DNA of 64,000 nucleotides from contig CAVQEM010000084.1 in the NCBI GenBank assembly GCA_963711485.1, positions 50,180 through 114,179 of the forward strand, written 5' to 3'. The position numbers were made by a program, and so were the translations under genes. How positions within the stretch are numbered: the stretch's first letter is position 1; every line of letters starts with the position of its first letter. This DNA comes from an uncultured Actinomycetes bacterium. Lineage in GTDB: Bacteria; Actinomycetota; Actinomycetes; Streptosporangiales; Streptosporangiaceae. Below, piece by piece: positions 1-64,000 of this stretch. The notes under the pieces are model-generated. The model worked only from the letters and a program-made list of their open reading frames with translations, did not search any database and had not been told where the DNA came from.

Positions 1-1388
1 TTTCCTCGGTCAGGGACCACGCCGACGTGCTGTGGGTGTGTGCGGCGCTGAGCGACGCGGACCGGACTGCGGCCCGCTCCGCCCCGGACGGGCGCCTCGA
101 CGCCGAGCTGACCCCGGGGAAGTCCACCGTGCGGATGCTGGACCTTCCGGCCGCCACCTTTCAGCGGGCCTACAACTCGGTGGCCAACTCCACGCTCTGG
201 TTCGTGCATCACATGCTCTTCGACACTCCGAACCAGCCCGGCTACGGGCTCGCGTTCCGCCGCGAGTGGCAGTCGTTCCGGGCCTACAACGCCGCGTTCG
301 CCGACGCGCTGGCCGACGGAGCCGGGCCGGGCGAGAGCCGCGGCCAGGTCAGCAGCGGTCGGGTCAGCACTGGCCAGGTCAGCACTGGCCAGGTCAGGGC
401 GTTGATCCAGGACTATCACCTGCCGCTCGTGCCGCGGATGCTCGCCGAGCGGCGGCCCGACGTCAGGATCGCGCATTTCTCGCACACGCCGTGGGCGCCC
501 CCGGATTACTACCGCCTGCTGCCGGACAAGGTGGGCCGCGACGTGCTGGACGGGATCCTCGGGGCGGATCACGCCGGCTTTCTCTGCCAGCGCTGGGCCG
601 ACGCTTTCCTGGACTGCTGCGCCCAGTTCCTCGACGCGTCGGTAGACCGGGCGGCCGACACCGTCCGGTACAGGGGCAAGCTGACTACGGTCGCCGTGCA
701 CCCGCTCGGCGTGGACGCGGACGAACTGCGGCAGCGGGCTGCGGCCCCGGATGTCCAGGGGCAGGTGGCCGCGCTGACCGCCATGACGGCGGGCCAGCGT
801 CTCATCGTCCGCGTGGACCGTACCGAGCTGTCCAAAAACATCGTCCGCGGCCTGGCCGCCTATCGCGAGCTGCTCATCACCCACCCGGAATGGCGCGGCC
901 AGGTGACCCATCTGGCGTTCGCCTACCCGTCCCGGCATGATCTCCCCGAATACCGCGAATACACCGCGCGGGTGCTGCGGATGGCCGGGGACATCGAGGA
1001 CGAGTTCGGCACCGACACCTGGAACCCGCTGATCCTCCAGGTGAACGACGACTACCCGCGCTCGCTGGCCGCCTTCCGGCTCGCCGACGTGCTCCTGGTC
1101 AACCCGATCCGGGACGGGATGAACCTGGTGGCCAAGGAGGGGCCGATCCTGTCCGAGCGGGCTTGCGCCCTGGTCCTGTCCACGGAGGCTGGCGCGGCCG
1201 CCCAACTGGGCGAGGACGCGCTCATGGTGAACCCGTTCGACGTCACGCAGACCGCGGAGGCGCTGCACCTGGCGCTCACCATGCCAGAGAGCGAGCGCGC
1301 CCGGCGGAACGCCGCGCTCGCGTCGGCCAGCGCGGCGTTCCCGCCCAGTGCCTGGCTGCAATCCCAGCTCGACGCGCTCGCGAGGTGA
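1..1388 (+). CDS. otsA: alpha,alpha-trehalose-phosphate synthase (GT20), 5' end outside window
   Basis: Frame is open back to the window edge. Motifs LWFVHHMLFD and VNPIRDGMNLVAKEGP are typical of OtsA. Carries an in-frame 15-nt repeat at 342-395 (GQVSS/GRVST/GQVST). Confidence 0.85.
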   Translation, partial: SSVRDHADVLWVCAALSDADRTAARSAPDGRLDAELTPGKSTVRMLDLPAATFQRAYNSVANSTLWFVHHMLFDTPNQPGYGLAFRREWQSFRAYNAAFADALADGAGPGESRGQVSSGRVSTGQVSTGQVRALIQDYHLPLVPRMLAERRPDVRIAHFSHTPWAPPDYYRLLPDKVGRDVLDGILGADHAGFLCQRWADAFLDCCAQFLDASVDRAADTVRYRGKLTTVAVHPLGVDADELRQRAAAPDVQGQVAALTAMTAGQRLIVRVDRTELSKNIVRGLAAYRELLITHPEWRGQVTHLAFAYPSRHDLPEYREYTARVLRMAGDIEDEFGTDTWNPLILQVNDDYPRSLAAFRLADVLLVNPIRDGMNLVAKEGPILSERACALVLSTEAGAAAQLGEDALMVNPFDVTQTAEALHLALTMPESERARRNAALASASAAFPPSAWLQSQLDALAR

Positions 1389-1435
1389 TTTCCTGGGGAT
1401 GCTTCCTGGGATAACGCGGGCCGCTTCCCGGGATA

Positions 1436-2458
1436 ATGAGACTCCTGGAGCCGATCGCGGTCGCCGGTATCGCCGAATTGAGGTGGTGTGACCCAGTGAG
1501 CGGGCTGGTGGCCGCGGCCCTGACCGTGCTGTGCCTGCCGTTCCTCGCCGCGCGCGCGGCGGGCGGCCAGCCGCCGAACCCGGGCCCGAAGCTGGCCGCG
1601 CTGGCCCCCGCCGGAATCGTGCCCGCCGTCGCCGGGGTCGTGGTGGGCGCATTGTCTTCGTGGTGGCTCGCGCTGATCCTGGCCGTGCCCGCGCTGGTCC
1701 TGCTGGCCTGGCAGCTGCCCCCGGCCTGGCGGGCGCCCCGGGCCCCCCGGCCGCCGGGCCCCGGCGGCCCGGGCCCGCCGCTGCGGGTGCTGAGCATGAA
1801 CGTCATGGGAGGCGCGGCCGACGCGGAGGCCATCACCGCCATCGTGGCCGCGCTGGAGGTGGACGTCCTCGCGGTCCAGGAACTGACCAGCGGGCTCCTG
1901 CAGCGGCTGGCCCTGACCGGGCTCACGGACCTCCTGCCGCACTCCCAGCTCGAGCCCCGCGAGGGCTCGGGCGGCACCGGGCTCTGGGCCCGCTGGCCGC
2001 TGGCCGCTGTGCCCCCGGTGGACGGCCTGACCGCGGCGGCCCCGCGGGCCCGCATCGACCCGCCCGGCGGGCAGTCCGTCACGATCACCGCCGTGCACCC
2101 GGTCGCCCCGGTCGCGGACCGGGAACACCGCTGGCGGCAGGAGCTCGCGCTGATTCAGGCGGCCCTGGCTGACACCAGCGGCCCGCAAGTGGCGGCCGGG
2201 GACTTCAACGCCAGCCGGGACCACCGCCCGTTCCGTGCCCTGCTCCGGTCCGGTTTCGTGGACTGCGCCGACGCCGCCCGCCAGCGGGTCTGGCCGGGTT
2301 TCACCTGGCCCGCAGACCGGCGCTACCCGCCGCTGATGCGGCTGGATCACGTGCTGGCCTCACGCGGGGCCGTGGTGCACGAAACCAGGACCGTCCGCGT
2401 TCCCGGCAGCGACCACCTGGGCGTCCTGGCCGTGCTCGATTTCCGCTCCGCGGGCTGA
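1436..2458 (+). CDS. endonuclease/exonuclease/phosphatase (EEP) family membrane protein
   Basis: Hydrophobic N-terminal segments followed by LRVLSMNVMGG, GDFNASRDH and SDHLGVLAVLDF, the EEP catalytic pattern. Confidence 0.7.
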   Translation: MRLLEPIAVAGIAELRWCDPVSGLVAAALTVLCLPFLAARAAGGQPPNPGPKLAALAPAGIVPAVAGVVVGALSSWWLALILAVPALVLLAWQLPPAWRAPRAPRPPGPGGPGPPLRVLSMNVMGGAADAEAITAIVAALEVDVLAVQELTSGLLQRLALTGLTDLLPHSQLEPREGSGGTGLWARWPLAAVPPVDGLTAAAPRARIDPPGGQSVTITAVHPVAPVADREHRWRQELALIQAALADTSGPQVAAGDFNASRDHRPFRALLRSGFVDCADAARQRVWPGFTWPADRRYPPLMRLDHVLASRGAVVHETRTVRVPGSDHLGVLAVLDFRSAG

Positions 2459-3316
2459 CCACCGGCAGGCCGCTACCGCCGGCCAGCCGCCGCCGATGGC
2501 TCCGGCCAGGGAGCCGAGCAGGGCCACGACGCCCTCCGGGCCGTCCACCACCAGGTCGGCTTGCCCCGCCAGCGCGGTCACCTCGGCGGAGCCGCTGAAC
2601 ACGGTGAGCCCGGGGACGCCCTCACCGCGCAGCGCGCGCACGGCGTCGAAGGCAGCCACATCGCCCAGGTCGTCTCCGCAGAACATGACGGCGGAGGGCC
2701 GACGCTGCTGAACGAGGCTGCGCAGGGCCTGGCCCTTGTCCATGCCCTGCGGCCGCAGCTCGATCACCATGCGCCCCGGCTCGACGGCCAGCCCGTGCCG
2801 CGCGGCCAGGCCGGCCAGCGGGTCGCGGAGGCGGTCCAGGGCCGCCTGCGGATCAGGCGCCTGCCGGGTGTGCACCGCGACGGCGTGGCCCTTGTCCTCG
2901 ATCCGCGTCCCGTCCGGCGCGCCCGCCCTGGCCAGCAGGCCGGGCAGCTCGGCGCGGGCCGCCTCGACCCCCGCCTGCGACGGGGGTGACTCGAGCATCC
3001 CGTCCGCCCAGCGCTCGAGGCCGTAGTGGCCGAGCACGATGAGGCCCGGGACCGCCTGGAACCCGCCCAGGTCCACGGCGGACGCGGCCGGGCGGCCGGT
3101 GATCACCGCGAGGGCGCCGACCACGGCGGCCACCTGCCGCAGGGCCGGGACCGCCGCTGGATGGGCGCGGGCCGCGGCCGGGTCGGCCACGATGGGGGAC
3201 AGCGTCCCGTCGAAGTCCAGCGCGACGAGGCCACGGCCCGGATCGGCGAGCAGCTCAGCCAGCCCGGCGCGTCCTTCCGGGGTCACCGGGACCGGCAGGG
3301 TCTGTGTCCCGCTCAC
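2360..3316 (-). CDS. otsB: trehalose-phosphatase (HAD)
   Basis: HAD motif I LDFDGTLSPIV, a later FCGDDLGD motif, and the otsA neighbourhood. The 3' tail overlaps the convergent EEP gene and may be shorter. Confidence 0.8.
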   Translation of the reverse strand: MSGTQTLPVPVTPEGRAGLAELLADPGRGLVALDFDGTLSPIVADPAAARAHPAAVPALRQVAAVVGALAVITGRPAASAVDLGGFQAVPGLIVLGHYGLERWADGMLESPPSQAGVEAARAELPGLLARAGAPDGTRIEDKGHAVAVHTRQAPDPQAALDRLRDPLAGLAARHGLAVEPGRMVIELRPQGMDKGQALRSLVQQRRPSAVMFCGDDLGDVAAFDAVRALRGEGVPGLTVFSGSAEVTALAGQADLVVDGPEGVVALLGSLAGAIGGGWPAVAACRWSARGAEIEHGQDAQVVAAGNADGPGFVHHGPA

Positions 3317-3588
3317 CAGGCCCCGCTCACCAGGACGGGCGGTCGCGGTCGGGGCCGGCCGAGCGCATCTGGTGCCGCCGGGCTCGCTGCCCGGCGCAGC
3401 CGGGTCACCAGGGCCGGGTCGAACACGAGCGCCTCCGGACGGTCAATGAGGTCGTTCAGCAGCTGGTAGTAACTGGTCGCGGTCATGCCCAGGGCGTCGC
3501 GGATCTCCTGCTCCTTCGCGCCGGGCGACCGCCACCAGCCACGCTCGAAGGCGAGGACCCGCATTTCGCGTTCGGACAGCGCCGCCAT
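3313..3588 (-). CDS. DUF3263 family protein
   Basis: The 91-aa sequence (SEREMRVLAFERGWW...ATSYYQLLNDLID) matches the small actinobacterial DUF3263 protein. Its stop overlaps the otsB start by 4 nt. Confidence 0.7.
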   Translation of the reverse strand: MAALSEREMRVLAFERGWWRSPGAKEQEIRDALGMTATSYYQLLNDLIDRPEALVFDPALVTRLRRAASPAAPDALGRPRPRPPVLVSGAW

Positions 3589-3669
3589 CTGCCCTCCAGT
3601 ACCGCGCCCGCAGCTTCATCCTAGGGCGGCTCTAGCCGGTCTGCCCACGACCCCGTACGCTCAGCCTTC

Positions 3670-4488
3670 GTGGCTTCATTCGACTGCATAACGTTCCTCA
3701 CTGACTACGGCCTGGAGGATGGGTTCGTCGCCGCCTGCCACGGGGTCGCCGCTCGCGTCGCCGCCGGGATCAGGCTGATCGACATTACCCATCTCGTGCC
3801 GCCCGGCGATGTGCGCCGCGGCGCCGCCGTGCTGGCCCAGACCATCCCCTACCTGCCGCCGGGCGTGCACGTCGCGGTGGTGGACCCGGGAGTCGGGACC
3901 GCACGCCGCGGGATCGCGGTGGCTGCCGGGGAGTCCATCCTCGTCGGCCCGGACAACGGCCTGCTGTCCTGGGCGGTGGCCGCACTTGGCGGCGCGACCG
4001 CGGCCTGCCAGCTGACCAACGGCGAGCTGTGGCTGCACCCGGTGTCGCCCACATTCCACGGCCGGGACATCTTCACCCCGGTCGCCGCGTACCTGGCGGG
4101 CGGGGCCGACCTGGCCTCGGTCGGCACGCCTATCGACCTCGCGGACCTGGTGACCCTGCCCGCGCCGACCAGCCGGGTGCACGACGGCGAGGCCGAGGGC
4201 GAGGTGATGTCGGTGGACCGGTTCGGCAACGTCCAGCTGTCCATCGCAGCCTCGGACGCCGACCGGCTGGGCCTGGGTTTCGGCTCGCCGGTGGTAGTCC
4301 GCTGCGGGCGGCGCCAGCTGACGGTGCCGTACCTGGAGACGTTCGCCGCGGTGGCCCCCGGGGAGATCGTCGCCTTCACGGACAGCGCCGGGCTCATTTC
4401 CCTGGCGGTGAACGGCGGCGACGCCGCGGAGCAGCTCGGGCTGCCTCCCGGCGCCCATGTCCGGCTGTCTGCGGCCATGCCTGCCTGA
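3670..4488 (+). CDS. SAM hydroxide adenosyltransferase (DUF62 / chlorinase-fluorinase fold) family protein
   Basis: N-terminus ITFLTDYGLEDGFVAACHGV, VAVVDPGVGT and VDRFGNVQL are typical of this family. Confidence 0.7.
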   Translation: MASFDCITFLTDYGLEDGFVAACHGVAARVAAGIRLIDITHLVPPGDVRRGAAVLAQTIPYLPPGVHVAVVDPGVGTARRGIAVAAGESILVGPDNGLLSWAVAALGGATAACQLTNGELWLHPVSPTFHGRDIFTPVAAYLAGGADLASVGTPIDLADLVTLPAPTSRVHDGEAEGEVMSVDRFGNVQLSIAASDADRLGLGFGSPVVVRCGRRQLTVPYLETFAAVAPGEIVAFTDSAGLISLAVNGGDAAEQLGLPPGAHVRLSAAMPA

Positions 4489-4559
4489 GCCATTCGCTAC
4501 GCCCTCGCAACCGTCCCGAACGTGGCAGAATGCCCGGGGGATGATGGGAGGGTCAGCGC

Positions 4560-6362
4560 ATGGCGCAGCGGCTCCGGAGCCGGGCGACGGCGGCTGTCGC
4601 CGCGGGTCTGGCAGCGGCCTGCATCGGGGTGGCGGCGTCGCCTGCGTTCGCGGACACCGTCCGTGATCAGGAGTGGTGGCTCAGCTCACTGCATGTGACT
4701 CAGGCCTGGCTTTCCAGCCGCGGCGCCGGGGTCACCGTGGCTGTGCTGGACACTGGCGTGGACCCTGCCCAGCCCGACCTGGCCGGCTCGGTGACCACCG
4801 GACCGGATTTCACGGGCTCCGGCCGGACCGCGGGCGGACCGTTCTGGGGCGTCCACGGTACGGCGGTGGCCAGCATCATCGCCGGGCACGGGCATGGCCC
4901 GCACCACGCCGACGGCATCGTCGGGGTCGCTCCTGCGGCGAAGATCCTGTCCGTGCGGGTCACGCTTGAGAGCAAGGATCCGCTGCTGGCCAGCCCGACC
5001 GTGGTAGCCGCGCTGCCCGCGGCGATCGCCCACGGCATCCGGTACGCGGTCCGGCACGGCGCCCAAGTCATCGACTTGCCCCTGGACCCGGCCGCACAGG
5101 CCGGCGGAACCACCCCCGGCGGCAGCCCGGCGGAGCGCAGCGCGGTCGAGGCGGCGCTGGCCAAGGGCGTCGTCCTGGTGGCCCCCTCCGGCGACAACGG
5201 CGCCGGGAGCGACACGGTCAACTACCCGGCCGCCTACCCGGGCGTGATCTCGGTCGGCGCGTTCAGCGAGGGCTTCGTCAAGGCGCCGTTCACCAACCAG
5301 CAGCCCTACGCCACGCTGACCGCGGCTGGCGACGGCGTCATCGCGGCGAACGGCCTGACCGGCTACGCCAAGCTGAGGAGCACCAGCGCGGCCAGCGCCG
5401 TGGTGGCCGGCATCGCCGCCCTGATCCGCTCGCAGTTCCCCACGTTCACGCCCGCCCAGGTGGAGCAGGCCCTGACCAGCGGCACCGCGTTCCGCCACAC
5501 GGACGGCCGGAAGGACGGCTCCGGGTTCGGCACCGCCGACGCGGCGGCCGCGCTGCTCGCGGCGGCCCACATCAATGCGACCCCGACCAGTTCGGCGTCG
5601 CCGGGCAACCCCACTCCGCCGGCCCCCCCGAAGGTCCACGTGACCACCAAGAGCCTCTGGGAGGCCGTGCGCATCCCGGTGCTCGGTCTCGCGGCCCTCG
5701 TGCTGCTCGCGCTCATCATCCTGATCTGCGTGCGGGTGCGGCAACGGCGGGCGCTCGACGCCCAGCTGGCTCCGCTGCAGGCCGCGGCGCGGGCTTCGCG
5801 GGCGCAGGCCGCGGCCAGCATGACCGGCATGGGCAGCCCGGGTCCGGGCTACGGGCCACCCCCGCGCGACGTGGCGCCGAGCCGTGCCCCGGCGAGCAGC
5901 GAACCGGGACACGGCCCTGAGAACTTCGGGCTGGCCAGCGTCGGCCCCAGCCACTCAGGTCTGGCTGGCCGAGTTCGGGCGGGCGCGGGCGCGGGCGCGG
6001 CGGGCCGGGTGCCGACGGCCGCCGGATTCATCAGCAGCGGGCCGGGCAGCAGCGGGCCGGGCAGCAGCGGACGGCCGCCGTCAGGATCGGTCGCGCGCCC
6101 GGCGGTCAGCGGCAGGCCACCCTGGGAAGAGGAGGACGAGCCGGCCGCCCGGCTCCTGCCCCGGCTCCTGCCGCGCCGCAACAGGGCCGGGCCGAGGCCA
6201 GGTTCCTGCTCCCCGGCCGCGGGCTGGGCAGCATGGACGCGGCGGCCGGCAGGCCGGCCGCGGGCGGCTCCGCGGGCGGCGGCCCTGCTGATGGCGGCCG
6301 GGGCCGCGCGGGTTCCCGCGCCGACAGCTCCGCCCCGGGGAGCGAAGGCACGAGCACCCTGA
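4560..6362 (+). CDS. S8 family serine peptidase, signal peptide plus C-terminal TM anchor (mycosin-like), 3' end uncertain
   Basis: Asp (VAVLDTGVD), His (HGTAVASII) and Ser (STSAASAVVAG) triad regions, then the TM helix IPVLGLAALVLLALIILICV. After about 5760 the protein is low-complexity tail. Confidence 0.75.
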   Translation: MAQRLRSRATAAVAAGLAAACIGVAASPAFADTVRDQEWWLSSLHVTQAWLSSRGAGVTVAVLDTGVDPAQPDLAGSVTTGPDFTGSGRTAGGPFWGVHGTAVASIIAGHGHGPHHADGIVGVAPAAKILSVRVTLESKDPLLASPTVVAALPAAIAHGIRYAVRHGAQVIDLPLDPAAQAGGTTPGGSPAERSAVEAALAKGVVLVAPSGDNGAGSDTVNYPAAYPGVISVGAFSEGFVKAPFTNQQPYATLTAAGDGVIAANGLTGYAKLRSTSAASAVVAGIAALIRSQFPTFTPAQVEQALTSGTAFRHTDGRKDGSGFGTADAAAALLAAAHINATPTSSASPGNPTPPAPPKVHVTTKSLWEAVRIPVLGLAALVLLALIILICVRVRQRRALDAQLAPLQAAARASRAQAAASMTGMGSPGPGYGPPPRDVAPSRAPASSEPGHGPENFGLASVGPSHSGLAGRVRAGAGAGAAGRVPTAAGFISSGPGSSGPGSSGRPPSGSVARPAVSGRPPWEEEDEPAARLLPRLLPRRNRAGPRPGSCSPAAGWAAWTRRPAGRPRAAPRAAALLMAAGAARVPAPTAPPRGAKARAP

Positions 6363-7810
6363 ATCTGGGTGGCTGGAGCCTGGGCAAGCCCAGCGGCGGC
6401 ACGGGCCGGGCGGGCGCCCGCAACGGCGCCCCCGACGCGGGCGAGGCAGCCACGGGCAGCGCAGCCAGGAGCAGCGCAGCCACAGGCGACGCACCCGCGG
6501 GCAGCGCAGCTACAGGCCACGCAGCCACGGACGACGCAACCACGGACGACGCAACCACGGACGACCCAACCACGGACGGAGAGCCACGGGTAGCACCGGC
6601 ACCGGGACAGGAGCCACCGCGAACACCGGCCGGGGGAACGGAACCACGGGGGCGGGACGCACGGGCCCAGGGTTCCCGGGGCCGCTGACCGGGATCGGCG
6701 ATACCAGCTCGAACAGGGCGGCGGCCGCCGCCCGGGCCCGTTTCGGTCCGTCGCCCTTCGACGACCCCTCGTTCGAGATTCCCGCGTTCGCCCCCCCGCC
6801 CGCCAGCGGCTCCCCGCTCGACGACCGCGCGTTCGGCACCTCCGCACCGGGCGCATCCGCACTGGGCGCATCGACACTGGGCGCATCGAGACCGGGCACA
6901 TCGACACCGAGCACATCGACACCGAGCACATCGGCTCCAGGTGCATCCGTACCGGGCGCAGCCACGCCGGGGTGGCTTCCTGGGCACGCCACCGCGGATA
7001 TCAGCGCCAGGTGCCCCAGCGGATGCCCTCCGCCCGGCTCCGCCAGCCGGGAATGCCGGCTCGCGTGGCCCGGGCCGCCACGGCGCGGCGCGAGGCGCCA
7101 CGGGCGGGAACTCCCCGGGAACGACCGGCGGAGCCGGGCCGGAGGCCCCCGCGGTCCGGACGGGCGGCGCCCCGCCCGCCGCCGTGCCACCCCTGGGGTC
7201 CGCGCAGCGGCTGAACCCGGTGCGGCCGCCTGCCGGGCCGAGCGGTCACCCGCCCTGGGGGCCTGCCGAGAAGCCAGCGAGCGAGCTCCCGTGGATGGAC
7301 GCGCCAGGCTCCGGTCAGGGCCGGCTGGGCCCGCCCCGGCGCGCTTTCCCGGTGGGCGCCCAAGGGCCGGCTGGCGGTCCGATGGCGACGGGAGTGGACA
7401 CCAGTGGCCTGGGTGCCGGTGGTCTGGGTGCCGGTGGTCTGGGTGCCGGTGGTCTGGGTGCCGGTGGTCTGGGTGTCTGTGTCTTGTGTGTGCCGATGGT
7501 CTGGGTGCCGATGGTCGGGGCCGATGGCCCGGGTGCGGGCCGGACCGGTGCGGGCCAGCCACTGGCCGGCGGCAGGCCGGCTGACCAGCAGCCCATGACT
7601 GACTCCGGGCTGGTCCGCCGCAGGCCGAAAAGCCAGAGCCCGTTCCCCGACCTGGCTGGCCCGCCGCCTGGAATCGACTCGTCGCCCGGCAGCCAGTCCG
7701 GCGATGACGCCGAGGGCACCAAGAGGCCGATGTACTCGTGGAATCCGTCGGATACCACGGAGGCCTTCCCCGCGGTGCCTCCGCCGGGCGACTCGCGCCC
7801 GGGGTAGCGG
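5850..7810. repeat. ~2 kb Pro/Gly/Ala/Ser-rich low-complexity region with nested 15-nt tandem arrays
   Basis: Arrays lie at 6521-6580 (gcaaccacggacgac x4), 6838-6957 (gcatcgacactgggc-like x8) and 7411-7470 (gggtgccggtggtct x4 perfect). All three forward frames are long and open, so the frame cannot be assigned. Confidence 0.8.
6941..7807 (+). CDS. hypothetical Pro/Gly-rich protein, or a frame-shifted continuation of the S8 peptidase cytoplasmic tail
   Basis: Only the last ~60 codons (RRPKSQSPFPDLAG...KRPMYSWNPSDTTEAFPAVPPPG) look like ordinary protein sequence. Confidence 0.3.
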   Translation: MHPYRAQPRRGGFLGTPPRISAPGAPADALRPAPPAGNAGSRGPGRHGAARGATGGNSPGTTGGAGPEAPAVRTGGAPPAAVPPLGSAQRLNPVRPPAGPSGHPPWGPAEKPASELPWMDAPGSGQGRLGPPRRAFPVGAQGPAGGPMATGVDTSGLGAGGLGAGGLGAGGLGAGGLGVCVLCVPMVWVPMVGADGPGAGRTGAGQPLAGGRPADQQPMTDSGLVRRRPKSQSPFPDLAGPPPGIDSSPGSQSGDDAEGTKRPMYSWNPSDTTEAFPAVPPPGDSRPG

Positions 7811-7843
7811 CACCCTGCCACCCGGGCCACCGCGCTGCGGGTC

Positions 7844-8533
7844 CTACCCGGCGGACGCCTCGCCGTTCATTTCCGCCTTGCGGACCGAGGCGTACATGGG
7901 CACGTATTCCTGCCCGGACAGGTCCTGGATGGCGTGGATGACCTCGTCCGTGATCCCGCGGCGGGCCTTGCCTGGCGCGCTCCCCTGGTACGCCTCGAAC
8001 GTGAGCGGCTTGCCGATCCGCATCGAGACCTGATGCAGCCGTGGCACCACGTGCCCGGGCGGCAGGATCCGGTCGGTGCCCATCATCGCCACCGGGATCA
8101 CGGGCAGGCCGGAGTTCATCGCCAGCCAGGCCACGCCGGTGCGTCCGCGGTACAGCCGCCCGTCCGGTGACCGGGTGCCCTCGGGGTAGATGCCGAACAG
8201 CTGGCCGCGACGCAGCAGGGCCAGCGCCGCCTCGAGCATGTCCTGCGCGGCCCGGGCCTGAGCCCGGTCCACGGACAGCTGCTTGGTGGCGCGCAGGTAG
8301 GCGCCGGCCACCCGCTGTGCCATGCTCCGGCCGGTGAAGTACTCCGACTTGGCGGCGAAGGTGAGCGGGCGGTCGAGCATCAGCGGAAGGAAGATCGAGT
8401 CCACGATGGACAGGTGGTTGGACGCCAGGATGGCGCCGCCCTCGGGTGGGATGTACCCCAGGCCGGTGATCCGCGGCCGCCAGAGCAGACGCAAGGCTGG
8501 GCCGGCCACAACCCTGGACAGCTGGTACTGCAC
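7844..8533 (-). CDS. plsC: 1-acyl-sn-glycerol-3-phosphate acyltransferase family protein
   Basis: NHLSIVDSIF (HX4D-type block) and IYPEGTRSPDG motifs. Confidence 0.8.
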   Translation of the reverse strand: MQYQLSRVVAGPALRLLWRPRITGLGYIPPEGGAILASNHLSIVDSIFLPLMLDRPLTFAAKSEYFTGRSMAQRVAGAYLRATKQLSVDRAQARAAQDMLEAALALLRRGQLFGIYPEGTRSPDGRLYRGRTGVAWLAMNSGLPVIPVAMMGTDRILPPGHVVPRLHQVSMRIGKPLTFEAYQGSAPGKARRGITDEVIHAIQDLSGQEYVPMYASVRKAEMNGEASAG

Positions 8534-8657
8534 CCGATAGCTCCTGGAATGTCGATCCGCAATGGCTGCTCAAAGATATCCGGGGTCAGCCGCGGCGGAG
8601 CAGGCTCAGTGCTGATCCGCGTCCGGCGGCGCCGGCGGCCCCCGCTCCCGCTCCCGC

Positions 8658-10298
8658 TCAGTTGGCGCAGATGTTCTGGCTGGCCGTCCGGGAAGAGAAG
8701 CTCGGCGACGGGGTGGGGGTAGTCGACTGGGCTGTCCCCTCGGTCTGGGTTGTGGTCCCGTAGTTACTGCCCAGCAGGAGGACCAGCCGGTCGCTGGTAC
8801 CCGGGACCTCCTGGATGGCGGAGCCGGGCACCTTGGCCTCCAGCAGTCTGGCCTGTGCCCCGTCACCCGCGTGGTACCTGATCACCGTCTCGCTGATGTC
8901 CTGGGCGGACCCCTGGATCATGCTCGTCACGTTGAAGCCCTTTTGCTGCAGCAGGGTGCCGACGGAGTCTTCCAGCCCGTACTGCGCGGTGCCGTTGCGG
9001 ACCGAGACGGAGACCGTGTGCGGCGAGATCGCGGGCTGCTTGACCTGCTGGATCGACGCGTTGCTGACCGGGATGTCGTCACGGAAGTCCTGGAAAATCG
9101 TGCTGTCCTCGGGCTGCGTCCACATCACGTTGGCGGTGTCGGTCGGCACCACCAGCTGCCGGGGGTAGGTCGGCAGGGTGAAGAAGGTGATCTGGCTGGA
9201 GGGCAGGTTCTTGACGCTCATCGCCAGGTCATACAGGCCGTGGATGCCCCCGAGCTGGCTGTCGATCGTGATCGACTTGGTGGCCGCGTCGAGGAATCTG
9301 TAGATGGCGACGGGGTTCAGCAGCTTGCTCTTCACTCGCTCGACGAGCGAGGACATGAGGGCCTGCTGGCGTCCGATCCGCTCGAGGTCGCTGCCGTTGC
9401 CCAGGGTGTAGCGGGCCCGCACGTACGCGAGCGCGACGAAACCGTGCAGCAAATGATGCCCGGGCTTGAGGTACAGGTCGGACTTCGGGTCACTGATCGC
9501 CGTGGTGTTGCACTCCTCGACCCCGCCGAGCGCGTTGACCATGTCCTGGAAGCCGGTGAAGTTGATCGCCACGAAGTGATCGATGTGGATACCCGTGTCC
9601 TGCTCCAGGGTCTTGACCGTGCAGGCCACCCCCAGGTCGGTGTGATTGCCATCCAGGTTGCCCAGGGCGAAGGCCTCGTTGATCTTGAAGGTGGTGGGCG
9701 AGGACAGCGAGCCGTTGCCCATGTCGCACGCGGGGATGTTCACCCACGAGTCGCGCGGGATCGACATCACGTCGACCCACTTCCGGTCGGCCGCGATGTG
9801 CATGATCATCAACGTGTCGGACTGATCGGTGCTGAGGTTCTGCCCGAAGCCCCGGATGCCGTTACGGCTGTCCGAGCCGATGATCATGATGTTCTCGGCC
9901 TGCGGATGCGTGTCGACCGGCTGGGTGCCGAGTTCGCCGGAGATGTTCAGCTGACGGATGTTGCCGTTCAGGTGCCGGTAGACGGCGTAAGCGCCCCCGA
10001 GCGCCAGCAGCACCACGACGGCGGCGCCCCCGGCCGTCCAGGCCAGGATCTTCTTCTTACGGCCGGGACGGTGGCGCGGCTCGGCCGGGGCGCCCGCCGC
10101 AGCGCCAGGCGGGACAGGGGGACCAGCCACATGATCAGGGCCAGCCCCGTCCGGGGGCGCGTCATCAGCCACGTCATCCGCGGGGGCGTTCCCGGCCTCG
10201 CCCGGCCCAGCATGGGCCGGTTCGTGCTCCGGCGGGTCCTCGCTTCCAGGCACATGCCCGGGGCCTGGACCAGGCTCGTCCATGTCGGCCGGCCCCAT
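8658..10298 (-). CDS. LCP (LytR-CpsA-Psr) family cell-wall glycopolymer transferase with LytR_C domain
   Basis: Pro-rich N-terminus plus a TM segment, then NIMIIGSDSR, SDTLMIMHI and MSIPRDSWVNIP. Confidence 0.85.
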   Translation of the reverse strand: MGPADMDEPGPGPGHVPGSEDPPEHEPAHAGPGEAGNAPADDVADDAPPDGAGPDHVAGPPVPPGAAAGAPAEPRHRPGRKKKILAWTAGGAAVVVLLALGGAYAVYRHLNGNIRQLNISGELGTQPVDTHPQAENIMIIGSDSRNGIRGFGQNLSTDQSDTLMIMHIAADRKWVDVMSIPRDSWVNIPACDMGNGSLSSPTTFKINEAFALGNLDGNHTDLGVACTVKTLEQDTGIHIDHFVAINFTGFQDMVNALGGVEECNTTAISDPKSDLYLKPGHHLLHGFVALAYVRARYTLGNGSDLERIGRQQALMSSLVERVKSKLLNPVAIYRFLDAATKSITIDSQLGGIHGLYDLAMSVKNLPSSQITFFTLPTYPRQLVVPTDTANVMWTQPEDSTIFQDFRDDIPVSNASIQQVKQPAISPHTVSVSVRNGTAQYGLEDSVGTLLQQKGFNVTSMIQGSAQDISETVIRYHAGDGAQARLLEAKVPGSAIQEVPGTSDRLVLLLGSNYGTTTQTEGTAQSTTPTPSPSFSSRTASQNICAN

Positions 10299-10794
10299 GC
10301 CTTCTCACCCCACACCCAGATCCGCGGGGGGCTCGTGCGCTGTGCACACGTGACGCGCCGCTGTTGCGGAGCGTTACACCCGAAGGCACAAACCACCCCA
10401 CTCGGCGCAACGTCATAGCCGCCCGGATAGTTTCAGCGTCCACTAAGTACCCACCTGCAGGCAAATAGTCACGTTGAGCAGCAGTCACGACGAGTAACTG
10501 TCTTTGCGACCACAGTACACGTCGTGGCTTCTGGTGCTCTGGGTGGCACTACACCATTTAACGGGTTCGAGGTTCCGGAAGGGCCTCGTGGGATCTGGGT
10601 CGGTCTACGGCCGCTCCCACTCCTGGGCCAGCAACGCGAACGAGCGGACCCGGTCGGCATGGTCGTGAGTGATCGTGATGATGAGCCCCCTGGCTCCTCC
10701 CAGACCCGGCCCGGTCCCCCGGGCGGCCGCCGTCATGACGCTACGCCGCCACGCCCCGTAAGTCTATAAACCCGATCGGCATAGCATTCATTAG

Positions 10795-11586
10795 GTGGGG
10801 AGCCGCCGGCCAGCACGCCCAGGTGGGCGGTGCTCACGGCGTAGGGTCGGAGGGGTATCACGATGCGGCGAGAGGATACCCGTGCCCGCACCAGAGGCTG
10901 AGCCACTGCCGGTTCTCGATGCCCTGCACTCCACCCCGGCCCGCCGGTACTTGTCCCCCGAGCCGATCCCGGACGATGTCATCTGGGCCGTCCTCGACGC
11001 GGCCGTCCGCGGGCCGACCGGCGGCAACCGGCAGGGGTGGGGCTGGGTCGTGGTCACCGACCCGGCGATCAAGCAGCGGGTGGCCGGCTGGTACCTGGAG
11101 GGCTGGAACCGGGCCTACGGCAGCCGGCGGGACGAGATCCTGGCCGCGCCGGCCGGCGCGGACGGGCTGACCCCCCGCTCCTTCCTGGCCGCCGAGCACC
11201 TGGCAAACCATCTCGCCGAGGCCCCGGTGTGGATCTTCCCGGTGCTGCGGAACGCGGCCGGCGCGCGCAGCCCCCGGCTGGGCAGCTCTATTTACGGAGC
11301 GGTGCAGCAGCTCATCCTGGCCGCCCGGGCCTACGGGGTGGGTACCACCCTCACGACGCTGTACTCCGGCCACGAGGATGAGGTACGAGAGCTGCTCGGA
11401 CTGCCCGAGGACGCGCTCACCATGGGCCTGCTGCCGCTGGGGTACCCGGCCCGGGGCCGCTGGGCCCAGCCGAAACGCCGCCCGGTAGAAGAAGTGACGC
11501 ACTGGAACCAGTGGGGAGCCACCCGCCCCCGGCTGGAAGCCATCCCAGGGGGTGCATCCTCTCGCCGTCGGCCACCCTCCGGGTAG
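10795..11586 (+). CDS. nitroreductase family protein (start probably downstream, about 10881)
   Basis: LDALHSTPARRYLSPEPIPDDVIWAVLDAAVRGPTGGNRQGW is a classic nitroreductase N-terminus. Confidence 0.75.
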   Translation: MGSRRPARPGGRCSRRRVGGVSRCGERIPVPAPEAEPLPVLDALHSTPARRYLSPEPIPDDVIWAVLDAAVRGPTGGNRQGWGWVVVTDPAIKQRVAGWYLEGWNRAYGSRRDEILAAPAGADGLTPRSFLAAEHLANHLAEAPVWIFPVLRNAAGARSPRLGSSIYGAVQQLILAARAYGVGTTLTTLYSGHEDEVRELLGLPEDALTMGLLPLGYPARGRWAQPKRRPVEEVTHWNQWGATRPRLEAIPGGASSRRRPPSG

Positions 11587-11712
11587 CGGACTGGGGCGCA
11601 TTGACCTGCCGTCCGGCTGCTGCGAGCTGGACGGAGCGTGCCACACTCTGATGATCGAGCGGCTTGCTCAACCGGACGCGATTCCGCGTTCGAGCGAAAA
11701 GGGGGGGCCAAG

Positions 11713-12126
11713 ATGGCCGACAACGCGCAGTTCCTGCAGGGCCTTTACGAAGCGTTCGCCAAGGGCGACGTGCCGACCGTGCTGGCCGCCATGGACCCGG
11801 GGATCGAGTGGAACGAGGCGGAGCACAGCACCTTCTGGCCCGGTCATCCGTTCGTCGGGCCGGAGGCCGTCGTTGAGGGAATTTTCGCCCGCACCCAGGC
11901 AACCTTCGGTGACACGTTCCGTATCGAAATCGGGCGCCTCCTCGATAGCGGCTCGGTGGTGGTGATGGAGGGCCGTTACAAGGGGATCGCGCAAGCGACC
12001 GGGAAGGCCCTCGACGCACAGGTCACTCATGTGTGGGACATTGCCGACGGCAAGATCGCGAAGTTCCAGCAGCACACCGACACGTGGCAGTGGGCTGAGG
12101 CCACCGGTGAGACTCCCCTGCCCTGA
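11713..12126 (+). CDS. SnoaL-like / NTF2-fold protein
   Basis: ATG at 11713. The sequence (MADNAQFLQGLYEAFAKGDV...THVWDIADGKIAKFQQHTD) fits the ketosteroid-isomerase-like pattern. Confidence 0.7.
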   Translation: MADNAQFLQGLYEAFAKGDVPTVLAAMDPGIEWNEAEHSTFWPGHPFVGPEAVVEGIFARTQATFGDTFRIEIGRLLDSGSVVVMEGRYKGIAQATGKALDAQVTHVWDIADGKIAKFQQHTDTWQWAEATGETPLP

Positions 12127-12198
12127 CTTCAGGCCGGAGCAGACCGGTCCGCGGGCACTTCAGCGGGTGCGGGCACCTTGCCCTGGTGGAGCCCACTG

Positions 12199-12274
12199 TG
12201 GAGCCGGTGACCAGGATCGAACTGGTGACCTGCCGTTTACAAGACGGCTGCTCTGCCAACTGAGCTACACCGGC
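12199..12274 (-). tRNA. tRNA-Thr (anticodon UGU), CCA encoded
   Basis: The reverse complement reads GCCGGTGTAGCTCAGTTGGCAGAGCAGCCGTCTTGTAAACGGCAGGTCACCAGTTCGATCCTGGTCACCGGCTCCA. It has a 7-bp acceptor stem, a TPsiC arm GGTTCGATCC-like, and anticodon loop CT-TGT-AA. Confidence 0.9.
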
Positions 12275-12487
12275 GGGATGGCTGAATCGTAGCGGACCCG
12301 CCCTCTGGCGTGCGCCGCAGCCGCGCAGGCCGGAGCATCCGCCCTCCCGGGCCGGCTGGTGATTTCTAGTCATCCGGGGGGAGCAATCCGCGAATCTTTG
12401 TCCCGCCGGGGGGAGCCAAAACTTCGGTTAACCACGTACTATCCCGCTAACGCGGTCGCGTCACAAGGTCACAAGGTGGTGGGGCGA

Positions 12488-13198
12488 ATGACCGGACCGG
12501 TGCCCAGTGGTATCGACGAGATCGGCTTGCTGCCCGGCAGTCACGTCTGCGCCTTCTACCGCGGTGATACCGATCGCGACCGGCTGCTGAACGGGTACCT
12601 CGGTGCGGGGCTCACCGCCGGGGACAAGTGCATCTGCGTCGTGGACTCCGCGGACACCGCGGAGCGGCTCGGGTCACTGCCCGGTGCCGGCCGCGGGCCC
12701 GGGCACTGCGCCGGCCAGCTGGACATCCACCTGCCCGAATCGACCTACCTGGCTGGCGGCGAGTTCACCACCAGCGACATGCTCACGTTCTGGACCGAGA
12801 GCATGGTCAAGGCAGAGGTCGAGGGTTACTCCTTCTGCCGTCTCGTCGGCGAGATGACGTGGGCGCTGCGCGACGCGCCCGGGGTCGAGCACCTGGTCAG
12901 CTACGAGTCGGAGCTGAACCGGGTCACCTCCAGTTACCCCGTCGTCGTGCTCTGCCTGTATGACCTGGACCGCTTCAGCGGCGAGGTCGTGGTCAACATC
13001 GTCAAGACCCACCCGCAGGTGCTGATCCAGGGCATCCTCGTGGAGAACCCGTACTACGTCGGGCCGGATGAGTTCCTCGCGCCGGATGAGCACCTCGGGC
13101 CGGGTGAGCACCTCAGGCCGCCGGGTGAGCACCTCGGGCCGGGCACCCCCCGGTCGGCCAGAACCGTGCCCGCGGCCCCCCGGTCGGCAAGTGCCTGA
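12488..13198 (+). CDS. MEDS-domain sensor protein (DcmR-like), copy 1
   Basis: SHVCAFYRGDTDRDRLLNGYLGAGLTAGDKCICV ... VVLCLYDLDRF ... THPQVLIQG. It is a paralogue of 25028..25721. Confidence 0.75.
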   Translation: MTGPVPSGIDEIGLLPGSHVCAFYRGDTDRDRLLNGYLGAGLTAGDKCICVVDSADTAERLGSLPGAGRGPGHCAGQLDIHLPESTYLAGGEFTTSDMLTFWTESMVKAEVEGYSFCRLVGEMTWALRDAPGVEHLVSYESELNRVTSSYPVVVLCLYDLDRFSGEVVVNIVKTHPQVLIQGILVENPYYVGPDEFLAPDEHLGPGEHLRPPGEHLGPGTPRSARTVPAAPRSASA

Positions 13199-13210
13199 CC
13201 GGCGCCCCCG

Positions 13211-14935
13211 ATGACCGCCGACCAGACATCCCGGAACACCGCGGCCGTGGTGCGGCTGCCCCGGCGTCCCGGCCGGCCTGCCGACGCGGACCTGCGCGAG
13301 CGGCTGGGTGAGTTCCGGGCCCTGCTGGTGATCTCGCTGCTGATGACCGAGTCCGTCAACGAGGAGCAGATCCTCGAACTGGCCGCCTCCAGCGCTCCCG
13401 GGCTCGGTCCCTGGCTGATCGAGGGCTACGGGTTCACCGACGGCCAGTGGCGTCCCGGACCGGGCCAGCCCGCGGCCGCGCCGGGCGGCCTGACCGGTCA
13501 GCTGGCCAGCCTGGGCAGCGCGGGCGGCCTGGTTGACCTGCCCGGCCGCCCGTGGGCGTGGGCCTACCCGCTGCGCGGCATCGCCGGGCCGCTCGGCCAC
13601 CTGGTCGCCTCCTGCGACGTGGAACCCTCCGCCGGGCAGCGGTTCATGATCCAGGTCATCGCGCAGCAGACGGGCGTGGCCGTATCCAACGCGCGGCTGC
13701 ACGCCCGGGAGCGCGCCACCGCGGCCGAACTCGCCGCCACCAACGAGGCGCTCGCCGAGAGCGTCACCACCCTGCAGCGCAGCATGGACATCCACCAGCG
13801 GCTGACCAGGGTGGCGGTCTCCGGCGAAGGCCAGCCCGGTATCGCCCGGGCCCTGCACGAGCTCACCGGGATGCCGGTCTCGATCGAGGACCGCTACGGG
13901 AACCTGACCGCCTGGGCCGGCCCCGGGCAGCCGGTCCCGTACCCGAAGGAGTCCTTCGCCCAGCGCGAGCACCTGCTCCGCCGGCTGATGCGGGCCAGCT
14001 CACCGACCCGGGACGGGGAGCGGCTCATCCTGCTCGCCTCGCCGCGGACCGACGTGATGGGGGTCCTGGCCCTCATCGACCCGGAGCGGCGCGCCGACCA
14101 CGCCGATCTCGTGGCCCTGGAGCACGGCGCGACCGTCTTGTCCATGGAACTGGCCCGGCTGCGCGGCATCGCCGACGCGGAACTGCGGCTGCGCCGCGAC
14201 CTGGTCCATGACCTGCTGGCCGGGACCGACGACGAGAGCGCGCTGACCCGCGCCGAGGCGCTGGACTACGACCTGCGGCGGCCGCACCGGGTGGTGATCG
14301 TGGAAGGCAAGGGCCGGGCCCGGGCCCACGATGCGCTGCTCAGCGCGGTCCGGCGGGCCATGCGCCAGGCCCGGCAGGACGGGCTGTTCGAAACCTGGTC
14401 CGGCAACGTCGCGGTGATCACCGCAGGCCAGACGGACTGGGAGCAGCTGCGCCGCGCGATCATGTCCGACCTCGGCGGACAGGTCCGCGTGGGGGTGGGC
14501 GGCACCGCGGGCCAGCCCTCCGAGCTGACCCGGTCCCTGCGCGAAGCCGGCCTCGCGCTGCGGCTGCAGAAGACACTGCTGCCCGGCAACAGCGCCTGCG
14601 AGTACCCCAAGCTCGGCATCTTCCGGATGCTGGCGGCCATCCCGGACCTCACCGACGTGGACTCGTTCGTCCGGGAGTGGCTCGGCAGCCTGCTCGACTA
14701 CGACGCGCGCCGCAAGGCCGAGCTGGTGCACACGCTGACCCAGTACCTGGAGCACGGCGGCAATTACGACGCCACCGCCGCCGCGCTGTCGGTGCACAAG
14801 AGCACGCTGAAGTACCGGCTGCAGCGGATCCGCGAGCTCACCGGCCTGGAGCTGAACGACCCCGACGTGCACTTCAACCTGCAGCTCGCCACCCGGGCGT
14901 GGGGCACGCTGCAGGCCCTGCACGACGAGCGCTGA
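13211..14935 (+). CDS. PucR/CdaR-family transcriptional regulator (GAF-like N-terminus, PucR C-terminal HTH), copy 1
   Basis: C-terminus YLEHGGNYDATAAALSVHKSTLKYRLQRIRELTG. Starts 12 nt after the MEDS gene. Confidence 0.8.
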   Translation: MTADQTSRNTAAVVRLPRRPGRPADADLRERLGEFRALLVISLLMTESVNEEQILELAASSAPGLGPWLIEGYGFTDGQWRPGPGQPAAAPGGLTGQLASLGSAGGLVDLPGRPWAWAYPLRGIAGPLGHLVASCDVEPSAGQRFMIQVIAQQTGVAVSNARLHARERATAAELAATNEALAESVTTLQRSMDIHQRLTRVAVSGEGQPGIARALHELTGMPVSIEDRYGNLTAWAGPGQPVPYPKESFAQREHLLRRLMRASSPTRDGERLILLASPRTDVMGVLALIDPERRADHADLVALEHGATVLSMELARLRGIADAELRLRRDLVHDLLAGTDDESALTRAEALDYDLRRPHRVVIVEGKGRARAHDALLSAVRRAMRQARQDGLFETWSGNVAVITAGQTDWEQLRRAIMSDLGGQVRVGVGGTAGQPSELTRSLREAGLALRLQKTLLPGNSACEYPKLGIFRMLAAIPDLTDVDSFVREWLGSLLDYDARRKAELVHTLTQYLEHGGNYDATAAALSVHKSTLKYRLQRIRELTGLELNDPDVHFNLQLATRAWGTLQALHDER

Positions 14936-15174
14936 GCTCTGCTGCTCCGGGGGGACGACCCCCCTGGACCCCCCGCTCGCCGCTTCGCGCCGAACGCCGG
15001 CTCCGCGAGCACCCGCCTGCGGCGGGCCTCGCCTCGCCAGCGCGCTAACCCGGCAAGGGTAAGGCCGGCCCGTTCTTCGTCCCCCGGGTGACCTGCCCCG
15101 CCCGTGCGCCGCTGGCGATGCTGAACAAACAGCCAGCCACCGGTGAGCCGACCACAGGCACGGAGGGATCAGGG

Positions 15175-16833
15175 ATGATCGACGTACGCAACCCGGGCGA
15201 CGGATTCAGGTCGTTGCGGGCGCGGATCGCCGCGCTCGGGACACTCGGCGACCGTGACCGCGGCGCGGACGGCGCCCCGCTGACTGTGGGCGAGTGGGCC
15301 CTGCTGATCGACGACATCGTGGACCACCCGGCGGACAACACCGAGGGCCTGTGGAACGTGGCCGGGCCGGACGAGGACAACCGCGAGTACGACGCGATCT
15401 TCGTGGGCGGCGGCGCGAGCGGCCGCTTCGGCTCGGCCTTCCTGAAGGCCCGGGGCGGCCGCCAGCTCACCATCGACGCGTGGCCGTTCCTCGGCGGCTC
15501 CTGCCCGCACCAGGCCTGCGTGCCGCATCACCTGTTCTCCGAGGCCGCCCGGGAGATGGACCTGGCCCGGCACATGCAGGGCCGCCTGTGGTACCCGCCG
15601 TTCGACGAGAAGCGGGCCAGCATCCAGGAGATCGTCGACCTGTTCAAGGCCGGCCGGATGTACCCGCACGCCATCATGAACTGGCAGTCCAAGGAACAGC
15701 TGGACATGGAGTTCATCCTGAACACCCCGGCCAGGATCATCGACGCCCACACGGTCGAGGTGGAGGGCCGCCGGTTCACCGCCCGGAACCTGGTGCTGTG
15801 CACCGGCGCGCGGACCAGGTACCCGGACATCCCCGGCATCGGGATCAAGGGCGTGTTCGACTTCGCCACGCTCATCGAGGACCTGGACTACGAGCCGAAC
15901 CGCTGCGTGATCATCGGCGGATCCAAGGTGGCCCTGGAGTACGGGTCGTTCTTCCAGGCCACCGGCTGCCAGACCACGATCCTGACCCGCAGCCCGCTGA
16001 TGGAGACGGCCAGCCTGCACCACGTGGACGCGGGCCTGCGCGAGTACGTGGTCGCGATGATGGCCGACCGGGGCATCGAGATCATCGAGGGTGCCGAACC
16101 GCTCGAGGTGCTCGGCAACGGCAAGGTCACGGGGGTCCGCTACCAGGAGCCGGGCGGCGCGATCCGGCAGATCGACACCGATTTCGTGTTCGTCGGCACC
16201 GGCGAGCGTCCCGACCTCAGCATGTACGCGCCCCTCGGGCTGGCCACCGACGAGCGAGGGTTCGTGATCGCGGACACCCACATGCGCACCTCGGTGCCCG
16301 GGGTGTACGCGGCCGGTGACCTGGTCGGCCCGCCGATGGAGATGTTCAAGGCGCGCAAGTGCGGGGTGGGCGCGGCCCGCAACATCATGGGCGAGGACTA
16401 CGAGTTCGACTTCACCGAGTACCCGGACTTCCTGCACACCACGTACGAGGTGACCTGGTGCGGCCTGTCCGAGGCGGAAGCGAAGGCGAAGTACCGGAAC
16501 GTGATCAAGATCCAGATGCCGCCGGACGACGCCGACCCGGAGACGTTCGCGCTCCCGGCCGCCGAGGGCTCGATGCTGTACGCGTTCACCCGGCCGATCC
16601 TGTCCGGCTGGCTCAAGCTGGTCATCGACGCGGACAGCCGCAAGGTCCTCGGCGCGCACCACGTCGGGTACGGGGCCAAGGACGCGTTCCAGTACATCGA
16701 CTACCTGATCCGCCTGCCCGAGGGCTTCACCATGGACCAGATGGCCGAGCTGAACGAGCTGTTCCTCAACCCGGAGCACTTCATCCAGCTGTGCCGGCTG
16801 CGCGCGGGCCAGAGCAGCCCGGTGAACCTGTGA
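15175..16833 (+). CDS. xecC: NADPH:2-ketopropyl-CoM oxidoreductase/carboxylase (2-KPCC)-type disulfide oxidoreductase
   Basis: GGAGGG RBS sits 6 nt upstream. Motifs: EYDAIFVGGGASGRFGSAFL, WPFLGGSCPHQACVPHHLF (redox CxxxxC), GPPMEMFKARK, GAHHVGYGAKDAFQY, and ELFLNPEHFIQLCRLRAG in place of the usual HPT..E His-Glu dyad. Confidence 0.85.
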   Translation: MIDVRNPGDGFRSLRARIAALGTLGDRDRGADGAPLTVGEWALLIDDIVDHPADNTEGLWNVAGPDEDNREYDAIFVGGGASGRFGSAFLKARGGRQLTIDAWPFLGGSCPHQACVPHHLFSEAAREMDLARHMQGRLWYPPFDEKRASIQEIVDLFKAGRMYPHAIMNWQSKEQLDMEFILNTPARIIDAHTVEVEGRRFTARNLVLCTGARTRYPDIPGIGIKGVFDFATLIEDLDYEPNRCVIIGGSKVALEYGSFFQATGCQTTILTRSPLMETASLHHVDAGLREYVVAMMADRGIEIIEGAEPLEVLGNGKVTGVRYQEPGGAIRQIDTDFVFVGTGERPDLSMYAPLGLATDERGFVIADTHMRTSVPGVYAAGDLVGPPMEMFKARKCGVGAARNIMGEDYEFDFTEYPDFLHTTYEVTWCGLSEAEAKAKYRNVIKIQMPPDDADPETFALPAAEGSMLYAFTRPILSGWLKLVIDADSRKVLGAHHVGYGAKDAFQYIDYLIRLPEGFTMDQMAELNELFLNPEHFIQLCRLRAGQSSPVNL

Positions 16834-17573
16834 TGCCGCCGCCACCGGACCATCCGCGGGTCGCCGTGGTCACCGGGGGCGCCTCCGGGATCGGCCTGGC
16901 CACCTGCGGGCGGCTGGCCGGCGAGGGCTTCACCGTGGCCGCGCTGGACATGAAGCCGGACGGCGCGGCCGGGACGGCGGCGATGGCTCTGCGCTGCGAC
17001 GTCACCGAGCCCGGCGACGTGGACCAGGCCATGAGCGAGGTCGCCGCGCGACTCGGCCCCATCGACGTCCTGGTCAACAACGCCGGCATCACCGGCTCCC
17101 AGGCCGCGGCTCGCTGCCACGAGACCCCGGTGGCGGAGTGGGACCGGGTCCAGGCGGTCAACGTGCGCGGCCCGTTCCTGTGCAGCCGCGCGGTGCTGCC
17201 GTCCATGATCGCTCGCGGGTCCGGCCACATCATCACGATCGCGTCGATCGCCGGGCTGGTCGCCTTCCCGGGCCGGTGCGCGTACACCGCGTCCAAGGGT
17301 GCGGCGCTGATGCTCACCCGGTCGATCGCGGTGGACTACGCGGCGGCCGGCATCCGGGCCAACGCCGTCTGCCCGGGCATGGTGTACACCCCGATGACCA
17401 GCTGGCGGCTGGACCAGCCGGACCTGCGGGCCCAGGTGGAAGACCGGATCCCGATGGGGCGGGTGGCCGAGCCCGCCGAGATCGCGGACGCGGTCGCGCT
17501 GCTGGCTTCCGGGCGGCTCGGCTACATGACCGGCCACCCGCTGGTCGTGGACGGCGGGATGTCAGCCCTGTAA
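16833..17573 (+). CDS. short-chain dehydrogenase/reductase (candidate 2-hydroxyalkyl-CoM dehydrogenase)
   Basis: TGGASGIG, NNAG and YTASK motifs. The start overlaps the 2-KPCC stop (TGATG). Confidence 0.8.
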   Translation: MPPPPDHPRVAVVTGGASGIGLATCGRLAGEGFTVAALDMKPDGAAGTAAMALRCDVTEPGDVDQAMSEVAARLGPIDVLVNNAGITGSQAAARCHETPVAEWDRVQAVNVRGPFLCSRAVLPSMIARGSGHIITIASIAGLVAFPGRCAYTASKGAALMLTRSIAVDYAAAGIRANAVCPGMVYTPMTSWRLDQPDLRAQVEDRIPMGRVAEPAEIADAVALLASGRLGYMTGHPLVVDGGMSAL

Positions 17574-17626
17574 GCGCAGGGACCGGCGGCGGACGGTTTT
17601 CGTTGCGGAAAAAAAGGCGGGACACG

Positions 17627-18400
17627 ATGACAGGCAAGCTGACGGGCAAGACAGCCGTGGTGACCGGGGCGGGGTCGGGGATCGGCCGGGCCGCCGCCAC
17701 GCTGTTCGCCCGCGAGGGCGCGGCGGTGGCGGTGCTGGACCTCGACGCCGACGCGGCCAAGACGGCGGCGGAGGAGATTACCGCCTCCGGCGGCACGGCG
17801 ATCGCCGTCGCGGCGAACGTCGCCGACCGGCTGCAGGTCGCCAGCGCCTTCGACCAGGTCTCTAACGGCTTCGGGCGTATCGACGTGCTTTACAACAACG
17901 CGGGTGTGAACAGCAGCGGGTCGGTCATCGACGCCAGTGACGATGACTGGGACCGGAGCTTCGCGGTGAACGCAAAGGGCACGTTCCTGTGCTCCCAGGC
18001 CGCCGCGCCGTCGATGGTGGCGGCCGGCGGCGGGTCGATCATCAACCAGGGCTCGGTCGCCGCCCTGGTCGGCATCGCGAACTTCGCCTCCTACTGCGCG
18101 TCCAAGGGGGCGGTGGTCGCGCTGACCAGGTCGATGTCCGTGGACCTGGCCCCGCGCGGGGTCCGGGTCAACGTGATCTGCCCGGGCACGGTGTACACGC
18201 CGCTGATGGAGCCCATGCTGCGGGCCCGCGGTGGCGGGGACATGGCGGCCGGGCTGGCGCTGACCGTGGCCAAGTACCCGATCGGCCGGCTCGGCACGCC
18301 GGAGGAGATCGCCGCGGTCGCGCTGTTCCTGGCCAGCGACGACTCCTCGTTCCTGACCGGCTCGGTGATCACCGCGGACGGCGGCATGACTTCCCAGTGA
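17627..18400 (+). CDS. short-chain dehydrogenase/reductase (second candidate 2-hydroxyalkyl-CoM dehydrogenase)
   Basis: TGAGSGIG, NNAG and YCASK motifs. It is the third gene of the 2-KPCC operon. Confidence 0.8.
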   Translation: MTGKLTGKTAVVTGAGSGIGRAAATLFAREGAAVAVLDLDADAAKTAAEEITASGGTAIAVAANVADRLQVASAFDQVSNGFGRIDVLYNNAGVNSSGSVIDASDDDWDRSFAVNAKGTFLCSQAAAPSMVAAGGGSIINQGSVAALVGIANFASYCASKGAVVALTRSMSVDLAPRGVRVNVICPGTVYTPLMEPMLRARGGGDMAAGLALTVAKYPIGRLGTPEEIAAVALFLASDDSSFLTGSVITADGGMTSQ

Positions 18401-18471
18401 CTCACCCAGCCCTACTCCCACCACCATCAGCCCCACACGCCCCGCCAGCCCCCGCACCTCTCGCATCCTTG

Positions 18472-18491
18472 TCGTGATCAACTGATCACGA
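18472..18491. promoter_or_regulatory. perfect 9+2+9 palindrome tcgtgatca-ac-tgatcacga (candidate operator)
   Basis: Read directly from the sequence. AT-richer than its surroundings and lies between the SDR stop and the PucR copy 2 start. Confidence 0.3.
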
Positions 18492-18529
18492 GGGGCTTGC
18501 GGCGGAGGCCTGCCCTCGGGGGACCAAAC

Positions 18530-18544
18530 TGTCCTGGCGGGACA
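18530..18544. promoter_or_regulatory. palindrome TGTCC-N5-GGACA (candidate operator)
   Basis: Sequence tgtcctggcgggaca. Related half-sites occur at 12397-12407 and 28149-28158 in other island promoters. Confidence 0.25.
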
Positions 18545-18717
18545 AAATCAGGGGCGGGGTTTGCCTCCGGACTCCGTTAGTTCTGCGCCCGGATTCTTCT
18601 ACGCTCCGGGTGACCTACCTGATCCACGGGGCGGTGGAGCGTGGGCACAGTTGAGTCACCGGCAGGCACAGCACCGGCAGGACAGCCGGCGGCCGCCGCC
18701 GCCCGTGCCGCGACGAG

Positions 18718-20437
18718 GTGGTCCTGCTCCGCAGCCAGCTGACCAACCTGCGGGCGCTCCTGGTGCTGTCCATCCTGATGACCGAGAGCGCGGACGACCA
18801 GCAGATCCTGCGGCTGGCCACGTCCGCGGCCGCCTCACTGGGCAGCTGGCAGATCGCGGGTTTCGTGATCGGGGACGCGTGGTGGGCCGGCAGCCGCCGC
18901 TGCGGCGCCCCCGGCCCGGAGCTGGCCGCCGAGCTCCAGGCCCTGCCCGAGGCCGGCGGGCCAGTGACCAGCCTGGACGCCGGGTGGGCCTGGGCGTACC
19001 CGTTGCGGAGCATCGCGGGGCGGCTCGGCCACCTGATCGTGCACGCCGCGCGCGAGCCCGCGGTCGAGGAACAGTTCCTGGCCCAGGTGCTCGCCCAGCA
19101 GACCGGGGTGGCGGTATCCAACGCCCAGCTGCACGTGCGGGAGCGGGACATCGCGGAGCAGCTGGCCGCCACCAACGGCGCGCTCGAGGAGACGGTCGCC
19201 ACGCTGCGCCACGGCATGGCCATCCACGAGCGGCTCACCCGGGTCGCAGCGGCCGGCGAGGGCGCGGCCGGCATCGCCGAGGCGCTGCACGACCTGACCG
19301 GGCTCGCGGTCGCGGTGGAGGACCGCTACGGCAACCTGTCCGCGTGGTCCGGCCCGGGCCAGCCGGCCCGGTACCCGAAACTCGCCGCCTACGAGCGGGA
19401 GCAGCTGCTGCGCCTGCTGATGACCGCCGGCCGGTCGGTCCGCGACGGCGACCGCGTGGTCGCCCTGGCTTCGCCCCGCCCCGGCGTGCTCGGGCTGCTC
19501 GCCCTGATGGATCCCGGGCACCAGGCGGGCACCACGGACGTGATGGCCCTGGAGCACGGCGCCACCGTCCTCGCCGTCGAGCTGGCCCGGCTGCGCGGGC
19601 TGGCCGACACCGAACTGCGGGTCCGCCGCGAGCTGGTGCACGACCTGCTGACCGGCACCGACGACGAGAGCGCCCGCCTGCGCGCCGAGGCGCTCGGGTA
19701 CGACCTGGGGCGGCCGCACCAGGTGGCGGTGGTGGAGGTGGCCGAGAGCTCGCCGGCCCAGGAGGAGGTGCTGCACGCCACCCGCCGGGTGCTGCGCCAC
19801 CAGCACCGGCCCTGCCTGCTGGGCAGCATGGCGGGCACGGTGGTGATCGTGGCGCCAGCCATTTCGCCGGCCGCGCCGGGTGCGCCGGATGCGCCGGGTG
19901 GGCCGGGTGGCCTGCCACGGCGACCGCGCCGGCTGGGAAGCGCTGCGCGCCGGCATCGTGGCCGAGCTGGGCGGCAGCCGCTGCCGGATCGGCGTCGGCG
20001 ACGCCTACCCGCGGCCCTCGGAGCTGTCCCGCTCGCTGCGCGAGGCGCGGCTCGCGCTGCGGATGCAGGAGGCGTCCGCGTCGGCCGAGCGGACCTCGGT
20101 GTTCGCGGACCTCGACGTGCTGCGGATGCTGGCCGCGGTGGACGACCTGACCGATGTGGAGGCGTTCGTCCTCAAGTGGCTCGGCACGCTGGCGTCCTAC
20201 GACGAGCGCAAGCACACCGAGCTGGTCAAGACGCTGATCCAGTACCTGCAGCACGGCGGCGGGTACGAGGCCACCTCCCGGGCGCTGTCCGTGCACCGCA
20301 GCACGCTGAAGTACCGGCTGCAGCGGATCCGCGAGCTGACCGGCTTCGACCTGGGCAACCCCGAGACCCACTTCAACCTGCAGCTCGCGACCCGGGCCTA
20401 CGTGACCCTCCAGGCCCTCGGCGATACTCCGGCCTGA
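18718..20437 (+). CDS. PucR/CdaR-family regulator, copy 2, with a frame break near 19905-19915
   Basis: The N-terminal 380 aa (frame of 18718) and C-terminal 170 aa (frame of 19880, ...YLQHGGGYEATSRALSVHRSTLKYRLQRIRELTG) are both collinear with copy 1. The break lies in a gcgccgg-rich repeat. Confidence 0.7.
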
Positions 20438-20533
20438 ACCGGGGCGGCCTGAGCCTGCGTGTCGCACGGACTGCGCTCGGTTGGGCCTGCCAGGACGAGG
20501 CCCGGTGCGCGGCGCCACCGTAGCGTCCTGGCC

Positions 20534-21634
20534 ATGGACGGCAGCGCCAGCCCGGGGGAACGGCCCCCCGCCCCGCTTTCCCGGGGGACTTCCCCCGGAG
20601 CCCCCGGCCCCCGCACGTCGCCGGCCCGGAGGGAACACGCCTCCGGCGCGCCCCCCCTCGCCGGCGCGGATGAGCTGGAACTGTTCGCGCAGATGTGTTT
20701 CCTGCGGCGTTTCGAGGAGCGGGTTGACACGCTGTACCGGCAGGGCCAGATCCACGGCCCGGTGCACCTGGGGCTCGGCCAGGAGGCCATCGCCGTCGGG
20801 GCCGCGTCCGTGCTCCGCCCCGGCGACTACTCGCTGGGCACCTACCGGGGGCACGCGCACGCGCTGGCCCGGGGCGCCCCGGCCGACGCGGTCCTGGCCG
20901 AGCTGCTCGGCCGCGAGGGCGGGATCTGCGGGGGCAAGGGCGGCTCCATGCACATCACCAGCGTGGAGCACGGCTACTACGGCTCCTACGCCATCGTCGG
21001 CGCGCACCTTCCGATCGCCTGCGGCCTGGCCTGGGCGGCCCGGATCCGCCGCAGCGGGCAGGTCACCGCGTGCTTCTTCGGCGACGGGACCACCAACATC
21101 GGCGCGTTCCACGAAGCGGTCAACCTGGCCGCGGTGTGGCGGCTGCCGGTCGTGTTCGTGTGCGAGAACAACTGGTACATGGAGTACACCCCGATCGGGC
21201 ACGTGATCCCGGTCGGGCTGCCCGCCGCCGACCGGGCCGCCGCCTACGGACTGCCCCCGATCGTGGTCGACGGCAACGACGTCGCCGCGGTCCGGCAGGT
21301 GGTCGGCGACGCGGTCCGCGCCGCCCGGGACGGTGACGGGCCGAGCCTGATCGAGGCGCAGACCTACCGGCTCAAGGGCCACTCGGCCGCGGATGCCGCC
21401 GCGTACCGCCCGGCGGAGGAAGTGGCCCGCTGGCGCGAGCGGGATCCGCTGCTGCTCGCCCGGGCCACGCTGGTGGCCGACGGCACGGCCGCGGAGAAGC
21501 TGGACGAGATCGACACGCGGATCAAGGCCGACCTGGCCGAGCTGGCCCAGCAGGTGCTGGCCCGGCCCGTCCCCGACCCGGCCGGGGCCTGGACCGACGT
21601 GTGGAGCGATGGGAGCTGGCAATGGCGGAACTGA
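20534..21634 (+). CDS. TPP-dependent 2-oxoacid/acetoin dehydrogenase E1 alpha subunit
   Basis: GQIHGPVHLGLGQEA, GKGGSMH, and the TPP motif FFGDGTTNIGAFHEAVNLAAVWRLPVVFVCENN. Confidence 0.8.
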   Translation: MDGSASPGERPPAPLSRGTSPGAPGPRTSPARREHASGAPPLAGADELELFAQMCFLRRFEERVDTLYRQGQIHGPVHLGLGQEAIAVGAASVLRPGDYSLGTYRGHAHALARGAPADAVLAELLGREGGICGGKGGSMHITSVEHGYYGSYAIVGAHLPIACGLAWAARIRRSGQVTACFFGDGTTNIGAFHEAVNLAAVWRLPVVFVCENNWYMEYTPIGHVIPVGLPAADRAAAYGLPPIVVDGNDVAAVRQVVGDAVRAARDGDGPSLIEAQTYRLKGHSAADAAAYRPAEEVARWRERDPLLLARATLVADGTAAEKLDEIDTRIKADLAELAQQVLARPVPDPAGAWTDVWSDGSWQWRN

Positions 21635-22635
21635 CCTACCGGCAGGCCGTCGCCGCCGCGCTGGCCCAGGAGATGGCCCGGGACGACCGGGTCGTGCTGC
21701 TCGGCGAGGACGTCGGCTCCGGCGGGGTGTTCAAGACCACCGGGGGCCTGCGTGAGCGGTTCGGGGCGGACCGGGTCTGGGACACGCCGATCTCCGAGCA
21801 GGCCATCGCGGGTGCCGCCATGGGCGCGGCCATGGCCGGGCTGCGGCCGGTGGCCGAGATCATGTTCGCCGACTTCTACGCGACCTGCTGGGACCAGGTA
21901 GCCAACGAGATCGCGAAGGTCCGTTACATGACCGGCGGCCAGGTCAGCCTGCCGCTCGTGCTGCGCGGCGCGAACGGCTCCGGCGGGCTGGGGTTCGGCA
22001 GCCAGCACGGCCAGTCGGTGGAGAACTGGGCCATGACGGTGCCCGGGCTGAAGATCGCCTCACCGGCCGGCCCGGCCGAGGCGTTCGGGCTGCTCGCCGC
22101 GGCCATCCGGGACGACGACCCGGTCATGGTGCTCGAGCACAAGGCGCTGTACGGGCGGAAGGAGGCCATGCCGGAAGGTGGGCCCGACGGTGAGCTTGTG
22201 CTGCCGCTGGGCCAGGCGCGGATCGTGCGCCCGGGCGCCGACGTGACCCTGGTCGGGCTGTCCATCACGGTCGGCACCTGCGTGGCCGCGGCCGCCGAGC
22301 TGGCCGCCGAGGGCATCGAGGCCGAGGTCATCGACCTGCGGACGCTGGTGCCGCTGGACGTGGCCACGGTGCTCGGCTCGGTCGCGCGCACCGGGCGTCT
22401 GGTCGTGGTGGAGGAGAACCCGGGCCAGCTCGGCTGGGGGGCCTCGGTCGCGGCCATCGCGGCGCAGGAGGCGTTCGGCTCGCTCACCGCCCCGGTCACC
22501 CGGGTCAGCGGCGGCAACGTGCCGCTGCCGGTGGCCGCGTCCCTCGAGGCCGAGGTAGATGTGACCGCAGCGCGCGTGGTCGCGGCCAGCCAGGCGGTGC
22601 TGGCCGGCGGCCGGGAGCCGAGCGGAACCCGGTGA
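21622..22635 (+). CDS. TPP-dependent dehydrogenase E1 beta subunit
   Basis: MAELTYRQAVAAALAQEMARDDRVVLLGEDVG..., DTPISEQAIAG. Overlaps the alpha subunit by 13 nt. Confidence 0.85.
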   Translation: MAELTYRQAVAAALAQEMARDDRVVLLGEDVGSGGVFKTTGGLRERFGADRVWDTPISEQAIAGAAMGAAMAGLRPVAEIMFADFYATCWDQVANEIAKVRYMTGGQVSLPLVLRGANGSGGLGFGSQHGQSVENWAMTVPGLKIASPAGPAEAFGLLAAAIRDDDPVMVLEHKALYGRKEAMPEGGPDGELVLPLGQARIVRPGADVTLVGLSITVGTCVAAAAELAAEGIEAEVIDLRTLVPLDVATVLGSVARTGRLVVVEENPGQLGWGASVAAIAAQEAFGSLTAPVTRVSGGNVPLPVAASLEAEVDVTAARVVAASQAVLAGGREPSGTR

Positions 22636-22757
22636 GCTCCTGCCTCGTCCCGCAGGGGCCGCTGCCGGCGGCTGGTTGGTCCGGGCAGGTCATGGTCGGC
22701 CCGGCGAGGCCGATCGCACAGTGAACCCATGAGTCCGTAGCCGGCAAGGAGGCCGAA

Positions 22758-23870
22758 ATGCTAGTGGGCCATGAAGACGTCCTGCTTCCCACCACGATGG
22801 TCGGGAACTATCCCAACCCGCGCTGGTACGACGGGTACGCGCACTCGAAGCTTCCGCCCGGGGCCCTGGTGTATGACTCGCTGACCCGGGAGGCCTACGA
22901 GGACGCGATCCTCGCGGTGGTGCACGACCAGGAGTCCGCCGGGCTGGACATCATCTCCGACGGCCGCGTGCACGGCGGTGACAGCCCGTACGCCCAGGTC
23001 GTGTACCACTATTTCGAGCGGCTGCGCGGGTACGAGATCGACGGGCCCCAGCTTGGGCTGCCGATCTACTCGACGCTGTTCTCCCCCACCGTGGTGGGCG
23101 AGGTGTCCAGGCGCACCTCGTTCGCGATGCCGACCCTGCGCGCGGTGCGCAAGGCGACCAAGAAGCCGGTGAAGATCTCCTACCAGGGCATTCACGTGCT
23201 CGCGGCCGCGTCCAACGACCTGTTCTACAAGGACATGAAGGAACTGGCGACCGCCATCGCGAAGGCCTATCACGAAGACTTCCTGGAGCTCGCGGAGGCG
23301 GGGGCAGAGATCATCCAGCTGGATGAGTTCCTCTGGCCGTACGAGATGAATGACTGGCAGGTCGAGGTCTTCAACCTGGCCGTGGACAATGTCCCCGGCG
23401 TGCAGTTCTGGGTGCACACCTGCTGGGGGAACTACGGCGGCACCCCGGGTTACCTGCCGGACGACACCGAGCAGGAGTACGGGGCATACGTGCTGGCCAG
23501 CCGGCAGGCGGACACGGCGGCCCCCAACCGGGCCTTCGGCATCTTCCCGAAGGTCAAGGAGGCCCACCTGACCGCGCTGAACTGGGAGGTCGGCCGGACC
23601 GGCCCGGACGACCTGAAGCCGCTCGCCGAGAACAACTGGGATAGGGACTTCGTGGCGGGCGTGATCGACGTGAAGTTAACCATCACCGAGACCGCGGATG
23701 AGGTCGCGGACCGGATCCGGCAGTGCCTGGAGTACGTGCCGGCCGAGCGGCTCGGGCTGACCACCGACTGCGGCCTGGTCATGCTGCAGCGGATGACGGC
23801 GCAGAACAAGCTCCGCTCGCTGGCCGAAGGCGCGGCCAAAGTCCGGGCGGAACTCGGCCAGCCGGGCTGA
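22758..23870 (+). CDS. MetE-fold (Meth_synt_2) zinc alkyltransferase, epoxyalkane:CoM transferase-like, copy 1
   Basis: AAGGAGG RBS, 370 aa. Zn ligands are H220-x-C222 (FWVHTCWGN) and C338 (TTDCGL). About 65% identical to 44196..45299. Confidence 0.75.
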   Translation: MLVGHEDVLLPTTMVGNYPNPRWYDGYAHSKLPPGALVYDSLTREAYEDAILAVVHDQESAGLDIISDGRVHGGDSPYAQVVYHYFERLRGYEIDGPQLGLPIYSTLFSPTVVGEVSRRTSFAMPTLRAVRKATKKPVKISYQGIHVLAAASNDLFYKDMKELATAIAKAYHEDFLELAEAGAEIIQLDEFLWPYEMNDWQVEVFNLAVDNVPGVQFWVHTCWGNYGGTPGYLPDDTEQEYGAYVLASRQADTAAPNRAFGIFPKVKEAHLTALNWEVGRTGPDDLKPLAENNWDRDFVAGVIDVKLTITETADEVADRIRQCLEYVPAERLGLTTDCGLVMLQRMTAQNKLRSLAEGAAKVRAELGQPG

Positions 23871-23919
23871 GCGGCGCAGGCACAAGCACAGAATCCGTCA
23901 GCAGGAAAGGTGATAGTCA

Positions 23920-24960
23920 ATGGAAATTCGTGGCGAAGAAGTCCTGCTCCCCGTCTCGGCGGTGTCGGCGTTCCCCCGGCCGCACTGGCTGCAGGGGCGC
24001 GTCCTCGGCTCGCTGAGCGAACCGGTGTACCGCAGCCACAACCTGCGGGTGGCCTACGAGGATGCCTGTCATATCTGCGCGGACGAGCAGGAAAAGGCCG
24101 GGCTGGACATCCTGTGCGACGGCGCCCAGTACTACGAGTGGGAAGCGCCCGGCTTCCAGCTGGAGCCGATCTTCCACTTCATCCCGGAGAACCTGGGCGG
24201 CTTCCGGCCGTACGGTCCCCCTGGTGAGGGTGCCAAGTACCGGCCGTTCTACCAGGCCGTGGTCAAGGACAAGATCACCTGGGAGCGGCCCATCTTCGAG
24301 AGCGTGGTCATGACCATGCAGAACGTCACCGACAAGCCGTTCAAGGTGGCGTTCCTCGGCCCGGCCCAGCAGAGCGTCATCGTCAAGGACGAGTACTACG
24401 GCGACCAGATCGCGGTGGCCCGGGATCTGGCCATCGCGCTCAATCAGGAGCTGAAGTACCTCGTCAGCATCGGGCTGGAGGCGGTGCAGCTGATCGACGT
24501 GCTGGCGCCGTACACCACGGACATGTGGCAGATCGAGATGCAGAACATCCTGTTCGACGGCGTGGACGCGATCAAGTTCTGGCACATCTGCTACGGCAGC
24601 GTGGACGGCCAGCGGGACATCTTCGACAACCACGCCACCTCGATGATGCCGCTGTTCAAGGAGTCGCCCGCCGATGTGATCCACCTGGAGTTCACCAACA
24701 AGGGCTTCGACGAGCTGGAGGCGTTCCGCGACTTCCCCACCGACAAGGTGCTCGGCGCGGGCGTGGTGGACGCGAAGAACCTGCAGGTCGAGACCGCCGG
24801 GCAGATCGAGCGCCGGATCAGGCGCGTGCTGGAGGTCGTCCCGGCCGACCGGCTGCTGGTGGCACCGGACTGCGGGCTGGGGTACTTCAGCCGGACCGCC
24901 GCCTACGCCAAGCTCCGCAACATGGGGCAGGCGGCCGAGACCGTCCGAAGCACCCTGTGA
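23920..24960 (+). CDS. divergent MetE-fold zinc alkyltransferase
   Basis: 346 aa. Keeps H-x-C (FWHICYGS) and the distal Cys (APDCGLGY), but is otherwise far from the two EaCoMT-like copies. Confidence 0.7.
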   Translation: MEIRGEEVLLPVSAVSAFPRPHWLQGRVLGSLSEPVYRSHNLRVAYEDACHICADEQEKAGLDILCDGAQYYEWEAPGFQLEPIFHFIPENLGGFRPYGPPGEGAKYRPFYQAVVKDKITWERPIFESVVMTMQNVTDKPFKVAFLGPAQQSVIVKDEYYGDQIAVARDLAIALNQELKYLVSIGLEAVQLIDVLAPYTTDMWQIEMQNILFDGVDAIKFWHICYGSVDGQRDIFDNHATSMMPLFKESPADVIHLEFTNKGFDELEAFRDFPTDKVLGAGVVDAKNLQVETAGQIERRIRRVLEVVPADRLLVAPDCGLGYFSRTAAYAKLRNMGQAAETVRSTL

Positions 24961-24966
24961 CCAGGG

Positions 24967-25006
24967 CCGCGCGGGCCGGACGCCAGAGGCGTACCGGCCC
25001 GCGCGG
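24967..25006 (+). terminator. 13-bp perfect GC stem, 14-nt loop
   Basis: ccgcgcgggccgg ... ccggcccgcgcgg, 7 nt after the stop of 23920..24960. Confidence 0.5.
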
Positions 25007-25027
25007 TGTTACATTCACGGGGGGAGG

Positions 25028-25721
25028 ATGCGTATGACCGCAGAGGTGGGCCGCGAGGTGCTGGGCCTGCAGCTGCGCGTGGGCGATCACATCTGCGGCT
25101 TCTACCGCCAGCCCTCCGAGCGTGATGACATCCTCATCCCCTTCCTGATCGAGGGGCTCAAGGCGGGTGACAAGTGCACCTGCGTGGTGGACAGCTGCAC
25201 CCCGGAGGACGTGCTGGCCGGCATGGCCGAGCACATCGAGGTGGAGCCCTACCTGTCAGACCGCCAGCTCGAGGTGCTCGACTCCTACGGGACCTATCTG
25301 GCCGAGGGTGGCTTCCTGCCTGAGCGGATGCTGAAGTTCTGGGAGGGCAAGGCCCGCCAGAGCCTGGGCGGGGAGCGGCCCGGAGGCGGGGAGGCGGGGC
25401 GGGGAGCGGCCCGGAGGCGAGGAGCAGGTCAGCCCGGACGCCCCCATGCGGGCCCGGAACATCGGGGACATGAGCTGGGCGCACCGCGACGAGGCGGTGG
25501 TCAGTGACCTGATGGGCTACGAATCCGAGCTGAACCGGATCATGTCGAACTTCCCCCAGGTCAACCTCTGCCTCTACGACCTGACCCGGTGCTCCGGGGA
25601 CCTGATCATGGACGTGCTGAAGACGCACCCCAAGGCGCTGCTCGGCGGCATGGTTATCGACAACCCGTACTACCTGGACCCCGACGAGTTCCTGGCCAGC
25701 AGGCTGGACCGTGACAGCTGA
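25028..25721 (+). pseudogene. MEDS-domain protein, copy 2, disrupted by a 31-nt tandem duplication
   Basis: The N-terminal part is in the frame of 25028 and the C-terminal part (GYESELNRIMSNFPQVNLCLYDL...) in the frame of 25446. Deleting 25367-25397 restores a single ORF. Confidence 0.75.
25367..25428 (+). repeat. 31-nt imperfect tandem duplication (28/31 identical)
   Basis: ggcggggagcggcccggaggcg occurs twice exactly 31 nt apart. Confidence 0.9.
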
Positions 25722-26516
25722 GCCAGGCATAACGGCTCCCCCGGCTGCCGCGCGGATCCCGGCCGAGCGGACCCATCACGGCGACACCGTGATCGACGAG
25801 TACGCGTGGCTGGCCGGCAAGGAGAACCCGGAGACGATCGCGTTCCTGAACGCCGAGAACGCCTACACGCAGGCGCTGACCGCGGGCCAGGCCGCCCTCC
25901 GCGACACGATCTTCGGCGAGATCAAGGCCCGGACCCAGGAGACGGACCTGTCCGTGCCCACCCGCAAGGGCGGCTGGTGGTACTACTCCCGGACGGTCGA
26001 GGGGAAGCAGTACGCGCTGCACTGCCGGCGGGCCGTCCGGGCGGAAGACACCGGACCGCCCGGGACCGGTCAGGGCGGTCCGCTGGACGGCGAGGGGCCG
26101 GACGGGGGGCCGCTGGACGGCGAGGAGGTCCACCCGCCGTCGTGGCGCCGCGGCGCCAGCGCGTGGAGTACGAGGTCGAGCACCAGGGCAGCACGGACGG
26201 CACCGGCCGGCTGCTGATCCTGCACAACGACCACGCGGAAAAGTACCCGCCCGTGCTGGCGGTCACCAGCCTCAACGACACCAGGGTGCTCTACACCGAG
26301 CCGGCCAAGTGGATCGCCCGGCTCCAGGCGGGGGCACGGGGCGGCCCGTTCCTGCTGAAGACCGAGATGACCGCCGGGCACGGCGGCCGCAGCGGCCGGT
26401 ACGACGCGTGGCACGAGGAGGCCCTGGTGCTGGCCTGGATCGTGGCCACCGTCTCGGGCATCCCCGTGATCGGGGTGGGTTTTGCGCCGCCCGCGGCGCA
26501 AAACCCACCCCGATAA
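25711..26516 (+). pseudogene. ptrB: oligopeptidase B (S9A) remnant with large internal deletions
   Basis: The N-terminal ~130 aa is intact (HGDTVIDEYAWLAGKENPETIAFLNAENAYT...). It is followed only by a propeller fragment (EYEVEHQGS..LLILHNDHAE) and the last ~70 aa (VLAVTSLNDTRVLYTEPAKWIARLQ...TEMTAGHGG), in a second frame. Confidence 0.7.
26469..26514. terminator. 46-nt perfect palindrome (22-bp arms), a bidirectional terminator candidate
   Basis: atcggggtgggttttgcgccgc-cc-gcggcgcaaaacccaccccgat, between the convergent ptrB remnant and the aldehyde dehydrogenase. Confidence 0.6.
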
Positions 26517-26555
26517 GGTGCCCCGGCGTCACCTGCGGCCCGGTGTCGCGCTGGC

Positions 26556-28082
26556 TCACCGGCCGTAGGCGTGCCAGTGCGCGCCGAACAGGGCTTCCTC
26601 GCTGATCGTCTTGGGCTCGATGGGCCGGGACACCCAGGTCAGGTTGACGAAGTGCCGCGCGTTGACGTTCTCGGTGGTGATGTTGCCGCCCCAGGCCCCG
26701 CAGCTGAGGCTGAGCGTGAACGGCAGGCCGTTGCGCGGGCTGCCCGCCCCCTCGTTCATGTTCTGGTTCACCAGCACGCGGGCGGTCCGGGTCGTCAGGG
26801 CCAGCCGTTCCACGTTCGCGTCCGAGCTGCTGTGGATGCCGCAGGTGTGGCCGAGCCCCTGGTAGGCGGTGATGGCGTTGACGAGGTCCGCGGCGGCGCT
26901 GATGCCGCCCTCGTACCGGTAGACGGCCAGCACCACGGACAGCTTCTCGCCCGAGAACGGATGATCCGGGCCGGTGCCCGTCTCCTCGACCATGATCATC
27001 GGGCAGGCCGGATCGAGCCCGAAGCCGGCCAGCCCCGCGATGTGCGCCGCGGACTTCGCCACCACGGCGGCCGCGGGCACCGGGCCGCCGTCCGGCCACA
27101 TCACCTGGCGCAGCGCCTCCTTCTGCTCCGCGTCGCACCGGTGCGCCCCGGCCTCGGTCAGCCGCCAGACCAGCTCGTCGTATACGTCCGCGTGGACGAC
27201 CAGGGCGTTGTCGGCCAGGCAACTCGTGGCGTAGTCGAAGGTCTTCGCGGCGAGGATGGCGGAGGCCGCGTCGGCCAGGTCAGCGGTCTCGTCCACCACA
27301 TGCACGGCGTTGCCCACCCCCACCCCGTAGGCCGGGGTGCCGGAGCTGTACGCGGCGTGCACCATGCCCGCGCCGCCGGTCGCGACGATCAGGTCAGCCT
27401 GGCGCATCAGCTCCTGGGTCTTCGGCAGCGACGGCGCGGGCAGCGACTGGACCAGGTCCGCGGGCGCGCCGACCTGCTCGCACGCGGCCCGCATGAACCC
27501 GGCCACCGCCTCGGTGGCGCCGGTGGTCCGCGGGTGCGGCGCGCAGATGATCGCGTTCCGGCCCTTGAGCGCGAACAGCGCCTTGACCGGCGGGGTCGCG
27601 TCCGGCCCGGTGGTCGGGATCAGCGCGGCGACCACCCCGACCGGCTTGGCGATTTTCACCAGGCCGGCCGAGGGCAACTCCTCCACGACCCCGACGGTCC
27701 GCAGCCCGGTCATGTCGGCCAGCACGCCGGTCACCCGTTTGTTGATCTTCGCGACCTTGTCCGTGTAGTTGCCGAACCCGCCCTCGTCCACGGCGAGCCG
27801 GGCCAGCGCCTCGGCGTGGTCCTTGCGCACCACAGCCCAGGCCACCGCCGTGACCAGCTCGTCCACCTGCTCCTGGGTGTAGGACTCGATGGCGCGGGCG
27901 GCCGTGCGGGCCCGGGCCACGACCGCCGCGACCTCGCTGGCCACCGGGCTGGCTTGCGCCGCGCTGGCTCCTGCCGGGCTGGCTCCTGCCGGGCTGGCTT
28001 GCGCCGGGCTGGGGCCCGCCGGGCTGGCCGTCTCAGGGCTGGCCACCACGGGGCCGTGCTTGCTGCTGCTGCGCTCCGTCAT
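26556..28082 (-). CDS. CoA-acylating aldehyde dehydrogenase (EutE/SucD/SauS-like)
   Basis: 508 aa starting at MTERSSSKHG. Motifs IPTTGPDATPPVKALFALKGRNAII and TFDYATSCLADN (catalytic Cys). The N-terminus carries a 15-nt repeat. Confidence 0.8.
   Translation of the reverse strand: MTERSSSKHGPVVASPETASPAGPSPAQASPAGASPAGASAAQASPVASEVAAVVARARTAARAIESYTQEQVDELVTAVAWAVVRKDHAEALARLAVDEGGFGNYTDKVAKINKRVTGVLADMTGLRTVGVVEELPSAGLVKIAKPVGVVAALIPTTGPDATPPVKALFALKGRNAIICAPHPRTTGATEAVAGFMRAACEQVGAPADLVQSLPAPSLPKTQELMRQADLIVATGGAGMVHAAYSSGTPAYGVGVGNAVHVVDETADLADAASAILAAKTFDYATSCLADNALVVHADVYDELVWRLTEAGAHRCDAEQKEALRQVMWPDGGPVPAAAVVAKSAAHIAGLAGFGLDPACPMIMVEETGTGPDHPFSGEKLSVVLAVYRYEGGISAAADLVNAITAYQGLGHTCGIHSSSDANVERLALTTRTARVLVNQNMNEGAGSPRNGLPFTLSLSCGAWGGNITTENVNARHFVNLTWVSRPIEPKTISEEALFGAHWHAYGR
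27946..28050. repeat. 7 x 15-nt tandem repeat (gggctggctcctgcc-like) encoding SPAGA pentapeptides in the ALDH N-terminus
   Basis: Read directly from the sequence. Confidence 0.85.
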
Positions 28083-28214
28083 GCTGCCCAGCGTGACGCC
28101 CGGAGGCGGCGATTCCACTGTTCTGGCGGGTCGAGCCTGCCCCGCTTCTTTGTCCTGGTAAGACCTGACTGCGGTGGCGGCGCGGCCCGCATGCTCGGAT
28201 GACCGGGCGTCGAG

Positions 28215-29624
28215 GTGATGGGAGCACGGGTGGCACGGCTCGTGGTGATCGGCGGCGGCGCCGCCGGGATGTCGGCCGCCTCGGCGGCCCGGCGCACCGA
28301 CCCCGGCCTCGACGTGGTGGTCTGCGAGGCAGGCGGCTTCGCCGCCTACGGCATGTGCGGGATCCCGTATTACCTGGGGGGCACCGTCGCAGCGCCGGAG
28401 GACTTGCTCGCCTATCCCCCGTCTGCCTTCCGCGAGGAGCGCGGCATCGACCTGCGGCTGCACACCCGGGTCACCGGGATCGACCCGGCCGCCCGGCAGG
28501 TGCGGCTGGCCGCCGGGACTCCCGCGGCGCAGGCTCCATCGGCCACCACGGGGGAGCCGCTGGCTTACGACGCGCTGGTGGTGACCAGCGGCGCCGACCC
28601 GGTCCGCCCGCCGATACCCGGCCTCGACGACCGCCGCGTGTTCACGATCCGGTCCCTGGACGAGGCGATCGGGCTGCGGCGGCTGCTGGCCAGCCGCACC
28701 ATGCGCCGCGCGGTCGTGGTGGGTGCCGGGTACGTCGGCCTGGAGACCGCGGAGGCCCTGGTCTGCGCGGGCGTGGACGTGGAGGTAGTCGAGGCGCTGC
28801 CCGGGGTGCTGGGCACCGTGGACGAGCCAGTCGCCGCGCTGGCCCAGGCCGAGGTCGAGCGGCACGTGAAGCTGCGGCTCGGCGCCCGGCTGGAGGCGGT
28901 GGACCAGGGCAGCACCCCGGCCGGCTGCCTGACCGCGGTGGTGGAAGGCGAGGAGATCCCCGCCGACGTGGTGGTCATCGCGGTTGGCGTCCGCCCCGCC
29001 ACGGACCTGCTGATCCAGGCGGGTGCCAGGCACCTGCCGGATGGGTCGGTGGTGGTGGACGCCGGGATGCGCACCTCGCTGCCGGACGTGTTCGCGGCGG
29101 GGGACGCGGTCGCGCTGCCGCACCTGGTGCTGGGCCGCCCCGCCTGGGTCCCGCTCGGTCCCGCCGCCAACAAGACCGGCCGGGTGGCCGGGACCGTGGC
29201 CGCCGGGGGGACCGCCTCGTTCCGGGGCGTGGTCGGCACCGCGGTGGTGAAGGTCTTCGACCTGGAGGTGGCCCGGACCGGGCTGGGGCTGGCCGAGGCG
29301 CAGGCGGCCGGGCTGGATGCGGTGGCGACCGACGAGGTGTCCCGGTCCCGGGCCAAGTACTACCCGGGCAGCTCGCCGCTGCACGTCCGGCTGGTGCACA
29401 CCCGGGAGGGGCGGCTGCTCGGCGGGCAGCTCGCGGGCCGGGAGGGCGCCGCCAAGCGTGTCGACGTGCTGGCCACCGCGCTGCATGCCGGGTTCAGCGT
29501 GGAGGACCTGGCGGCGCTCGACCTCAGCTACGCCCCGCCGTTCGCGCCGGTCTACGACCCGGTGCTGGCCGCCGCCATCAAAGCCACCCGCGGTCTGGCC
29601 GCGTTCACTGGAGGATCCCCATGA
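28215..29624 (+). CDS. FAD-dependent pyridine nucleotide-disulfide oxidoreductase, CoA-disulfide reductase / NADH oxidase class
   Basis: LVVIGGGAAGMSAA, a single active-site Cys in AAYGMCGIPYY, a second Rossmann VVVGAGYVGLE, and AAGD. Transcribed divergently from the ALDH. Confidence 0.75.
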   Translation: MMGARVARLVVIGGGAAGMSAASAARRTDPGLDVVVCEAGGFAAYGMCGIPYYLGGTVAAPEDLLAYPPSAFREERGIDLRLHTRVTGIDPAARQVRLAAGTPAAQAPSATTGEPLAYDALVVTSGADPVRPPIPGLDDRRVFTIRSLDEAIGLRRLLASRTMRRAVVVGAGYVGLETAEALVCAGVDVEVVEALPGVLGTVDEPVAALAQAEVERHVKLRLGARLEAVDQGSTPAGCLTAVVEGEEIPADVVVIAVGVRPATDLLIQAGARHLPDGSVVVDAGMRTSLPDVFAAGDAVALPHLVLGRPAWVPLGPAANKTGRVAGTVAAGGTASFRGVVGTAVVKVFDLEVARTGLGLAEAQAAGLDAVATDEVSRSRAKYYPGSSPLHVRLVHTREGRLLGGQLAGREGAAKRVDVLATALHAGFSVEDLAALDLSYAPPFAPVYDPVLAAAIKATRGLAAFTGGSP

Positions 29625-30553
29625 GCCTGCGCCCACCGGCCGACAAGCGGGCCAGCCTGGCCGACGCGGCCGCCCTGGTCATCGACGGCGCCATGGTCGC
29701 GCTCGGCGGTGGCCTGTCCGCCCGGCTGCCCATGGCCCTGGTCCGCGAGCTGGTCCGGCAGCGCCGGAGCGGCCTGCACCTGGTCGGGTCGGCGCACAGC
29801 ATCGACGTGGACATGCTCGTGGGTGCCGGGGCCGTCCGCCGGTGCGAGGAAAGTTACGTCGGCTTCGAGCAGGACCTCGGGCTGGCTCCCGCGTACCGCC
29901 GGGCCGCCGAGGAGGCCACGATCGAGGTGGCGGAGAGCTGCTGCGCCACGATCCTGGCCCAGCTGCGGGCGGCCGAGATGGGGGTGCCGTTCCTGCCCGT
30001 CCGCGGGGTCCGCGGCTCCGACATCGTCCGGCTGCACCCCGAGTACGCGGAGGTCACCTGCCCGTTTACCGGGGAGACACTGGTCGCCGTGCCCCCGCTG
30101 CGCCCCGATGTGGCGCTGCTGCACGCGCCGTCCGGGGACCGCTACGGCAACCTGCACCTGGAGCAGCCGTACGTGCTGGACGAGCGGTTCGCCTCCGCGT
30201 CACGGATGGTCATCGCGACCGTCGACGAGCTGGTCTCCACCGAGCAGGTGACCGCGGCAGGCGTCACCGTCCCCGGGCACCTGGTGGCGGCCGTCGCGCA
30301 CGTCCCGTTCGGGGCCCATCCGGCGTCCTGCTACCCGCGCTACGCCTATGACCGCAGCCACCTGCGTGAGTACGTGGCCGCGGCCCAGTCCGGGCCGGAG
30401 GGCCTGGACAAGTACCTGGCCGCCTACGTGCAGGACAGCGAGGAGAGCTACCGGGGCGCGATCGGCCCCGACCGGCTCTCCCGGCTGGCCGCCTGGTCCC
30501 GGTCCACCGACGCGTGGCAGGAGCTGTTCTCACAGGCGGGAGACTCCGCATGA
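29621..30553 (+). CDS. CoA-transferase subunit A (glutaconate-CoA-transferase-like)
   Basis: ASLADAAALVIDGAMVALGGG ... GDRYGNLHL. ATGA overlap with the upstream gene. Confidence 0.8.
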   Translation: MSLRPPADKRASLADAAALVIDGAMVALGGGLSARLPMALVRELVRQRRSGLHLVGSAHSIDVDMLVGAGAVRRCEESYVGFEQDLGLAPAYRRAAEEATIEVAESCCATILAQLRAAEMGVPFLPVRGVRGSDIVRLHPEYAEVTCPFTGETLVAVPPLRPDVALLHAPSGDRYGNLHLEQPYVLDERFASASRMVIATVDELVSTEQVTAAGVTVPGHLVAAVAHVPFGAHPASCYPRYAYDRSHLREYVAAAQSGPEGLDKYLAAYVQDSEESYRGAIGPDRLSRLAAWSRSTDAWQELFSQAGDSA

Positions 30554-31393
30554 GCTGGACCATCGACGAGTGGTTCGTGGTGGCGCTGGCCCGGACCATC
30601 CGGCCCCGGGAAACGGTGTTCCACGGCTTCGGCAGCCCGTGCGCACAGGTCGCGATGCACGTGGCCCGGCGCACCCACGCCCGGGACATGGTGCTGGTCG
30701 AGGGCGCCATGTACGCGATCAACCCCGACCCCCCGTTCATCCCGCCGACCAGCAACGACGACAGCCTGCGCCGGGGCGCGGCGTACAGCATGCGGTTCGA
30801 GGAGTTCTTCGACGCCGCGGTCCGCGGCGACGTGGACCGGATGTTCCTGTCCGGCGGGCAGATCGACGGGTACGGCAACACCAACGTCACCGCGATCGGG
30901 CCGGCTGGCCAGGCCGAAGGTGAAGCTGGGCGGCGGGGGCGGCGGCTGCAACCTGTCCGCCACCATCGGCCACCTCACGGTCTGGACCACCCGGCACCGC
31001 TCCGGCCGGACCCTGGTCCGCGACTGCGACTTCGTCACCGACATGGGCCACCGCACCCGGCTTGGCACCCGGGCCGAGCTCGGCTTCACCGGCGGCGGCC
31101 CGCAGTGGCTGGTCACCGAGCTGGGCGTGTTCGACTACCCGCAGGGGCAGGCCCGGCTGGTGCAGGTGTTCCCGGACGTCAGCGTGGCCGAGGTCCGCGC
31201 GGCCACCGGCTTCGCCCTGCAGGTGGCCGGGGACCTGCGCCCGGTCCCGCCGCCGTCGGTGTCCGAGCTGGCCGCGGTCCGCTCGGTGGACCCGCTCGGA
31301 GTCCGGACATCGGAGTTCTCCCCGAAGGAGCTGGCCAGAGTCTTCGAGAGCAGGGCGTCCGTCCAGGGGCACGGCCAGGACTGCGCATGCTGA
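30550..31393 (+). CDS. CoA-transferase subunit B, frame break near 30910
   Basis: The N-terminal half is in the frame of 30550 (...GQIDGYGNTNVTAIGPAGQ). The C-terminal half is in the frame of 30920 (KVKLGGGGGGCNLSATIGHLTVWTTRH...). ATGA overlap with subunit A. Confidence 0.7.
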
Positions 31394-33567
31394 ACGGCCG
31401 GGACGGCCTGGCGGCGGTGTTCGCGCCGCGCCGGGTCGCCCTGGTCGGGGCGTCCGCCCGGCCCGGCTCGGTCGGCCGGCTGCTGTGGGACAACCTGGCC
31501 GGCTTCCCCGGCGACGTCGTGCCGGTGGGCCAGGCGGCCCGTGTCGGCGGCCTGGTGGCCTACCCTGGCCTGCGGGACGTTCCCGGCGACGTGGACCTGG
31601 CCGTGGTCGCCACGCCTGCCGCCACCGTCCCGGGCATCGTCCGGGACGCCGCGAGCAAAGGCGTCGCCGCCGTGGTCGTGCTCAGCGCGGGCTTCGCGGA
31701 GACCGGCGACGAGGGCGCGCACCTGCAGGCCGAGGCGGTAGCCGCCGCCCGGGCGGGCGGGGTGCGGCTGGTCGGCCCCAACTGCTTCGGGGTGCAGAAC
31801 GCCGACCTGCCGCTGAACGCCTCGATCGCGGCCGGCATGCCGCGCGGCGGCGGGGGCGTCACGATCGTCACCCAGTCCGGGTCGTACGGGATGGCCGTGC
31901 ACGCGCTGGGCCAGGACGAGGGCCTGCGCGTGGCCAAGGTGTTCGCGGCCGGCAACAAGGCGGACATCACCGACGCGGAACTGCTCGCGTACCTGAGGCG
32001 GGACCCGGGCACCTCGGTTATCTGCCTGGTGCTCGAGTCGATCACCGACGCCCGCGGGTTCTTCAGGGAAGCCTGCCTGACCACACCGGACAAGCCGGTC
32101 GTCGCGGTCGTGGGCGGCCGGACCAGCGCCGGGCAGCGGGCCGCCATGTCGCACACCGCCGCCCTGGCCACCGACGACGCGGTCCGCGACGCGGCGCTGC
32201 GCCAGGCGGGCGTGGTCCGGGTGCGCACCGGCCTGCAGGTGCTCGACGCGGCCCGGGCCCTGTCCAGCCAGCCGGTGCCCCGCGGCGGCCGGGTGGCAGT
32301 GGTCACCAACTCCGGCGGCACCGGGGTGGAGCTGACCGACCTGCTCGCCGACGAGGGCCTGGCGGTCCCGGAGCTGAGCGGGACCCTGCAGAAAGAGCTC
32401 CGGGCCATCATGCCGGCCTACGCCAGCGCCCGGAATCCGGTGGACATGACGCCGGCCTGGAAGCTGTTCACCACCGTGTACCCGGGCGCGATCGAGATGC
32501 TGGCCCGGTCGGGCGAGGTCAACGTGGTCGTGCCGGTGTTGCTGCAGCGGTCCGCGTCGGCCGGGGTCGCGGCCGCGGTCCGGGACGCGGTGGAGCGGCT
32601 GCGGGCGGACCGGGTGCCGGTGCCGGTCTACGTGTGCTGGGTCGCGCCGCGGTCCGCGGATGAGCACGCCCGGGTGCTGCACGAGGCCGGGGTGCCGTGC
32701 TTCGCGTGGCCGGAGCGGACGGCGCGGGTGGTGGGCGTGGCGGTGCGCTGCGGTGCCGGGCTGCGGCGGGAGAAAGACCAGACGCCCGGTACTCGGGCAC
32801 CGGGCACTGAAAACCCGCCCCCGGGGACGGAGACCGGGGCACCGGTGGACGTGCGCGCGCCGGGGCGGCGCGCGCACGTCCACCGGGCACCCCGGCCTGC
32901 CCTCGATGGCCCCGCCGCGCCCCTGCGGGGCTCCCCGGCGAACGGTTTCCTGTCGCCGGCCACCGCGCGCGACGTGCTGGCCGAGGCTGGGATTCCGGTG
33001 ATCGAGACCGTCCTTTGCGGCAGTCCGGAGGAGGCAGCCGCGGCCGCGCAGCGGCTCGGCTACCCCGCGGTGGCGAAGGTCGATCACCCGGACCTGATCC
33101 ACAAGAGCGATGCCGGCGGGGTGCGCCTGGGACTGGCCTCGGCGGACGAGGTCGCCGGAGCGGCGGCCGAGCTGCTCGGGCTGGCGGAGGGGGCAGGAAT
33201 ACTGGTGCAACGCCAGCATCAGGGGGTGGAGCTGCTGGTCGGCGGGATCCGGGACCCGGAGTTCGGGGCCATGGTGATGGCCGGCCTGGGCGGCGTGCTG
33301 GCCGAGACTCAGCGTGACGTGCAGCTGGCCGTGGCCCCGGTGGATACCGGGCAGGCCCGGGCGATGCTGTCGTCGTTGCGGGGCGCCGCGATCCTCGGCG
33401 GGCTGCGCGGCAGTCCGCCGGTCCACCTGGGTTTCGTTGCGGAAATTATCGTGGCCGTCGGCGACCTTATGGCTGCGCACCCTGAGATCGCCGAGCTCGA
33501 CCTGAACCCGGTACTGGCTGGGCCCGACGGGTGCGTGGCCGTCGACTGGCGGATTGGCACCCGGTGA
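31387..33567 (+). CDS. ADP-forming acyl-CoA synthetase (CoA-binding + succinyl-CoA-ligase-like + ATP-grasp)
   Basis: RRVALVGASARPGSVG, LVGPNCFGV, TQSGSYG, and C-terminal ATP-grasp GYPAVAKVDHPDLIHKSDAGGV. Overlaps subunit B by 7 nt. Confidence 0.8.
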   Translation: MLNGRDGLAAVFAPRRVALVGASARPGSVGRLLWDNLAGFPGDVVPVGQAARVGGLVAYPGLRDVPGDVDLAVVATPAATVPGIVRDAASKGVAAVVVLSAGFAETGDEGAHLQAEAVAAARAGGVRLVGPNCFGVQNADLPLNASIAAGMPRGGGGVTIVTQSGSYGMAVHALGQDEGLRVAKVFAAGNKADITDAELLAYLRRDPGTSVICLVLESITDARGFFREACLTTPDKPVVAVVGGRTSAGQRAAMSHTAALATDDAVRDAALRQAGVVRVRTGLQVLDAARALSSQPVPRGGRVAVVTNSGGTGVELTDLLADEGLAVPELSGTLQKELRAIMPAYASARNPVDMTPAWKLFTTVYPGAIEMLARSGEVNVVVPVLLQRSASAGVAAAVRDAVERLRADRVPVPVYVCWVAPRSADEHARVLHEAGVPCFAWPERTARVVGVAVRCGAGLRREKDQTPGTRAPGTENPPPGTETGAPVDVRAPGRRAHVHRAPRPALDGPAAPLRGSPANGFLSPATARDVLAEAGIPVIETVLCGSPEEAAAAAQRLGYPAVAKVDHPDLIHKSDAGGVRLGLASADEVAGAAAELLGLAEGAGILVQRQHQGVELLVGGIRDPEFGAMVMAGLGGVLAETQRDVQLAVAPVDTGQARAMLSSLRGAAILGGLRGSPPVHLGFVAEIIVAVGDLMAAHPEIAELDLNPVLAGPDGCVAVDWRIGTR

Positions 33568-33627
33568 TCACTGCAGGCCGGCTGGCCGCCGCGGCCGGGA
33601 GGGTGGTTGCCCTGGCGGCCGGCGACG

Positions 33628-35079
33628 TCAGGCCGGGGTCCCCTGGATGGTCGTGAACCCCTGGAAGTGGCCGTTGAGTACGTGTCCGGCCAGGGCCAGC
33701 AGGTCGGCCTCGGAGAACGGCTTCTCCACGAGGGCCACGCCCGGGTCGAGCCTGCCCTGGGAGGCGAGGACGGGCCGGGCGTAGCCGGACATGAAGATCA
33801 CTTCGATCCCTGGTTTGAGCAACCGCATTTTCTCGGCGACCTCCTTGCCGAGCATGTGCGGCATGACCACGTCGGTGACCAGCAGGTGGATCTCGCCCGG
33901 GTGGCCAGTGGCGATGCTGAGGGCCTCCGGGCCGTTCGCGGCGGTGATCACCTGGTAGCCGTTACGGCTGAAGATCCGCCTGGTCACCTCGCGCAGCGCT
34001 TCCTCATCCTCAACGACCAGGACCGTCTCTCCCTTGGGTGCCCGCTGGTACGGCATGGGCTCTGCGATCGGGGCGGCTCCCTCGGCGGTGGCAGGCAGCG
34101 TGATGATGAAGGTCGTGCCGTGGCCAGGTTCGGAGTAGATCCGGATGTCCCCGTCGGCCTGGGTCAGGATCCCGTAGACGGTGGCCAGGCCGAGCCCGGT
34201 TCCGCCGCCGTCCGGCTTGGTGGTGAAGAACGGCTCGAATACGTGCTGCGCAACGCCGGCTGGCATTCCGATGCCGGTGTCGCTGACCCGCAGCCGCACG
34301 TTCCGGCCCTTCTGCGCCCTGGATCCCCCGGCGATGGCGTCAGCGTCGACGGTGATGTTGCCGGTGTCGATGGTCAGCGTGCCGCCGGCGGGCATGGCGT
34401 CACGGGCATTGACCGCGAGATTCACCAGCACCTGCTCCAGCTGGCCAGGATCGGCCAGCACCGGCCACAGGTCACCGGCCAGCGAGGTGACCAGCTCGAC
34501 ATGCTCCCCGATGGTGCGGCTCAGCAGTTCCTCCACCGCGGTGATGACGGTGTCGATGTCGAGGACCTGCGGCCGGATCACGTCGCGCCGGGCGAAGACG
34601 AGCAGTTGGTGGGTCAGCCCGGCCGCCCGTTCGGCGGCCTTCTTGATCTGCTCGAGGTCAGCGCTGGCCGACGCCAGGTGCCGGGCCGGGTCAGGCCCGG
34701 CCGCGGCGGCGACGTCCTCGGAGACGAAGGACACGTAGTTGAGGATCACGGCGAGCAGGTTGTTGAAGTCGTGCGCGACGCCCCCGGCGAGCTGGCCGAG
34801 GCTTTCCAGGCGCTGGGCCTGCGCCTGCAGTCGCCCTTTCCGCTCCAGGGACTCCCGGGCATCGCCGCGCTCGGTGCCGGCGCTGGCCGCAGCCGTCTCC
34901 CCGGGGCCGGGCTGGCCGGCGCATGGCCACTCGCTGTCGGCTGGGCCATGTGAATCATCTCCAGACTGGCCGGGAGGCGCCTGCCGCGCCGGGGGCAGCC
35001 GATCAGCACGTGCCGGGCCCTCGGGACAGGGAAGGCTTTCCCTCCGGGCACCTCGGGCCGGCCGTGCGCACGCAACCAA
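33628..35079 (-). CDS. hybrid histidine kinase / response regulator with no recognisable sensor domain (start uncertain)
   Basis: HisKA LGQLAGGVAHDFNNLL, HATPase DTGIGM..GTGLGLA, and C-terminal receiver VLVVEDEE...VTDVVMP. Confidence 0.75.
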   Translation of the reverse strand: MVACARPARGARRESLPCPEGPARADRLPPARQAPPGQSGDDSHGPADSEWPCAGQPGPGETAAASAGTERGDARESLERKGRLQAQAQRLESLGQLAGGVAHDFNNLLAVILNYVSFVSEDVAAAAGPDPARHLASASADLEQIKKAAERAAGLTHQLLVFARRDVIRPQVLDIDTVITAVEELLSRTIGEHVELVTSLAGDLWPVLADPGQLEQVLVNLAVNARDAMPAGGTLTIDTGNITVDADAIAGGSRAQKGRNVRLRVSDTGIGMPAGVAQHVFEPFFTTKPDGGGTGLGLATVYGILTQADGDIRIYSEPGHGTTFIITLPATAEGAAPIAEPMPYQRAPKGETVLVVEDEEALREVTRRIFSRNGYQVITAANGPEALSIATGHPGEIHLLVTDVVMPHMLGKEVAEKMRLLKPGIEVIFMSGYARPVLASQGRLDPGVALVEKPFSEADLLALAGHVLNGHFQGFTTIQGTPA

Positions 35080-35093
35080 GCTGTGCCGCGCCG

Positions 35094-35165
35094 CGACGGC
35101 ACCGGCCCGGACGACGGCACCGGCCCTGACGACGGCACCGGCCGGGGCGACGGCACCGGGCCAGG
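35094..35165. repeat. 4 x 18-nt tandem repeat (cgacggcaccggcccgga-like)
   Basis: Read directly. Lies just upstream of, or within the 5' end of, the hybrid kinase gene. Confidence 0.85.
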
Positions 35166-35458
35166 ATTGTTACTAAAAGTAAAGACTATCAGACTCTGGG
35201 TAGTCACCTGAGCCGGCGGGCAGCGGCACTCACCGGCGGGACGATCCGCCGCCGGCCGTCCCGGGAGGGGTACGCCTGGCTGGCCTGACGGACATCACAT
35301 CACGTCACGTCACCGGGGCGCCCCCTGCCCGGCCCGGGGCAAAGCATTGCGACTCGGGCCGTATTGCCCCGCCAGCCGCCGGATCCGGTGGCAAACGGAT
35401 CGGGGAAAACCCTCATCCAGGACAGGCCGCAATTCTCTGGGGCACAGGCGGCGATTTC

Positions 35459-36432
35459 TTGACACTGGCTATGAAGGCACAAAGACCCAGCAATAAATCC
35501 GCGGGAGCTGTCATGAATACCAATCGGAACCCATCGCCGGAAGACGCCCGAAATCCGTCCGGCGAGGCGAGTGCCCCGGCCGGCCACTCTCGCGCCCGGG
35601 GGTGGCGCCCGCGCACGATCCGGGCGAAGGTCAGCATCGGAGCAGTCGCCGCGGCCGGTGCCACCGGCCTGGCGCTGGCCCTGGTCGCGGGCCCGGCCGG
35701 CGCCGCGACCAAGCCGGTCTGGACCATGACCGCCGGGAACGTCCAGACGCTGAGCCAGACCGACCCCAGCATCGCGTCGTACTTCTTCAACACCCCCGCG
35801 GCTTACGGCGAGGGGGCCAGCCTGGTGCACACGCCTGTCCAGGCCGGGTACGCCACCACGCCGGTGCTGTCGTACACGTCCTACGCCCAGTTCGCCTCCG
35901 ACATCCAGAGCGGCGCCATCACCTACCCCTACAAGTGGGTCATGTACGACCCGGAGGAGTGGTCCGCCACCCCGGTCAGCGAGCAGCAGGACCCGGCCAG
36001 GTACATGACCCTGTTCGGCCAGCTGGCCCACGCCCACGGGCTGAAGGTCATCCAGGCTCCCGCCCTGGACCTGGCGTACGTCACGGGCTCTGTCCTCCCA
36101 CGGCAGCCAGGCGAGACGGCCGACCAGTGGTACATCCGGGTCAACATCGCCGGGTCGGCCGCGGCCGCGGGTGACATCTTCGTGCTCCAGGACGAGTCGA
36201 ACACCACCGCCGGGGGCAGTACGCGTACATGTTCAACACGACCGAGACCCAGGCGCAGGCCGCGAACTCCAGCATCCAGGCGTTCTCCGAGGTCTCGACG
36301 TCCAACGGGACCGCGGCCCAGATGGCCACGGCGGCCCAGTCCATCAGCCCGGCTGGCTTCTATGTCGCGGCCGCGGGGAACATGCCCCAGACTGACCAGT
36401 TCTTCCAGCTGATGAAGACCGCAGGCTACTGA
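35459..36432 (+). CDS. secreted hypothetical protein, frame break at the G5 run 36212-36216
   Basis: Signal-like RTIRAKVSIGAVAAAGATGLALALVAGPAGAA. The frame of 35459 continues into the frame of 36229 (QYAYMFNTTETQAQAANS...). Confidence 0.5.
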
Positions 36433-36533
36433 CAAGCGGCAGGTTTTCTGAGGCAACCGCACCCGCTCCGCGGGCCCGGCACCGGCCGGCCCGCGGAGCG
36501 GCATGTTCGCGTCCCGGTGCTGGGCGGCTGCGC

Positions 36534-37523
36534 TCAGCCGAACGATCTCACCCCGGCGCGGAAGGCCGCGACCGCGGCCGGGTGATCATCCAGCCGCCAG
36601 TCCTGGTGGTAGGGCCCCCGATGCTGGTTCGCGTCGAAGTAAAGCAGGCCCAGCAGGTGATCGCGGCGGATGCCGGCGAACAGGCCGTGAATCTTCGCGG
36701 CCTGCCCGGCGCGCGGCCCGATGCCGACCTCGGAGAGAAGGACCGGCTTGCCGGTGAACTTCCGGATGTTTCTCACGGCCTTGCCGATGACGGTCCCGAA
36801 CGTGTCGGCCGGCCTGACGTAGTAGCCATCGATGCCGACCCAGTCCACGTAGCGGGGGCCCGGCCACCAGTTCCGGACGCGCGCCATGGCGTGGCCGTTC
36901 CCGCTCATGACCCACAGCCAGGTCACGTTGGTTGCGCCGGACCGGCGGAACACCTCTACGACATGCCGCCATGCCGCCACCCACTGGGCGGGGCTCGCAT
37001 GGCGCCAACCCCAGGGGTACCAGCGGCCATCCGCCTCGGGGGCGAAGCTTATGATGACGTGGCCGCCGTAGTGGCGGACCGCCGCAGCGAACCGGCGCAG
37101 GTAGCGGTCTGAGTTCCCGGCGGCGATGGCGGCCATGGATTGGTGCCAGGGCTCCATGTGCACCAGCACCACGGCTCCGGCCCGCGCAGCCGCGGTCGCA
37201 AAGTGGGCCCGGAACGGCGTGCCCCAGCTGCTGTAGTAGACGGTGAGGTTGGGCTTGCGGCCGGCCACCGGGGAAAAGAGCGTCGCCGGCCGGTAGGTAC
37301 TGGATGAATCACGCTCGAAGACGCCCAGGTAGTGCATCGGGCCAGGGTTGCCGATGGCCGCCTCGGGAGAGGGTGCGGATCTGGCCGCCGGAAGCGCGAC
37401 CAGGCGCCCGCGCTCGCGGGCTGGTTCGTGCCGGTACAGCCACAGGGCCGAGCCCGCACCGGTGACCGTGATGGTCACCCCCACCGCCGCGATGAGCGCC
37501 GCCACGAGCCTAGCTCTGTTCAC
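36534..37523 (-). CDS. GH26-like glycoside hydrolase with N-terminal TM anchor
   Basis: GTG at 37523 overlaps the upstream stop (GTGA). ISFAPEADGRWYPWGW resembles the GH26 catalytic block. Confidence 0.65.
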   Translation of the reverse strand: MNRARLVAALIAAVGVTITVTGAGSALWLYRHEPARERGRLVALPAARSAPSPEAAIGNPGPMHYLGVFERDSSSTYRPATLFSPVAGRKPNLTVYYSSWGTPFRAHFATAAARAGAVVLVHMEPWHQSMAAIAAGNSDRYLRRFAAAVRHYGGHVIISFAPEADGRWYPWGWRHASPAQWVAAWRHVVEVFRRSGATNVTWLWVMSGNGHAMARVRNWWPGPRYVDWVGIDGYYVRPADTFGTVIGKAVRNIRKFTGKPVLLSEVGIGPRAGQAAKIHGLFAGIRRDHLLGLLYFDANQHRGPYHQDWRLDDHPAAVAAFRAGVRSFG

Positions 37524-38967
37524 AGACGAGCACCTCCACCGGGGGGCAGGGGGCCGGAAAGAGTCACTTCCACCTTCTTGCGGGTCACCCAGCCCTGACG
37601 ATGACAGGTGGCCATGCCGTAGAAGCGGATCTGGCGCAGCACCAGGAGGTACCACAGGGCCGCGAAGGGGAGCAGCGCCGTTGAGGCAAGCCAGGTGGGC
37701 CACCGCTGGTCGGAGCGGCTGACGGTGACCAGGCGCAGTGCCACCGCCAGCGGCCAGGCGACCAGGGCGAGGCAACTGGCGAAGACCAGGTTGCGGGTGG
37801 CCGGCCAGGCGAACGGCACCGCCAGGGACACCGCGGCCGACGCGAAGAAGGCGTACTGCTGGTACACCACGAACCACCAGGCATAGGAACGCATCCGCAG
37901 ATAGCGAATCCGCCATAGCGTCCGGATCGTGGAGGCGCGCATCCAGCGTGTCCACTGGCGCAGGTGGTGTGACAGCGTCTCCGGGTACACCGGCATCGAC
38001 ACCGCCGTGGGCTGGTGGACGGCCCGTCCGTGCAGCAGGGAGAACATGCTCAGGGCGGTGTCATCGCCCAGGGTCACCGGCACCCGAAGAATTTCTCTTC
38101 CAGGTACGCGGGCAGGCTCTTGTGAATCAGCCACCCCCGGTAGAGCGAGAACGCACCGGGGTTAATCACCACATTCCCCCCGGCAACGCTCTGCGCACTC
38201 ATGGCGAAAAGCTGGAAAGCGAGGGAGCGCAGGCCCATGGCCCGGGTGAGAACGTTGGTGGTCAGGTTGTAGGCCATCTCCAGACCCGCCACGGAGGTCA
38301 CTTCACGGGAGGCGAAAGGTTTGAGTCCTTCCTCGATGGCCCGCTGCTCGAGAGCGGAGTCTGAATCCATCGTGGCGTAGATGTCGGCATAGGGCACCGC
38401 GCGGAAAGCCGCCGCCTGCGCGTGCTTCTTGCCCTGGTTCTCCTGGCGTATCCAGATGAATTCCGTGACGGAAAGGTGGGTCTGCCAGCGGGCCCGGACA
38501 TCGGCGTAATCAGCCGTGGAGCCATCATCGACCACGATCACCCAGTCCGGCGCGCGGGTCTGGGAGAACAGGGCGTAGATGGTCCGGTCGAGGATGGCGG
38601 GATCCTCGTTGTAGCAGGGGACCACCGCGGCGACCTTCAGCCGGTCCAGCTTGGCGCGCTGCGCGTCCGTCACGGTGAAGGGACGCTGGAACCAGGCCAG
38701 GAGGAGCTGGGAGAGCACGAAACCGAGGCTGACCGCCCACACGCCAAGCATCCAGCTCTCGCCCGGGGAGAACCGGCCTAGGACCGTCCGGTGCAGGAAG
38801 ACCGAGCCCGCCACGATCATGGCGACCGGGATGATCGCCAATCCCCGGCGCGGCCGGAAAGTGACACGGGGAATCTGGAAGCTGCGGCTGCGGGTTAAGG
38901 CTCCATCGCCGCCTTCCCACGGCGGAAGAACAGCCGTATTGTCAGTGTTAGCAACAGGGTCGAACAC
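37520..38967 (-). CDS. processive family-2 glycosyltransferase (polysaccharide synthase type), frame break near 38083
   Basis: VVPCYNED and VVDDGST in the frame of 38967, then PVTLGDDTALS, QWTRWMRAS (QxxRW) and TM helices in the frame of 38134. The break is at a G/C homopolymer. Confidence 0.7.
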
Positions 38968-39351
38968 GCTGAGATCCCGAACACGATCCAGATCACGGCG
39001 CCGAACCCCGGACCGTCTTTCACGAAGTTTCCCCCATTGATTGCGTTAAGCGGCGGATCATCATCGTAGGTCGCCATGATCCAGGAAATCCTCCCCGAGA
39101 GTGACCGGCTTTCGGTCATGGACATCATACAATTCCCGGGCCGGGGGTTCAGGTAAACATTCTAGGCTCTTATATCTTCTAATTTGCTTGCTGTTCCACC
39201 AGGTGCTTTTGGATTAACGCGCTATATCTCCGGTGCTATCCGGAAGAAGCACCAATCCACCCGAATCCTGGGCACCCGGGGCACGAGAGGCGCGGCGCCC
39301 GCGCACGAGACGCGCTGGCGGCGGGATTGACGTCCCTCGACACGGCGTTGG

Positions 39352-40767
39352 TCACCTCAGCCGGGCCGCGCTACTCCCCCTGGCCGGCCTGGGAGATGAC
39401 ACGGGGTCGACCGCGGCCGCGTGCTCCTCCATCGCAGCCAGCATCCGCTCATGCACGCCGTTCAGGCGGCCGCGATACGGGGCGGCGAGCCCGACTGCCC
39501 GGGTCAGCACCTGGTGGGGAACGGCCGACACGGTGGCATCGAACAGGGACCACGAAAGGTCGTCCAGCGCCGCGCGCACTGGCCCGGGCTCCTCCGTTCG
39601 CGCGCAGGTGTCGGCCAGTGCGCACATCCGCTCGTCCGCCGCGGAGACAGGTGCCGCCTCAAACGGGAACGCGTCAACGGCGGGGCACCACGACTGTCGG
39701 GCCCTCGTGGCCTCGAAAGAGCTGATCAGCGGGCTCACGTCACCCGCGGTCTCCGGGTCGTAGAGCCCGGGAAACGGCATGGCCTCGTACCCGCGGTCGT
39801 AGCCGCTGAAGTAGATGGGCGCCGCGGAACCGGTCCACGCGAGCACTCCGAGCGCCACATCCAGCAGGGTCACCGGCCAGCCGAGGTCACTGATGGCATG
39901 CACCCGCAGCGAGCCGGGCTGGGCGCCTGCCTCGGCGGCCAGCAGCAACCGCGCCGCCTGGAGTGCGGACTGAACGTAGAAGGCGATGCCGGTGTCGTGC
40001 AGGCGGATCACCCCGCCGTCACACCAGTCCAGCAGCCGGGCATGGACGATCGAGTTGTCGATCACGTGGGTGAACCTCGCGGCCGAGCAGGTGGCCAGCC
40101 CGCGCGCCGCTGCCTGCCAGAGCAGCCACTCGGCGACTCGCTTGGAGGCCGTGTACACCTCGGGTGAATAGGGACGCAGGGCCTTCCCGGTGGACGCGAA
40201 GATCACGTGCGGAACCTCGGACGAAGCGGCGGCGCTGATCACGTTGCAGGTGCCGAGCACGTTCGTGGTCACGGTGCGGTGCACCTCGTGCTCGGCCAGG
40301 CCCGGGTCCCGCTGGCCCGCGACGTGGAAAACGATGTCGGGTCTCGCCTGGTCGAAGACGGCGGCCAGCTGGTCTGCGTCCCTGATGTCCGCCTGGACAT
40401 ACTCGGCGCCCGGGAGCCGCGGCCACCCCTGGGTGATGCCGCGGCTGACGCTGACCAGCCGCGCGGGAGAGAACCGCGCCAGCTGTGCCATCAGCGCCGA
40501 ACCGATACACCCTGAGCCACCGGTGACCAGGATCCGCTTGCCCTGCAGGCAGGCGGCAAGGACGGGCCCCGGCAGGTCGATGTCTTTCCGGACCGCGGCC
40601 AGGAACCTGCCGTACTCTCCCTCCGCCTCCGGGCTGCTGGCGAGCAGCGCCCGCGTGAGGCTAGCCAGCCGCTGCCGCTCTTCGCCGGTCAGGCGCTGCC
40701 TGCCACGCGGCACCGCCTCATGCATCGCTGCGATTATCTCCGCGGCAGTCTGCACCATGCTCTCCAT
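39352..40767 (-). CDS. NAD-dependent epimerase/dehydratase (polysaccharide biosynthesis) with C-terminal extension
   Basis: KRILVTGGSGCIGSAL Rossmann motif and YTASK. Confidence 0.75.
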   Translation of the reverse strand: MESMVQTAAEIIAAMHEAVPRGRQRLTGEERQRLASLTRALLASSPEAEGEYGRFLAAVRKDIDLPGPVLAACLQGKRILVTGGSGCIGSALMAQLARFSPARLVSVSRGITQGWPRLPGAEYVQADIRDADQLAAVFDQARPDIVFHVAGQRDPGLAEHEVHRTVTTNVLGTCNVISAAASSEVPHVIFASTGKALRPYSPEVYTASKRVAEWLLWQAAARGLATCSAARFTHVIDNSIVHARLLDWCDGGVIRLHDTGIAFYVQSALQAARLLLAAEAGAQPGSLRVHAISDLGWPVTLLDVALGVLAWTGSAAPIYFSGYDRGYEAMPFPGLYDPETAGDVSPLISSFEATRARQSWCPAVDAFPFEAAPVSAADERMCALADTCARTEEPGPVRAALDDLSWSLFDATVSAVPHQVLTRAVGLAAPYRGRLNGVHERMLAAMEEHAAAVDPVSSPRPARGSSAARLR

Positions 40768-41120
40768 CGGTTCAGCGTCTAACTGTCTACCCGGGCACCT
40801 GTCACATCGGGGAACATTGACTTACCGGCATTAAGTGCCTTACATCACCCACAACGGCCTCCGTGCGTCGCGCAATCGTGCACTGAGGGTACATGAATGC
40901 CTGGCCATCCCGGGATGACTGCCAAAGCCGGCAGATTCACGGCAAAACTATTCCGCAGCTGCACCATGAGCCCGCAGACCGTACGCTAAGAGCTTCATGT
41001 GGCGATTTCACATCTTAAGGGCGCCTAGTCCCGGCATGATCCCCGGGCACTCGAGAAGTAGAGGGCCTCGGCTGAGAGAAGTATTCGTTTCACTGGCATT
41101 GAATTGGCTATGGTGGTGCC

Positions 41121-41933
41121 ATGACTCGCAGAAGCGAAGTTGGCATGACGTTTCGTCTGATCAGCCTGCCGGCGAGAAAACTGCTGACCTTGGCTGTCGC
41201 GGCGACGGTACCCCTGACCCTGGCCGGGGCCGCGCCGGCCAGCGCGTCGGCGGACGGGACGACCTGCAGGGCCTGGCAGGCCCTGCGGGTCACCGGGGCG
41301 GGCGGGCAGCACTACGTCATCAGGAACAAGCCCAGCGCTAACCACAACGACCTGGGGATGTGCGTCTCTGACCCGGGCCAGCGCGCGGCCTTCACCGTCA
41401 CGCGCTCCCCAGGAAGAGCGGCCTCGCTGAAGGTGCGGGCCTACCCCTACATCGGGGCCGGCTGCTTCGAGGGAGCGTGCCCCGCGAACGGCGAGGGCGC
41501 ACTGGACCGGGCAGGATCACTCGGCAACTACACCGTGCGCTGGACAACCGTGACACCGCCGGACAGCGGCGTGTATAACGCATCCCTGGACCTGTGGCTC
41601 GGCCCCCACGTCGGAGTCGGCGCATCGGAGATAATGATCTGGCTCCGGTATAGCAAGCCGTCGTGGTGGGTGAAGCAGTATCCGGCCGTGAACATCGACG
41701 GCGCGAAATGGTACATAGTGCCGCACGCCACGGCTCCGGGCCGCTACTACCTCTCGTTCCGGCGGGCCACTCCGGTGGCAGCGGCAAAGCTGCGGCTCGC
41801 GCCGTTCATGGCGGCAGCCGAGAAACGCGGCGCGCTCCGCGCATCCTGGCTGCTGTGGAGCGTCCAGGCTGGCTTCGAAATCTGGTCAGGCGGGAAGGGC
41901 CTGGCGGTCAGCAATTTCTCAATCACCCAGTAA
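41121..41933 (+). CDS. GH12-like secreted endoglucanase
   Basis: Signal peptide, then SEIMIWL and AGFEIWSGG, the two GH12 catalytic-Glu blocks. Confidence 0.7.
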   Translation: MTRRSEVGMTFRLISLPARKLLTLAVAATVPLTLAGAAPASASADGTTCRAWQALRVTGAGGQHYVIRNKPSANHNDLGMCVSDPGQRAAFTVTRSPGRAASLKVRAYPYIGAGCFEGACPANGEGALDRAGSLGNYTVRWTTVTPPDSGVYNASLDLWLGPHVGVGASEIMIWLRYSKPSWWVKQYPAVNIDGAKWYIVPHATAPGRYYLSFRRATPVAAAKLRLAPFMAAAEKRGALRASWLLWSVQAGFEIWSGGKGLAVSNFSITQ

Positions 41934-42725
41934 ATCCTGGACACGGGCGCCCAGCTTCCGGCATGGCTCCCCGGCCAGCCTTCCGGCATGGCTCGCCGAC
42001 CAGCCTTCCGGTAAGGCTCCCCGACCAGCCGCGGACGGGATTAACTGGCCCGACGCGCCCGCGAGCCGCGCCACGAAGGCCGCTGCCTGCGACCGCCGGT
42101 GCATTCCGAGCTTGGTAAGCACCGAGGACACGTAATTCTTGGCCGTCTTCTCCGACAAGAACATGTGCTCGGCAATCTGGCGGTTGGTCATGCCGTCACC
42201 GATCAAGTCCAGGACCCGCTTCTCCTGTGCGGAAAGGGCGGACACGGGAACTTCACCCGAGGCTCCTTCGCGCAGGCGCCGCATTACCCGCTGCGCGGCG
42301 TCAGCGTCGAGAGTGGACCGGCCGGCCGCAACCGCGCGGACAGCGTCTATCAGCTCGCTGCCAGACGCCTGCTTCGTCACATAGCCAGCCGCCCCCGCCA
42401 TGATGGCGCCCAGCAAAGCCCGGTCGTCCCCGTACGCCGTGAGCATCAGGCACGCCGTGCCGGGGAGCGCGGAACGTATCTCACGGCACACCGTCACGCC
42501 ATCCCCGTCCGGAAGGCGGACATCGAGCAGGCCGACATCCGGCCGCAGCACCAGCATGCGGTTCACCCCCGATTCGGCGGTCCCCGCCTCGCCGACTACC
42601 TCGATGTCAGTCTCTGCCTCAAGCAGATCCCTGAGCCCGCGGCGTACCACTTCGTGGTCATCAAGCAAGAACACGCGGATCGCCGCGCGATCGCCGTCAG
42701 TCCCCACGCCGGATGATTCACTCAT
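41919..42725 (-). CDS. NarL/FixJ (LuxR) family response regulator
   Basis: IRVFLLDDHEVVRRGL...LLDVRLPDGDG receiver and LSAQEKRVLDLIGDGMTNRQIAEHMFLSEKTAKNYV HTH. Confidence 0.8.
   Translation of the reverse strand: MSESSGVGTDGDRAAIRVFLLDDHEVVRRGLRDLLEAETDIEVVGEAGTAESGVNRMLVLRPDVGLLDVRLPDGDGVTVCREIRSALPGTACLMLTAYGDDRALLGAIMAGAAGYVTKQASGSELIDAVRAVAAGRSTLDADAAQRVMRRLREGASGEVPVSALSAQEKRVLDLIGDGMTNRQIAEHMFLSEKTAKNYVSSVLTKLGMHRRSQAAAFVARLAGASGQLIPSAAGRGALPEGWSASHAGRLAGEPCRKLGARVQDLLGD
41952..42025. repeat. 3 x ~25-nt tandem repeat (cagccttccggcatggctcgccgac)
   Basis: Read directly. Lies after the GH12 stop and inside the 3' tail of the LuxR ORF. Confidence 0.8.
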
Positions 42726-42870
42726 CGGACCCCCCGTTCCAACCGTCATCAACCGATGCGGCAGTGGGAGCAACCATCTCCCGATGCGGATGTTACTACG
42801 ATTTGCACTCAATATGCTACTCACCGTAAGCTGACGGTCTCAGCGCCGAACGCGTTGACCGGGAGGCACG

Positions 42871-44094
42871 GTGGCGGTGGATCCAGGCGGGCGGCGAGTG
42901 CTCGTGGTGGATGACATGGAGGCGATCCGTACCGTCATCCGCCGGGTGCTGACCGGAGTCGGATACCACGTTGATGTCGCCGCCTCGGCGCCGGAAGCCC
43001 GGTCGATGAACCCCGCCGGGTATGACGCGCTCCTGATTGACGCCCACCTGGGCCGGGAACGGGGAACCGCGCTGATCGAGGCGCTGGTGGCCGAGGACCC
43101 GGCCGCGGCCGGCCGGTGTCTCCTGATCACCGGCGGGACGCCGGACGTGGTCCCGGGGGGTGTCGTATGCCTCACCAAACCGTTCCGGGCGGATGAGCTG
43201 ATCGCCGCGGTGGGGGCGTTGCGGTCAGGCGAGTCCGCCGGCCGCCGGGATGCCGTCCCTGCTGGCCTGGGCGCACCGGCTGCCACCGCACCGGCTGCCA
43301 CCGCGCCGGCTGCCACCGCGGTCAACGGGGCGCCGCAGGGCCGTGAACCGGAGGGAGCGCCACCCGCCCCGCCCGCCGTATGGCAGCTTCTCGGTATCGT
43401 CCGGAGGCTCCGTGCTGGCGAGCGCGCCGCCATCGCGGACTTCATGCATGACGGCCCGCTTCAGGATCTCACGGCCGCCTTGCTGAACCTTCAGGCACTT
43501 CCGATGCTGCCGCCGGGCGATCTGGCGCCGCATGTCGATCAGCTGCGGCACCATGTGGAAGCAGCGGCCGGGTCCGTGCGCCAGCTGGTTGAGGATGGCG
43601 TCCTTTCCACCCAGGCCGAGGCCGGCCTGGATGGTATCGTCCGGCGGCGCACCGCCTGGCTGCCTTTCTCACCTGTTACTGCACAGTTCCAGCGCACTTC
43701 TGCGGAGCCCCGCACTTCTGCGGAGCCCCGCACTTCTGCCGAGCCCCGCACTTCTGCCGAGCCCCGCGCCGAGGCACCCGTCATCGCGGCGATCCTCGAG
43801 CTGGCCCTGTTCGCCCTGGCCGACGTCGCTCCGCCCAGCCGGGCTGACATCCTTGTCCAGGCCGGGGAGAAGGTGCTGGAAATCCTGCTGACGCTTACCC
43901 CGGTCGAGGGAATCCCCGAGGGAGCAGGCGACGCGGCAGCAGCTCACTTGTCCCTGGCAGGGCTGGCTCAGGCCCTGGGCGGCACCGCGCGCGGCAGGTT
44001 CGGGACATTCCCCTGGCGGGCCCGGATCCTGGTGCCGAGGGAGATTTTCTGCCCCGCCGTGGGGACCGGCGGGCCGAGAACGGTCCCCGGGTAG
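42871..44094 (+). CDS. receiver domain fused to a HisKA_3-like dimerisation domain and a degenerate ATPase region
   Basis: RVLVVDDMEAIR...LIDAHL..KPF, then ERAAIADFMHDGPLQDL (H-box). The N and G boxes are not recognisable. Confidence 0.65.
   Translation: MAVDPGGRRVLVVDDMEAIRTVIRRVLTGVGYHVDVAASAPEARSMNPAGYDALLIDAHLGRERGTALIEALVAEDPAAAGRCLLITGGTPDVVPGGVVCLTKPFRADELIAAVGALRSGESAGRRDAVPAGLGAPAATAPAATAPAATAVNGAPQGREPEGAPPAPPAVWQLLGIVRRLRAGERAAIADFMHDGPLQDLTAALLNLQALPMLPPGDLAPHVDQLRHHVEAAAGSVRQLVEDGVLSTQAEAGLDGIVRRRTAWLPFSPVTAQFQRTSAEPRTSAEPRTSAEPRTSAEPRAEAPVIAAILELALFALADVAPPSRADILVQAGEKVLEILLTLTPVEGIPEGAGDAAAAHLSLAGLAQALGGTARGRFGTFPWRARILVPREIFCPAVGTGGPRTVPG
43693..43764 (+). repeat. 4 x 18-nt tandem repeat encoding (TSAEPR)4
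   Basis: cgcacttctgcggagccc x4, with 2 point differences. Confidence 0.9.
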
Positions 44095-44195
44095 GGAAGA
44101 AACTCGCTGATCAGCCGGCCTACGCTCCTGGGATCTAGCTGGGCCCGTGCGGCTGGAGCACGGCAACCGGAGCTGCGCAAGCGGAAGGAGCGACG

Positions 44196-45299
44196 ATGCT
44201 CATCGGCGGTCAGGACATCCTGCTGCCCACCACGATGGTGGGCAACTACCCGAATCCACGGTGGTACGACGGGCACGCGTTCGCGACGCTGCCCAAAGGT
44301 GAATTCATCCACGACTCGATCAGCAAGGAAGCGTTCGAGGACGTCGTCGGCGCGATCGTGCGCGACCAGGAGGCAGCGGGCCTGGACGTGATCAGCGACG
44401 GCAAGGTGTACGGCGGGGACTCCCCGTACGGCACGATCCTGTACTACTACCTGGAGCGCATGTCCGGCTACCGGCTGTCCGGGCCGCCCATCGGACTCCC
44501 GATCTACTCCACGCTCTTCTCCCCCACCTGCGTCGGCGAGATCAGCCGGGAAGTCCCGTTCCATCTGGTCAACCTGCGCGCGGTCCGGAAGGCGACCAGG
44601 AAGCCGGTCAAGGTGTCCTACACCGGGCTGGGCGTGATCGCCGCGGCCACCACGAACCTGCACTACAAGGACACCAGAGAAGTCGCCATGGCGCTGGCCA
44701 AGGCATTCAACGAGGACTTCAAGGAACTCGCCGACAACGGCTGCGACATCATCCAGCTGGATGAGTTCGTCTGGCCGTACGGCATGGGCGACTGGGAGAT
44801 CGAGGCGCTCAATGCCTCGGTCGAGGGCGTGAACTGCGAGTTCTGGGTGCACACCTGCTGGGGCAACTACTCCGGCACGCCCGCCTACTTCCCGGACGAG
44901 ACCACGACCGAGTTCGGCGCGTTCGTGCTGGACAAGCGGGCCTCCGACGCCCCGGCCCCGGAGCGGGCCCACGCGATCTTCCCGCACGTGCTCGACGCGA
45001 ACATCACCGCGCTGAACTACGAGGTGGGCCGGACCGGGCCGGACGACCTCAAGCCGCTGACCGACAACAACTGGACCAAGCCGTTCGTGGCCGGGGTCAT
45101 CGACGTGAAGTCCACGGTGACCGAGAGCGCGGACGAGGTCGCCGACCGGATCAGGCAGGTCCTCGAGTACGTGCCCGCGGACCGGCTCGGCCTGTCCACC
45201 GACTGCGGGCTCATCAACCTGCCCCGGATGATCGCCGCGGGCAAGCTGCGCGCGCTGGCCGACGGCGCCGCGATGGTCCGGGCCGAAGTCCAGGGTTAG
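44196..45299 (+). CDS. MetE-fold zinc alkyltransferase, epoxyalkane:CoM transferase-like, copy 2
   Basis: 367 aa with GGAAGGAG RBS. FWVHTCWGN and STDCGL ligands. First gene of the CoM biosynthesis operon region. Confidence 0.75.
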   Translation: MLIGGQDILLPTTMVGNYPNPRWYDGHAFATLPKGEFIHDSISKEAFEDVVGAIVRDQEAAGLDVISDGKVYGGDSPYGTILYYYLERMSGYRLSGPPIGLPIYSTLFSPTCVGEISREVPFHLVNLRAVRKATRKPVKVSYTGLGVIAAATTNLHYKDTREVAMALAKAFNEDFKELADNGCDIIQLDEFVWPYGMGDWEIEALNASVEGVNCEFWVHTCWGNYSGTPAYFPDETTTEFGAFVLDKRASDAPAPERAHAIFPHVLDANITALNYEVGRTGPDDLKPLTDNNWTKPFVAGVIDVKSTVTESADEVADRIRQVLEYVPADRLGLSTDCGLINLPRMIAAGKLRALADGAAMVRAEVQG

Positions 45300-45303
45300 C
45301 GCG

Positions 45304-45388
45304 CGTCTCGTTGGCCCCGGCCTCAGGCCGCCGGGGGTACCGCCGGAGTACCGCCGGAAGTACCGAGTCGGCCGGGGCCAACGAAACG
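45304..45388 (+). promoter_or_regulatory. 85-nt hairpin (18/19-bp stem) with three gtaccgccgga repeats in the loop
   Basis: cgtctcgttggccccggcc ... ggccggggccaacgaaacg, in the 173-nt gap between EaCoMT-like copy 2 and comA. Confidence 0.5.
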
Positions 45389-45472
45389 GCGAAACCTCAC
45401 CCTGTCAGGACAGCGAAACTCGGATGCCCGCGTGCCTATGGTGCGACCACACCACAGAGCGGGAGGCGCACC

Positions 45473-46297
45473 GTGCCCGAGTGTCCCACCTTCCTCCGGC
45501 TGCCCGCCCGGGCGGCCAAGCCCCGGTCCCGTGGCGTCACGCACGTGCTGGACAGCGGGCTCACCCCGGAGGGCACCCGGGCCTTCCTGGGCCAGGCCGG
45601 GCACCTGGTGGACATCGTGAAGGTGGGGTGGGGCATCGGGTATGTCGATCCGGCGCTGGAGGAGCGGGTCGGCATCTGCGCGGACTATGACTGCCCGGTC
45701 TCGCCGGGCGGGACCCTGCTCGAGGTGGCCGCGCTGCAGGACCGGATCGGTGAGCTGCGGGACTGGGCGCTCAAGGTCGGGATGACCCACATCGAGGTGT
45801 CCAACGGGCTGCGGGCGCTCTCGGCCGGCCGGAAGCACGCCCTGGTCCGCGAGCTGGCCGCGGACTTCGTGGTGCTCGCGGAGACCGGCGCGAAAGAGGG
45901 GAACCACCCGCCCACCCCGGCGGAGTGGGCCGAGGAGATGGCCCGCGACCTCGACGCCGGCGCCACGTGGGTGATCGCCGAGGGCCGGGAGAGCGGCACC
46001 GTCGGTCTGTACCACCCGGACCAGGGCATCCGCGAGGATCTGGTGACGGCCATCCTGGACTGGATCCCCCAGGACAAGGTGATCTTCGAGGCCCCGGGCA
46101 AGAGCCAGCAGGCCTGGTTCATCCGCCAGCTCGGGGCGGACGTCAACCTCGGCAACATCGCGCCGGCCAGCGTCCTGGCCCTGGAAACGCTGCGGCTCGG
46201 CCTGCGCGCCGACACCGTCCCGGCCTGTGCTCCGGCACCGGGCGCTCCGGCACCGGGCGCCCTCGGCACCTCGGCGCCCTGGCCTGAGATGCCCTGA
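45473..46297 (+). CDS. comA: (2R)-phospho-3-sulfolactate synthase
   Basis: GTG at 45473, 7 nt after GGGAGG. KPRSRGVTHVLDSGL, VDIVKVGWG and HIEVSNG are ComA family blocks. Confidence 0.85.
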   Translation: MPECPTFLRLPARAAKPRSRGVTHVLDSGLTPEGTRAFLGQAGHLVDIVKVGWGIGYVDPALEERVGICADYDCPVSPGGTLLEVAALQDRIGELRDWALKVGMTHIEVSNGLRALSAGRKHALVRELAADFVVLAETGAKEGNHPPTPAEWAEEMARDLDAGATWVIAEGRESGTVGLYHPDQGIREDLVTAILDWIPQDKVIFEAPGKSQQAWFIRQLGADVNLGNIAPASVLALETLRLGLRADTVPACAPAPGAPAPGALGTSAPWPEMP

Positions 46298-46298
46298 C

Positions 46299-47282
46299 GT
46301 GATCGCCGAGCCCGCTCCCAACACGATCACCCGGCCCTACCGCGGCCTGTCTGTGCAGGACGTTGACGTGCCGCTCACCCCGGCCGGCATCGGGGGCCTG
46401 CTGAGTCACCGGGAGATCTACCGGCGGACCGCGTTCCTGGTGCTCCGCAACGGTGAGCAGACCGCGCTCGTGGCGGTCCGCCCCGCCGATCCCGGCCCGC
46501 TGTTCTCCCCGGTCGCGGAGCTACGCGTGCTCTCCGGCCCGGCCAGCACGGCCTGGATCACCGATGGGGATGCCGACGTGGGCAACGCGTCCTCGCTCGC
46601 CGCGGTCGCGCTCAAGCATCAGCGTGACGGCGTGCTCGCCTACGTGGTCCAGGGAAAGTTCGAGCACGTCAACTTCATCTGGCGGCCCGCCCCGGTCCAG
46701 GTCCGGGTCACTGAGGTCGTCCCGCCGCACCCGCCGAAACTGCTGGCCATGGCCGAGCAGGTGGTCGCCTACGACGAAGACCTGCCCCCGCTCGACCTGG
46801 TCCTCGACGCCGTGGACGTGAGTGAGCTGGTCGCTGCTAACCCGGCGCCGCACTACCTGCTGCCCTGCCGCGGCAGCGGCATGCCCGCCGGCCAGCAGGT
46901 CAGCTTCCTGGACACCCACCCGCCCTACCACGACGACTGGCTGCTCATCGGCTGCGAGCGCTCGCGCCAGTTCCACGAGCATTTTTACCTAACGGAATCG
47001 TCCCGGGTCGATCTCTGCCCGAAAGCGAGGGCAGGGGCGGGCCAGACCGGGGAGCGGGTACTCACCAAATGCTGCCTCATGGAACGCGGCATAGAGGTTG
47101 ACGGCACGACCGCCGTGGTGCCGTGGGGCGCCAACCTTGACGAAGTACGGGCCGCCCTCCGGGCCCTCTGCGGCATCCCGCCGGTGGACATGGGCGCGGC
47201 CGCCGGGGAAGCAGCGCCGGGCGCCGAGGCGCGCGCTGACGCCGCCCCTGCGGCCCCGGCACCGGGGGGCAGCCCGGCATGA
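46299..47282 (+). CDS. conserved-looking hypothetical protein, Cys-rich C-terminal half, embedded in the CoM operon
   Basis: GTG lies 1 nt after the comA stop and the gene ends in an ATGA overlap with the next gene. Contains LLPCRGSG, LLIGCERSRQFHEHFY, DLCPK and LTKCCLMERG. I recognise no domain. Confidence 0.6.
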   Translation: MIAEPAPNTITRPYRGLSVQDVDVPLTPAGIGGLLSHREIYRRTAFLVLRNGEQTALVAVRPADPGPLFSPVAELRVLSGPASTAWITDGDADVGNASSLAAVALKHQRDGVLAYVVQGKFEHVNFIWRPAPVQVRVTEVVPPHPPKLLAMAEQVVAYDEDLPPLDLVLDAVDVSELVAANPAPHYLLPCRGSGMPAGQQVSFLDTHPPYHDDWLLIGCERSRQFHEHFYLTESSRVDLCPKARAGAGQTGERVLTKCCLMERGIEVDGTTAVVPWGANLDEVRAALRALCGIPPVDMGAAAGEAAPGAEARADAAPAAPAPGGSPA

Positions 47283-48637
47283 CCAGCGCCCACCCCGCCG
47301 ACTCGGCGGTCTTCGGCCACCTCTGGACCACGCCGGAGGCCTCCGCCCTGTTCACAGACGAGGGGCGGACTCAGTCATGGCTGCAGATCCTGGCCGCGCT
47401 GGCCCGGGCCCAGGCGGACGCAGGCCTGGTGCCGCCGGCCGCCGCCGAGGCGATCCGGGCCCATGCCGAGGCCGGGCTGATCGACCTGGACCTGGTGGCG
47501 AAACTGACGCGGGAGACCGGGCACTCGACCATGGGCCTGATCCGGGCGCTGCGTGACGTGCTCCCGGAGGAGGCACGCGAGTGGGTGTACTACGGCGCCA
47601 CCGTGCAGGACCTGACTGACACATGGTTCGCGCTGGTGTTCCGGGCCGTGGGAGACATCGCGGAACGGGATGTGACGCGGATGCGGGACCGGGCCCTCGT
47701 CCTGGCCGGGGAGTACCGGGATACGCCGATGTGCGGGCGGACGCACGGGCAGCCCGGGCTCCCGATCACGTTCGGCTTCAAGGCGGCCGTGTGGGCCGCG
47801 GAACTCGACCGGCACCTGCAGCGGCTCCGGCAGGGCCGGGCCCGGTGGGAGGTCGTGCAGCTCGGCGGGGCGCTCGGGACGATGGAGTTCTGGGGCGACC
47901 GGGCCCTGGACCTGCTGGAGGGCTTCGCCGGGCAGCTGGGGCTCGGCGTTCCGGTGGTGCCCTGGATCACGGCGCGGGACGGGGTGGCCGAGTTCATCTG
48001 GCTGCTCGCCGCGATCTCCGCGACGGCCGGCAAGATCGGCAACGAGGTCTACCAGCTGCAGCGGCCGGAGATCGGGGAGCTGCGGGAGTCGTTCACCCCC
48101 GGCACGGTCGGGTCGATCACCATGCCGCACAAGCGCAACCCGGAGATCTCCGAGCACCTGGTCACCCTGTCGCGGGTGATCCGGGCCCAGGCCGCCGTGG
48201 CCCTGGACGGGATGCTGTCCGAGCACGAGCGGGACGGCCGGGCGTGGAAGGCCGAGTGGCTGGTGGTGCCGGAGACCTCGATGGCGTTCGCGGCCTGCGC
48301 AGGATCCGCGGCCCGGATGCTGGACGGGTTGGGGGCCGACCCGGCCCGGATGCTCGCCAACATCGACAGCCACCGCGGCTACCTGCTGTCCGAGCCGGTC
48401 ATGCGGGCGCTGGCCGACCGGCTCGGCAAGCACTCCGCGCACGACAGCGTGTACGCCGCGGCCATGCACGGCATCGACTCCGGGCAGGACTTCCGCACCG
48501 CGCTGCGCGCGGACACCAGGCTGGACGCGATCCCCGACGCCGAACTCGACACGCTGCTCGAGGTACGGTCCTCGCTCGGCTCGTGCGCCGCGTTCGTGGA
48601 CCGGGTCCGGCGGGAGTGCGCGGGTGCAGGGCGGTGA
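47279..48637 (+). CDS. aspartase/fumarase-superfamily lyase, adenylosuccinate-lyase-like (XcbC/XcbD-type candidate)
   Basis: GRTHGQPGLPITFG and the signature loop GSITMPHKRNP. Confidence 0.8.
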   Translation: MTSAHPADSAVFGHLWTTPEASALFTDEGRTQSWLQILAALARAQADAGLVPPAAAEAIRAHAEAGLIDLDLVAKLTRETGHSTMGLIRALRDVLPEEAREWVYYGATVQDLTDTWFALVFRAVGDIAERDVTRMRDRALVLAGEYRDTPMCGRTHGQPGLPITFGFKAAVWAAELDRHLQRLRQGRARWEVVQLGGALGTMEFWGDRALDLLEGFAGQLGLGVPVVPWITARDGVAEFIWLLAAISATAGKIGNEVYQLQRPEIGELRESFTPGTVGSITMPHKRNPEISEHLVTLSRVIRAQAAVALDGMLSEHERDGRAWKAEWLVVPETSMAFAACAGSAARMLDGLGADPARMLANIDSHRGYLLSEPVMRALADRLGKHSAHDSVYAAAMHGIDSGQDFRTALRADTRLDAIPDAELDTLLEVRSSLGSCAAFVDRVRRECAGAGR

Positions 48638-49853
48638 GCGCGGGGGGCCGGGGGGAGCGCGGGAGTGCCGCGGTGACCCCCGGGCCACCGGCAGCCAGTC
48701 CCGGGGCTGACGCAGGCCGTTTCCGGGCCGGCCCCCACCTGGCGGACCTGGCGCGCGTGGACCTGGTCCTCGCCCCCACCCCGCTGCACCCCGCACCCCG
48801 GCTGTCACGTGAGCTTGGGGTTTCGTTGCGGCTGAAAAGGGACGACCTGGCCGGCGCCGGACTGGGCGGCAACAAGCTGCGCGGCCTGGAATTTATCATC
48901 GCCGACGCGCTCGCCCAGGGCTGCGACAGCCTGGTGACCGGGCCGGCCCGCAGTCGAACTGGACGATGCTGGCCGCCCTGGCCTGCCTCCGGTATGGGCT
49001 TGAGCCGCACGTCGTGTGCTACGGCACCGGAGCCGCGCACGAGGCCGGCCGGGCCGAGGGCAACATGCGGCTGCACCGCTGGCTCGGGGTGGATGTGCGG
49101 TTCACCGGTGTGGCGGAGCGGTCGTCGGTGGACGCGGGCATCGCCGCGGTCACCGCGGAGCTGCGCGCCGCGGGCCGGCGGCCGTATCCGGTGCCCCGCG
49201 GCGGCGCGACTCCGCTGGGCGCGCTCGGCTACGTCCGGGCCAGTGTGGAGCTGGCGGCCCAGCTGGCCGTCCTGGATGAGCCGCCGGCCGGGCTGTGGCT
49301 GGCCACCGGGTCCTGCGGGACCCAGGCCGGGCTGGTCGCCGGCGCGGCCCTCACCCGGGCGCCCTACCAGGTCGTGGGCGTGACCGTGAGCCGCACGGCC
49401 CAGGAGTGCGCCGACCGGGTCCGGGAGCTGGCCGGCGCGGCGGCGGCGCTAGGCGGTATCGACGCGGACCTTCCCGGGCCGGACGTGCGGGACGGCTGGA
49501 TCGGGCCGGGCTACGGCGTCCCGTCGGCGGCCGGCATGGCCGCCGCGCGGCTCGTCGCGGCGACCGAGGGCGTGTTCCTGGACCCGGTGTTCGGGGCCAA
49601 GGCCATGGCCGCCCTGATCGCCGGCTGCCGCGAGGGCCTGGTGCACGGTCCGCAGGTATTCCTGGTCAGCGGGGGCGCACCCACGCTGTTCGCCGGAACC
49701 GCGCTGGCCGGGCCGGCGCCAGAGGGGCCCATGCCTGACGGACCGGCGCTCCCCGGCCCGGCGCTCCCCGGGCCGCCTCCCGGCCCGGCACTCCCCGGCC
49801 CGGCACTCCCCGGGCCTGCCGGACCGGACGGATCCGGAAGTGAGGCGCGATGA
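48634..49853 (+). CDS. PLP-dependent D-cysteine desulfhydrase / ACC deaminase-like enzyme (XcbE-type candidate), frame break near 48940-48950
   Basis: TPLHPAPRLSRELGVSLRLKRDDLAGAGLGGNKLRGLEF (PLP Lys) in one frame, then QSNWTMLAALACLRYGLEP... in the frame of 48966. GTGA overlap upstream and ATGA overlap downstream. Confidence 0.7.
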
Positions 49854-51362
49854 ACGCAGTCCGTCCACCCGAGGGCTACCTCGGTACCGCGGCCCGCATC
49901 ACCAGCGGGCCCGCCCCCGAGCTGGTCGAGGCTGGTTACGCGCTGGAGATCGGCGACGCGCCGCTGCTGCACCGGGGCCTGACCCTGGCCGACCTGGCGC
50001 ACCTCGTCGAGCTGGTCGAGTGCGGCGCGATCACCCGCCAGGAGGCGGCGCCAGTGGTCGCGGTGCTGCTCAAGCTGCTCGACTCACCGGCCGGCGATTT
50101 CCCCTATGACCCGGTGTACGGCGACGCCTACAACAGCCGGGAACGGGAACTGGAGCGCGAACTCGGCCCGGCGGCCGGCCGCCTTCACCTGGGCCGGACT
50201 CGCCGCGAGGCAGGCCGCATCGCGTTCCGCCTCGCCCTGCGGGACCGGCTGCTCAGCCTGCACACCGACGTGTCCACCTTCGCCCGTGCGGTCGCGGACC
50301 AGGCCACCCGGCAGTCCGGCACGCTCTGGGCCGACACGACTTACCTGCAACCCGCCCAGCCGTCCACGTTCGGCCACTACCTGGGCGGCTTCGCTGAGCA
50401 GTCCGTGCGCCACCTGGACCGGATCGAGGCCGCCTACGGGCTCGCGGACGTCTCCCCTGCCGGGGCCGGTGGGGTGGGCGGGACACGTCTGCCGCTGGAC
50501 CGGGGCCGGCTGGCCCGCGGGCTCGGTTTCGGCGCGGTAGGCCCGCATACCCGGGACGCGATGTGGTCGGCCGATGCCCTGGCCGACGCGGTCCTCGCGG
50601 CCGCGCAGGCCGTGGCGACCATCAGCCAGCTGGCCTCGGACCTGGAGATCTTCGCCAGCCCCGCGTTCGGCTACGTGACGCTGGACGCCTCGCTGTGCCG
50701 GGCCAGCGTGCTCATGCCGCAAAAACGCAACCCCTACGCGCTGCCGGTCCTGCGCGGCGGCGCGGGCACGCTGGTCGGCCGGCTGCACCGGGCTGCTGGC
50801 GACCGGCCTTACCCCATCCGCCCGCACCGACAACTGGCTGTACGCCTACGGCGAGGTGGCCGGGGCCCTCGACCTCGCCGGCCGTCTCGTCCGGCTGGGA
50901 TCGGCGGTGGTGAGCGGCCTGACCGTGAACGCCGGCGTCCTGGCCGAGCAGGCGGTCAGCCATTTCACCGCGGCCGCCGACCTTGCGGAGGAGCTGACCC
51001 AGCGTTACGGGCTCGACTACCGCACGGCCTACCGGGTCGTCGGCCGGGCCGTCGCCGCCACCCTGGCCGGCGGCGGGGGGAAACTGACCGTGGATGTCGT
51101 ACGCGCCGCCACCGTGGAGATCACCGGAGCCGAGCTGCCCATCACCGCGGACCTGCTCAGCGCCGTGTCGGACCCGGCCACGGTCGTGGCGGCCCGTGAC
51201 GCCCCCGGTGGCGCGAGCCCCCGCCGGGTCCGGGAGCACGCCCGGCGGGTCCGGCGCCGCGTGGTAGCGGCCCGGCAGTGGAATGCCGCCCGCCGGGGCC
51301 GCCAGGCCGAGGCGGAAGCCGCCCTGATCAGCGCCGCCCAGGCCGTCACGTCCGGCGCCTGA
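49850..51362 (+). CDS. aspartase/fumarase-superfamily lyase, argininosuccinate-lyase-like (XcbC/XcbD-type candidate), frame break near 50785
   Basis: TYLQPAQPSTFGHYL and SVLMPQKRNP in the frame of 49850. The C-terminal domain (TGLLATGLTPSARTDNWLYAYGEVAGALDLA...) is in the frame of 50856. Confidence 0.7.
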
Positions 51363-51392
51363 GCCCCCGTGCGCCTCCGCGCCTGCGGAGCC

Positions 51393-52001
51393 TTACTCGC
51401 GGGTCCAGCGCGGCCGGCGGAACATGCGCCCGATGCGGTCGTGCAGCGCCGGGCCCGTCTCGCCCAGCATGTTCACGTGATAGACGGGCGTGCCGTCCGG
51501 CGGGGGCAGCAGTGCGACCTCCGAGTGGTCCAGGTCGCAGCGGATATAGCCAGCGGTAATGGCGGCGATCTTGTCGGCGTCCACGAAACGCAGCCCGCCG
51601 GAGATCGACCCGCGTTCCAGACCCCGGGCCGCGGCCCGATGACCCTTCGCGAGTTCCTTCTGGATCTCGCGGTCGGTGAAGGCTCCCCCGCCGACCCAGA
51701 CCACGATCCCGTCGAACAGGTCCAGTTGCGGGACTTCGAGGACGTGTTCCAGAATGCCGAACTGCTCCTTGTCCCGGGTGAGCACCGGGATGCCCGGCGT
51801 CACCGCCTCGTAGGAGACCAGAAATTCATCTTCCACGCCGACCTCCCGGATATCGGACCCGCCACGGTGCGGGATGCGACGCCACGCCGAGCGCCGCATC
51901 GCCAATATAGGCCGCCGGCGCCGGGGATCCGGCCCCGACCGATCCCGGGCGATCGCAGGCAGCACTCCCCCCGCAGCCACCACCTCCACCCGCCCCACCA
52001 C
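51393..52001 (-). CDS. hypothetical protein (start more likely M at 51899)
   Basis: ORF only; no domain recognised. The first 35 codons run into the C-rich tract. Confidence 0.35.
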   Translation of the reverse strand: MVGRVEVVAAGGVLPAIARDRSGPDPRRRRPILAMRRSAWRRIPHRGGSDIREVGVEDEFLVSYEAVTPGIPVLTRDKEQFGILEHVLEVPQLDLFDGIVVWVGGGAFTDREIQKELAKGHRAAARGLERGSISGGLRFVDADKIAAITAGYIRCDLDHSEVALLPPPDGTPVYHVNMLGETGPALHDRIGRMFRRPRWTRE

Positions 52002-52092
52002 CCCTTCTCATCCCACCAGCCCGCCATCACCCCACCACCTCTTCCCCACCCCACCAGCTCCTCCCCGCCCCACCACTCCTCCCGCCTCACCG
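51965..52092. other. ~130-nt strongly strand-asymmetric tract (C-rich top strand, G-run-rich bottom strand)
   Basis: ccaccacctccacccgccccaccacccc...ccccaccccaccagctcctccccgccccaccac contains almost no G. The bottom strand has multiple GGGG runs. Confidence 0.7.
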
Positions 52093-52170
52093 GGATCCGC
52101 GGTGAACGCCCGAGCCCCGGTCAGCCGCCGCACCGCCCCTGGTCCCATGAGTCACACGGGCCCCTCCCGC

Positions 52171-52245
52171 CCACGTTTCCCGCGAAACGTTCGCGCAAAC
52201 CGGGACAAATCACCCGCCATGACGCACGTTTCGCGGGAAACGTGG
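52171..52245. repeat. 20-bp perfect inverted repeat separated by 35 nt
   Basis: ccacgtttcccgcgaaacgt (52171-52190) pairs with acgtttcgcgggaaacgtgg (52226-52245). Confidence 0.8.
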
Positions 52246-52422
52246 TACGGGCCCGTCCGCCCCCATCACGGACAAGAGCCAGGTGTAAACGGAGGCTTCA
52301 TTCAGGCGCTCCGAACCTGCGGCGCAGACCCCCGACGCGCACCCGCCGCTTGAGCCCGCGGCGCGCACCCGCCACGCGCACCCGCGGCGCGAAACTCTGC
52401 CCCGGGCACGGCAGGCCCCTGC

Positions 52423-54043
52423 TCAGGAGTGGATCAGCACCAGGCCGGGGCGGGCGTCAGGGGTATCGGGGCCGTGGCCGGCCGGTTCCCAGCCCTCGCT
52501 CTGGTACAGGGCCATCGCAGCCGTCGGCTCGTCCCGGGTGATCAGCCACGCGCCGGATTTCGTTGCGGAAAGAAGGGTGCTGAGCAGCTCCCGGCCCAGT
52601 CCTGCCCTGCGGTACCACGGGTGGACGGCGAGCAGGTAGACGGCGAACCGGCCGTCCAGGCGGTCCGCCGCGCCGCCCAGCCGGTCCTTCAGCTGGACCG
52701 CCCAGTCATCGGTTTGCTCGGCCCACCGCCAGCCGTGCCCGTAGGCGAAGCCGATGAGCTGGCCGCCGCCGGCCCGGGCCGCGGCCGCCTCCAGATCGGG
52801 CCGCCGCAGCAGGGCCGCATACAACCGGGCATACCCGGCGGCGATCGCCCTGGACTCGCGCAGCGGGCTGCTGCAGGTCGCCACGTAGTACAGCGACTCC
52901 ACCTCGGCCGCGTTGGGGACCTGCCCCGGGCCGCAGCGGAACACGCGGGTCTGCTGGTCAGCCATCGCCAGCCGGGCCCGCGGGCAGTCGGGCAGGTCAG
53001 GCAGGTCAGGCAGGTCAGGCACGTCGGGCACGTCAGGCAGGCCGGGCAGATCGGCCACCTCGAGCTCCCAGGACGGCCAGTGGCCGAGCACCTCGAAGCC
53101 GAGCTGGTCGTTGATGGCGATCATGTGGTCGTTCCCCGCCGCGTTCCGGGTGATGATCTGCGTCAGCTGCGGCTCCCACCCGGCCAGCAGGTCCAGCATG
53201 GCCAGCTTCAGCAGCAGCCCGAGCCGGTGCCCGCGGTGCGGCCTGGCCACCGCGGTCAGCTCCTGGAATCCCCACTCCGGCGTGGCCGGATCGACGGTCA
53301 GCTGGGTCAGCGCGGCCAGGTGCGCCAGTGGCCTGCGCGCGCGCGGCGACCACGTGGGCCCGCAGCCCCATCGCCGCGACCCGGCGCTCGTCCAGCCGGA
53401 CCCGCTCCACGTCCCAGGACTGCACTTCCTGCCCGGCTTCCTGCGGCGCGTCGGCCATGGCCGCGTTGAGGGCGGCGACCTCCGCGACCGCGTCCTCGGG
53501 CGCGGGACCGTGCCAGCACAGCACCGTGTATCCGCGGGCTGCGGCCTCCGCCTCGGCCCGCAGCGCGTCCCGCCGTCCCGCGGGGGCGCGGTCCAGGGCG
53601 AGTACCCGCGAGACCGAGGTCACGGCCGGCCGCGCCGGGAGCGCGCCCGCGAACGCCGCGCCGGGCGAGCCCTCCAGCGCGTCGATCTCCAGCCTGGTCC
53701 GGCCCGCCGCGCGGGCCCGCGTGGCGGCGTGCCGGAGCAGCGCGGTGCCCCGGCCCGACCGGCGCCGGGCGGCGTGCACGACGAGGCTGAGCGAGGCCAG
53801 CTGGCGGTTCTCGCGTTGCGGCAGGCTGAGCGCGTACCAGCCGCAGGGCTCGCCCGAGTCGTCCCGGGCCAGCCAGGTTTCCAGTGGGTCCTCGGTCCAG
53901 CCCAGGGCCAGCCAGCCCGCGAACGCGCGCGGCGACATGGGCGGCCCGAGCGGGTCATCAGCGGGCAGGCCGCTGAGGTAGATCTCATGGCAGGCGCGTA
54001 CTGCGGTGCTGTCCGTCCCTGGATCGAACCGTCCGACCTTCAC
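52423..54043 (-). CDS. GNAT-family N-acetyltransferase locus: a two-GNAT protein read through into a third GNAT domain; frame break at the (GC)n run 53333-53346
   Basis: GNAT blocks RRRSGRGTALL, HRGHRLGLLLK and YRRAGLGRELL. No stop codon between the second and third domains. Confidence 0.6.
52982..53053. repeat. 8 x 9-nt tandem repeat (ggcaggtca) encoding D-[LV]-P tripeptides
   Basis: Read directly. Forms the linker between GNAT domains. Confidence 0.85.
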
Positions 54044-54379
54044 GCCCCCAGCTAACTCAGCCGGGGCGGGGTAGCGCCAGCGGTTTTCGCCGCGGCCGGG
54101 CCCGCCTCGGCAGGCCTCGCCGCACCGCCGCGGCCGAAGGCCGCGGCACTGGGCGGGCCGGGCCCGCCGCGGCCGGTACTGGCGGACCCCGGCGGGCGCA
54201 CGTCCTTCGCGCCCCCGGCTGGCGGTTCGCGCCCGAAGGGGGGAACCAGGGATTCCACTTCTGCGAAGATACCGGGAGGATACGGCAGAGATGACCTTTC
54301 CGGCATAGCGTAGATAAAGGAAGCTATCCCGTCGTCGCCGAATGCCGTTGCCTATTCAACACGCACAGCGAAACGCCTA

Positions 54380-54901
54380 TTGTTTCGCTACAGTTATGCC
54401 GTGAATTCCAGTCGATCAGGAGTAATTCCTCCCGATATCTACGTGGCCTCCCTGGCCAGAAAGTGGATGGCCGCGGGCGCCCTGTTCCGTGACCAGGCTG
54501 GCCAGGTCCTGCTGGTTGACCCGGTCTACAGGGATACCTGGGATGTGCCCGGCGGCGTGGTCGAGGCGGAGGAATCGCCGCACGCGGCCTGCCGCCGCGA
54601 GGTAGCCGAGGAAATCGGGCTCGACCGCCCGGTCGGCCGGGCGCTCGCGGTGGACTGGGTGCCTTCCCAGCCTGATTACCCGGAGGGCCTGGTCGTGATC
54701 TACGACGGCGGCGTGCTCAGCGCCAGGGACATTGCCGCCATCACGGTCCCCGCCGACGAACTAGACGGCTTCGCGTTTGTCCGGCCCGGGCAAATAGCAA
54801 CCCGGGTAAGACCGATCGTGGCGCGCAGGCTCCGGGCCTGCCTGAACGCCCTGGCCACAGGGGCCGTCGCCGCGCTCGACAACGGCCGCCCGATCAGCTG
54901 A
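54380..54901 (+). CDS. NUDIX hydrolase
   Basis: Nudix box GGVVEAEESPHAACRREVAEEIGL. Confidence 0.75.
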   Translation: MFRYSYAVNSSRSGVIPPDIYVASLARKWMAAGALFRDQAGQVLLVDPVYRDTWDVPGGVVEAEESPHAACRREVAEEIGLDRPVGRALAVDWVPSQPDYPEGLVVIYDGGVLSARDIAAITVPADELDGFAFVRPGQIATRVRPIVARRLRACLNALATGAVAALDNGRPIS

Positions 54902-55848
54902 CCCAGGCGGCGGCGGACCTGCCGCGAGGGTGCACAGCAGCTCCTCCGGAAATGCGGCCCGAGCCGGCCAAGGTGCCCGCACGCGGGGCGGCGGCGCACC
55001 GCGGGCCGTCCACCGGTTCCTGATCACGCCACCTCCGGGGCGGGCAAGCGCTGCCGGTCCATGGGCAGATGGCCGGGTCGTAGTCGCGGTCCGCGAGCCC
55101 GCGGAGGAACGCCGCGTTCGCGCCGAAGTCCTCGTTGATCCAGCGGGCGGCCACGAGCACCGAGACCCGGGCCGCCCCGGCCGCCCGTAAGGCCAGGACC
55201 GCGGACTGGGCGTGCCCGCCGCGGGCCCAGGTGTCGTCCACGAGCAGCACGTGCGCGCCCGGGGGCAGCGGCGCCACCGCCCGGAAGTGCCCGGGATCGA
55301 GGTCCCGCGGATAGTCCACCTCGTCGGCGGCCGCCAGGACGGCCTCGCGCCCGGGCGCGATACGGCTGACGATCGAGTGCAGCGGATGCTCTCCCTCCCG
55401 GGGCGGCAGCGAGGGCACCGTGGCCCAGTGCGTCACCGGCGCGCGGCCCGCCCCGCGCACCCGGCGTGCCCGCGCACCCGGCGTGCGCCCGCACCGGCGT
55501 GCCCGCGCACCCGGCGTGCGCCGCGCATCCGGCGTGCCGGGCCAGCCCCAGCAGCACGAGTAACGTGACAATCGTCCGGTGCTCCGGGACCGGCGGCCGG
55601 GCCTTGTATCCCTGCATCACATAGCCCGACTGCCGCCCGGCCGCCGCATAGGTGAGGAACCCGGTGGCGTCCGCGAGACCCGTCCGGCCGCGCCGCCGCT
55701 GGCACTGATAACACAGCCGGAAGCCAGTCACCGGGGTCGCGCACACCGCGCAGGTCACAAGCTCCTGGCGGACCGTATTGCGCAGGTACCCGCCGGCCCG
55801 GGCCACCAGGGCCGCGCTCAGCCGGGCCACCACCTCCGGGTCGGCCAC
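54894..55848 (-). pseudogene. ComF-like phosphoribosyltransferase-fold protein, disrupted by a tandem repeat
   Basis: N-terminal Cys pairs CAVCATP..CYQC in the frame of 55848. The PRTase core HVLLVDDTWARGGH is in the frame of 55571. The frames switch across 55454-55538. Confidence 0.6.
55454..55538. repeat. five imperfect ~17-nt units (cgcgcacccggcgtgcc), equivalent to ~2.5 x 35 nt
   Basis: Read directly from the sequence. Confidence 0.8.
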
Positions 55849-55849
55849 G

Positions 55850-56857
55850 TTAGGAAGGTGCCAGCCGGCGCAGCGTGGCCCCCAGCGCCGCCGGCTCGGC
55901 GATCAGGTGCTCGACGATGTCCGGTACCGCCTGCAGATGGCCGGCCACGTACACCCCGGGCCGCCCCACCAGCGCGCGGGCCCAGTCGTTGCGCTCCACC
56001 ACCAGCGAGGTGAGGATCACCGGCCGCCCGTGCTCCACCGCGATCCGCGCCTGGGCCCGCGACCCGCTCTGCTCCCCCGCCTCGATCACGACGGTGGCCA
56101 GCCCGTACCCGGACATCGTGGCGTTGCGCATCAGGAAGTTGTGCCGCTGCGGCGGCGCGTCCGGCCAGAACTGGGAGAGCACGAGGCCGCGCGTGGCGAT
56201 CTGCTCCTGCAGGCCCCGGTTCTCGGCCGGATAGGCACGGTCAATTCCAGTTCCGATAACGCCAACCGTCCGGCCGCCCGCCGCCAGCGCGGCCCGGTGG
56301 GCCGCGGTGTCGATGCCCAGGGCGAGACCGCCCAGGACCGTCACGCCGCGGGCGACAAGTTCCCCGGCCACCCTGGCCGCGATGTCGAGCCCGCGGGAGG
56401 ACGCCTTCCGGGACCCGACCACCGACACGGCCACGTCGCCCCGGACCAGCGTGCCGCGGGCGAACAGAACGGGGGGCGCCTGGTGGATCCCGCGCAGCCG
56501 GGGCGGGTAGTCGTCATCGAGGATGCTCAGCAGCCGCCACCCCCGGTCCGCCCAGCCGCCGATCTGCTCGGCCGCCGCGTCCAGCGGATCAGCCTCGCCC
56601 GGCGGCCTCACCAGCACCGGCGGCACCAGGCGCTGCCACACCGCCGCCGCGCTGCCGGCCTCCAGCACCGCGGCCGTGACCTCGGCCCAGCCCCGCCGCC
56701 CAGGGCGCTCCCGGAGCAGCGCCACCAGAGCCGCCCGCTCCCCGGGCGCGCCATCCTCAACCCGGCGGCTGACCATCGGCCCAGCGTACGAGGAACGCAG
56801 CCCCGCCGGCCGCTCATGCGGGCGGACACCGGCCATAACCCGGAAACCTCCGCACAT
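55850..56857 (-). CDS. dprA: DprA/Smf-family (SLOG Rossmann) DNA-processing protein
   Basis: GLALGIDTAAHRAAL, VIGTGIDRAYPAEN and FLMRNATMSG. Ends 1 nt before the ComF-like start. Confidence 0.75.
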   Translation of the reverse strand: MCGGFRVMAGVRPHERPAGLRSSYAGPMVSRRVEDGAPGERAALVALLRERPGRRGWAEVTAAVLEAGSAAAVWQRLVPPVLVRPPGEADPLDAAAEQIGGWADRGWRLLSILDDDYPPRLRGIHQAPPVLFARGTLVRGDVAVSVVGSRKASSRGLDIAARVAGELVARGVTVLGGLALGIDTAAHRAALAAGGRTVGVIGTGIDRAYPAENRGLQEQIATRGLVLSQFWPDAPPQRHNFLMRNATMSGYGLATVVIEAGEQSGSRAQARIAVEHGRPVILTSLVVERNDWARALVGRPGVYVAGHLQAVPDIVEHLIAEPAALGATLRRLAPS

Positions 56858-57023
56858 TCATGCCGTCCCTGCCCTGCTGGCGCGCTGGCCAGGAGAGAAG
56901 CCACGAAAGGGTTTTAGCTTGAAGAAAAGGTCGATACGTGGCAAACTGTAACTGAGCGTGGCCCGTGGGTAGCCGCTTGTGGCTAGACCATGCTGACCTG
57001 CTGCCCTGCCGAACGGAACCGCG

Positions 57024-58400
57024 ATGGACCCTCTACCGTCAGCAGCTCCGGGAATTCTGGGAGGTAGCGAGCTGAGCGTCAGGCCGGCCACGGCCGGTGA
57101 CATGCCTTATATCGTGATTGCCTTCGAACGTGCACTCAGCCCTTACTACGGCGGCGATCACATCGCGCACGCCCATCGGCTCATCCAGACACATCTGGCA
57201 GGCGGAGTCGATCCCCGGGGGCTCCTCTCTACCAGGCAGTTACTTCTCGTCCTCTGGGAGGGCGACCATCGCCGCGGCATACTGAACCTTGTCTTCAAGC
57301 GTCAGGCCACTTGTAAGATAAGCCCGCTCATTCTGTTCCCGGACTATTACCGGCATAGAGGCCTGGGCAGCGCCCTCATTCAAACTGCTGAGCGGGAAGC
57401 CGCCAGGGTAGGCGCACGCCAGCTGTACTGTACTGTCGCACAAAGCAATCGCTCCGCCCTGCAATTCTTCATGGACCTCGGCTTTACCTTATGCGGCGAA
57501 GCGCACGAACAGTACAAAAAGGGGGAAACGGAAATGCTGCTTAGAAAGCCCATAGCGCTCGAAACTTCGCAGCCCGGCCCCGATAGCATCATCTCGGTCA
57601 TGCAAATATGCGACGATATAGCATGGAAAGAGGTCCGGGAGCTTCTTCTGGACAACCTCCCCACGCAAGTCGCCGGCGGCAATGATGAATGGCTGGAATC
57701 ACTCCGGCGCGGTCCTGACTACGAGCGGTGGGCAGCCCCGGAAGAACAGGGGAAATCCTGGGTCTACGCCGCCAGGGACCGGACCGGCCGGTACCGGGCA
57801 GCGGCTATGGCGACTTCCAAGAAAGGTGGCTCGCTGAAAATAATGCCCGTCGCCGCGACGGATCCCATCGCTTTCCGGGCACTCATACTGGATCTGCCCG
57901 TTCTTCTCGCCGGGAAGGGCCATAAGGCCTACATCCACCACACGCCGACCGCCGGTGAGGTCGCCGCCCTGCAGGACAGCAACTGGAAGTTCGAGGGGCA
58001 GTTCCCCGGCTCCTACCACGAGGGGATGGTCACCCAGCAGTGGGGATGCCCACTCGATGAGGCGGCGCCCCTGCCGGACCTCCGGATCCAGGATCGGTTC
58101 CTGAACATGATCACCAGCGGGAAGAAGTCTCTCGAAGTCCGCGTCGGCTACCCGCACATCAGGGCGATCAAGCCTGGTGCCAGCATCCGGTTCGTCGCGA
58201 ACGCCGGCCAGATGCTCTGCTCTGTCGCGGATGTGCGCAGGTACCGCAGCCTCGAATCAATGAGCAAACACGAGGATGTCGGCAAGGCACTCCCCGGCCT
58301 GGCCGCCGATGAAGCGCTTGCCCAGCTGCACGGGATATATCCGCCCGAGAAGGAACGGCTGGGAATCGTGGTGCTGGAGCTATCCCAGCAGGCCAACTGA
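57024..58400 (+). CDS. GNAT acetyltransferase + second GNAT-like region + C-terminal ASCH (PUA-like) domain fusion
   Basis: HRGLGSALIQTAEREA..ALQFFMDLGF (GNAT), then RFLNMITSGKKSLEVRVGY...GIVVLEL (ASCH pattern). Local GC is visibly lower. Confidence 0.65.
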   Translation: MDPLPSAAPGILGGSELSVRPATAGDMPYIVIAFERALSPYYGGDHIAHAHRLIQTHLAGGVDPRGLLSTRQLLLVLWEGDHRRGILNLVFKRQATCKISPLILFPDYYRHRGLGSALIQTAEREAARVGARQLYCTVAQSNRSALQFFMDLGFTLCGEAHEQYKKGETEMLLRKPIALETSQPGPDSIISVMQICDDIAWKEVRELLLDNLPTQVAGGNDEWLESLRRGPDYERWAAPEEQGKSWVYAARDRTGRYRAAAMATSKKGGSLKIMPVAATDPIAFRALILDLPVLLAGKGHKAYIHHTPTAGEVAALQDSNWKFEGQFPGSYHEGMVTQQWGCPLDEAAPLPDLRIQDRFLNMITSGKKSLEVRVGYPHIRAIKPGASIRFVANAGQMLCSVADVRRYRSLESMSKHEDVGKALPGLAADEALAQLHGIYPPEKERLGIVVLELSQQAN

Positions 58401-58504
58401 GGCATACGGGCACATTGATCCAGCTGAGCCGCTCAGCTAAGCTTGACAGCACGCGACGCAATTGCTTGCCGCATTCCGGGCGTTCAGTTCATGCAGGGCA
58501 GACC

Positions 58505-59170
58505 GTGATAACCGTGAGTGCCTCCGCACATTTAAGCCAGGACGGCCGTCCGCCGAGTGAGGACGCGGTCGAGGCTTCGATCAATCAGTGCGTCTCGGAC
58601 GCGGTCGAGGGCTCCTTCGATGAGTACCCACGGCACCTGCAGCCGATGCTGCGGCTGCGCGGCAGGCGGATATCCGATGACTCGAAAGAGTTCACCACAT
58701 ACCGGGAAATACGGTTTTCCTTCGGGGTGCTGCCGGCCGAAGTGTCCCAGTCGACAGCGGCGGGCTTCAGCTTCTGGTCAATCTGCTGGCTGGCGACATG
58801 TTCCCCACCGAAGTGCTCGGGTGCCGCTGGTCAGATGTGCGCGTTCTCACCGTCGATCTGCCGCTTGAGCTGCGGGAGAGCGCAGTAAAATCTTTCCGTC
58901 GTCACGCTCACCCGATCGACGGTATCCGCACGACCTTCCGGCTCCCCGAGGAGCGGCCCCTGCTGGCTTTTTCCCTGAAGCCGCGCGTCGGCCTTACGTT
59001 TGATGAGACCCGCGACATCACGCTCGGCGTGCTGAAGGCTGGCTTCAACATCGTCGAGCTCGACGCCAGAAATCTGGCCCTCAGGTCGGCGCCCATCGAG
59101 GACTGGATCCGCCTCGGAATTGGGCCGCTCAGGCCGGCACCCATATCACCGCCTTCGCACCCAATCTGTC
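58505..59170 (+). pseudogene. RuBisCO-like protein (form IV type), 5' part, two frame breaks, cut by the IS
   Basis: LLVNLLAGDMFP, RPLLAFSLKPRVGL (KPKxGL block), and ELDARN where RuBisCO has KDDEN. Confidence 0.6.
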
Positions 59171-59244
59171 GTAACTGGATAGGCCTGCTGTTACCGGTGA
59201 TTGTGGTTGCGCGTTGGGTAACCGGCTGCGGGCCGGGCTGGGTG

Positions 59245-60740
59245 TTACAGGACTTCGGGGATCCAGGGGTCGCCTTGGGCGGCGCGGGTGAGGGCGTCAA
59301 GCCAGCCGATGCCGTGGCGGGATGCGGTGGCGAGGTAGGAGCGGATGGCGCAGAAGATCTCGGCGCCGGTCATGGACCGCATGCAGCCGGAGACCTTGAT
59401 GCGGAGCTTGCCCATCCTGATGACCTGCTCGGCCTCGTTATTATCGAACGGAACCCGCAGGTCGTGTGGCGAACCGCAGGTAGTCCGCCTGGCGCGGCCG
59501 CGCATCCGGGCGGCGAGGGCGTGCCGTTTCTTCTGGAGCCCGCTGCGGCGGGCGGCGTTGAGGGCGATGCCGGCGGCTGCGGCGTCGCGGAAGTAGTCGC
59601 TGTGCTCGGCGAGGATCTCGGCGTCGATGCCGTCTGGCCGGCTTCGCGGGCCGCCCTGCGGCGCTTTCTTGAGGGCGAGGAGGGCATCGATGGCCTGCCT
59701 GGCCCAGGTCACGTCGTCAGGTCGGTGCCGGTCTCGGTGACCGCGGCCAGCTCCCGGAGCAGGTGAGCGTTACACAAGCGCGTGCGCCGGCGCGCCGTTG
59801 TAGGTGTCATATGGCGCCCAGGCGTCGTGGCAGGCGATCCCGGCGAAGGACGGCAGCACCCCGGCCGCGTCCATCCCCTCCTTCCCGCGCTTGGCGTGCA
59901 CGGTGACCAGCACGTACTTCCCGGCCGAGGCCGAGTGCACCCAGGCGAGCTTCCCGGCGACCCGGAACCCGGTCTCATCGAAGTGCGCCACCTCGGACGC
60001 GAGCAGGGCCTTGATGATCGCGTCGATCGCCGGGGCGATGAAGGCGGCGATCTTCCTCGCCGCCACCGCGATCACCGCAGGAGACGGGGCGCAGCCGAAC
60101 ATGTCCGCCAGCGCGGCGCAGGCCCTGTTCCGGGACAGGAACTGCCCGTGCCACAGGTACACGCCCAGCGCCGCGGCCCGCGGCCCGTACTGCACCGGCG
60201 CGGTCACCCCCGTCGGCGCGGCCGCCTTGGTCCGCGTCCCCGCAGCACGGGCATTCCCTCTCGATCATCTGGTGCTCGGTGACCTCGGCCCGCACCGGCG
60301 GGATCTCGGTCACCTGACGCCGCTCCATCCCCGTCTGCGCCGCATCCTCCAGCCTGGCTCCGCACTCCCGGCAGGCAGCGGGCTCATGCCGGACCACATG
60401 ATCAGGGTGATCGGTCAGCTGCAACGTCGCGCCCGGCTGCCCCTTCGGCCGGCCGGGCTTGCGGCCGGAGGTCTTCCGCAGCGACTTCGGCGCCGGCTTG
60501 GCCAGCCCGTCCGGCCGAGGGCGGCATGGACGAGTTCTTCGAGTTCCGCTTCACCTGCGCCGCCAGGTCCGCGACCTGCGCCCGCAGCCCCTCCAGCTCC
60601 GCCTCCAGCACCGCGACTCGCGCGTCCCGCTCGGCCAGCAGCTCCCGCAGCCGCGTGTTCGCCGTGCGCAGCCCGGCAACTGTCTCAGCCAGCGCAGCCG
60701 CCTCGCCGGGCACAGGGGGCGTATCGGGCACAAGCCGCAC
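59245..60740 (-). CDS. IS66-family transposase, at least 3 frame breaks
   Basis: Collinear pieces lie in four ORFs: a coiled-coil N-terminus, zinc-ribbon CRECG..CPCCG, HFDETGFRV, CNAHLLREL and FDNNEAEQVIRMGKLRIKVSG. Confidence 0.8.
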
Positions 60741-60838
60741 AACACCACGGCCGGCCCGCCGTGATCAAGGCGACACGCCGGGCCGGCCACAGCACTCAGG
60801 ACCGCCGCGCCGCCGCGCACAGACGCCGGCCCCGGTCC

Positions 60839-61420
60839 TCAGCCCGCACGCCCGGACCCTGCGTCCCCCGGCCCCTCCTGCGGGCCAGGCTTCACCAGCA
60901 TGCTCAGCTGCACCGGCTTGCCGGTCAGCTCCTCCAGCTCGGCGCGGAGCCGGTCGGCCTCCGCACCGCCATGGCCGGACACCACGCCCGGCCGGGCAGC
61001 CTCGATATCAACCCGGACCTGGTCCAGGTCCCCGCCGACCGCCACCGCCGATACCCCGGCCGCCTGTCCTATCCGCCGGCGCACCAGCTCACCGATCTCC
61101 TCGATGCGCAGCGCCTGGACCGTCATGATCTCCGAACCGGCGGCGACCCCGGCCTCCCCGGCCCCGGCCACCTCGATGTGGTCCGCCAGCAGCCGGTTCG
61201 CCATGTCCCGGCGGCCCGGCTCATCGGCCGCCGCATACGCCCGGGCCGCCTCGTCGGTCAGCTCCAGGTCCACATGCGGATTCAGGTACACCCGCAACAC
61301 CACCGGCGGCTGGCCCGGATCACGCCCGGCGATGACCATCCGGCGGGCGACGGTGTACTTCTCCCCGGTCTCGGCCATCCGGGCCCGGACCTGCTTCTTG
61401 AACGCGCTGTCGTCAGTCAC
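60839..61420 (-). CDS. IS-internal ORF of unknown function (C-terminal KH-like segment)
   Basis: 193-aa ORF lying inside the IR boundaries, upstream of the transposase. Confidence 0.5.
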   Translation of the reverse strand: MTDDSAFKKQVRARMAETGEKYTVARRMVIAGRDPGQPPVVLRVYLNPHVDLELTDEAARAYAAADEPGRRDMANRLLADHIEVAGAGEAGVAAGSEIMTVQALRIEEIGELVRRRIGQAAGVSAVAVGGDLDQVRVDIEAARPGVVSGHGGAEADRLRAELEELTGKPVQLSMLVKPGPQEGPGDAGSGRAG

Positions 61421-61675
61421 GCCATGTCCCTCGCGGCGACGCTGCCCCGCGCCCTGATCGCCTGGCTCAGCGGTGACTGATCTGTCCCAGCTAGCGCGAA
61501 CCGGCGGCCCTTGTCCTCACCGCCACCGCGGGCGCGGGCCGCGGCAGCTCGGAGTGCGGCAGGCGCTCCTGCCAGACCCAGGCTACCCAGCCTGCCCATT
61601 ACCTCAAACCAGCACATCCCGGCCTGCTCACGAGCCAACTCCGGCCGCAAGCCCAATGCAGACCTATCCAGTTAC

Positions 61676-61837
61676 AATCTGTCTATCCCCGCGCCGCAAC
61701 TCCTTGAAAAAGCGGCTGCCTGGGTCGAGGCCATTTCGGAATACGGGCCGCCGGTCATCAAGGTGGACGGAGGCCTCGACGGCCTGTCCAGCCTGCAGGC
61801 CATCCGGCCCGGCAGGCTGACGGACCCGGCCGGGTGA
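61676..61837 (+). pseudogene. RuBisCO-like protein, continuation after the IS, prematurely ended
   Basis: NLS|IPAPQLLEKAAAWVEAISEYGPPVIKVDGGLDGLSSLQAIR is in frame with APNLS at 59157-59170 once the IS and one TSD copy are removed. Confidence 0.55.
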
Positions 61838-61864
61838 AGGGCGGGGTGGCTGACGGCCCGGCCG

Positions 61865-62713
61865 TTATTTACGGGGCTTGTACTTGAGCCGCTTGCGCGC
61901 CTGCTCGCTCTTGCCGCTGCGCTCGTTGGCCGCAGCCGCCTCCCGGGCGGCCTCGAGATCGGCCTGGGTGAGCAGGCCGTGGGTGAGCAGGTACTCGGCC
62001 AGCTCCCGCGGGTGGCCGCGTTCCTTCCAGATCAGGCCCTGGAGCTGCTTCTTGTAGTCCGAGATGGCTCCCTCACCGCTCAGGTCCAGGGCGATGACCA
62101 CGTCCATCATCGGCACCGGCTGCGCGCCGGGCAGGCCGAGGATGAGTTCCTGGTAGTGATAAGCCATGGCCAGCCGGGCGGCCGTGTTCCGCGCGAACCA
62201 GGCCCGGACCCGGTCCGGGGCATCCGGCCGGGGCGGGCTGCCGCGGCGTCCCGGGGTTCCGTTCGGCTGGACCCGTTTTTCCTGGGTCTCGGGCTGCTCG
62301 TGGAGGGGCACGCTCGGCACGGACGGGCTGTCCGCCGCCTCCAGACGCAGCGGGAGCACCCAGTTGCCCACGCTGACCAGCCAGGTCCCGGCCTCCAGCA
62401 CCACCGGGAGGGTCTCGAAGTGGTTGGCCGGGGCGATCGGCAGGACCTGCCGGGCGGCCTGCTGCACGGCCCGGTGATTGACGGGAGTCCCCGGGGTGTG
62501 CGGAGCCAGGTAGACCGGGTAGGTGGTATCGCGGCTGAACAGCTCCCACCGGCGGTGCACGTAGCGGAGCCCCGCGCAGCGCGGCGATCGGTGCAGGGTG
62601 AGGTCCTGGTTGCCGCTGAGCAGGCTGCGGTCGAGCCAGGTGATCTCGTCGGGTGGGCAGTTCACCCACTCGCGTCGTCCGGCTGCCCAGAGGAAAAGCT
62701 GCTCCACCGCCAC
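61865..62713 (-). CDS. hypothetical protein
   Basis: 282-aa ORF with a lysine-rich C-terminus. Lies downstream of the FHA gene on the same strand. Confidence 0.5.
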   Translation of the reverse strand: MAVEQLFLWAAGRREWVNCPPDEITWLDRSLLSGNQDLTLHRSPRCAGLRYVHRRWELFSRDTTYPVYLAPHTPGTPVNHRAVQQAARQVLPIAPANHFETLPVVLEAGTWLVSVGNWVLPLRLEAADSPSVPSVPLHEQPETQEKRVQPNGTPGRRGSPPRPDAPDRVRAWFARNTAARLAMAYHYQELILGLPGAQPVPMMDVVIALDLSGEGAISDYKKQLQGLIWKERGHPRELAEYLLTHGLLTQADLEAAREAAAANERSGKSEQARKRLKYKPRK

Positions 62714-62785
62714 TATTGTGCCGTCCCCCGCCGGGTGAGTCGCCGGTATGACCCGGGACGGGGGGCTCAGGCACTTCGACGGTGG

Positions 62786-63972
62786 TCAGTCCCCGATCCC
62801 GACGCGGGAACCCGGCGCCTGCTCGTTGGTGCCCCAGCGGATCATGTCGCCGTCGTGCAGTGGCTGCTCTCCGGCGACGGGGGCGCCGTTCAGCAGCATC
62901 CCGTTCATGCCCAGGTTGGCGACCCACCACCGGCCGTCGGAGTAGGTGAACCTGGCGTGCTCACGGGACACCGTGGGCACGTCGGGAAGGCTGAGCTCGA
63001 CCGCGCCCCGGCCGGCCCGGGCGCCGGACATCCGGGTTTCGCAGACCCGCCCACCAGTGATCAGCCGCAGCGTCGGGATCATGCTGCGGGCCGGCTCGGC
63101 CACGGTGGCGAGGCCGCCCCCGCCGACGGTAGCGGCGGTGCCGACGGGGTCGGGCGCCGGCACCGATGTGGTGCGGCCGTCGTGGGCGAACGGCCAGCCT
63201 GTCCCCTGATCAGCCCCGAGGCCTGCCCCGGCCGGGTAGACGCCCACCTGGGAGTCGGGCCGGGCCGCCTGGAGGTCTTGCGGCATGTACCCGGCTCCGG
63301 GGGGAACCGGCTGGAAGCCGGACGCGGACACCGGCGAGAAGCCGGACGCGGACACCGGCGGAAGCCGGCGCCCAGCGGCCGGCCCTGCCGCAGCTGGTAG
63401 CGGCCCTCGGGCACGGATGGGTCGCTGATCAGGCTCACCTCCACCGGGCCAGGCCCGGCCAGGCGCGCCTCGTGCGCGGCCACCTGCTCCTCGTACACCT
63501 CGGCCGCGCTCATCTCCACCAGGCCGATGTCCATCCGCTCGCCCAGTGACCCGTAATCACGCGGGTTCAGCCGCAGCTCGACCGACGTCGGGGCGAGCAG
63601 CGCGCCGCTCGGGGTCACCACGAGCACCTCGGGCAGGTGGCGCAGGGCGAGCTGCAGCACCTCCTGACCGTCACGCCATGGCCGGGTGGCGATCTGCCGT
63701 ACCCAGGGGTGGTCGCGGTTCACGCCCAGGGCGCGCAGCGCCAGCACGGTCACCACGCCGAGCGCGGCGAGGAACAGCAGCACGAGGGTCCCGCTGACGA
63801 TCGATCCCGTCACCGACCACAGCACCACCCAGCAGACCGTGATGGCAGCGGCGACGGCCCACCGCCGGCGGTTGCGCCGCGGAGCGCCAGGTGGCTGCAT
63901 ACGGGGCAGTTGGCCGCGGGGCACCGGGGCACGAGAGGGCCGCGCGGGCGCCTCCATGCGATCTGACATCAC
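62786..63972 (-). CDS. membrane protein with C-terminal FHA domain, frame break inside a 24/23-nt repeat near 63320-63365
   Basis: TM helices (AITVCWVVLWSV.., LVLLFLAALGVV) are in the frame of 63972. The FHA core VSREHARFTYSDGRWWVANLGMNGMLLNG is in the frame of 63355. Confidence 0.65.
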
Positions 63973-64000
63973 ACCGTCCTTGCGCGCAGGCCGCAGCGCG

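Follow-up and report, generated by a model that had tools for sequence, protein, structure and literature searches.

Published etn clusters of ethene- and vinyl chloride-degrading bacteria carry, beside their coenzyme M (CoM) genes, a set labelled CoADR, CoATa, CoATb, ACoAS and ACDH. In Mycolicibacterium chubuense NBB4, the EtnR1/EtnR2 system has been described and an epoxyethane-responsive promoter, Petn, was mapped directly upstream of an oxidoreductase gene, MYCCH_RS29030 (PMC11197473). The operon of this gene reads oxidoreductase-SDR-...-EtnR2-EtnR1-CoAT A-CoAT B-ACS-EtnE-EtnABCD. For these genes, a published proposal leads from malonate semialdehyde via malonyl-CoA to acetyl-CoA, with CoADR as a "reductive decarboxylase" (PMC8727900, PMC6440738). 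The available literature reports no assay of any module enzyme from any organism.

The module described here lies in a 64,000-nucleotide stretch of DNA (the window). Orthology and synteny, both with pMYCCH.01 and pMYCCH.02 of NBB4 and with pNOCA01 of JS614, identify it as a further copy of this gene set, with orthologs in the published etn clusters and among the "predicted metabolic genes" that lie downstream of the epoxide-inducible Petn in NBB4.

Gene layout, start sites and a frame break

The features of the module and its surroundings were as follows.

12527..14935, plus strand: MEDS sensor and PucR/CdaR-type regulator (EtnR2/EtnR1-like pair), start of the CoM supercluster (Pfam MEDS, HTH_30, GGDEF_2)
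15175..18400, plus strand: true 2-KPCC ortholog, then two SDR dehydrogenases (PDB 1mo9, 4e-178; SDR Pfam)
26556..28082, minus strand: acylating aldehyde dehydrogenase (ALDH), 508 aa, EutE/AdhE-N/SucD type, nearest SauS (Pfam Aldedh, NCBIfam, PDB)
28083..28229, no strand: divergent intergenic region, candidate regulatory (conserved blocks in 27 related loci)
28230..29624, plus strand: single-Cys flavoprotein of the CoADR/NADH-oxidase family, 464 aa (Pfam, PDB)
29621..30553, plus strand: CoA-transferase subunit A (CoAT-A), 310 aa, glutaconate CoA-transferase family (Pfam CoA_trans, PDB)
30550..31393, plus strand: CoA-transferase subunit B (CoAT-B), frame broken in the window (frame plot, translations, alignments)
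31387..33567, plus strand: NDP(ADP)-forming acyl-CoA synthetase (ACS), fused alpha and beta, 726 aa (Pfam)
44196..51362, plus strand: EaCoMT, then ComA, DUF7714, ADSL-like, PLP enzyme and ASL-like genes of CoM biosynthesis (Pfam, tblastn)

The five genes that an earlier note on this DNA had proposed as a CoA module were found where it had placed them, as seen in the GC3 frame plot and in Pfam, NCBIfam and PDB matches. The overlaps that it had read between the four plus-strand genes were exact to the base. Specifically, CCATGAGC joins ATG 29621 to TGA 29622-29624 at the flavoprotein/CoAT-A junction, GCATGAGC joins ATG 30550 to TGA 30551-30553 between CoAT-A and CoAT-B, and ATGCTGA holds the synthetase ATG at 31387 and the CoAT-B stop at 31391-31393, an overlap of 7 nt. 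A ribosome-binding site, GGAGGA, precedes CoAT-A by 5 nt.

For the flavoprotein, the most likely start codon is GTG 28230, which is preceded by GGGAG, is conserved across 27 related loci and is the start of database protein P0001 (464 aa), to which the predicted protein is identical. The GTG at 28215, chosen in the earlier note, is unconserved in related loci. The ALDH start, ATG 28082, is backed by a CAT conserved across related loci. With the flavoprotein starting at 28230, the divergent intergenic region therefore spans 28083-28229 and not 28083-28214, where a divergent promoter had been placed. The region does contain strongly conserved blocks over the 27 related loci, GATTCCACTGnTCTGGCnGGTCGAGCC, TTCTTTGTCCyGGyAAGACCTGAC and CCGCATGCTCG, but neither a sigma-70 consensus site nor an Rfam family was found in it. 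In NBB4 the corresponding DNA is the Petn region, which precedes the orthologous oxidoreductase gene, and the TTGTCC element found here is similar to the TTGTCT -35 of the mapped Petn (PMC11197473). A promoter is not demonstrable from sequence, and we regard the region as candidate regulatory DNA.

The chain of four genes hides a frame break that had been overlooked. The CoAT-B gene is 844 nt long, which is no multiple of 3, and its frame is shifted by one extra A at 30911 (GGCC-A-GGCC); relatives encode an intact CoAT-B of 280 aa. None of five close relatives carries the extra A, and it is also missing from NBB4, from JS614 and from the contigs of four soil/peat metagenomes. Compared with the relative L003, the 4.8-kb operon is 96% identical with only one gap. 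Four other window genes are also frame-broken relative to L003 (PucR2, MEDS2, a 306-aa hypothetical and a GT2 gene), which makes an assembly error likely at 30911. From these comparisons, the extra A is most likely an assembly indel rather than biology. That the break is real, in a module decaying in a genome with several broken genes and no monooxygenase in the window, is doubtful. Decay would fit an extra A found in no relative, the four other broken genes, the insertions between ACS and EaCoMT and the lack of an SDIMO in the window, but all other module genes are intact with high GC3, the operon keeps its near-identity to L003, and five single-base breaks in ~23 kb against intact relatives form the indel-error pattern of long-read MAGs.

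Conservation, cluster context and transcription

We surveyed flavoprotein homologs in 80 species-level genomes. Homologs of at least 55% identity were followed by CoAT-A/B in 49 of 49 loci, counting only those with enough downstream sequence, and in 47 by ACS as well; CoM markers occurred in 46 of 53 such loci. At 50% identity or less, none of 27 homologs had CoAT-A/B, ACS or CoM markers. This synteny across 49 actinobacterial species loci supports the proposal in the earlier note that the five genes form one CoM-linked functional module. The ALDH belongs to the module because, in the gene order of the Pseudonocardia/Kineosporia/Actinomycetospora type, CoADR>SDR>SDR>CoATA>CoATB>ACS>ALDH>MEDS>PucR, it comes immediately after the synthetase gene within a single operon.

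The surrounding genes also match known clusters. The MEDS and PucR/CdaR pair is 45-52% identical to that of JS614, and the SDRs share 64-72% identity with those inside the NBB4 and JS614 modules. The EaCoMT is 75-82% identical to JS614 EtnE over two aligned pieces (tblastn). The block of EaCoMT and CoM-biosynthesis genes directly follows the synthetase gene in many relatives; in the window, polysaccharide genes lie between the two. No alkene monooxygenase was detected by Pfam in the 64-kb window.

Soil metatranscriptome contigs covered the whole module and bridged all three gene junctions. Depth over the module was similar to that over the EaCoMT and CoM-biosynthesis genes and ~5-13x that of the intervening polysaccharide genes, though DNA carry-over and the weaker conservation of flanking genes confound such depths. 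The module occurs in uncultured soil/peat actinobacteria, which transcribe it.

Enzyme families and competing pathways

The flavoprotein contains Pyr_redox_2, Pyr_redox and Pyr_redox_dim domains and matches PDB 6ruz (1.4e-97) and the Pyrococcus horikoshii CoADR 4fx9 (1e-82); NCBIfam CoADR models score below their cut-offs. The single-Cys character given to it earlier held up among homologs, where Cys43 (AAYGMCGIPYY) is the sole invariant cysteine. Ten clade-specific substitutions set the CoM-linked flavoproteins apart from other homologs, and two of these, P63 and K376 (which replaces His), align with substrate-channel residues of P. horikoshii CoADR; substrate specificity in this family is unreadable from sequence (PMC6026696). 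The flavoprotein is not the unexpected element that it had seemed to be. As a conserved gene, its ortholog opens the etn catabolic operon of NBB4, published etn maps show a "CoADR" (PMC8727900), and homologs occur in the CoM clusters of Methylohalobius and Xanthobacter Py2 (PMC11507031 Table S2). All but two of the Methylohalobius cluster proteins increased with ethylene, and the CoADR-like protein was among those two exceptions (PMC11507031). The role suggested in the earlier note, a putative CoM-disulfide or mixed-disulfide reductase, is plausible.

The ALDH has a low-complexity Ala/Ser/Pro N-terminus and a catalytic Cys, in KTFDYATSCLADN, that is invariant among 43 homologs. It is 70-73% identical to the ALDHs of NBB4 and JS614, and its nearest structures are the acylating succinate-semialdehyde dehydrogenase 8cei and AdhE. 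Its best NCBIfam match is SauS (NF047625; a full-length score of 523.9 bits against a cut-off of 600 bits), which supports the earlier assignment as acylating and makes the enzyme SauS-like. The substrate of SauS is sulfoacetaldehyde, a small sulfonate aldehyde resembling 2-oxoethyl-CoM.

The SauS match also bears on a reading that we consider very unlikely, namely a role of the ALDH and the flavoprotein in making or salvaging CoM instead of in carbon flow. The two could supply CoM by a route from sulfoacetyl-CoA to sulfoacetaldehyde, or could take over the reduction carried out by XcbA, the flavoprotein then maintaining CoM in its reduced form. A homologous ALDH is indeed listed as an analogue of XcbA in function, under the name "sulfoacetaldehyde dehydrogenase (CoM biosynthesis)"; it is missing from Py2, which has XcbA, and its Methylohalobius and M. 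rhodesiae versions share 70% identity (PMC11507031). The flavoprotein gene is divergent from comA in many genomes. However, sulfoacetaldehyde is not an intermediate of the proven bacterial CoM pathway, which ends with the reduction of a thioaldehyde (PMC9457059), and this is not ALDH chemistry. A more obvious candidate to stand in for XcbA is the Cys-rich DUF7714 protein encoded within the biosynthesis operon, and the translational coupling of flavoprotein to CoAT-A and the position at the head of the NBB4 catabolic operon suit catabolism better.

CoAT-A shares 69-70% identity with its NBB4 and JS614 counterparts and matches AibA (5mzw, 8e-36), IpdA (6co6) and GctA (1poi); CoAT-B matches AibB, GctB and IpdB. 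With subunits of 310 and 280 aa, the transferase belongs to the long Gct/AibAB/IpdAB type. Its nearest solved relatives, AibAB (a decarboxylase) and IpdAB (a ring-opening hydrolase), are not transferases. CoAT-B nevertheless carries an E51-G-A motif invariant among 52 homologs, whereas, on our reading of the PDB matches, AibB has no Glu there and its mutant chains vary (Ala or Ser) at the neighbouring position, which favours a true transferase. Substrates of Gct-family enzymes bear a distal anionic group. The synthetase combines CoA_binding_2, Succ_CoA_lig, Ligase_CoA_2 and ATP-grasp_5 domains with a low-complexity linker and a visible MSHTAAL histidine motif; it scored below the cut-offs of NCBIfam acetate--CoA ligase (ADP-forming) models.

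These families make it improbable that the module funnels acetoacetate and acetate. Activation of acetoacetate was the first of two putative roles raised in the earlier note, the second being a CoM-acetyl-CoA route. In such a funnel, 2-KPCC would convert C3 epoxides to acetoacetate, the CoA-transferase would form acetoacetyl-CoA from an acyl-CoA donor, the synthetase would recapture acetate, the flavoprotein would only keep CoA reduced, and the ALDH would take acetaldehyde arising when the cleavage product is protonated. The cluster has the full propene-type set (EaCoMT, two SDRs and 2-KPCC), CoAT-A scores weakly against 3-oxoacid and acetate CoA-transferase models (NCBIfam) and structures, and acetaldehyde to acetyl-CoA is the classic reaction of the ALDH family. 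But the transferase is far closer to Gct/AibAB/IpdAB (1e-28 to 8e-36) than to AtoDA/ScoAB types (1e-9 or weaker), the ALDH scores 524 bits with the SauS model versus 324 with EutE, and the CoM-gene linkage of the flavoprotein clade is not expected of a general CoA-disulfide reductase. In addition, the CoAT/synthetase cluster has been linked to ethylene rather than propylene assimilators (PMC6440738).

The 2-KPCC ortholog, which retains CPHQAC and FLNPEHF, has a counterpart in every known CoM cluster and is central to the published carboxylation proposal, which we judge unlikely on balance. Here, 2-KPCC would reductively cleave and carboxylate 2-oxoethyl-CoM to malonate semialdehyde, freeing CoM. 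The ALDH would yield malonate or, if acylating, malonyl-CoA directly, the Gct-type protein would form or decarboxylate malonyl-CoA to give acetyl-CoA, and the CoADR-like enzyme would be an accessory "reductive decarboxylase" or thiol housekeeper. PMC8727900 and PMC6440738 both state this route, citing Mattes et al. 2010. Malonate semialdehyde would be a carboxylate isostere of sulfoacetaldehyde, and the nearest structure to CoAT-A/B, AibAB, decarboxylates a dicarboxylic acyl-CoA. Yet carboxylation followed by decarboxylation is futile, the CoAT-B glutamate argues for transfer, every step is putative, and a single-Cys disulfide-type reductase conserved at 100% synteny is left without a chemical role.

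A candidate lower pathway and its known parallels

We favour, with moderate confidence, the reading that the module is a local, conserved "lower pathway" of ethene/vinyl-chloride-type bacterial CoM-dependent epoxyalkane catabolism, with the flavoprotein as sulfur reductase. The module would convert the CoM-thioether carbonyl formed by EaCoMT and the SDRs to an acyl-CoA and return free, reduced CoM. We infer both the order of the steps and all substrates. An SDR would oxidize 2-hydroxyethyl-CoM to 2-oxoethyl-CoM, an anionic sulfonate aldehyde that the SauS-like ALDH may convert, with CoA and NAD(P)+, to CoM-S-CH2-CO-SCoA. The glutaconate-type CoA-transferase would re-activate any free acid, carboxymethyl-CoM, with acetyl-CoA as donor, while the synthetase may prime or balance the CoA/acetate pool. 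Finally, the flavoprotein would strip CoM reductively to leave acetyl-CoA. As a dedicated sulfur reductase, this single-Cys enzyme of the CoADR family would pass through a Cys43-S-S-X mixed disulfide reduced by FADH2/NADH, in which X is probably CoM or a CoM-containing disulfide rather than CoA only; it may attack the thioether sulfur itself or reduce a disulfide left after cleavage.

Several observations run against this preferred reading. The same cluster holds a complete 2-KPCC ortholog with all hallmark residues, which could cleave the C-S bond alone, so that a second cleaving flavoprotein would not be needed. It is also not evident why an acylating ALDH would be accompanied by a CoA-transferase as well as a synthetase. 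The non-transferase activities of AibAB and IpdAB, the Methylohalobius CoADR-like protein that did not increase with ethylene and the lack of an alkene monooxygenase in the window count against it too.

The proposed lower pathway follows the logic of glutathione-dependent isoprene degradation, in which a thiol conjugate is converted to an acid and then to a CoA ester (IsoG) before the thiol is removed reductively; the isoprene cluster of Rhodococcus AD45 likewise includes an induced "disulfide reductase" of the CoADR family (PMC4676930, PMC9804861, PMC10057887).

Organization of the module within a CoM supercluster

The window has a G+C content of ~72%, so open reading frames alone are weak evidence for genes. 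Genes were called using third-position GC and then confirmed by profile searches.

Genes of the module
26556-28082, minus strand: acylating aldehyde dehydrogenase (ALDH); best family match, SauS
28230-29624: flavoprotein of the CoADR/NADH oxidase/persulfide reductase group, from PDB and NCBIfam searches
29621-30553: glutaconate-type CoA-transferase subunit A (CoAT-A); closest structures, AibAB, IpdAB and GctAB
30550-31393: glutaconate-type CoA-transferase subunit B (CoAT-B), frame-broken; closest structures, AibAB, IpdAB and GctAB
31387-33567: fused NDP-forming acyl-CoA synthetase (ACS), from domain and family profiles

The flavoprotein gene is followed by those of CoAT-A, CoAT-B and ACS, and the gene overlaps described in an earlier note on this DNA were exact: ATGA at 29621, ATGA at 30550 and 7 nt at 31387. 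The flavoprotein start proposed there, GTG at 28215, was not conserved in related loci. GTG at 28230 is preferable, as it is preceded by the ribosome-binding site GGGAG, kept in 27 related loci and identical with the start of the database protein.

The module is linked to genes for EaCoMT (EtnE), CoM biosynthesis and 2-KPCC in a supercluster. This begins with a MEDS and PucR pair, 2-KPCC, two SDRs, a second PucR, and E1 alpha and beta. It continues with an EaCoMT paralog, a divergent MetE-like gene, a second MEDS, the module and ~10 kb of unrelated genes, and ends with EaCoMT, ComA, DUF7714, an ADSL-like gene, a PLP enzyme and an ASL-like gene.

Principal features of the supercluster
12527-13198: MEDS regulator, EtnR2-type
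13211-14935: PucR regulator, EtnR1-type, paired with the MEDS gene
15175-16833: 2-KPCC, a true ortholog (PDB 1MO9, 4e-178; CPHQAC disulfide motif and FLNPEHF kept)
~18.6-20.4 kb and 25.0-25.7 kb: second PucR/MEDS pair, with frame breaks in both
22758-23870: EaCoMT paralog
44196-45299: EaCoMT, 75-82% identical to JS614 EtnE over two aligned pieces
45311-46297: ComA

Many relatives run straight from ACS into EaCoMT and comA, so the ~10-kb gap between ACS and EaCoMT in the window is an insertion. A block of polysaccharide genes (35329-43900) separates the two genes here, and a hybrid histidine kinase/response regulator gene (33628-35079, minus strand; region 33600-35328) is an insertion relative to the related locus L003. 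No alkene monooxygenase of the SDIMO type (etnABCD) was found in the 64-kb window. Among 53 related loci, a monooxygenase occurred within 10 kb only in L027 (EtnA and EtnC), where EtnA/EtnC-like genes lie between ACS and EaCoMT, and in L018 (EtnA only).

Several additional features of the locus were observed. The region 25751-26531 is a ~0.7-kb insertion relative to L003 and includes part of an S9 prolyl-oligopeptidase-type gene (26142-26516) immediately downstream of the ALDH stop. Genes for a thiamine-dependent E1 alpha/beta (20534-22635) and the divergent MetE-like gene (23920-24960), whose product is 28-30% identical to JS614 EtnE, lie inside the CoM cluster. They are kept in the window's lineage (E1 alpha in 22/53 related loci) and in some Pseudonocardia MAGs, are absent from NBB4 and JS614, and may mark an extra CoM-dependent reaction. 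The DUF7714 protein (46299-47282), encoded between comA and the ADSL-like gene, has six cysteines, e.g. in TKCCLMERG. Named 'xcbF1' elsewhere (PMC8727900), it could be a putative actinobacterial counterpart of XcbA, a [2Fe-2S] thioaldehyde reductase. A tRNA-Thr(TGT) gene (12199-12274, minus strand) lies ~250 bp ahead of the cluster's first gene, and an IS66 transposase fragment (59770-60207) lies ~8 kb past its end. These flanking elements raise the possibility of a mobile island, though the orientation of the tRNA does not match the usual 3'-end integration. The locus looks chromosomal.

Conservation, frame integrity and expression

We surveyed flavoprotein homologs in 80 species genomes and split them by identity to the window protein. 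The low-identity set came from Chloroflexota, Acidobacteriota, haloarchaea and others.

Gene neighborhoods of flavoprotein homologs
At least 55% identity (53 loci, 49 with enough downstream sequence): CoAT-A and CoAT-B downstream, 49/49; ACS downstream, 47/49; CoM marker, 46/53; ALDH in the locus, 41/53
At most 50% identity (27 loci): CoAT-A and CoAT-B, 0; CoM marker, 0; ALDH, 0; ACS not counted

In this survey, the flavoprotein clade was found only beside CoM and CoAT genes. Seven high-identity loci had no CoM marker, of which four were short or truncated (L015, L033, L036 and L049) and three spanned 11-21 kb. The 49/49 versus 0/27 split rules out chance adjacency of a generic CoA module. By gene neighborhood, the survey shows that linkage within the flavoprotein-CoAT-ACS(-ALDH) set is obligate in about 50 species of actinobacteria. 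The inclusion of ALDH with the other four genes, proposed on first reading, gains support: in the Pseudonocardia/Kineosporia/Actinomycetospora type, ALDH directly follows ACS in the same operon. Cultured carriers of the unit include Amycolatopsis nalaikhensis, Nocardioides marmoriginsengisoli, Actinomycetospora sp. NBRC 106375, Kineosporia sp. R_H_3 and Longivirga aurantiaca. The flavoprotein is identical to a database protein encoded on a 224-kb contig. Proteins sharing 80-96% identity with it number in the hundreds; they come from metagenomes and MAGs of soil and peat, and some bear the label 'Streptosporangiaceae bacterium'.

In a DNA search, matches were confined to CoM/etn plasmids, those of M. 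chubuense NBB4 and Nocardioides JS614. These carry the flavoprotein, SDR(s), CoAT-A, CoAT-B and ACS, divergent from comA, with ALDH close by; the five shared protein families are 52-77% identical to those of the window. In JS614, the etnE copy adjoining the module (34081-35174 of the pNOCA01 locus, L002) matched in two frames and looks frameshifted. The synthetase of NBB4 pMYCCH.01 (16720-18815 of L001) is without its ATP-grasp part and has an ASL-C-like fragment in its place. These model strains therefore hold decayed duplicate copies of the cluster.

At 844 nt, CoAT-B of the window cannot be read in a single frame. The frame is broken by one additional A at 30911 (GGCC-A-GGCC). This base was evaluated against relatives' sequences, ~95% identical in metagenome contigs. 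It was absent from five relatives of 95-96% nucleotide identity, from NBB4 and JS614, and from contigs of four peat/soil metagenomes; relatives without it encode an intact 280-aa CoAT-B. Over the 4.8-kb operon, the window and L003 were 96% identical, with the frame-breaking base as the sole gap. Relative to intact L003 genes, frame breaks also occurred in four others: those for PucR2, MEDS2, a 306-aa hypothetical protein and a GT2 glycosyltransferase.

Additional frame-broken genes relative to L003
18616-20437: second PucR
25034-25721: second MEDS
35513-36429: 306-aa hypothetical protein
37535-38820: GT2 glycosyltransferase

The pattern of five frame-broken genes suggests indel errors of assembly, not widespread gene decay, and the break in CoAT-B is itself likely to be such an error. 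A programmed frameshift was ruled out, as all relatives have one frame without the additional base.

When the ALDH-flavoprotein intergenic regions of 27 loci were aligned, three strongly conserved blocks emerged. One, TTCTTTGTCCyGGyAAGAC, has looser versions 5' of the orthologous gene in JS614, NBB4 and Amycolatopsis, and is similar to the TTGTCT -35 element mapped in NBB4. On NBB4 pMYCCH.02, the epoxyethane-responsive promoter Petn, under EtnR1/EtnR2, was experimentally localized to the 167-bp region immediately upstream of MYCCH_RS29030 (PMC11197473). This gene is the ortholog of the flavoprotein gene and heads its NBB4 operon. The promoter of the NBB4 ortholog is thus epoxide-inducible (PMC11197473); for the window's relatives, the evidence is of transcription in situ. 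A scan of 28083-28229 found no sigma-70 consensus. The intergenic region contains one terminator-like hairpin, which is probably part of a conserved block. Rfam identified no riboswitch or leader, its sole match being the tRNA-Thr.

A search for an operator shared with the cluster's other upstream regions gave no support for one: the conserved blocks occur only at 28083-28229. Partial TTGTCCyGG-like matches were present upstream of MEDS, PucR2 and EaCoMT. The degenerate motif was barely enriched (17 found versus 10.8 expected), and the motif search did not support control of the window's other operons by the same motif.

Soil metatranscriptome contigs were 90-99% identical to the whole module, and single contigs crossed the flavoprotein/CoAT-A, CoAT-A/CoAT-B and CoAT-B/ACS junctions. 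In three runs, the depth of the module was similar to that of the 2-KPCC/SDR/EaCoMT and CoM-biosynthesis blocks and ~5-13-fold that of the intervening polysaccharide genes. This depth result is weak: the depth of contigs tracks expression poorly, carry-over of DNA may contribute, and conservation among strains is lower in the flank. Together, the depth and the junction contigs are consistent with a module that is co-transcribed and expressed jointly with the CoM genes. Over 12500-51500, runs X25, X27 and X28 contained close-relative transcripts of essentially the whole supercluster, among them those of 2-KPCC and the SDRs, of E1 alpha/beta, and of EaCoMT and the CoM biosynthesis genes. Relatives of ~95% identity were found in many peat, wetland and permafrost metagenomes, and the window's uncultured lineage seems common and active. 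These data show that uncultured actinobacteria of soil and peat hold and transcribe the whole CoM pathway, usually without an adjoining monooxygenase, which suggests that CoM-dependent epoxide metabolism has a wider role in the environment.

Predicted activities of the encoded proteins

The ALDH matched the NCBIfam SauS model NF047625 over its full length (positions 4-464 of 464) with 523.9 bits, below the equivalog cut-off of 600 bits. The score far exceeded those for AdhE (378 bits) and EutE (324 bits). The closest solved structures were acylating succinate-semialdehyde dehydrogenase and AdhE. The segments ATSCLADN and SLSCGAWGGN, containing the catalytic Cys and the C-terminal CG-WGG-N motif, were conserved in 43 ALDH homologs. 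The enzyme thus shares with SauS of sulfoacetate degradation the full-length match and the catalytic Cys; unlike SauS, it is not encoded beside sauT or xsc, its context being CoM-dependent epoxide metabolism.

The main rival to the pathway that we propose below is a carboxylation route via malonate semialdehyde and malonyl-CoA (PMC8727900, PMC6440738, which cite Mattes et al. 2010). Malonate semialdehyde is isosteric with the SauS substrate, the 2-KPCC ortholog is intact, and the nearest structure to CoAT-A/B is the AibAB decarboxylase, all of which strengthen this route. It leaves the flavoprotein without a role. The earlier note had also suggested that acetoacetate is activated by the CoA-transferase. 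This fits the cluster's C3 genes, but it does not match the type of transferase, and the ALDH is a better fit to SauS.

CoAT-A and CoAT-B matched the glutaconate CoA-transferase chains 1poi_A (3.6e-28) and 1poi_B (1.3e-18), with better scores for AibA/B and IpdA/B. Glu51 of CoAT-B, in ..MVLVEGAM.. (Glu51-Gly-Ala), was invariant in 52 homologs. We take it to correspond to the catalytic Glu54 of GctB. In our reading of the alignment, AibB is without Glu at this position, and mutant AibB chains have a different residue, Ala or Ser, at the adjacent one. The invariant Glu51 would favor a real transferase over an AibAB-like decarboxylase or an IpdAB-like hydrolase, although these activities, and a lyase-type one in general, are possible. 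ACS combines CoA-binding, CoA-ligase and ATP-grasp domains in one chain (Pfam PF13380, PF13607, PF19045 and PF13549) with the phosphohistidine motif MSHTAAL; it reached no NCBIfam equivalog cut-off.

Matches to solved structures, including 6ruz (1.4e-97) and Pyrococcus CoADR (1e-82), are decisive for the predicted fold of the flavoprotein. The CoADR equivalog cut-offs were not reached: 350.4 versus 578.8 for TIGR03385, 336.1 versus 458 for NF007123, and 203.1 versus 394 for NF010037. In common with the CoADR/NADH oxidase/persulfide reductase group (6ruz, 4fx9, 3kd9, 1yqz and 3ntd), the protein has the fold, the domains, the glycine motifs, Cys43 and the C-terminal Y-A-P-P-F motif. The FAD and NAD(P)H Rossmann motifs and the dimerization domain are present, and, of the cysteines, Cys43 alone is invariant in 81 homologs. 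An acidic residue follows the second Rossmann strand (VEVVEA), which would fit a preference for NADH.

The CoM-linked clade differs from the CoADR group in two channel substitutions (Thr to P63 and His to K376) and in eight more clade-specific changes, among them Ala in place of Ser39, which is invariant in the other homologs. The ten clade-fixed positions, with the residue of the other homologs in parentheses, are A39 (Ser), P63 (Thr), A266, A295 (Glu), T316 (Gln), V323 (Asn), D368, K376 (His), R387 (Lys) and Y442 (Trp). By alignment with the Pyrococcus enzyme, P63 corresponds to P67 and K376 to H367, two of four channel-wall residues whose mutation altered substrate access (PMC6026696). A channel Lys would suit a sulfonate substrate. 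The specificity of these enzymes for their substrates is not deducible from sequence (PMC6026696). The signature separates CoM-linked flavoproteins from ordinary CoADR/Nox enzymes.

Proposed pathway and relation to known systems

The module very probably provides the lower part of a CoM-dependent C2 epoxide pathway, in which a CoM-bound carbonyl is converted to an acyl-CoA and CoM is regenerated. We infer every step of the specific scheme that we favor, and hold the scheme as a whole to be somewhat more probable than its negation. In it, the SauS-like ALDH would convert 2-oxoethyl-CoM to CoM-S-acetyl-CoA, the Gct-type transferase and the NDP-forming synthetase would activate or salvage the free acid, and a reductive step catalyzed by the flavoprotein would yield acetyl-CoA and CoM. 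The single-Cys enzyme would cycle via a Cys43-S-S-CoM-type mixed disulfide.

The CoM-linked clade (at least 55% identity; A39, P63, A295 and K376) may be a CoM-releasing or CoM-recycling reductase of aerobic bacteria, an assignment we hold to be less likely than not. Such an enzyme might reduce CoM homodisulfide or mixed disulfides through Cys43-S-S-CoM. It might instead cleave the thioether of CoM-S-acetyl-CoA, formed by the SauS-like ALDH or the CoA-transferase, to give acetyl-CoA and CoM. The suggestion of a CoM-disulfide or mixed-disulfide reductase, made when the sequence was first read, is a reasonable candidate activity. If either holds true, the clade would give an unassigned activity its gene and complete the final steps in the assimilation of ethene and vinyl chloride. 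The conversion of 2-oxoethyl-CoM to acetyl-CoA by ethene/vinyl-chloride degraders has been a question since the early 2000s and bears on vinyl chloride bioremediation and soil ethylene cycling; the window sharpens this question and does not answer it.

In the glutathione-dependent isoprene cluster of Rhodococcus sp. AD45 and Variovorax sp. WS11 (IsoI, IsoH, IsoG, IsoJ, AldH and a CoA-disulfide-reductase-like gene or GarB; PMC4676930, PMC9804861, PMC10057887), the pathway logic is shared. A thiol cofactor captures the epoxide, a dehydrogenase and an ALDH carry out the oxidation, a CoA-transferase performs the activation, and a gene of the disulfide-reductase family is induced. In Rhodococcus AD45, others have suggested that this induced CoADR-family gene recycles the thiol. 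The isoprene route proceeds from the conjugate to the acid, the CoA ester formed by IsoG and reductive removal of the thiol. It differs from the module in its glutathione cofactor, its family III CoA-transferase (IsoG), its type of ALDH and the proposal of IsoJ for thiol removal. The likeness is one of analogy, not of homology between modules.

Sets of homologs are also present in Proteobacteria. The clusters of Methylohalobius crimeensis (H035DRAFT_2935-2948) and Xanthobacter autotrophicus Py2 (Xaut_5065-5075, the second Py2 cluster) encode a COG0446-type flavoprotein, glutaconate-type CoAT A/B, an NDP-forming acyl-CoA synthetase, an SDR and a 2-KPCC-like protein (PMC11507031). Methylohalobius also has the ALDH, while Py2 has no homolog of it above 30% (PMC11507031 Table S2). 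The gene order is unlike the actinobacterial one, and the proteins are ~36-54% identical to their actinobacterial counterparts, with 70% for the ALDH (PMC11507031 Table S2). This last value was for the gammaproteobacterial methanotroph Methylohalobius and M. rhodesiae JS60, the other cluster proteins being 36-54% identical; the ALDH is thus unusually conserved and, with Py2 lacking it, patchily distributed. A function in CoM biosynthesis, the annotation given in Methylohalobius, disagrees with the proven bacterial pathway (PMC9457059).

The nearest relatives of the module are the accessory genes of the etn clusters in ethene/vinyl-chloride-assimilating Actinomycetota: MYCCH_RS29030-RS29065 on NBB4 pMYCCH.02, NOCA_RS00680-RS00700 in JS614, and those of M. 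rhodesiae JS60. A published comparative map labels the orthologous genes CoADR, SDR, CoATa, CoATb, ACoAS and ACDH (PMC8727900). The module, its linkage to CoM genes and the epoxide-responsive promoter are thus already in the literature as 'predicted' genes. The window and the etn clusters have in common the gene order, the neighboring CoM biosynthesis, EaCoMT, 2-KPCC and MEDS+PucR genes, and the regulatory intergenic region 5' of the flavoprotein gene. In contrast to the etn clusters, the window represents an uncultured lineage of soil and peat, to which some NCBI records give the label Streptosporangiaceae, and its CoAT-B is frame-broken in the assembly. Both SDRs lie outside the operon, beside 2-KPCC ~10 kb upstream, and ALDH is divergent from the flavoprotein gene, where comA stands in the etn clusters. 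E1 alpha/beta and an extra MetE-like gene are added, and the window contains no monooxygenase. What is new in the window, as its sequence indicates, is this lineage-specific arrangement: SDRs moved out, a divergent ALDH, E1 alpha/beta, a second MetE-like gene and no nearby monooxygenase.
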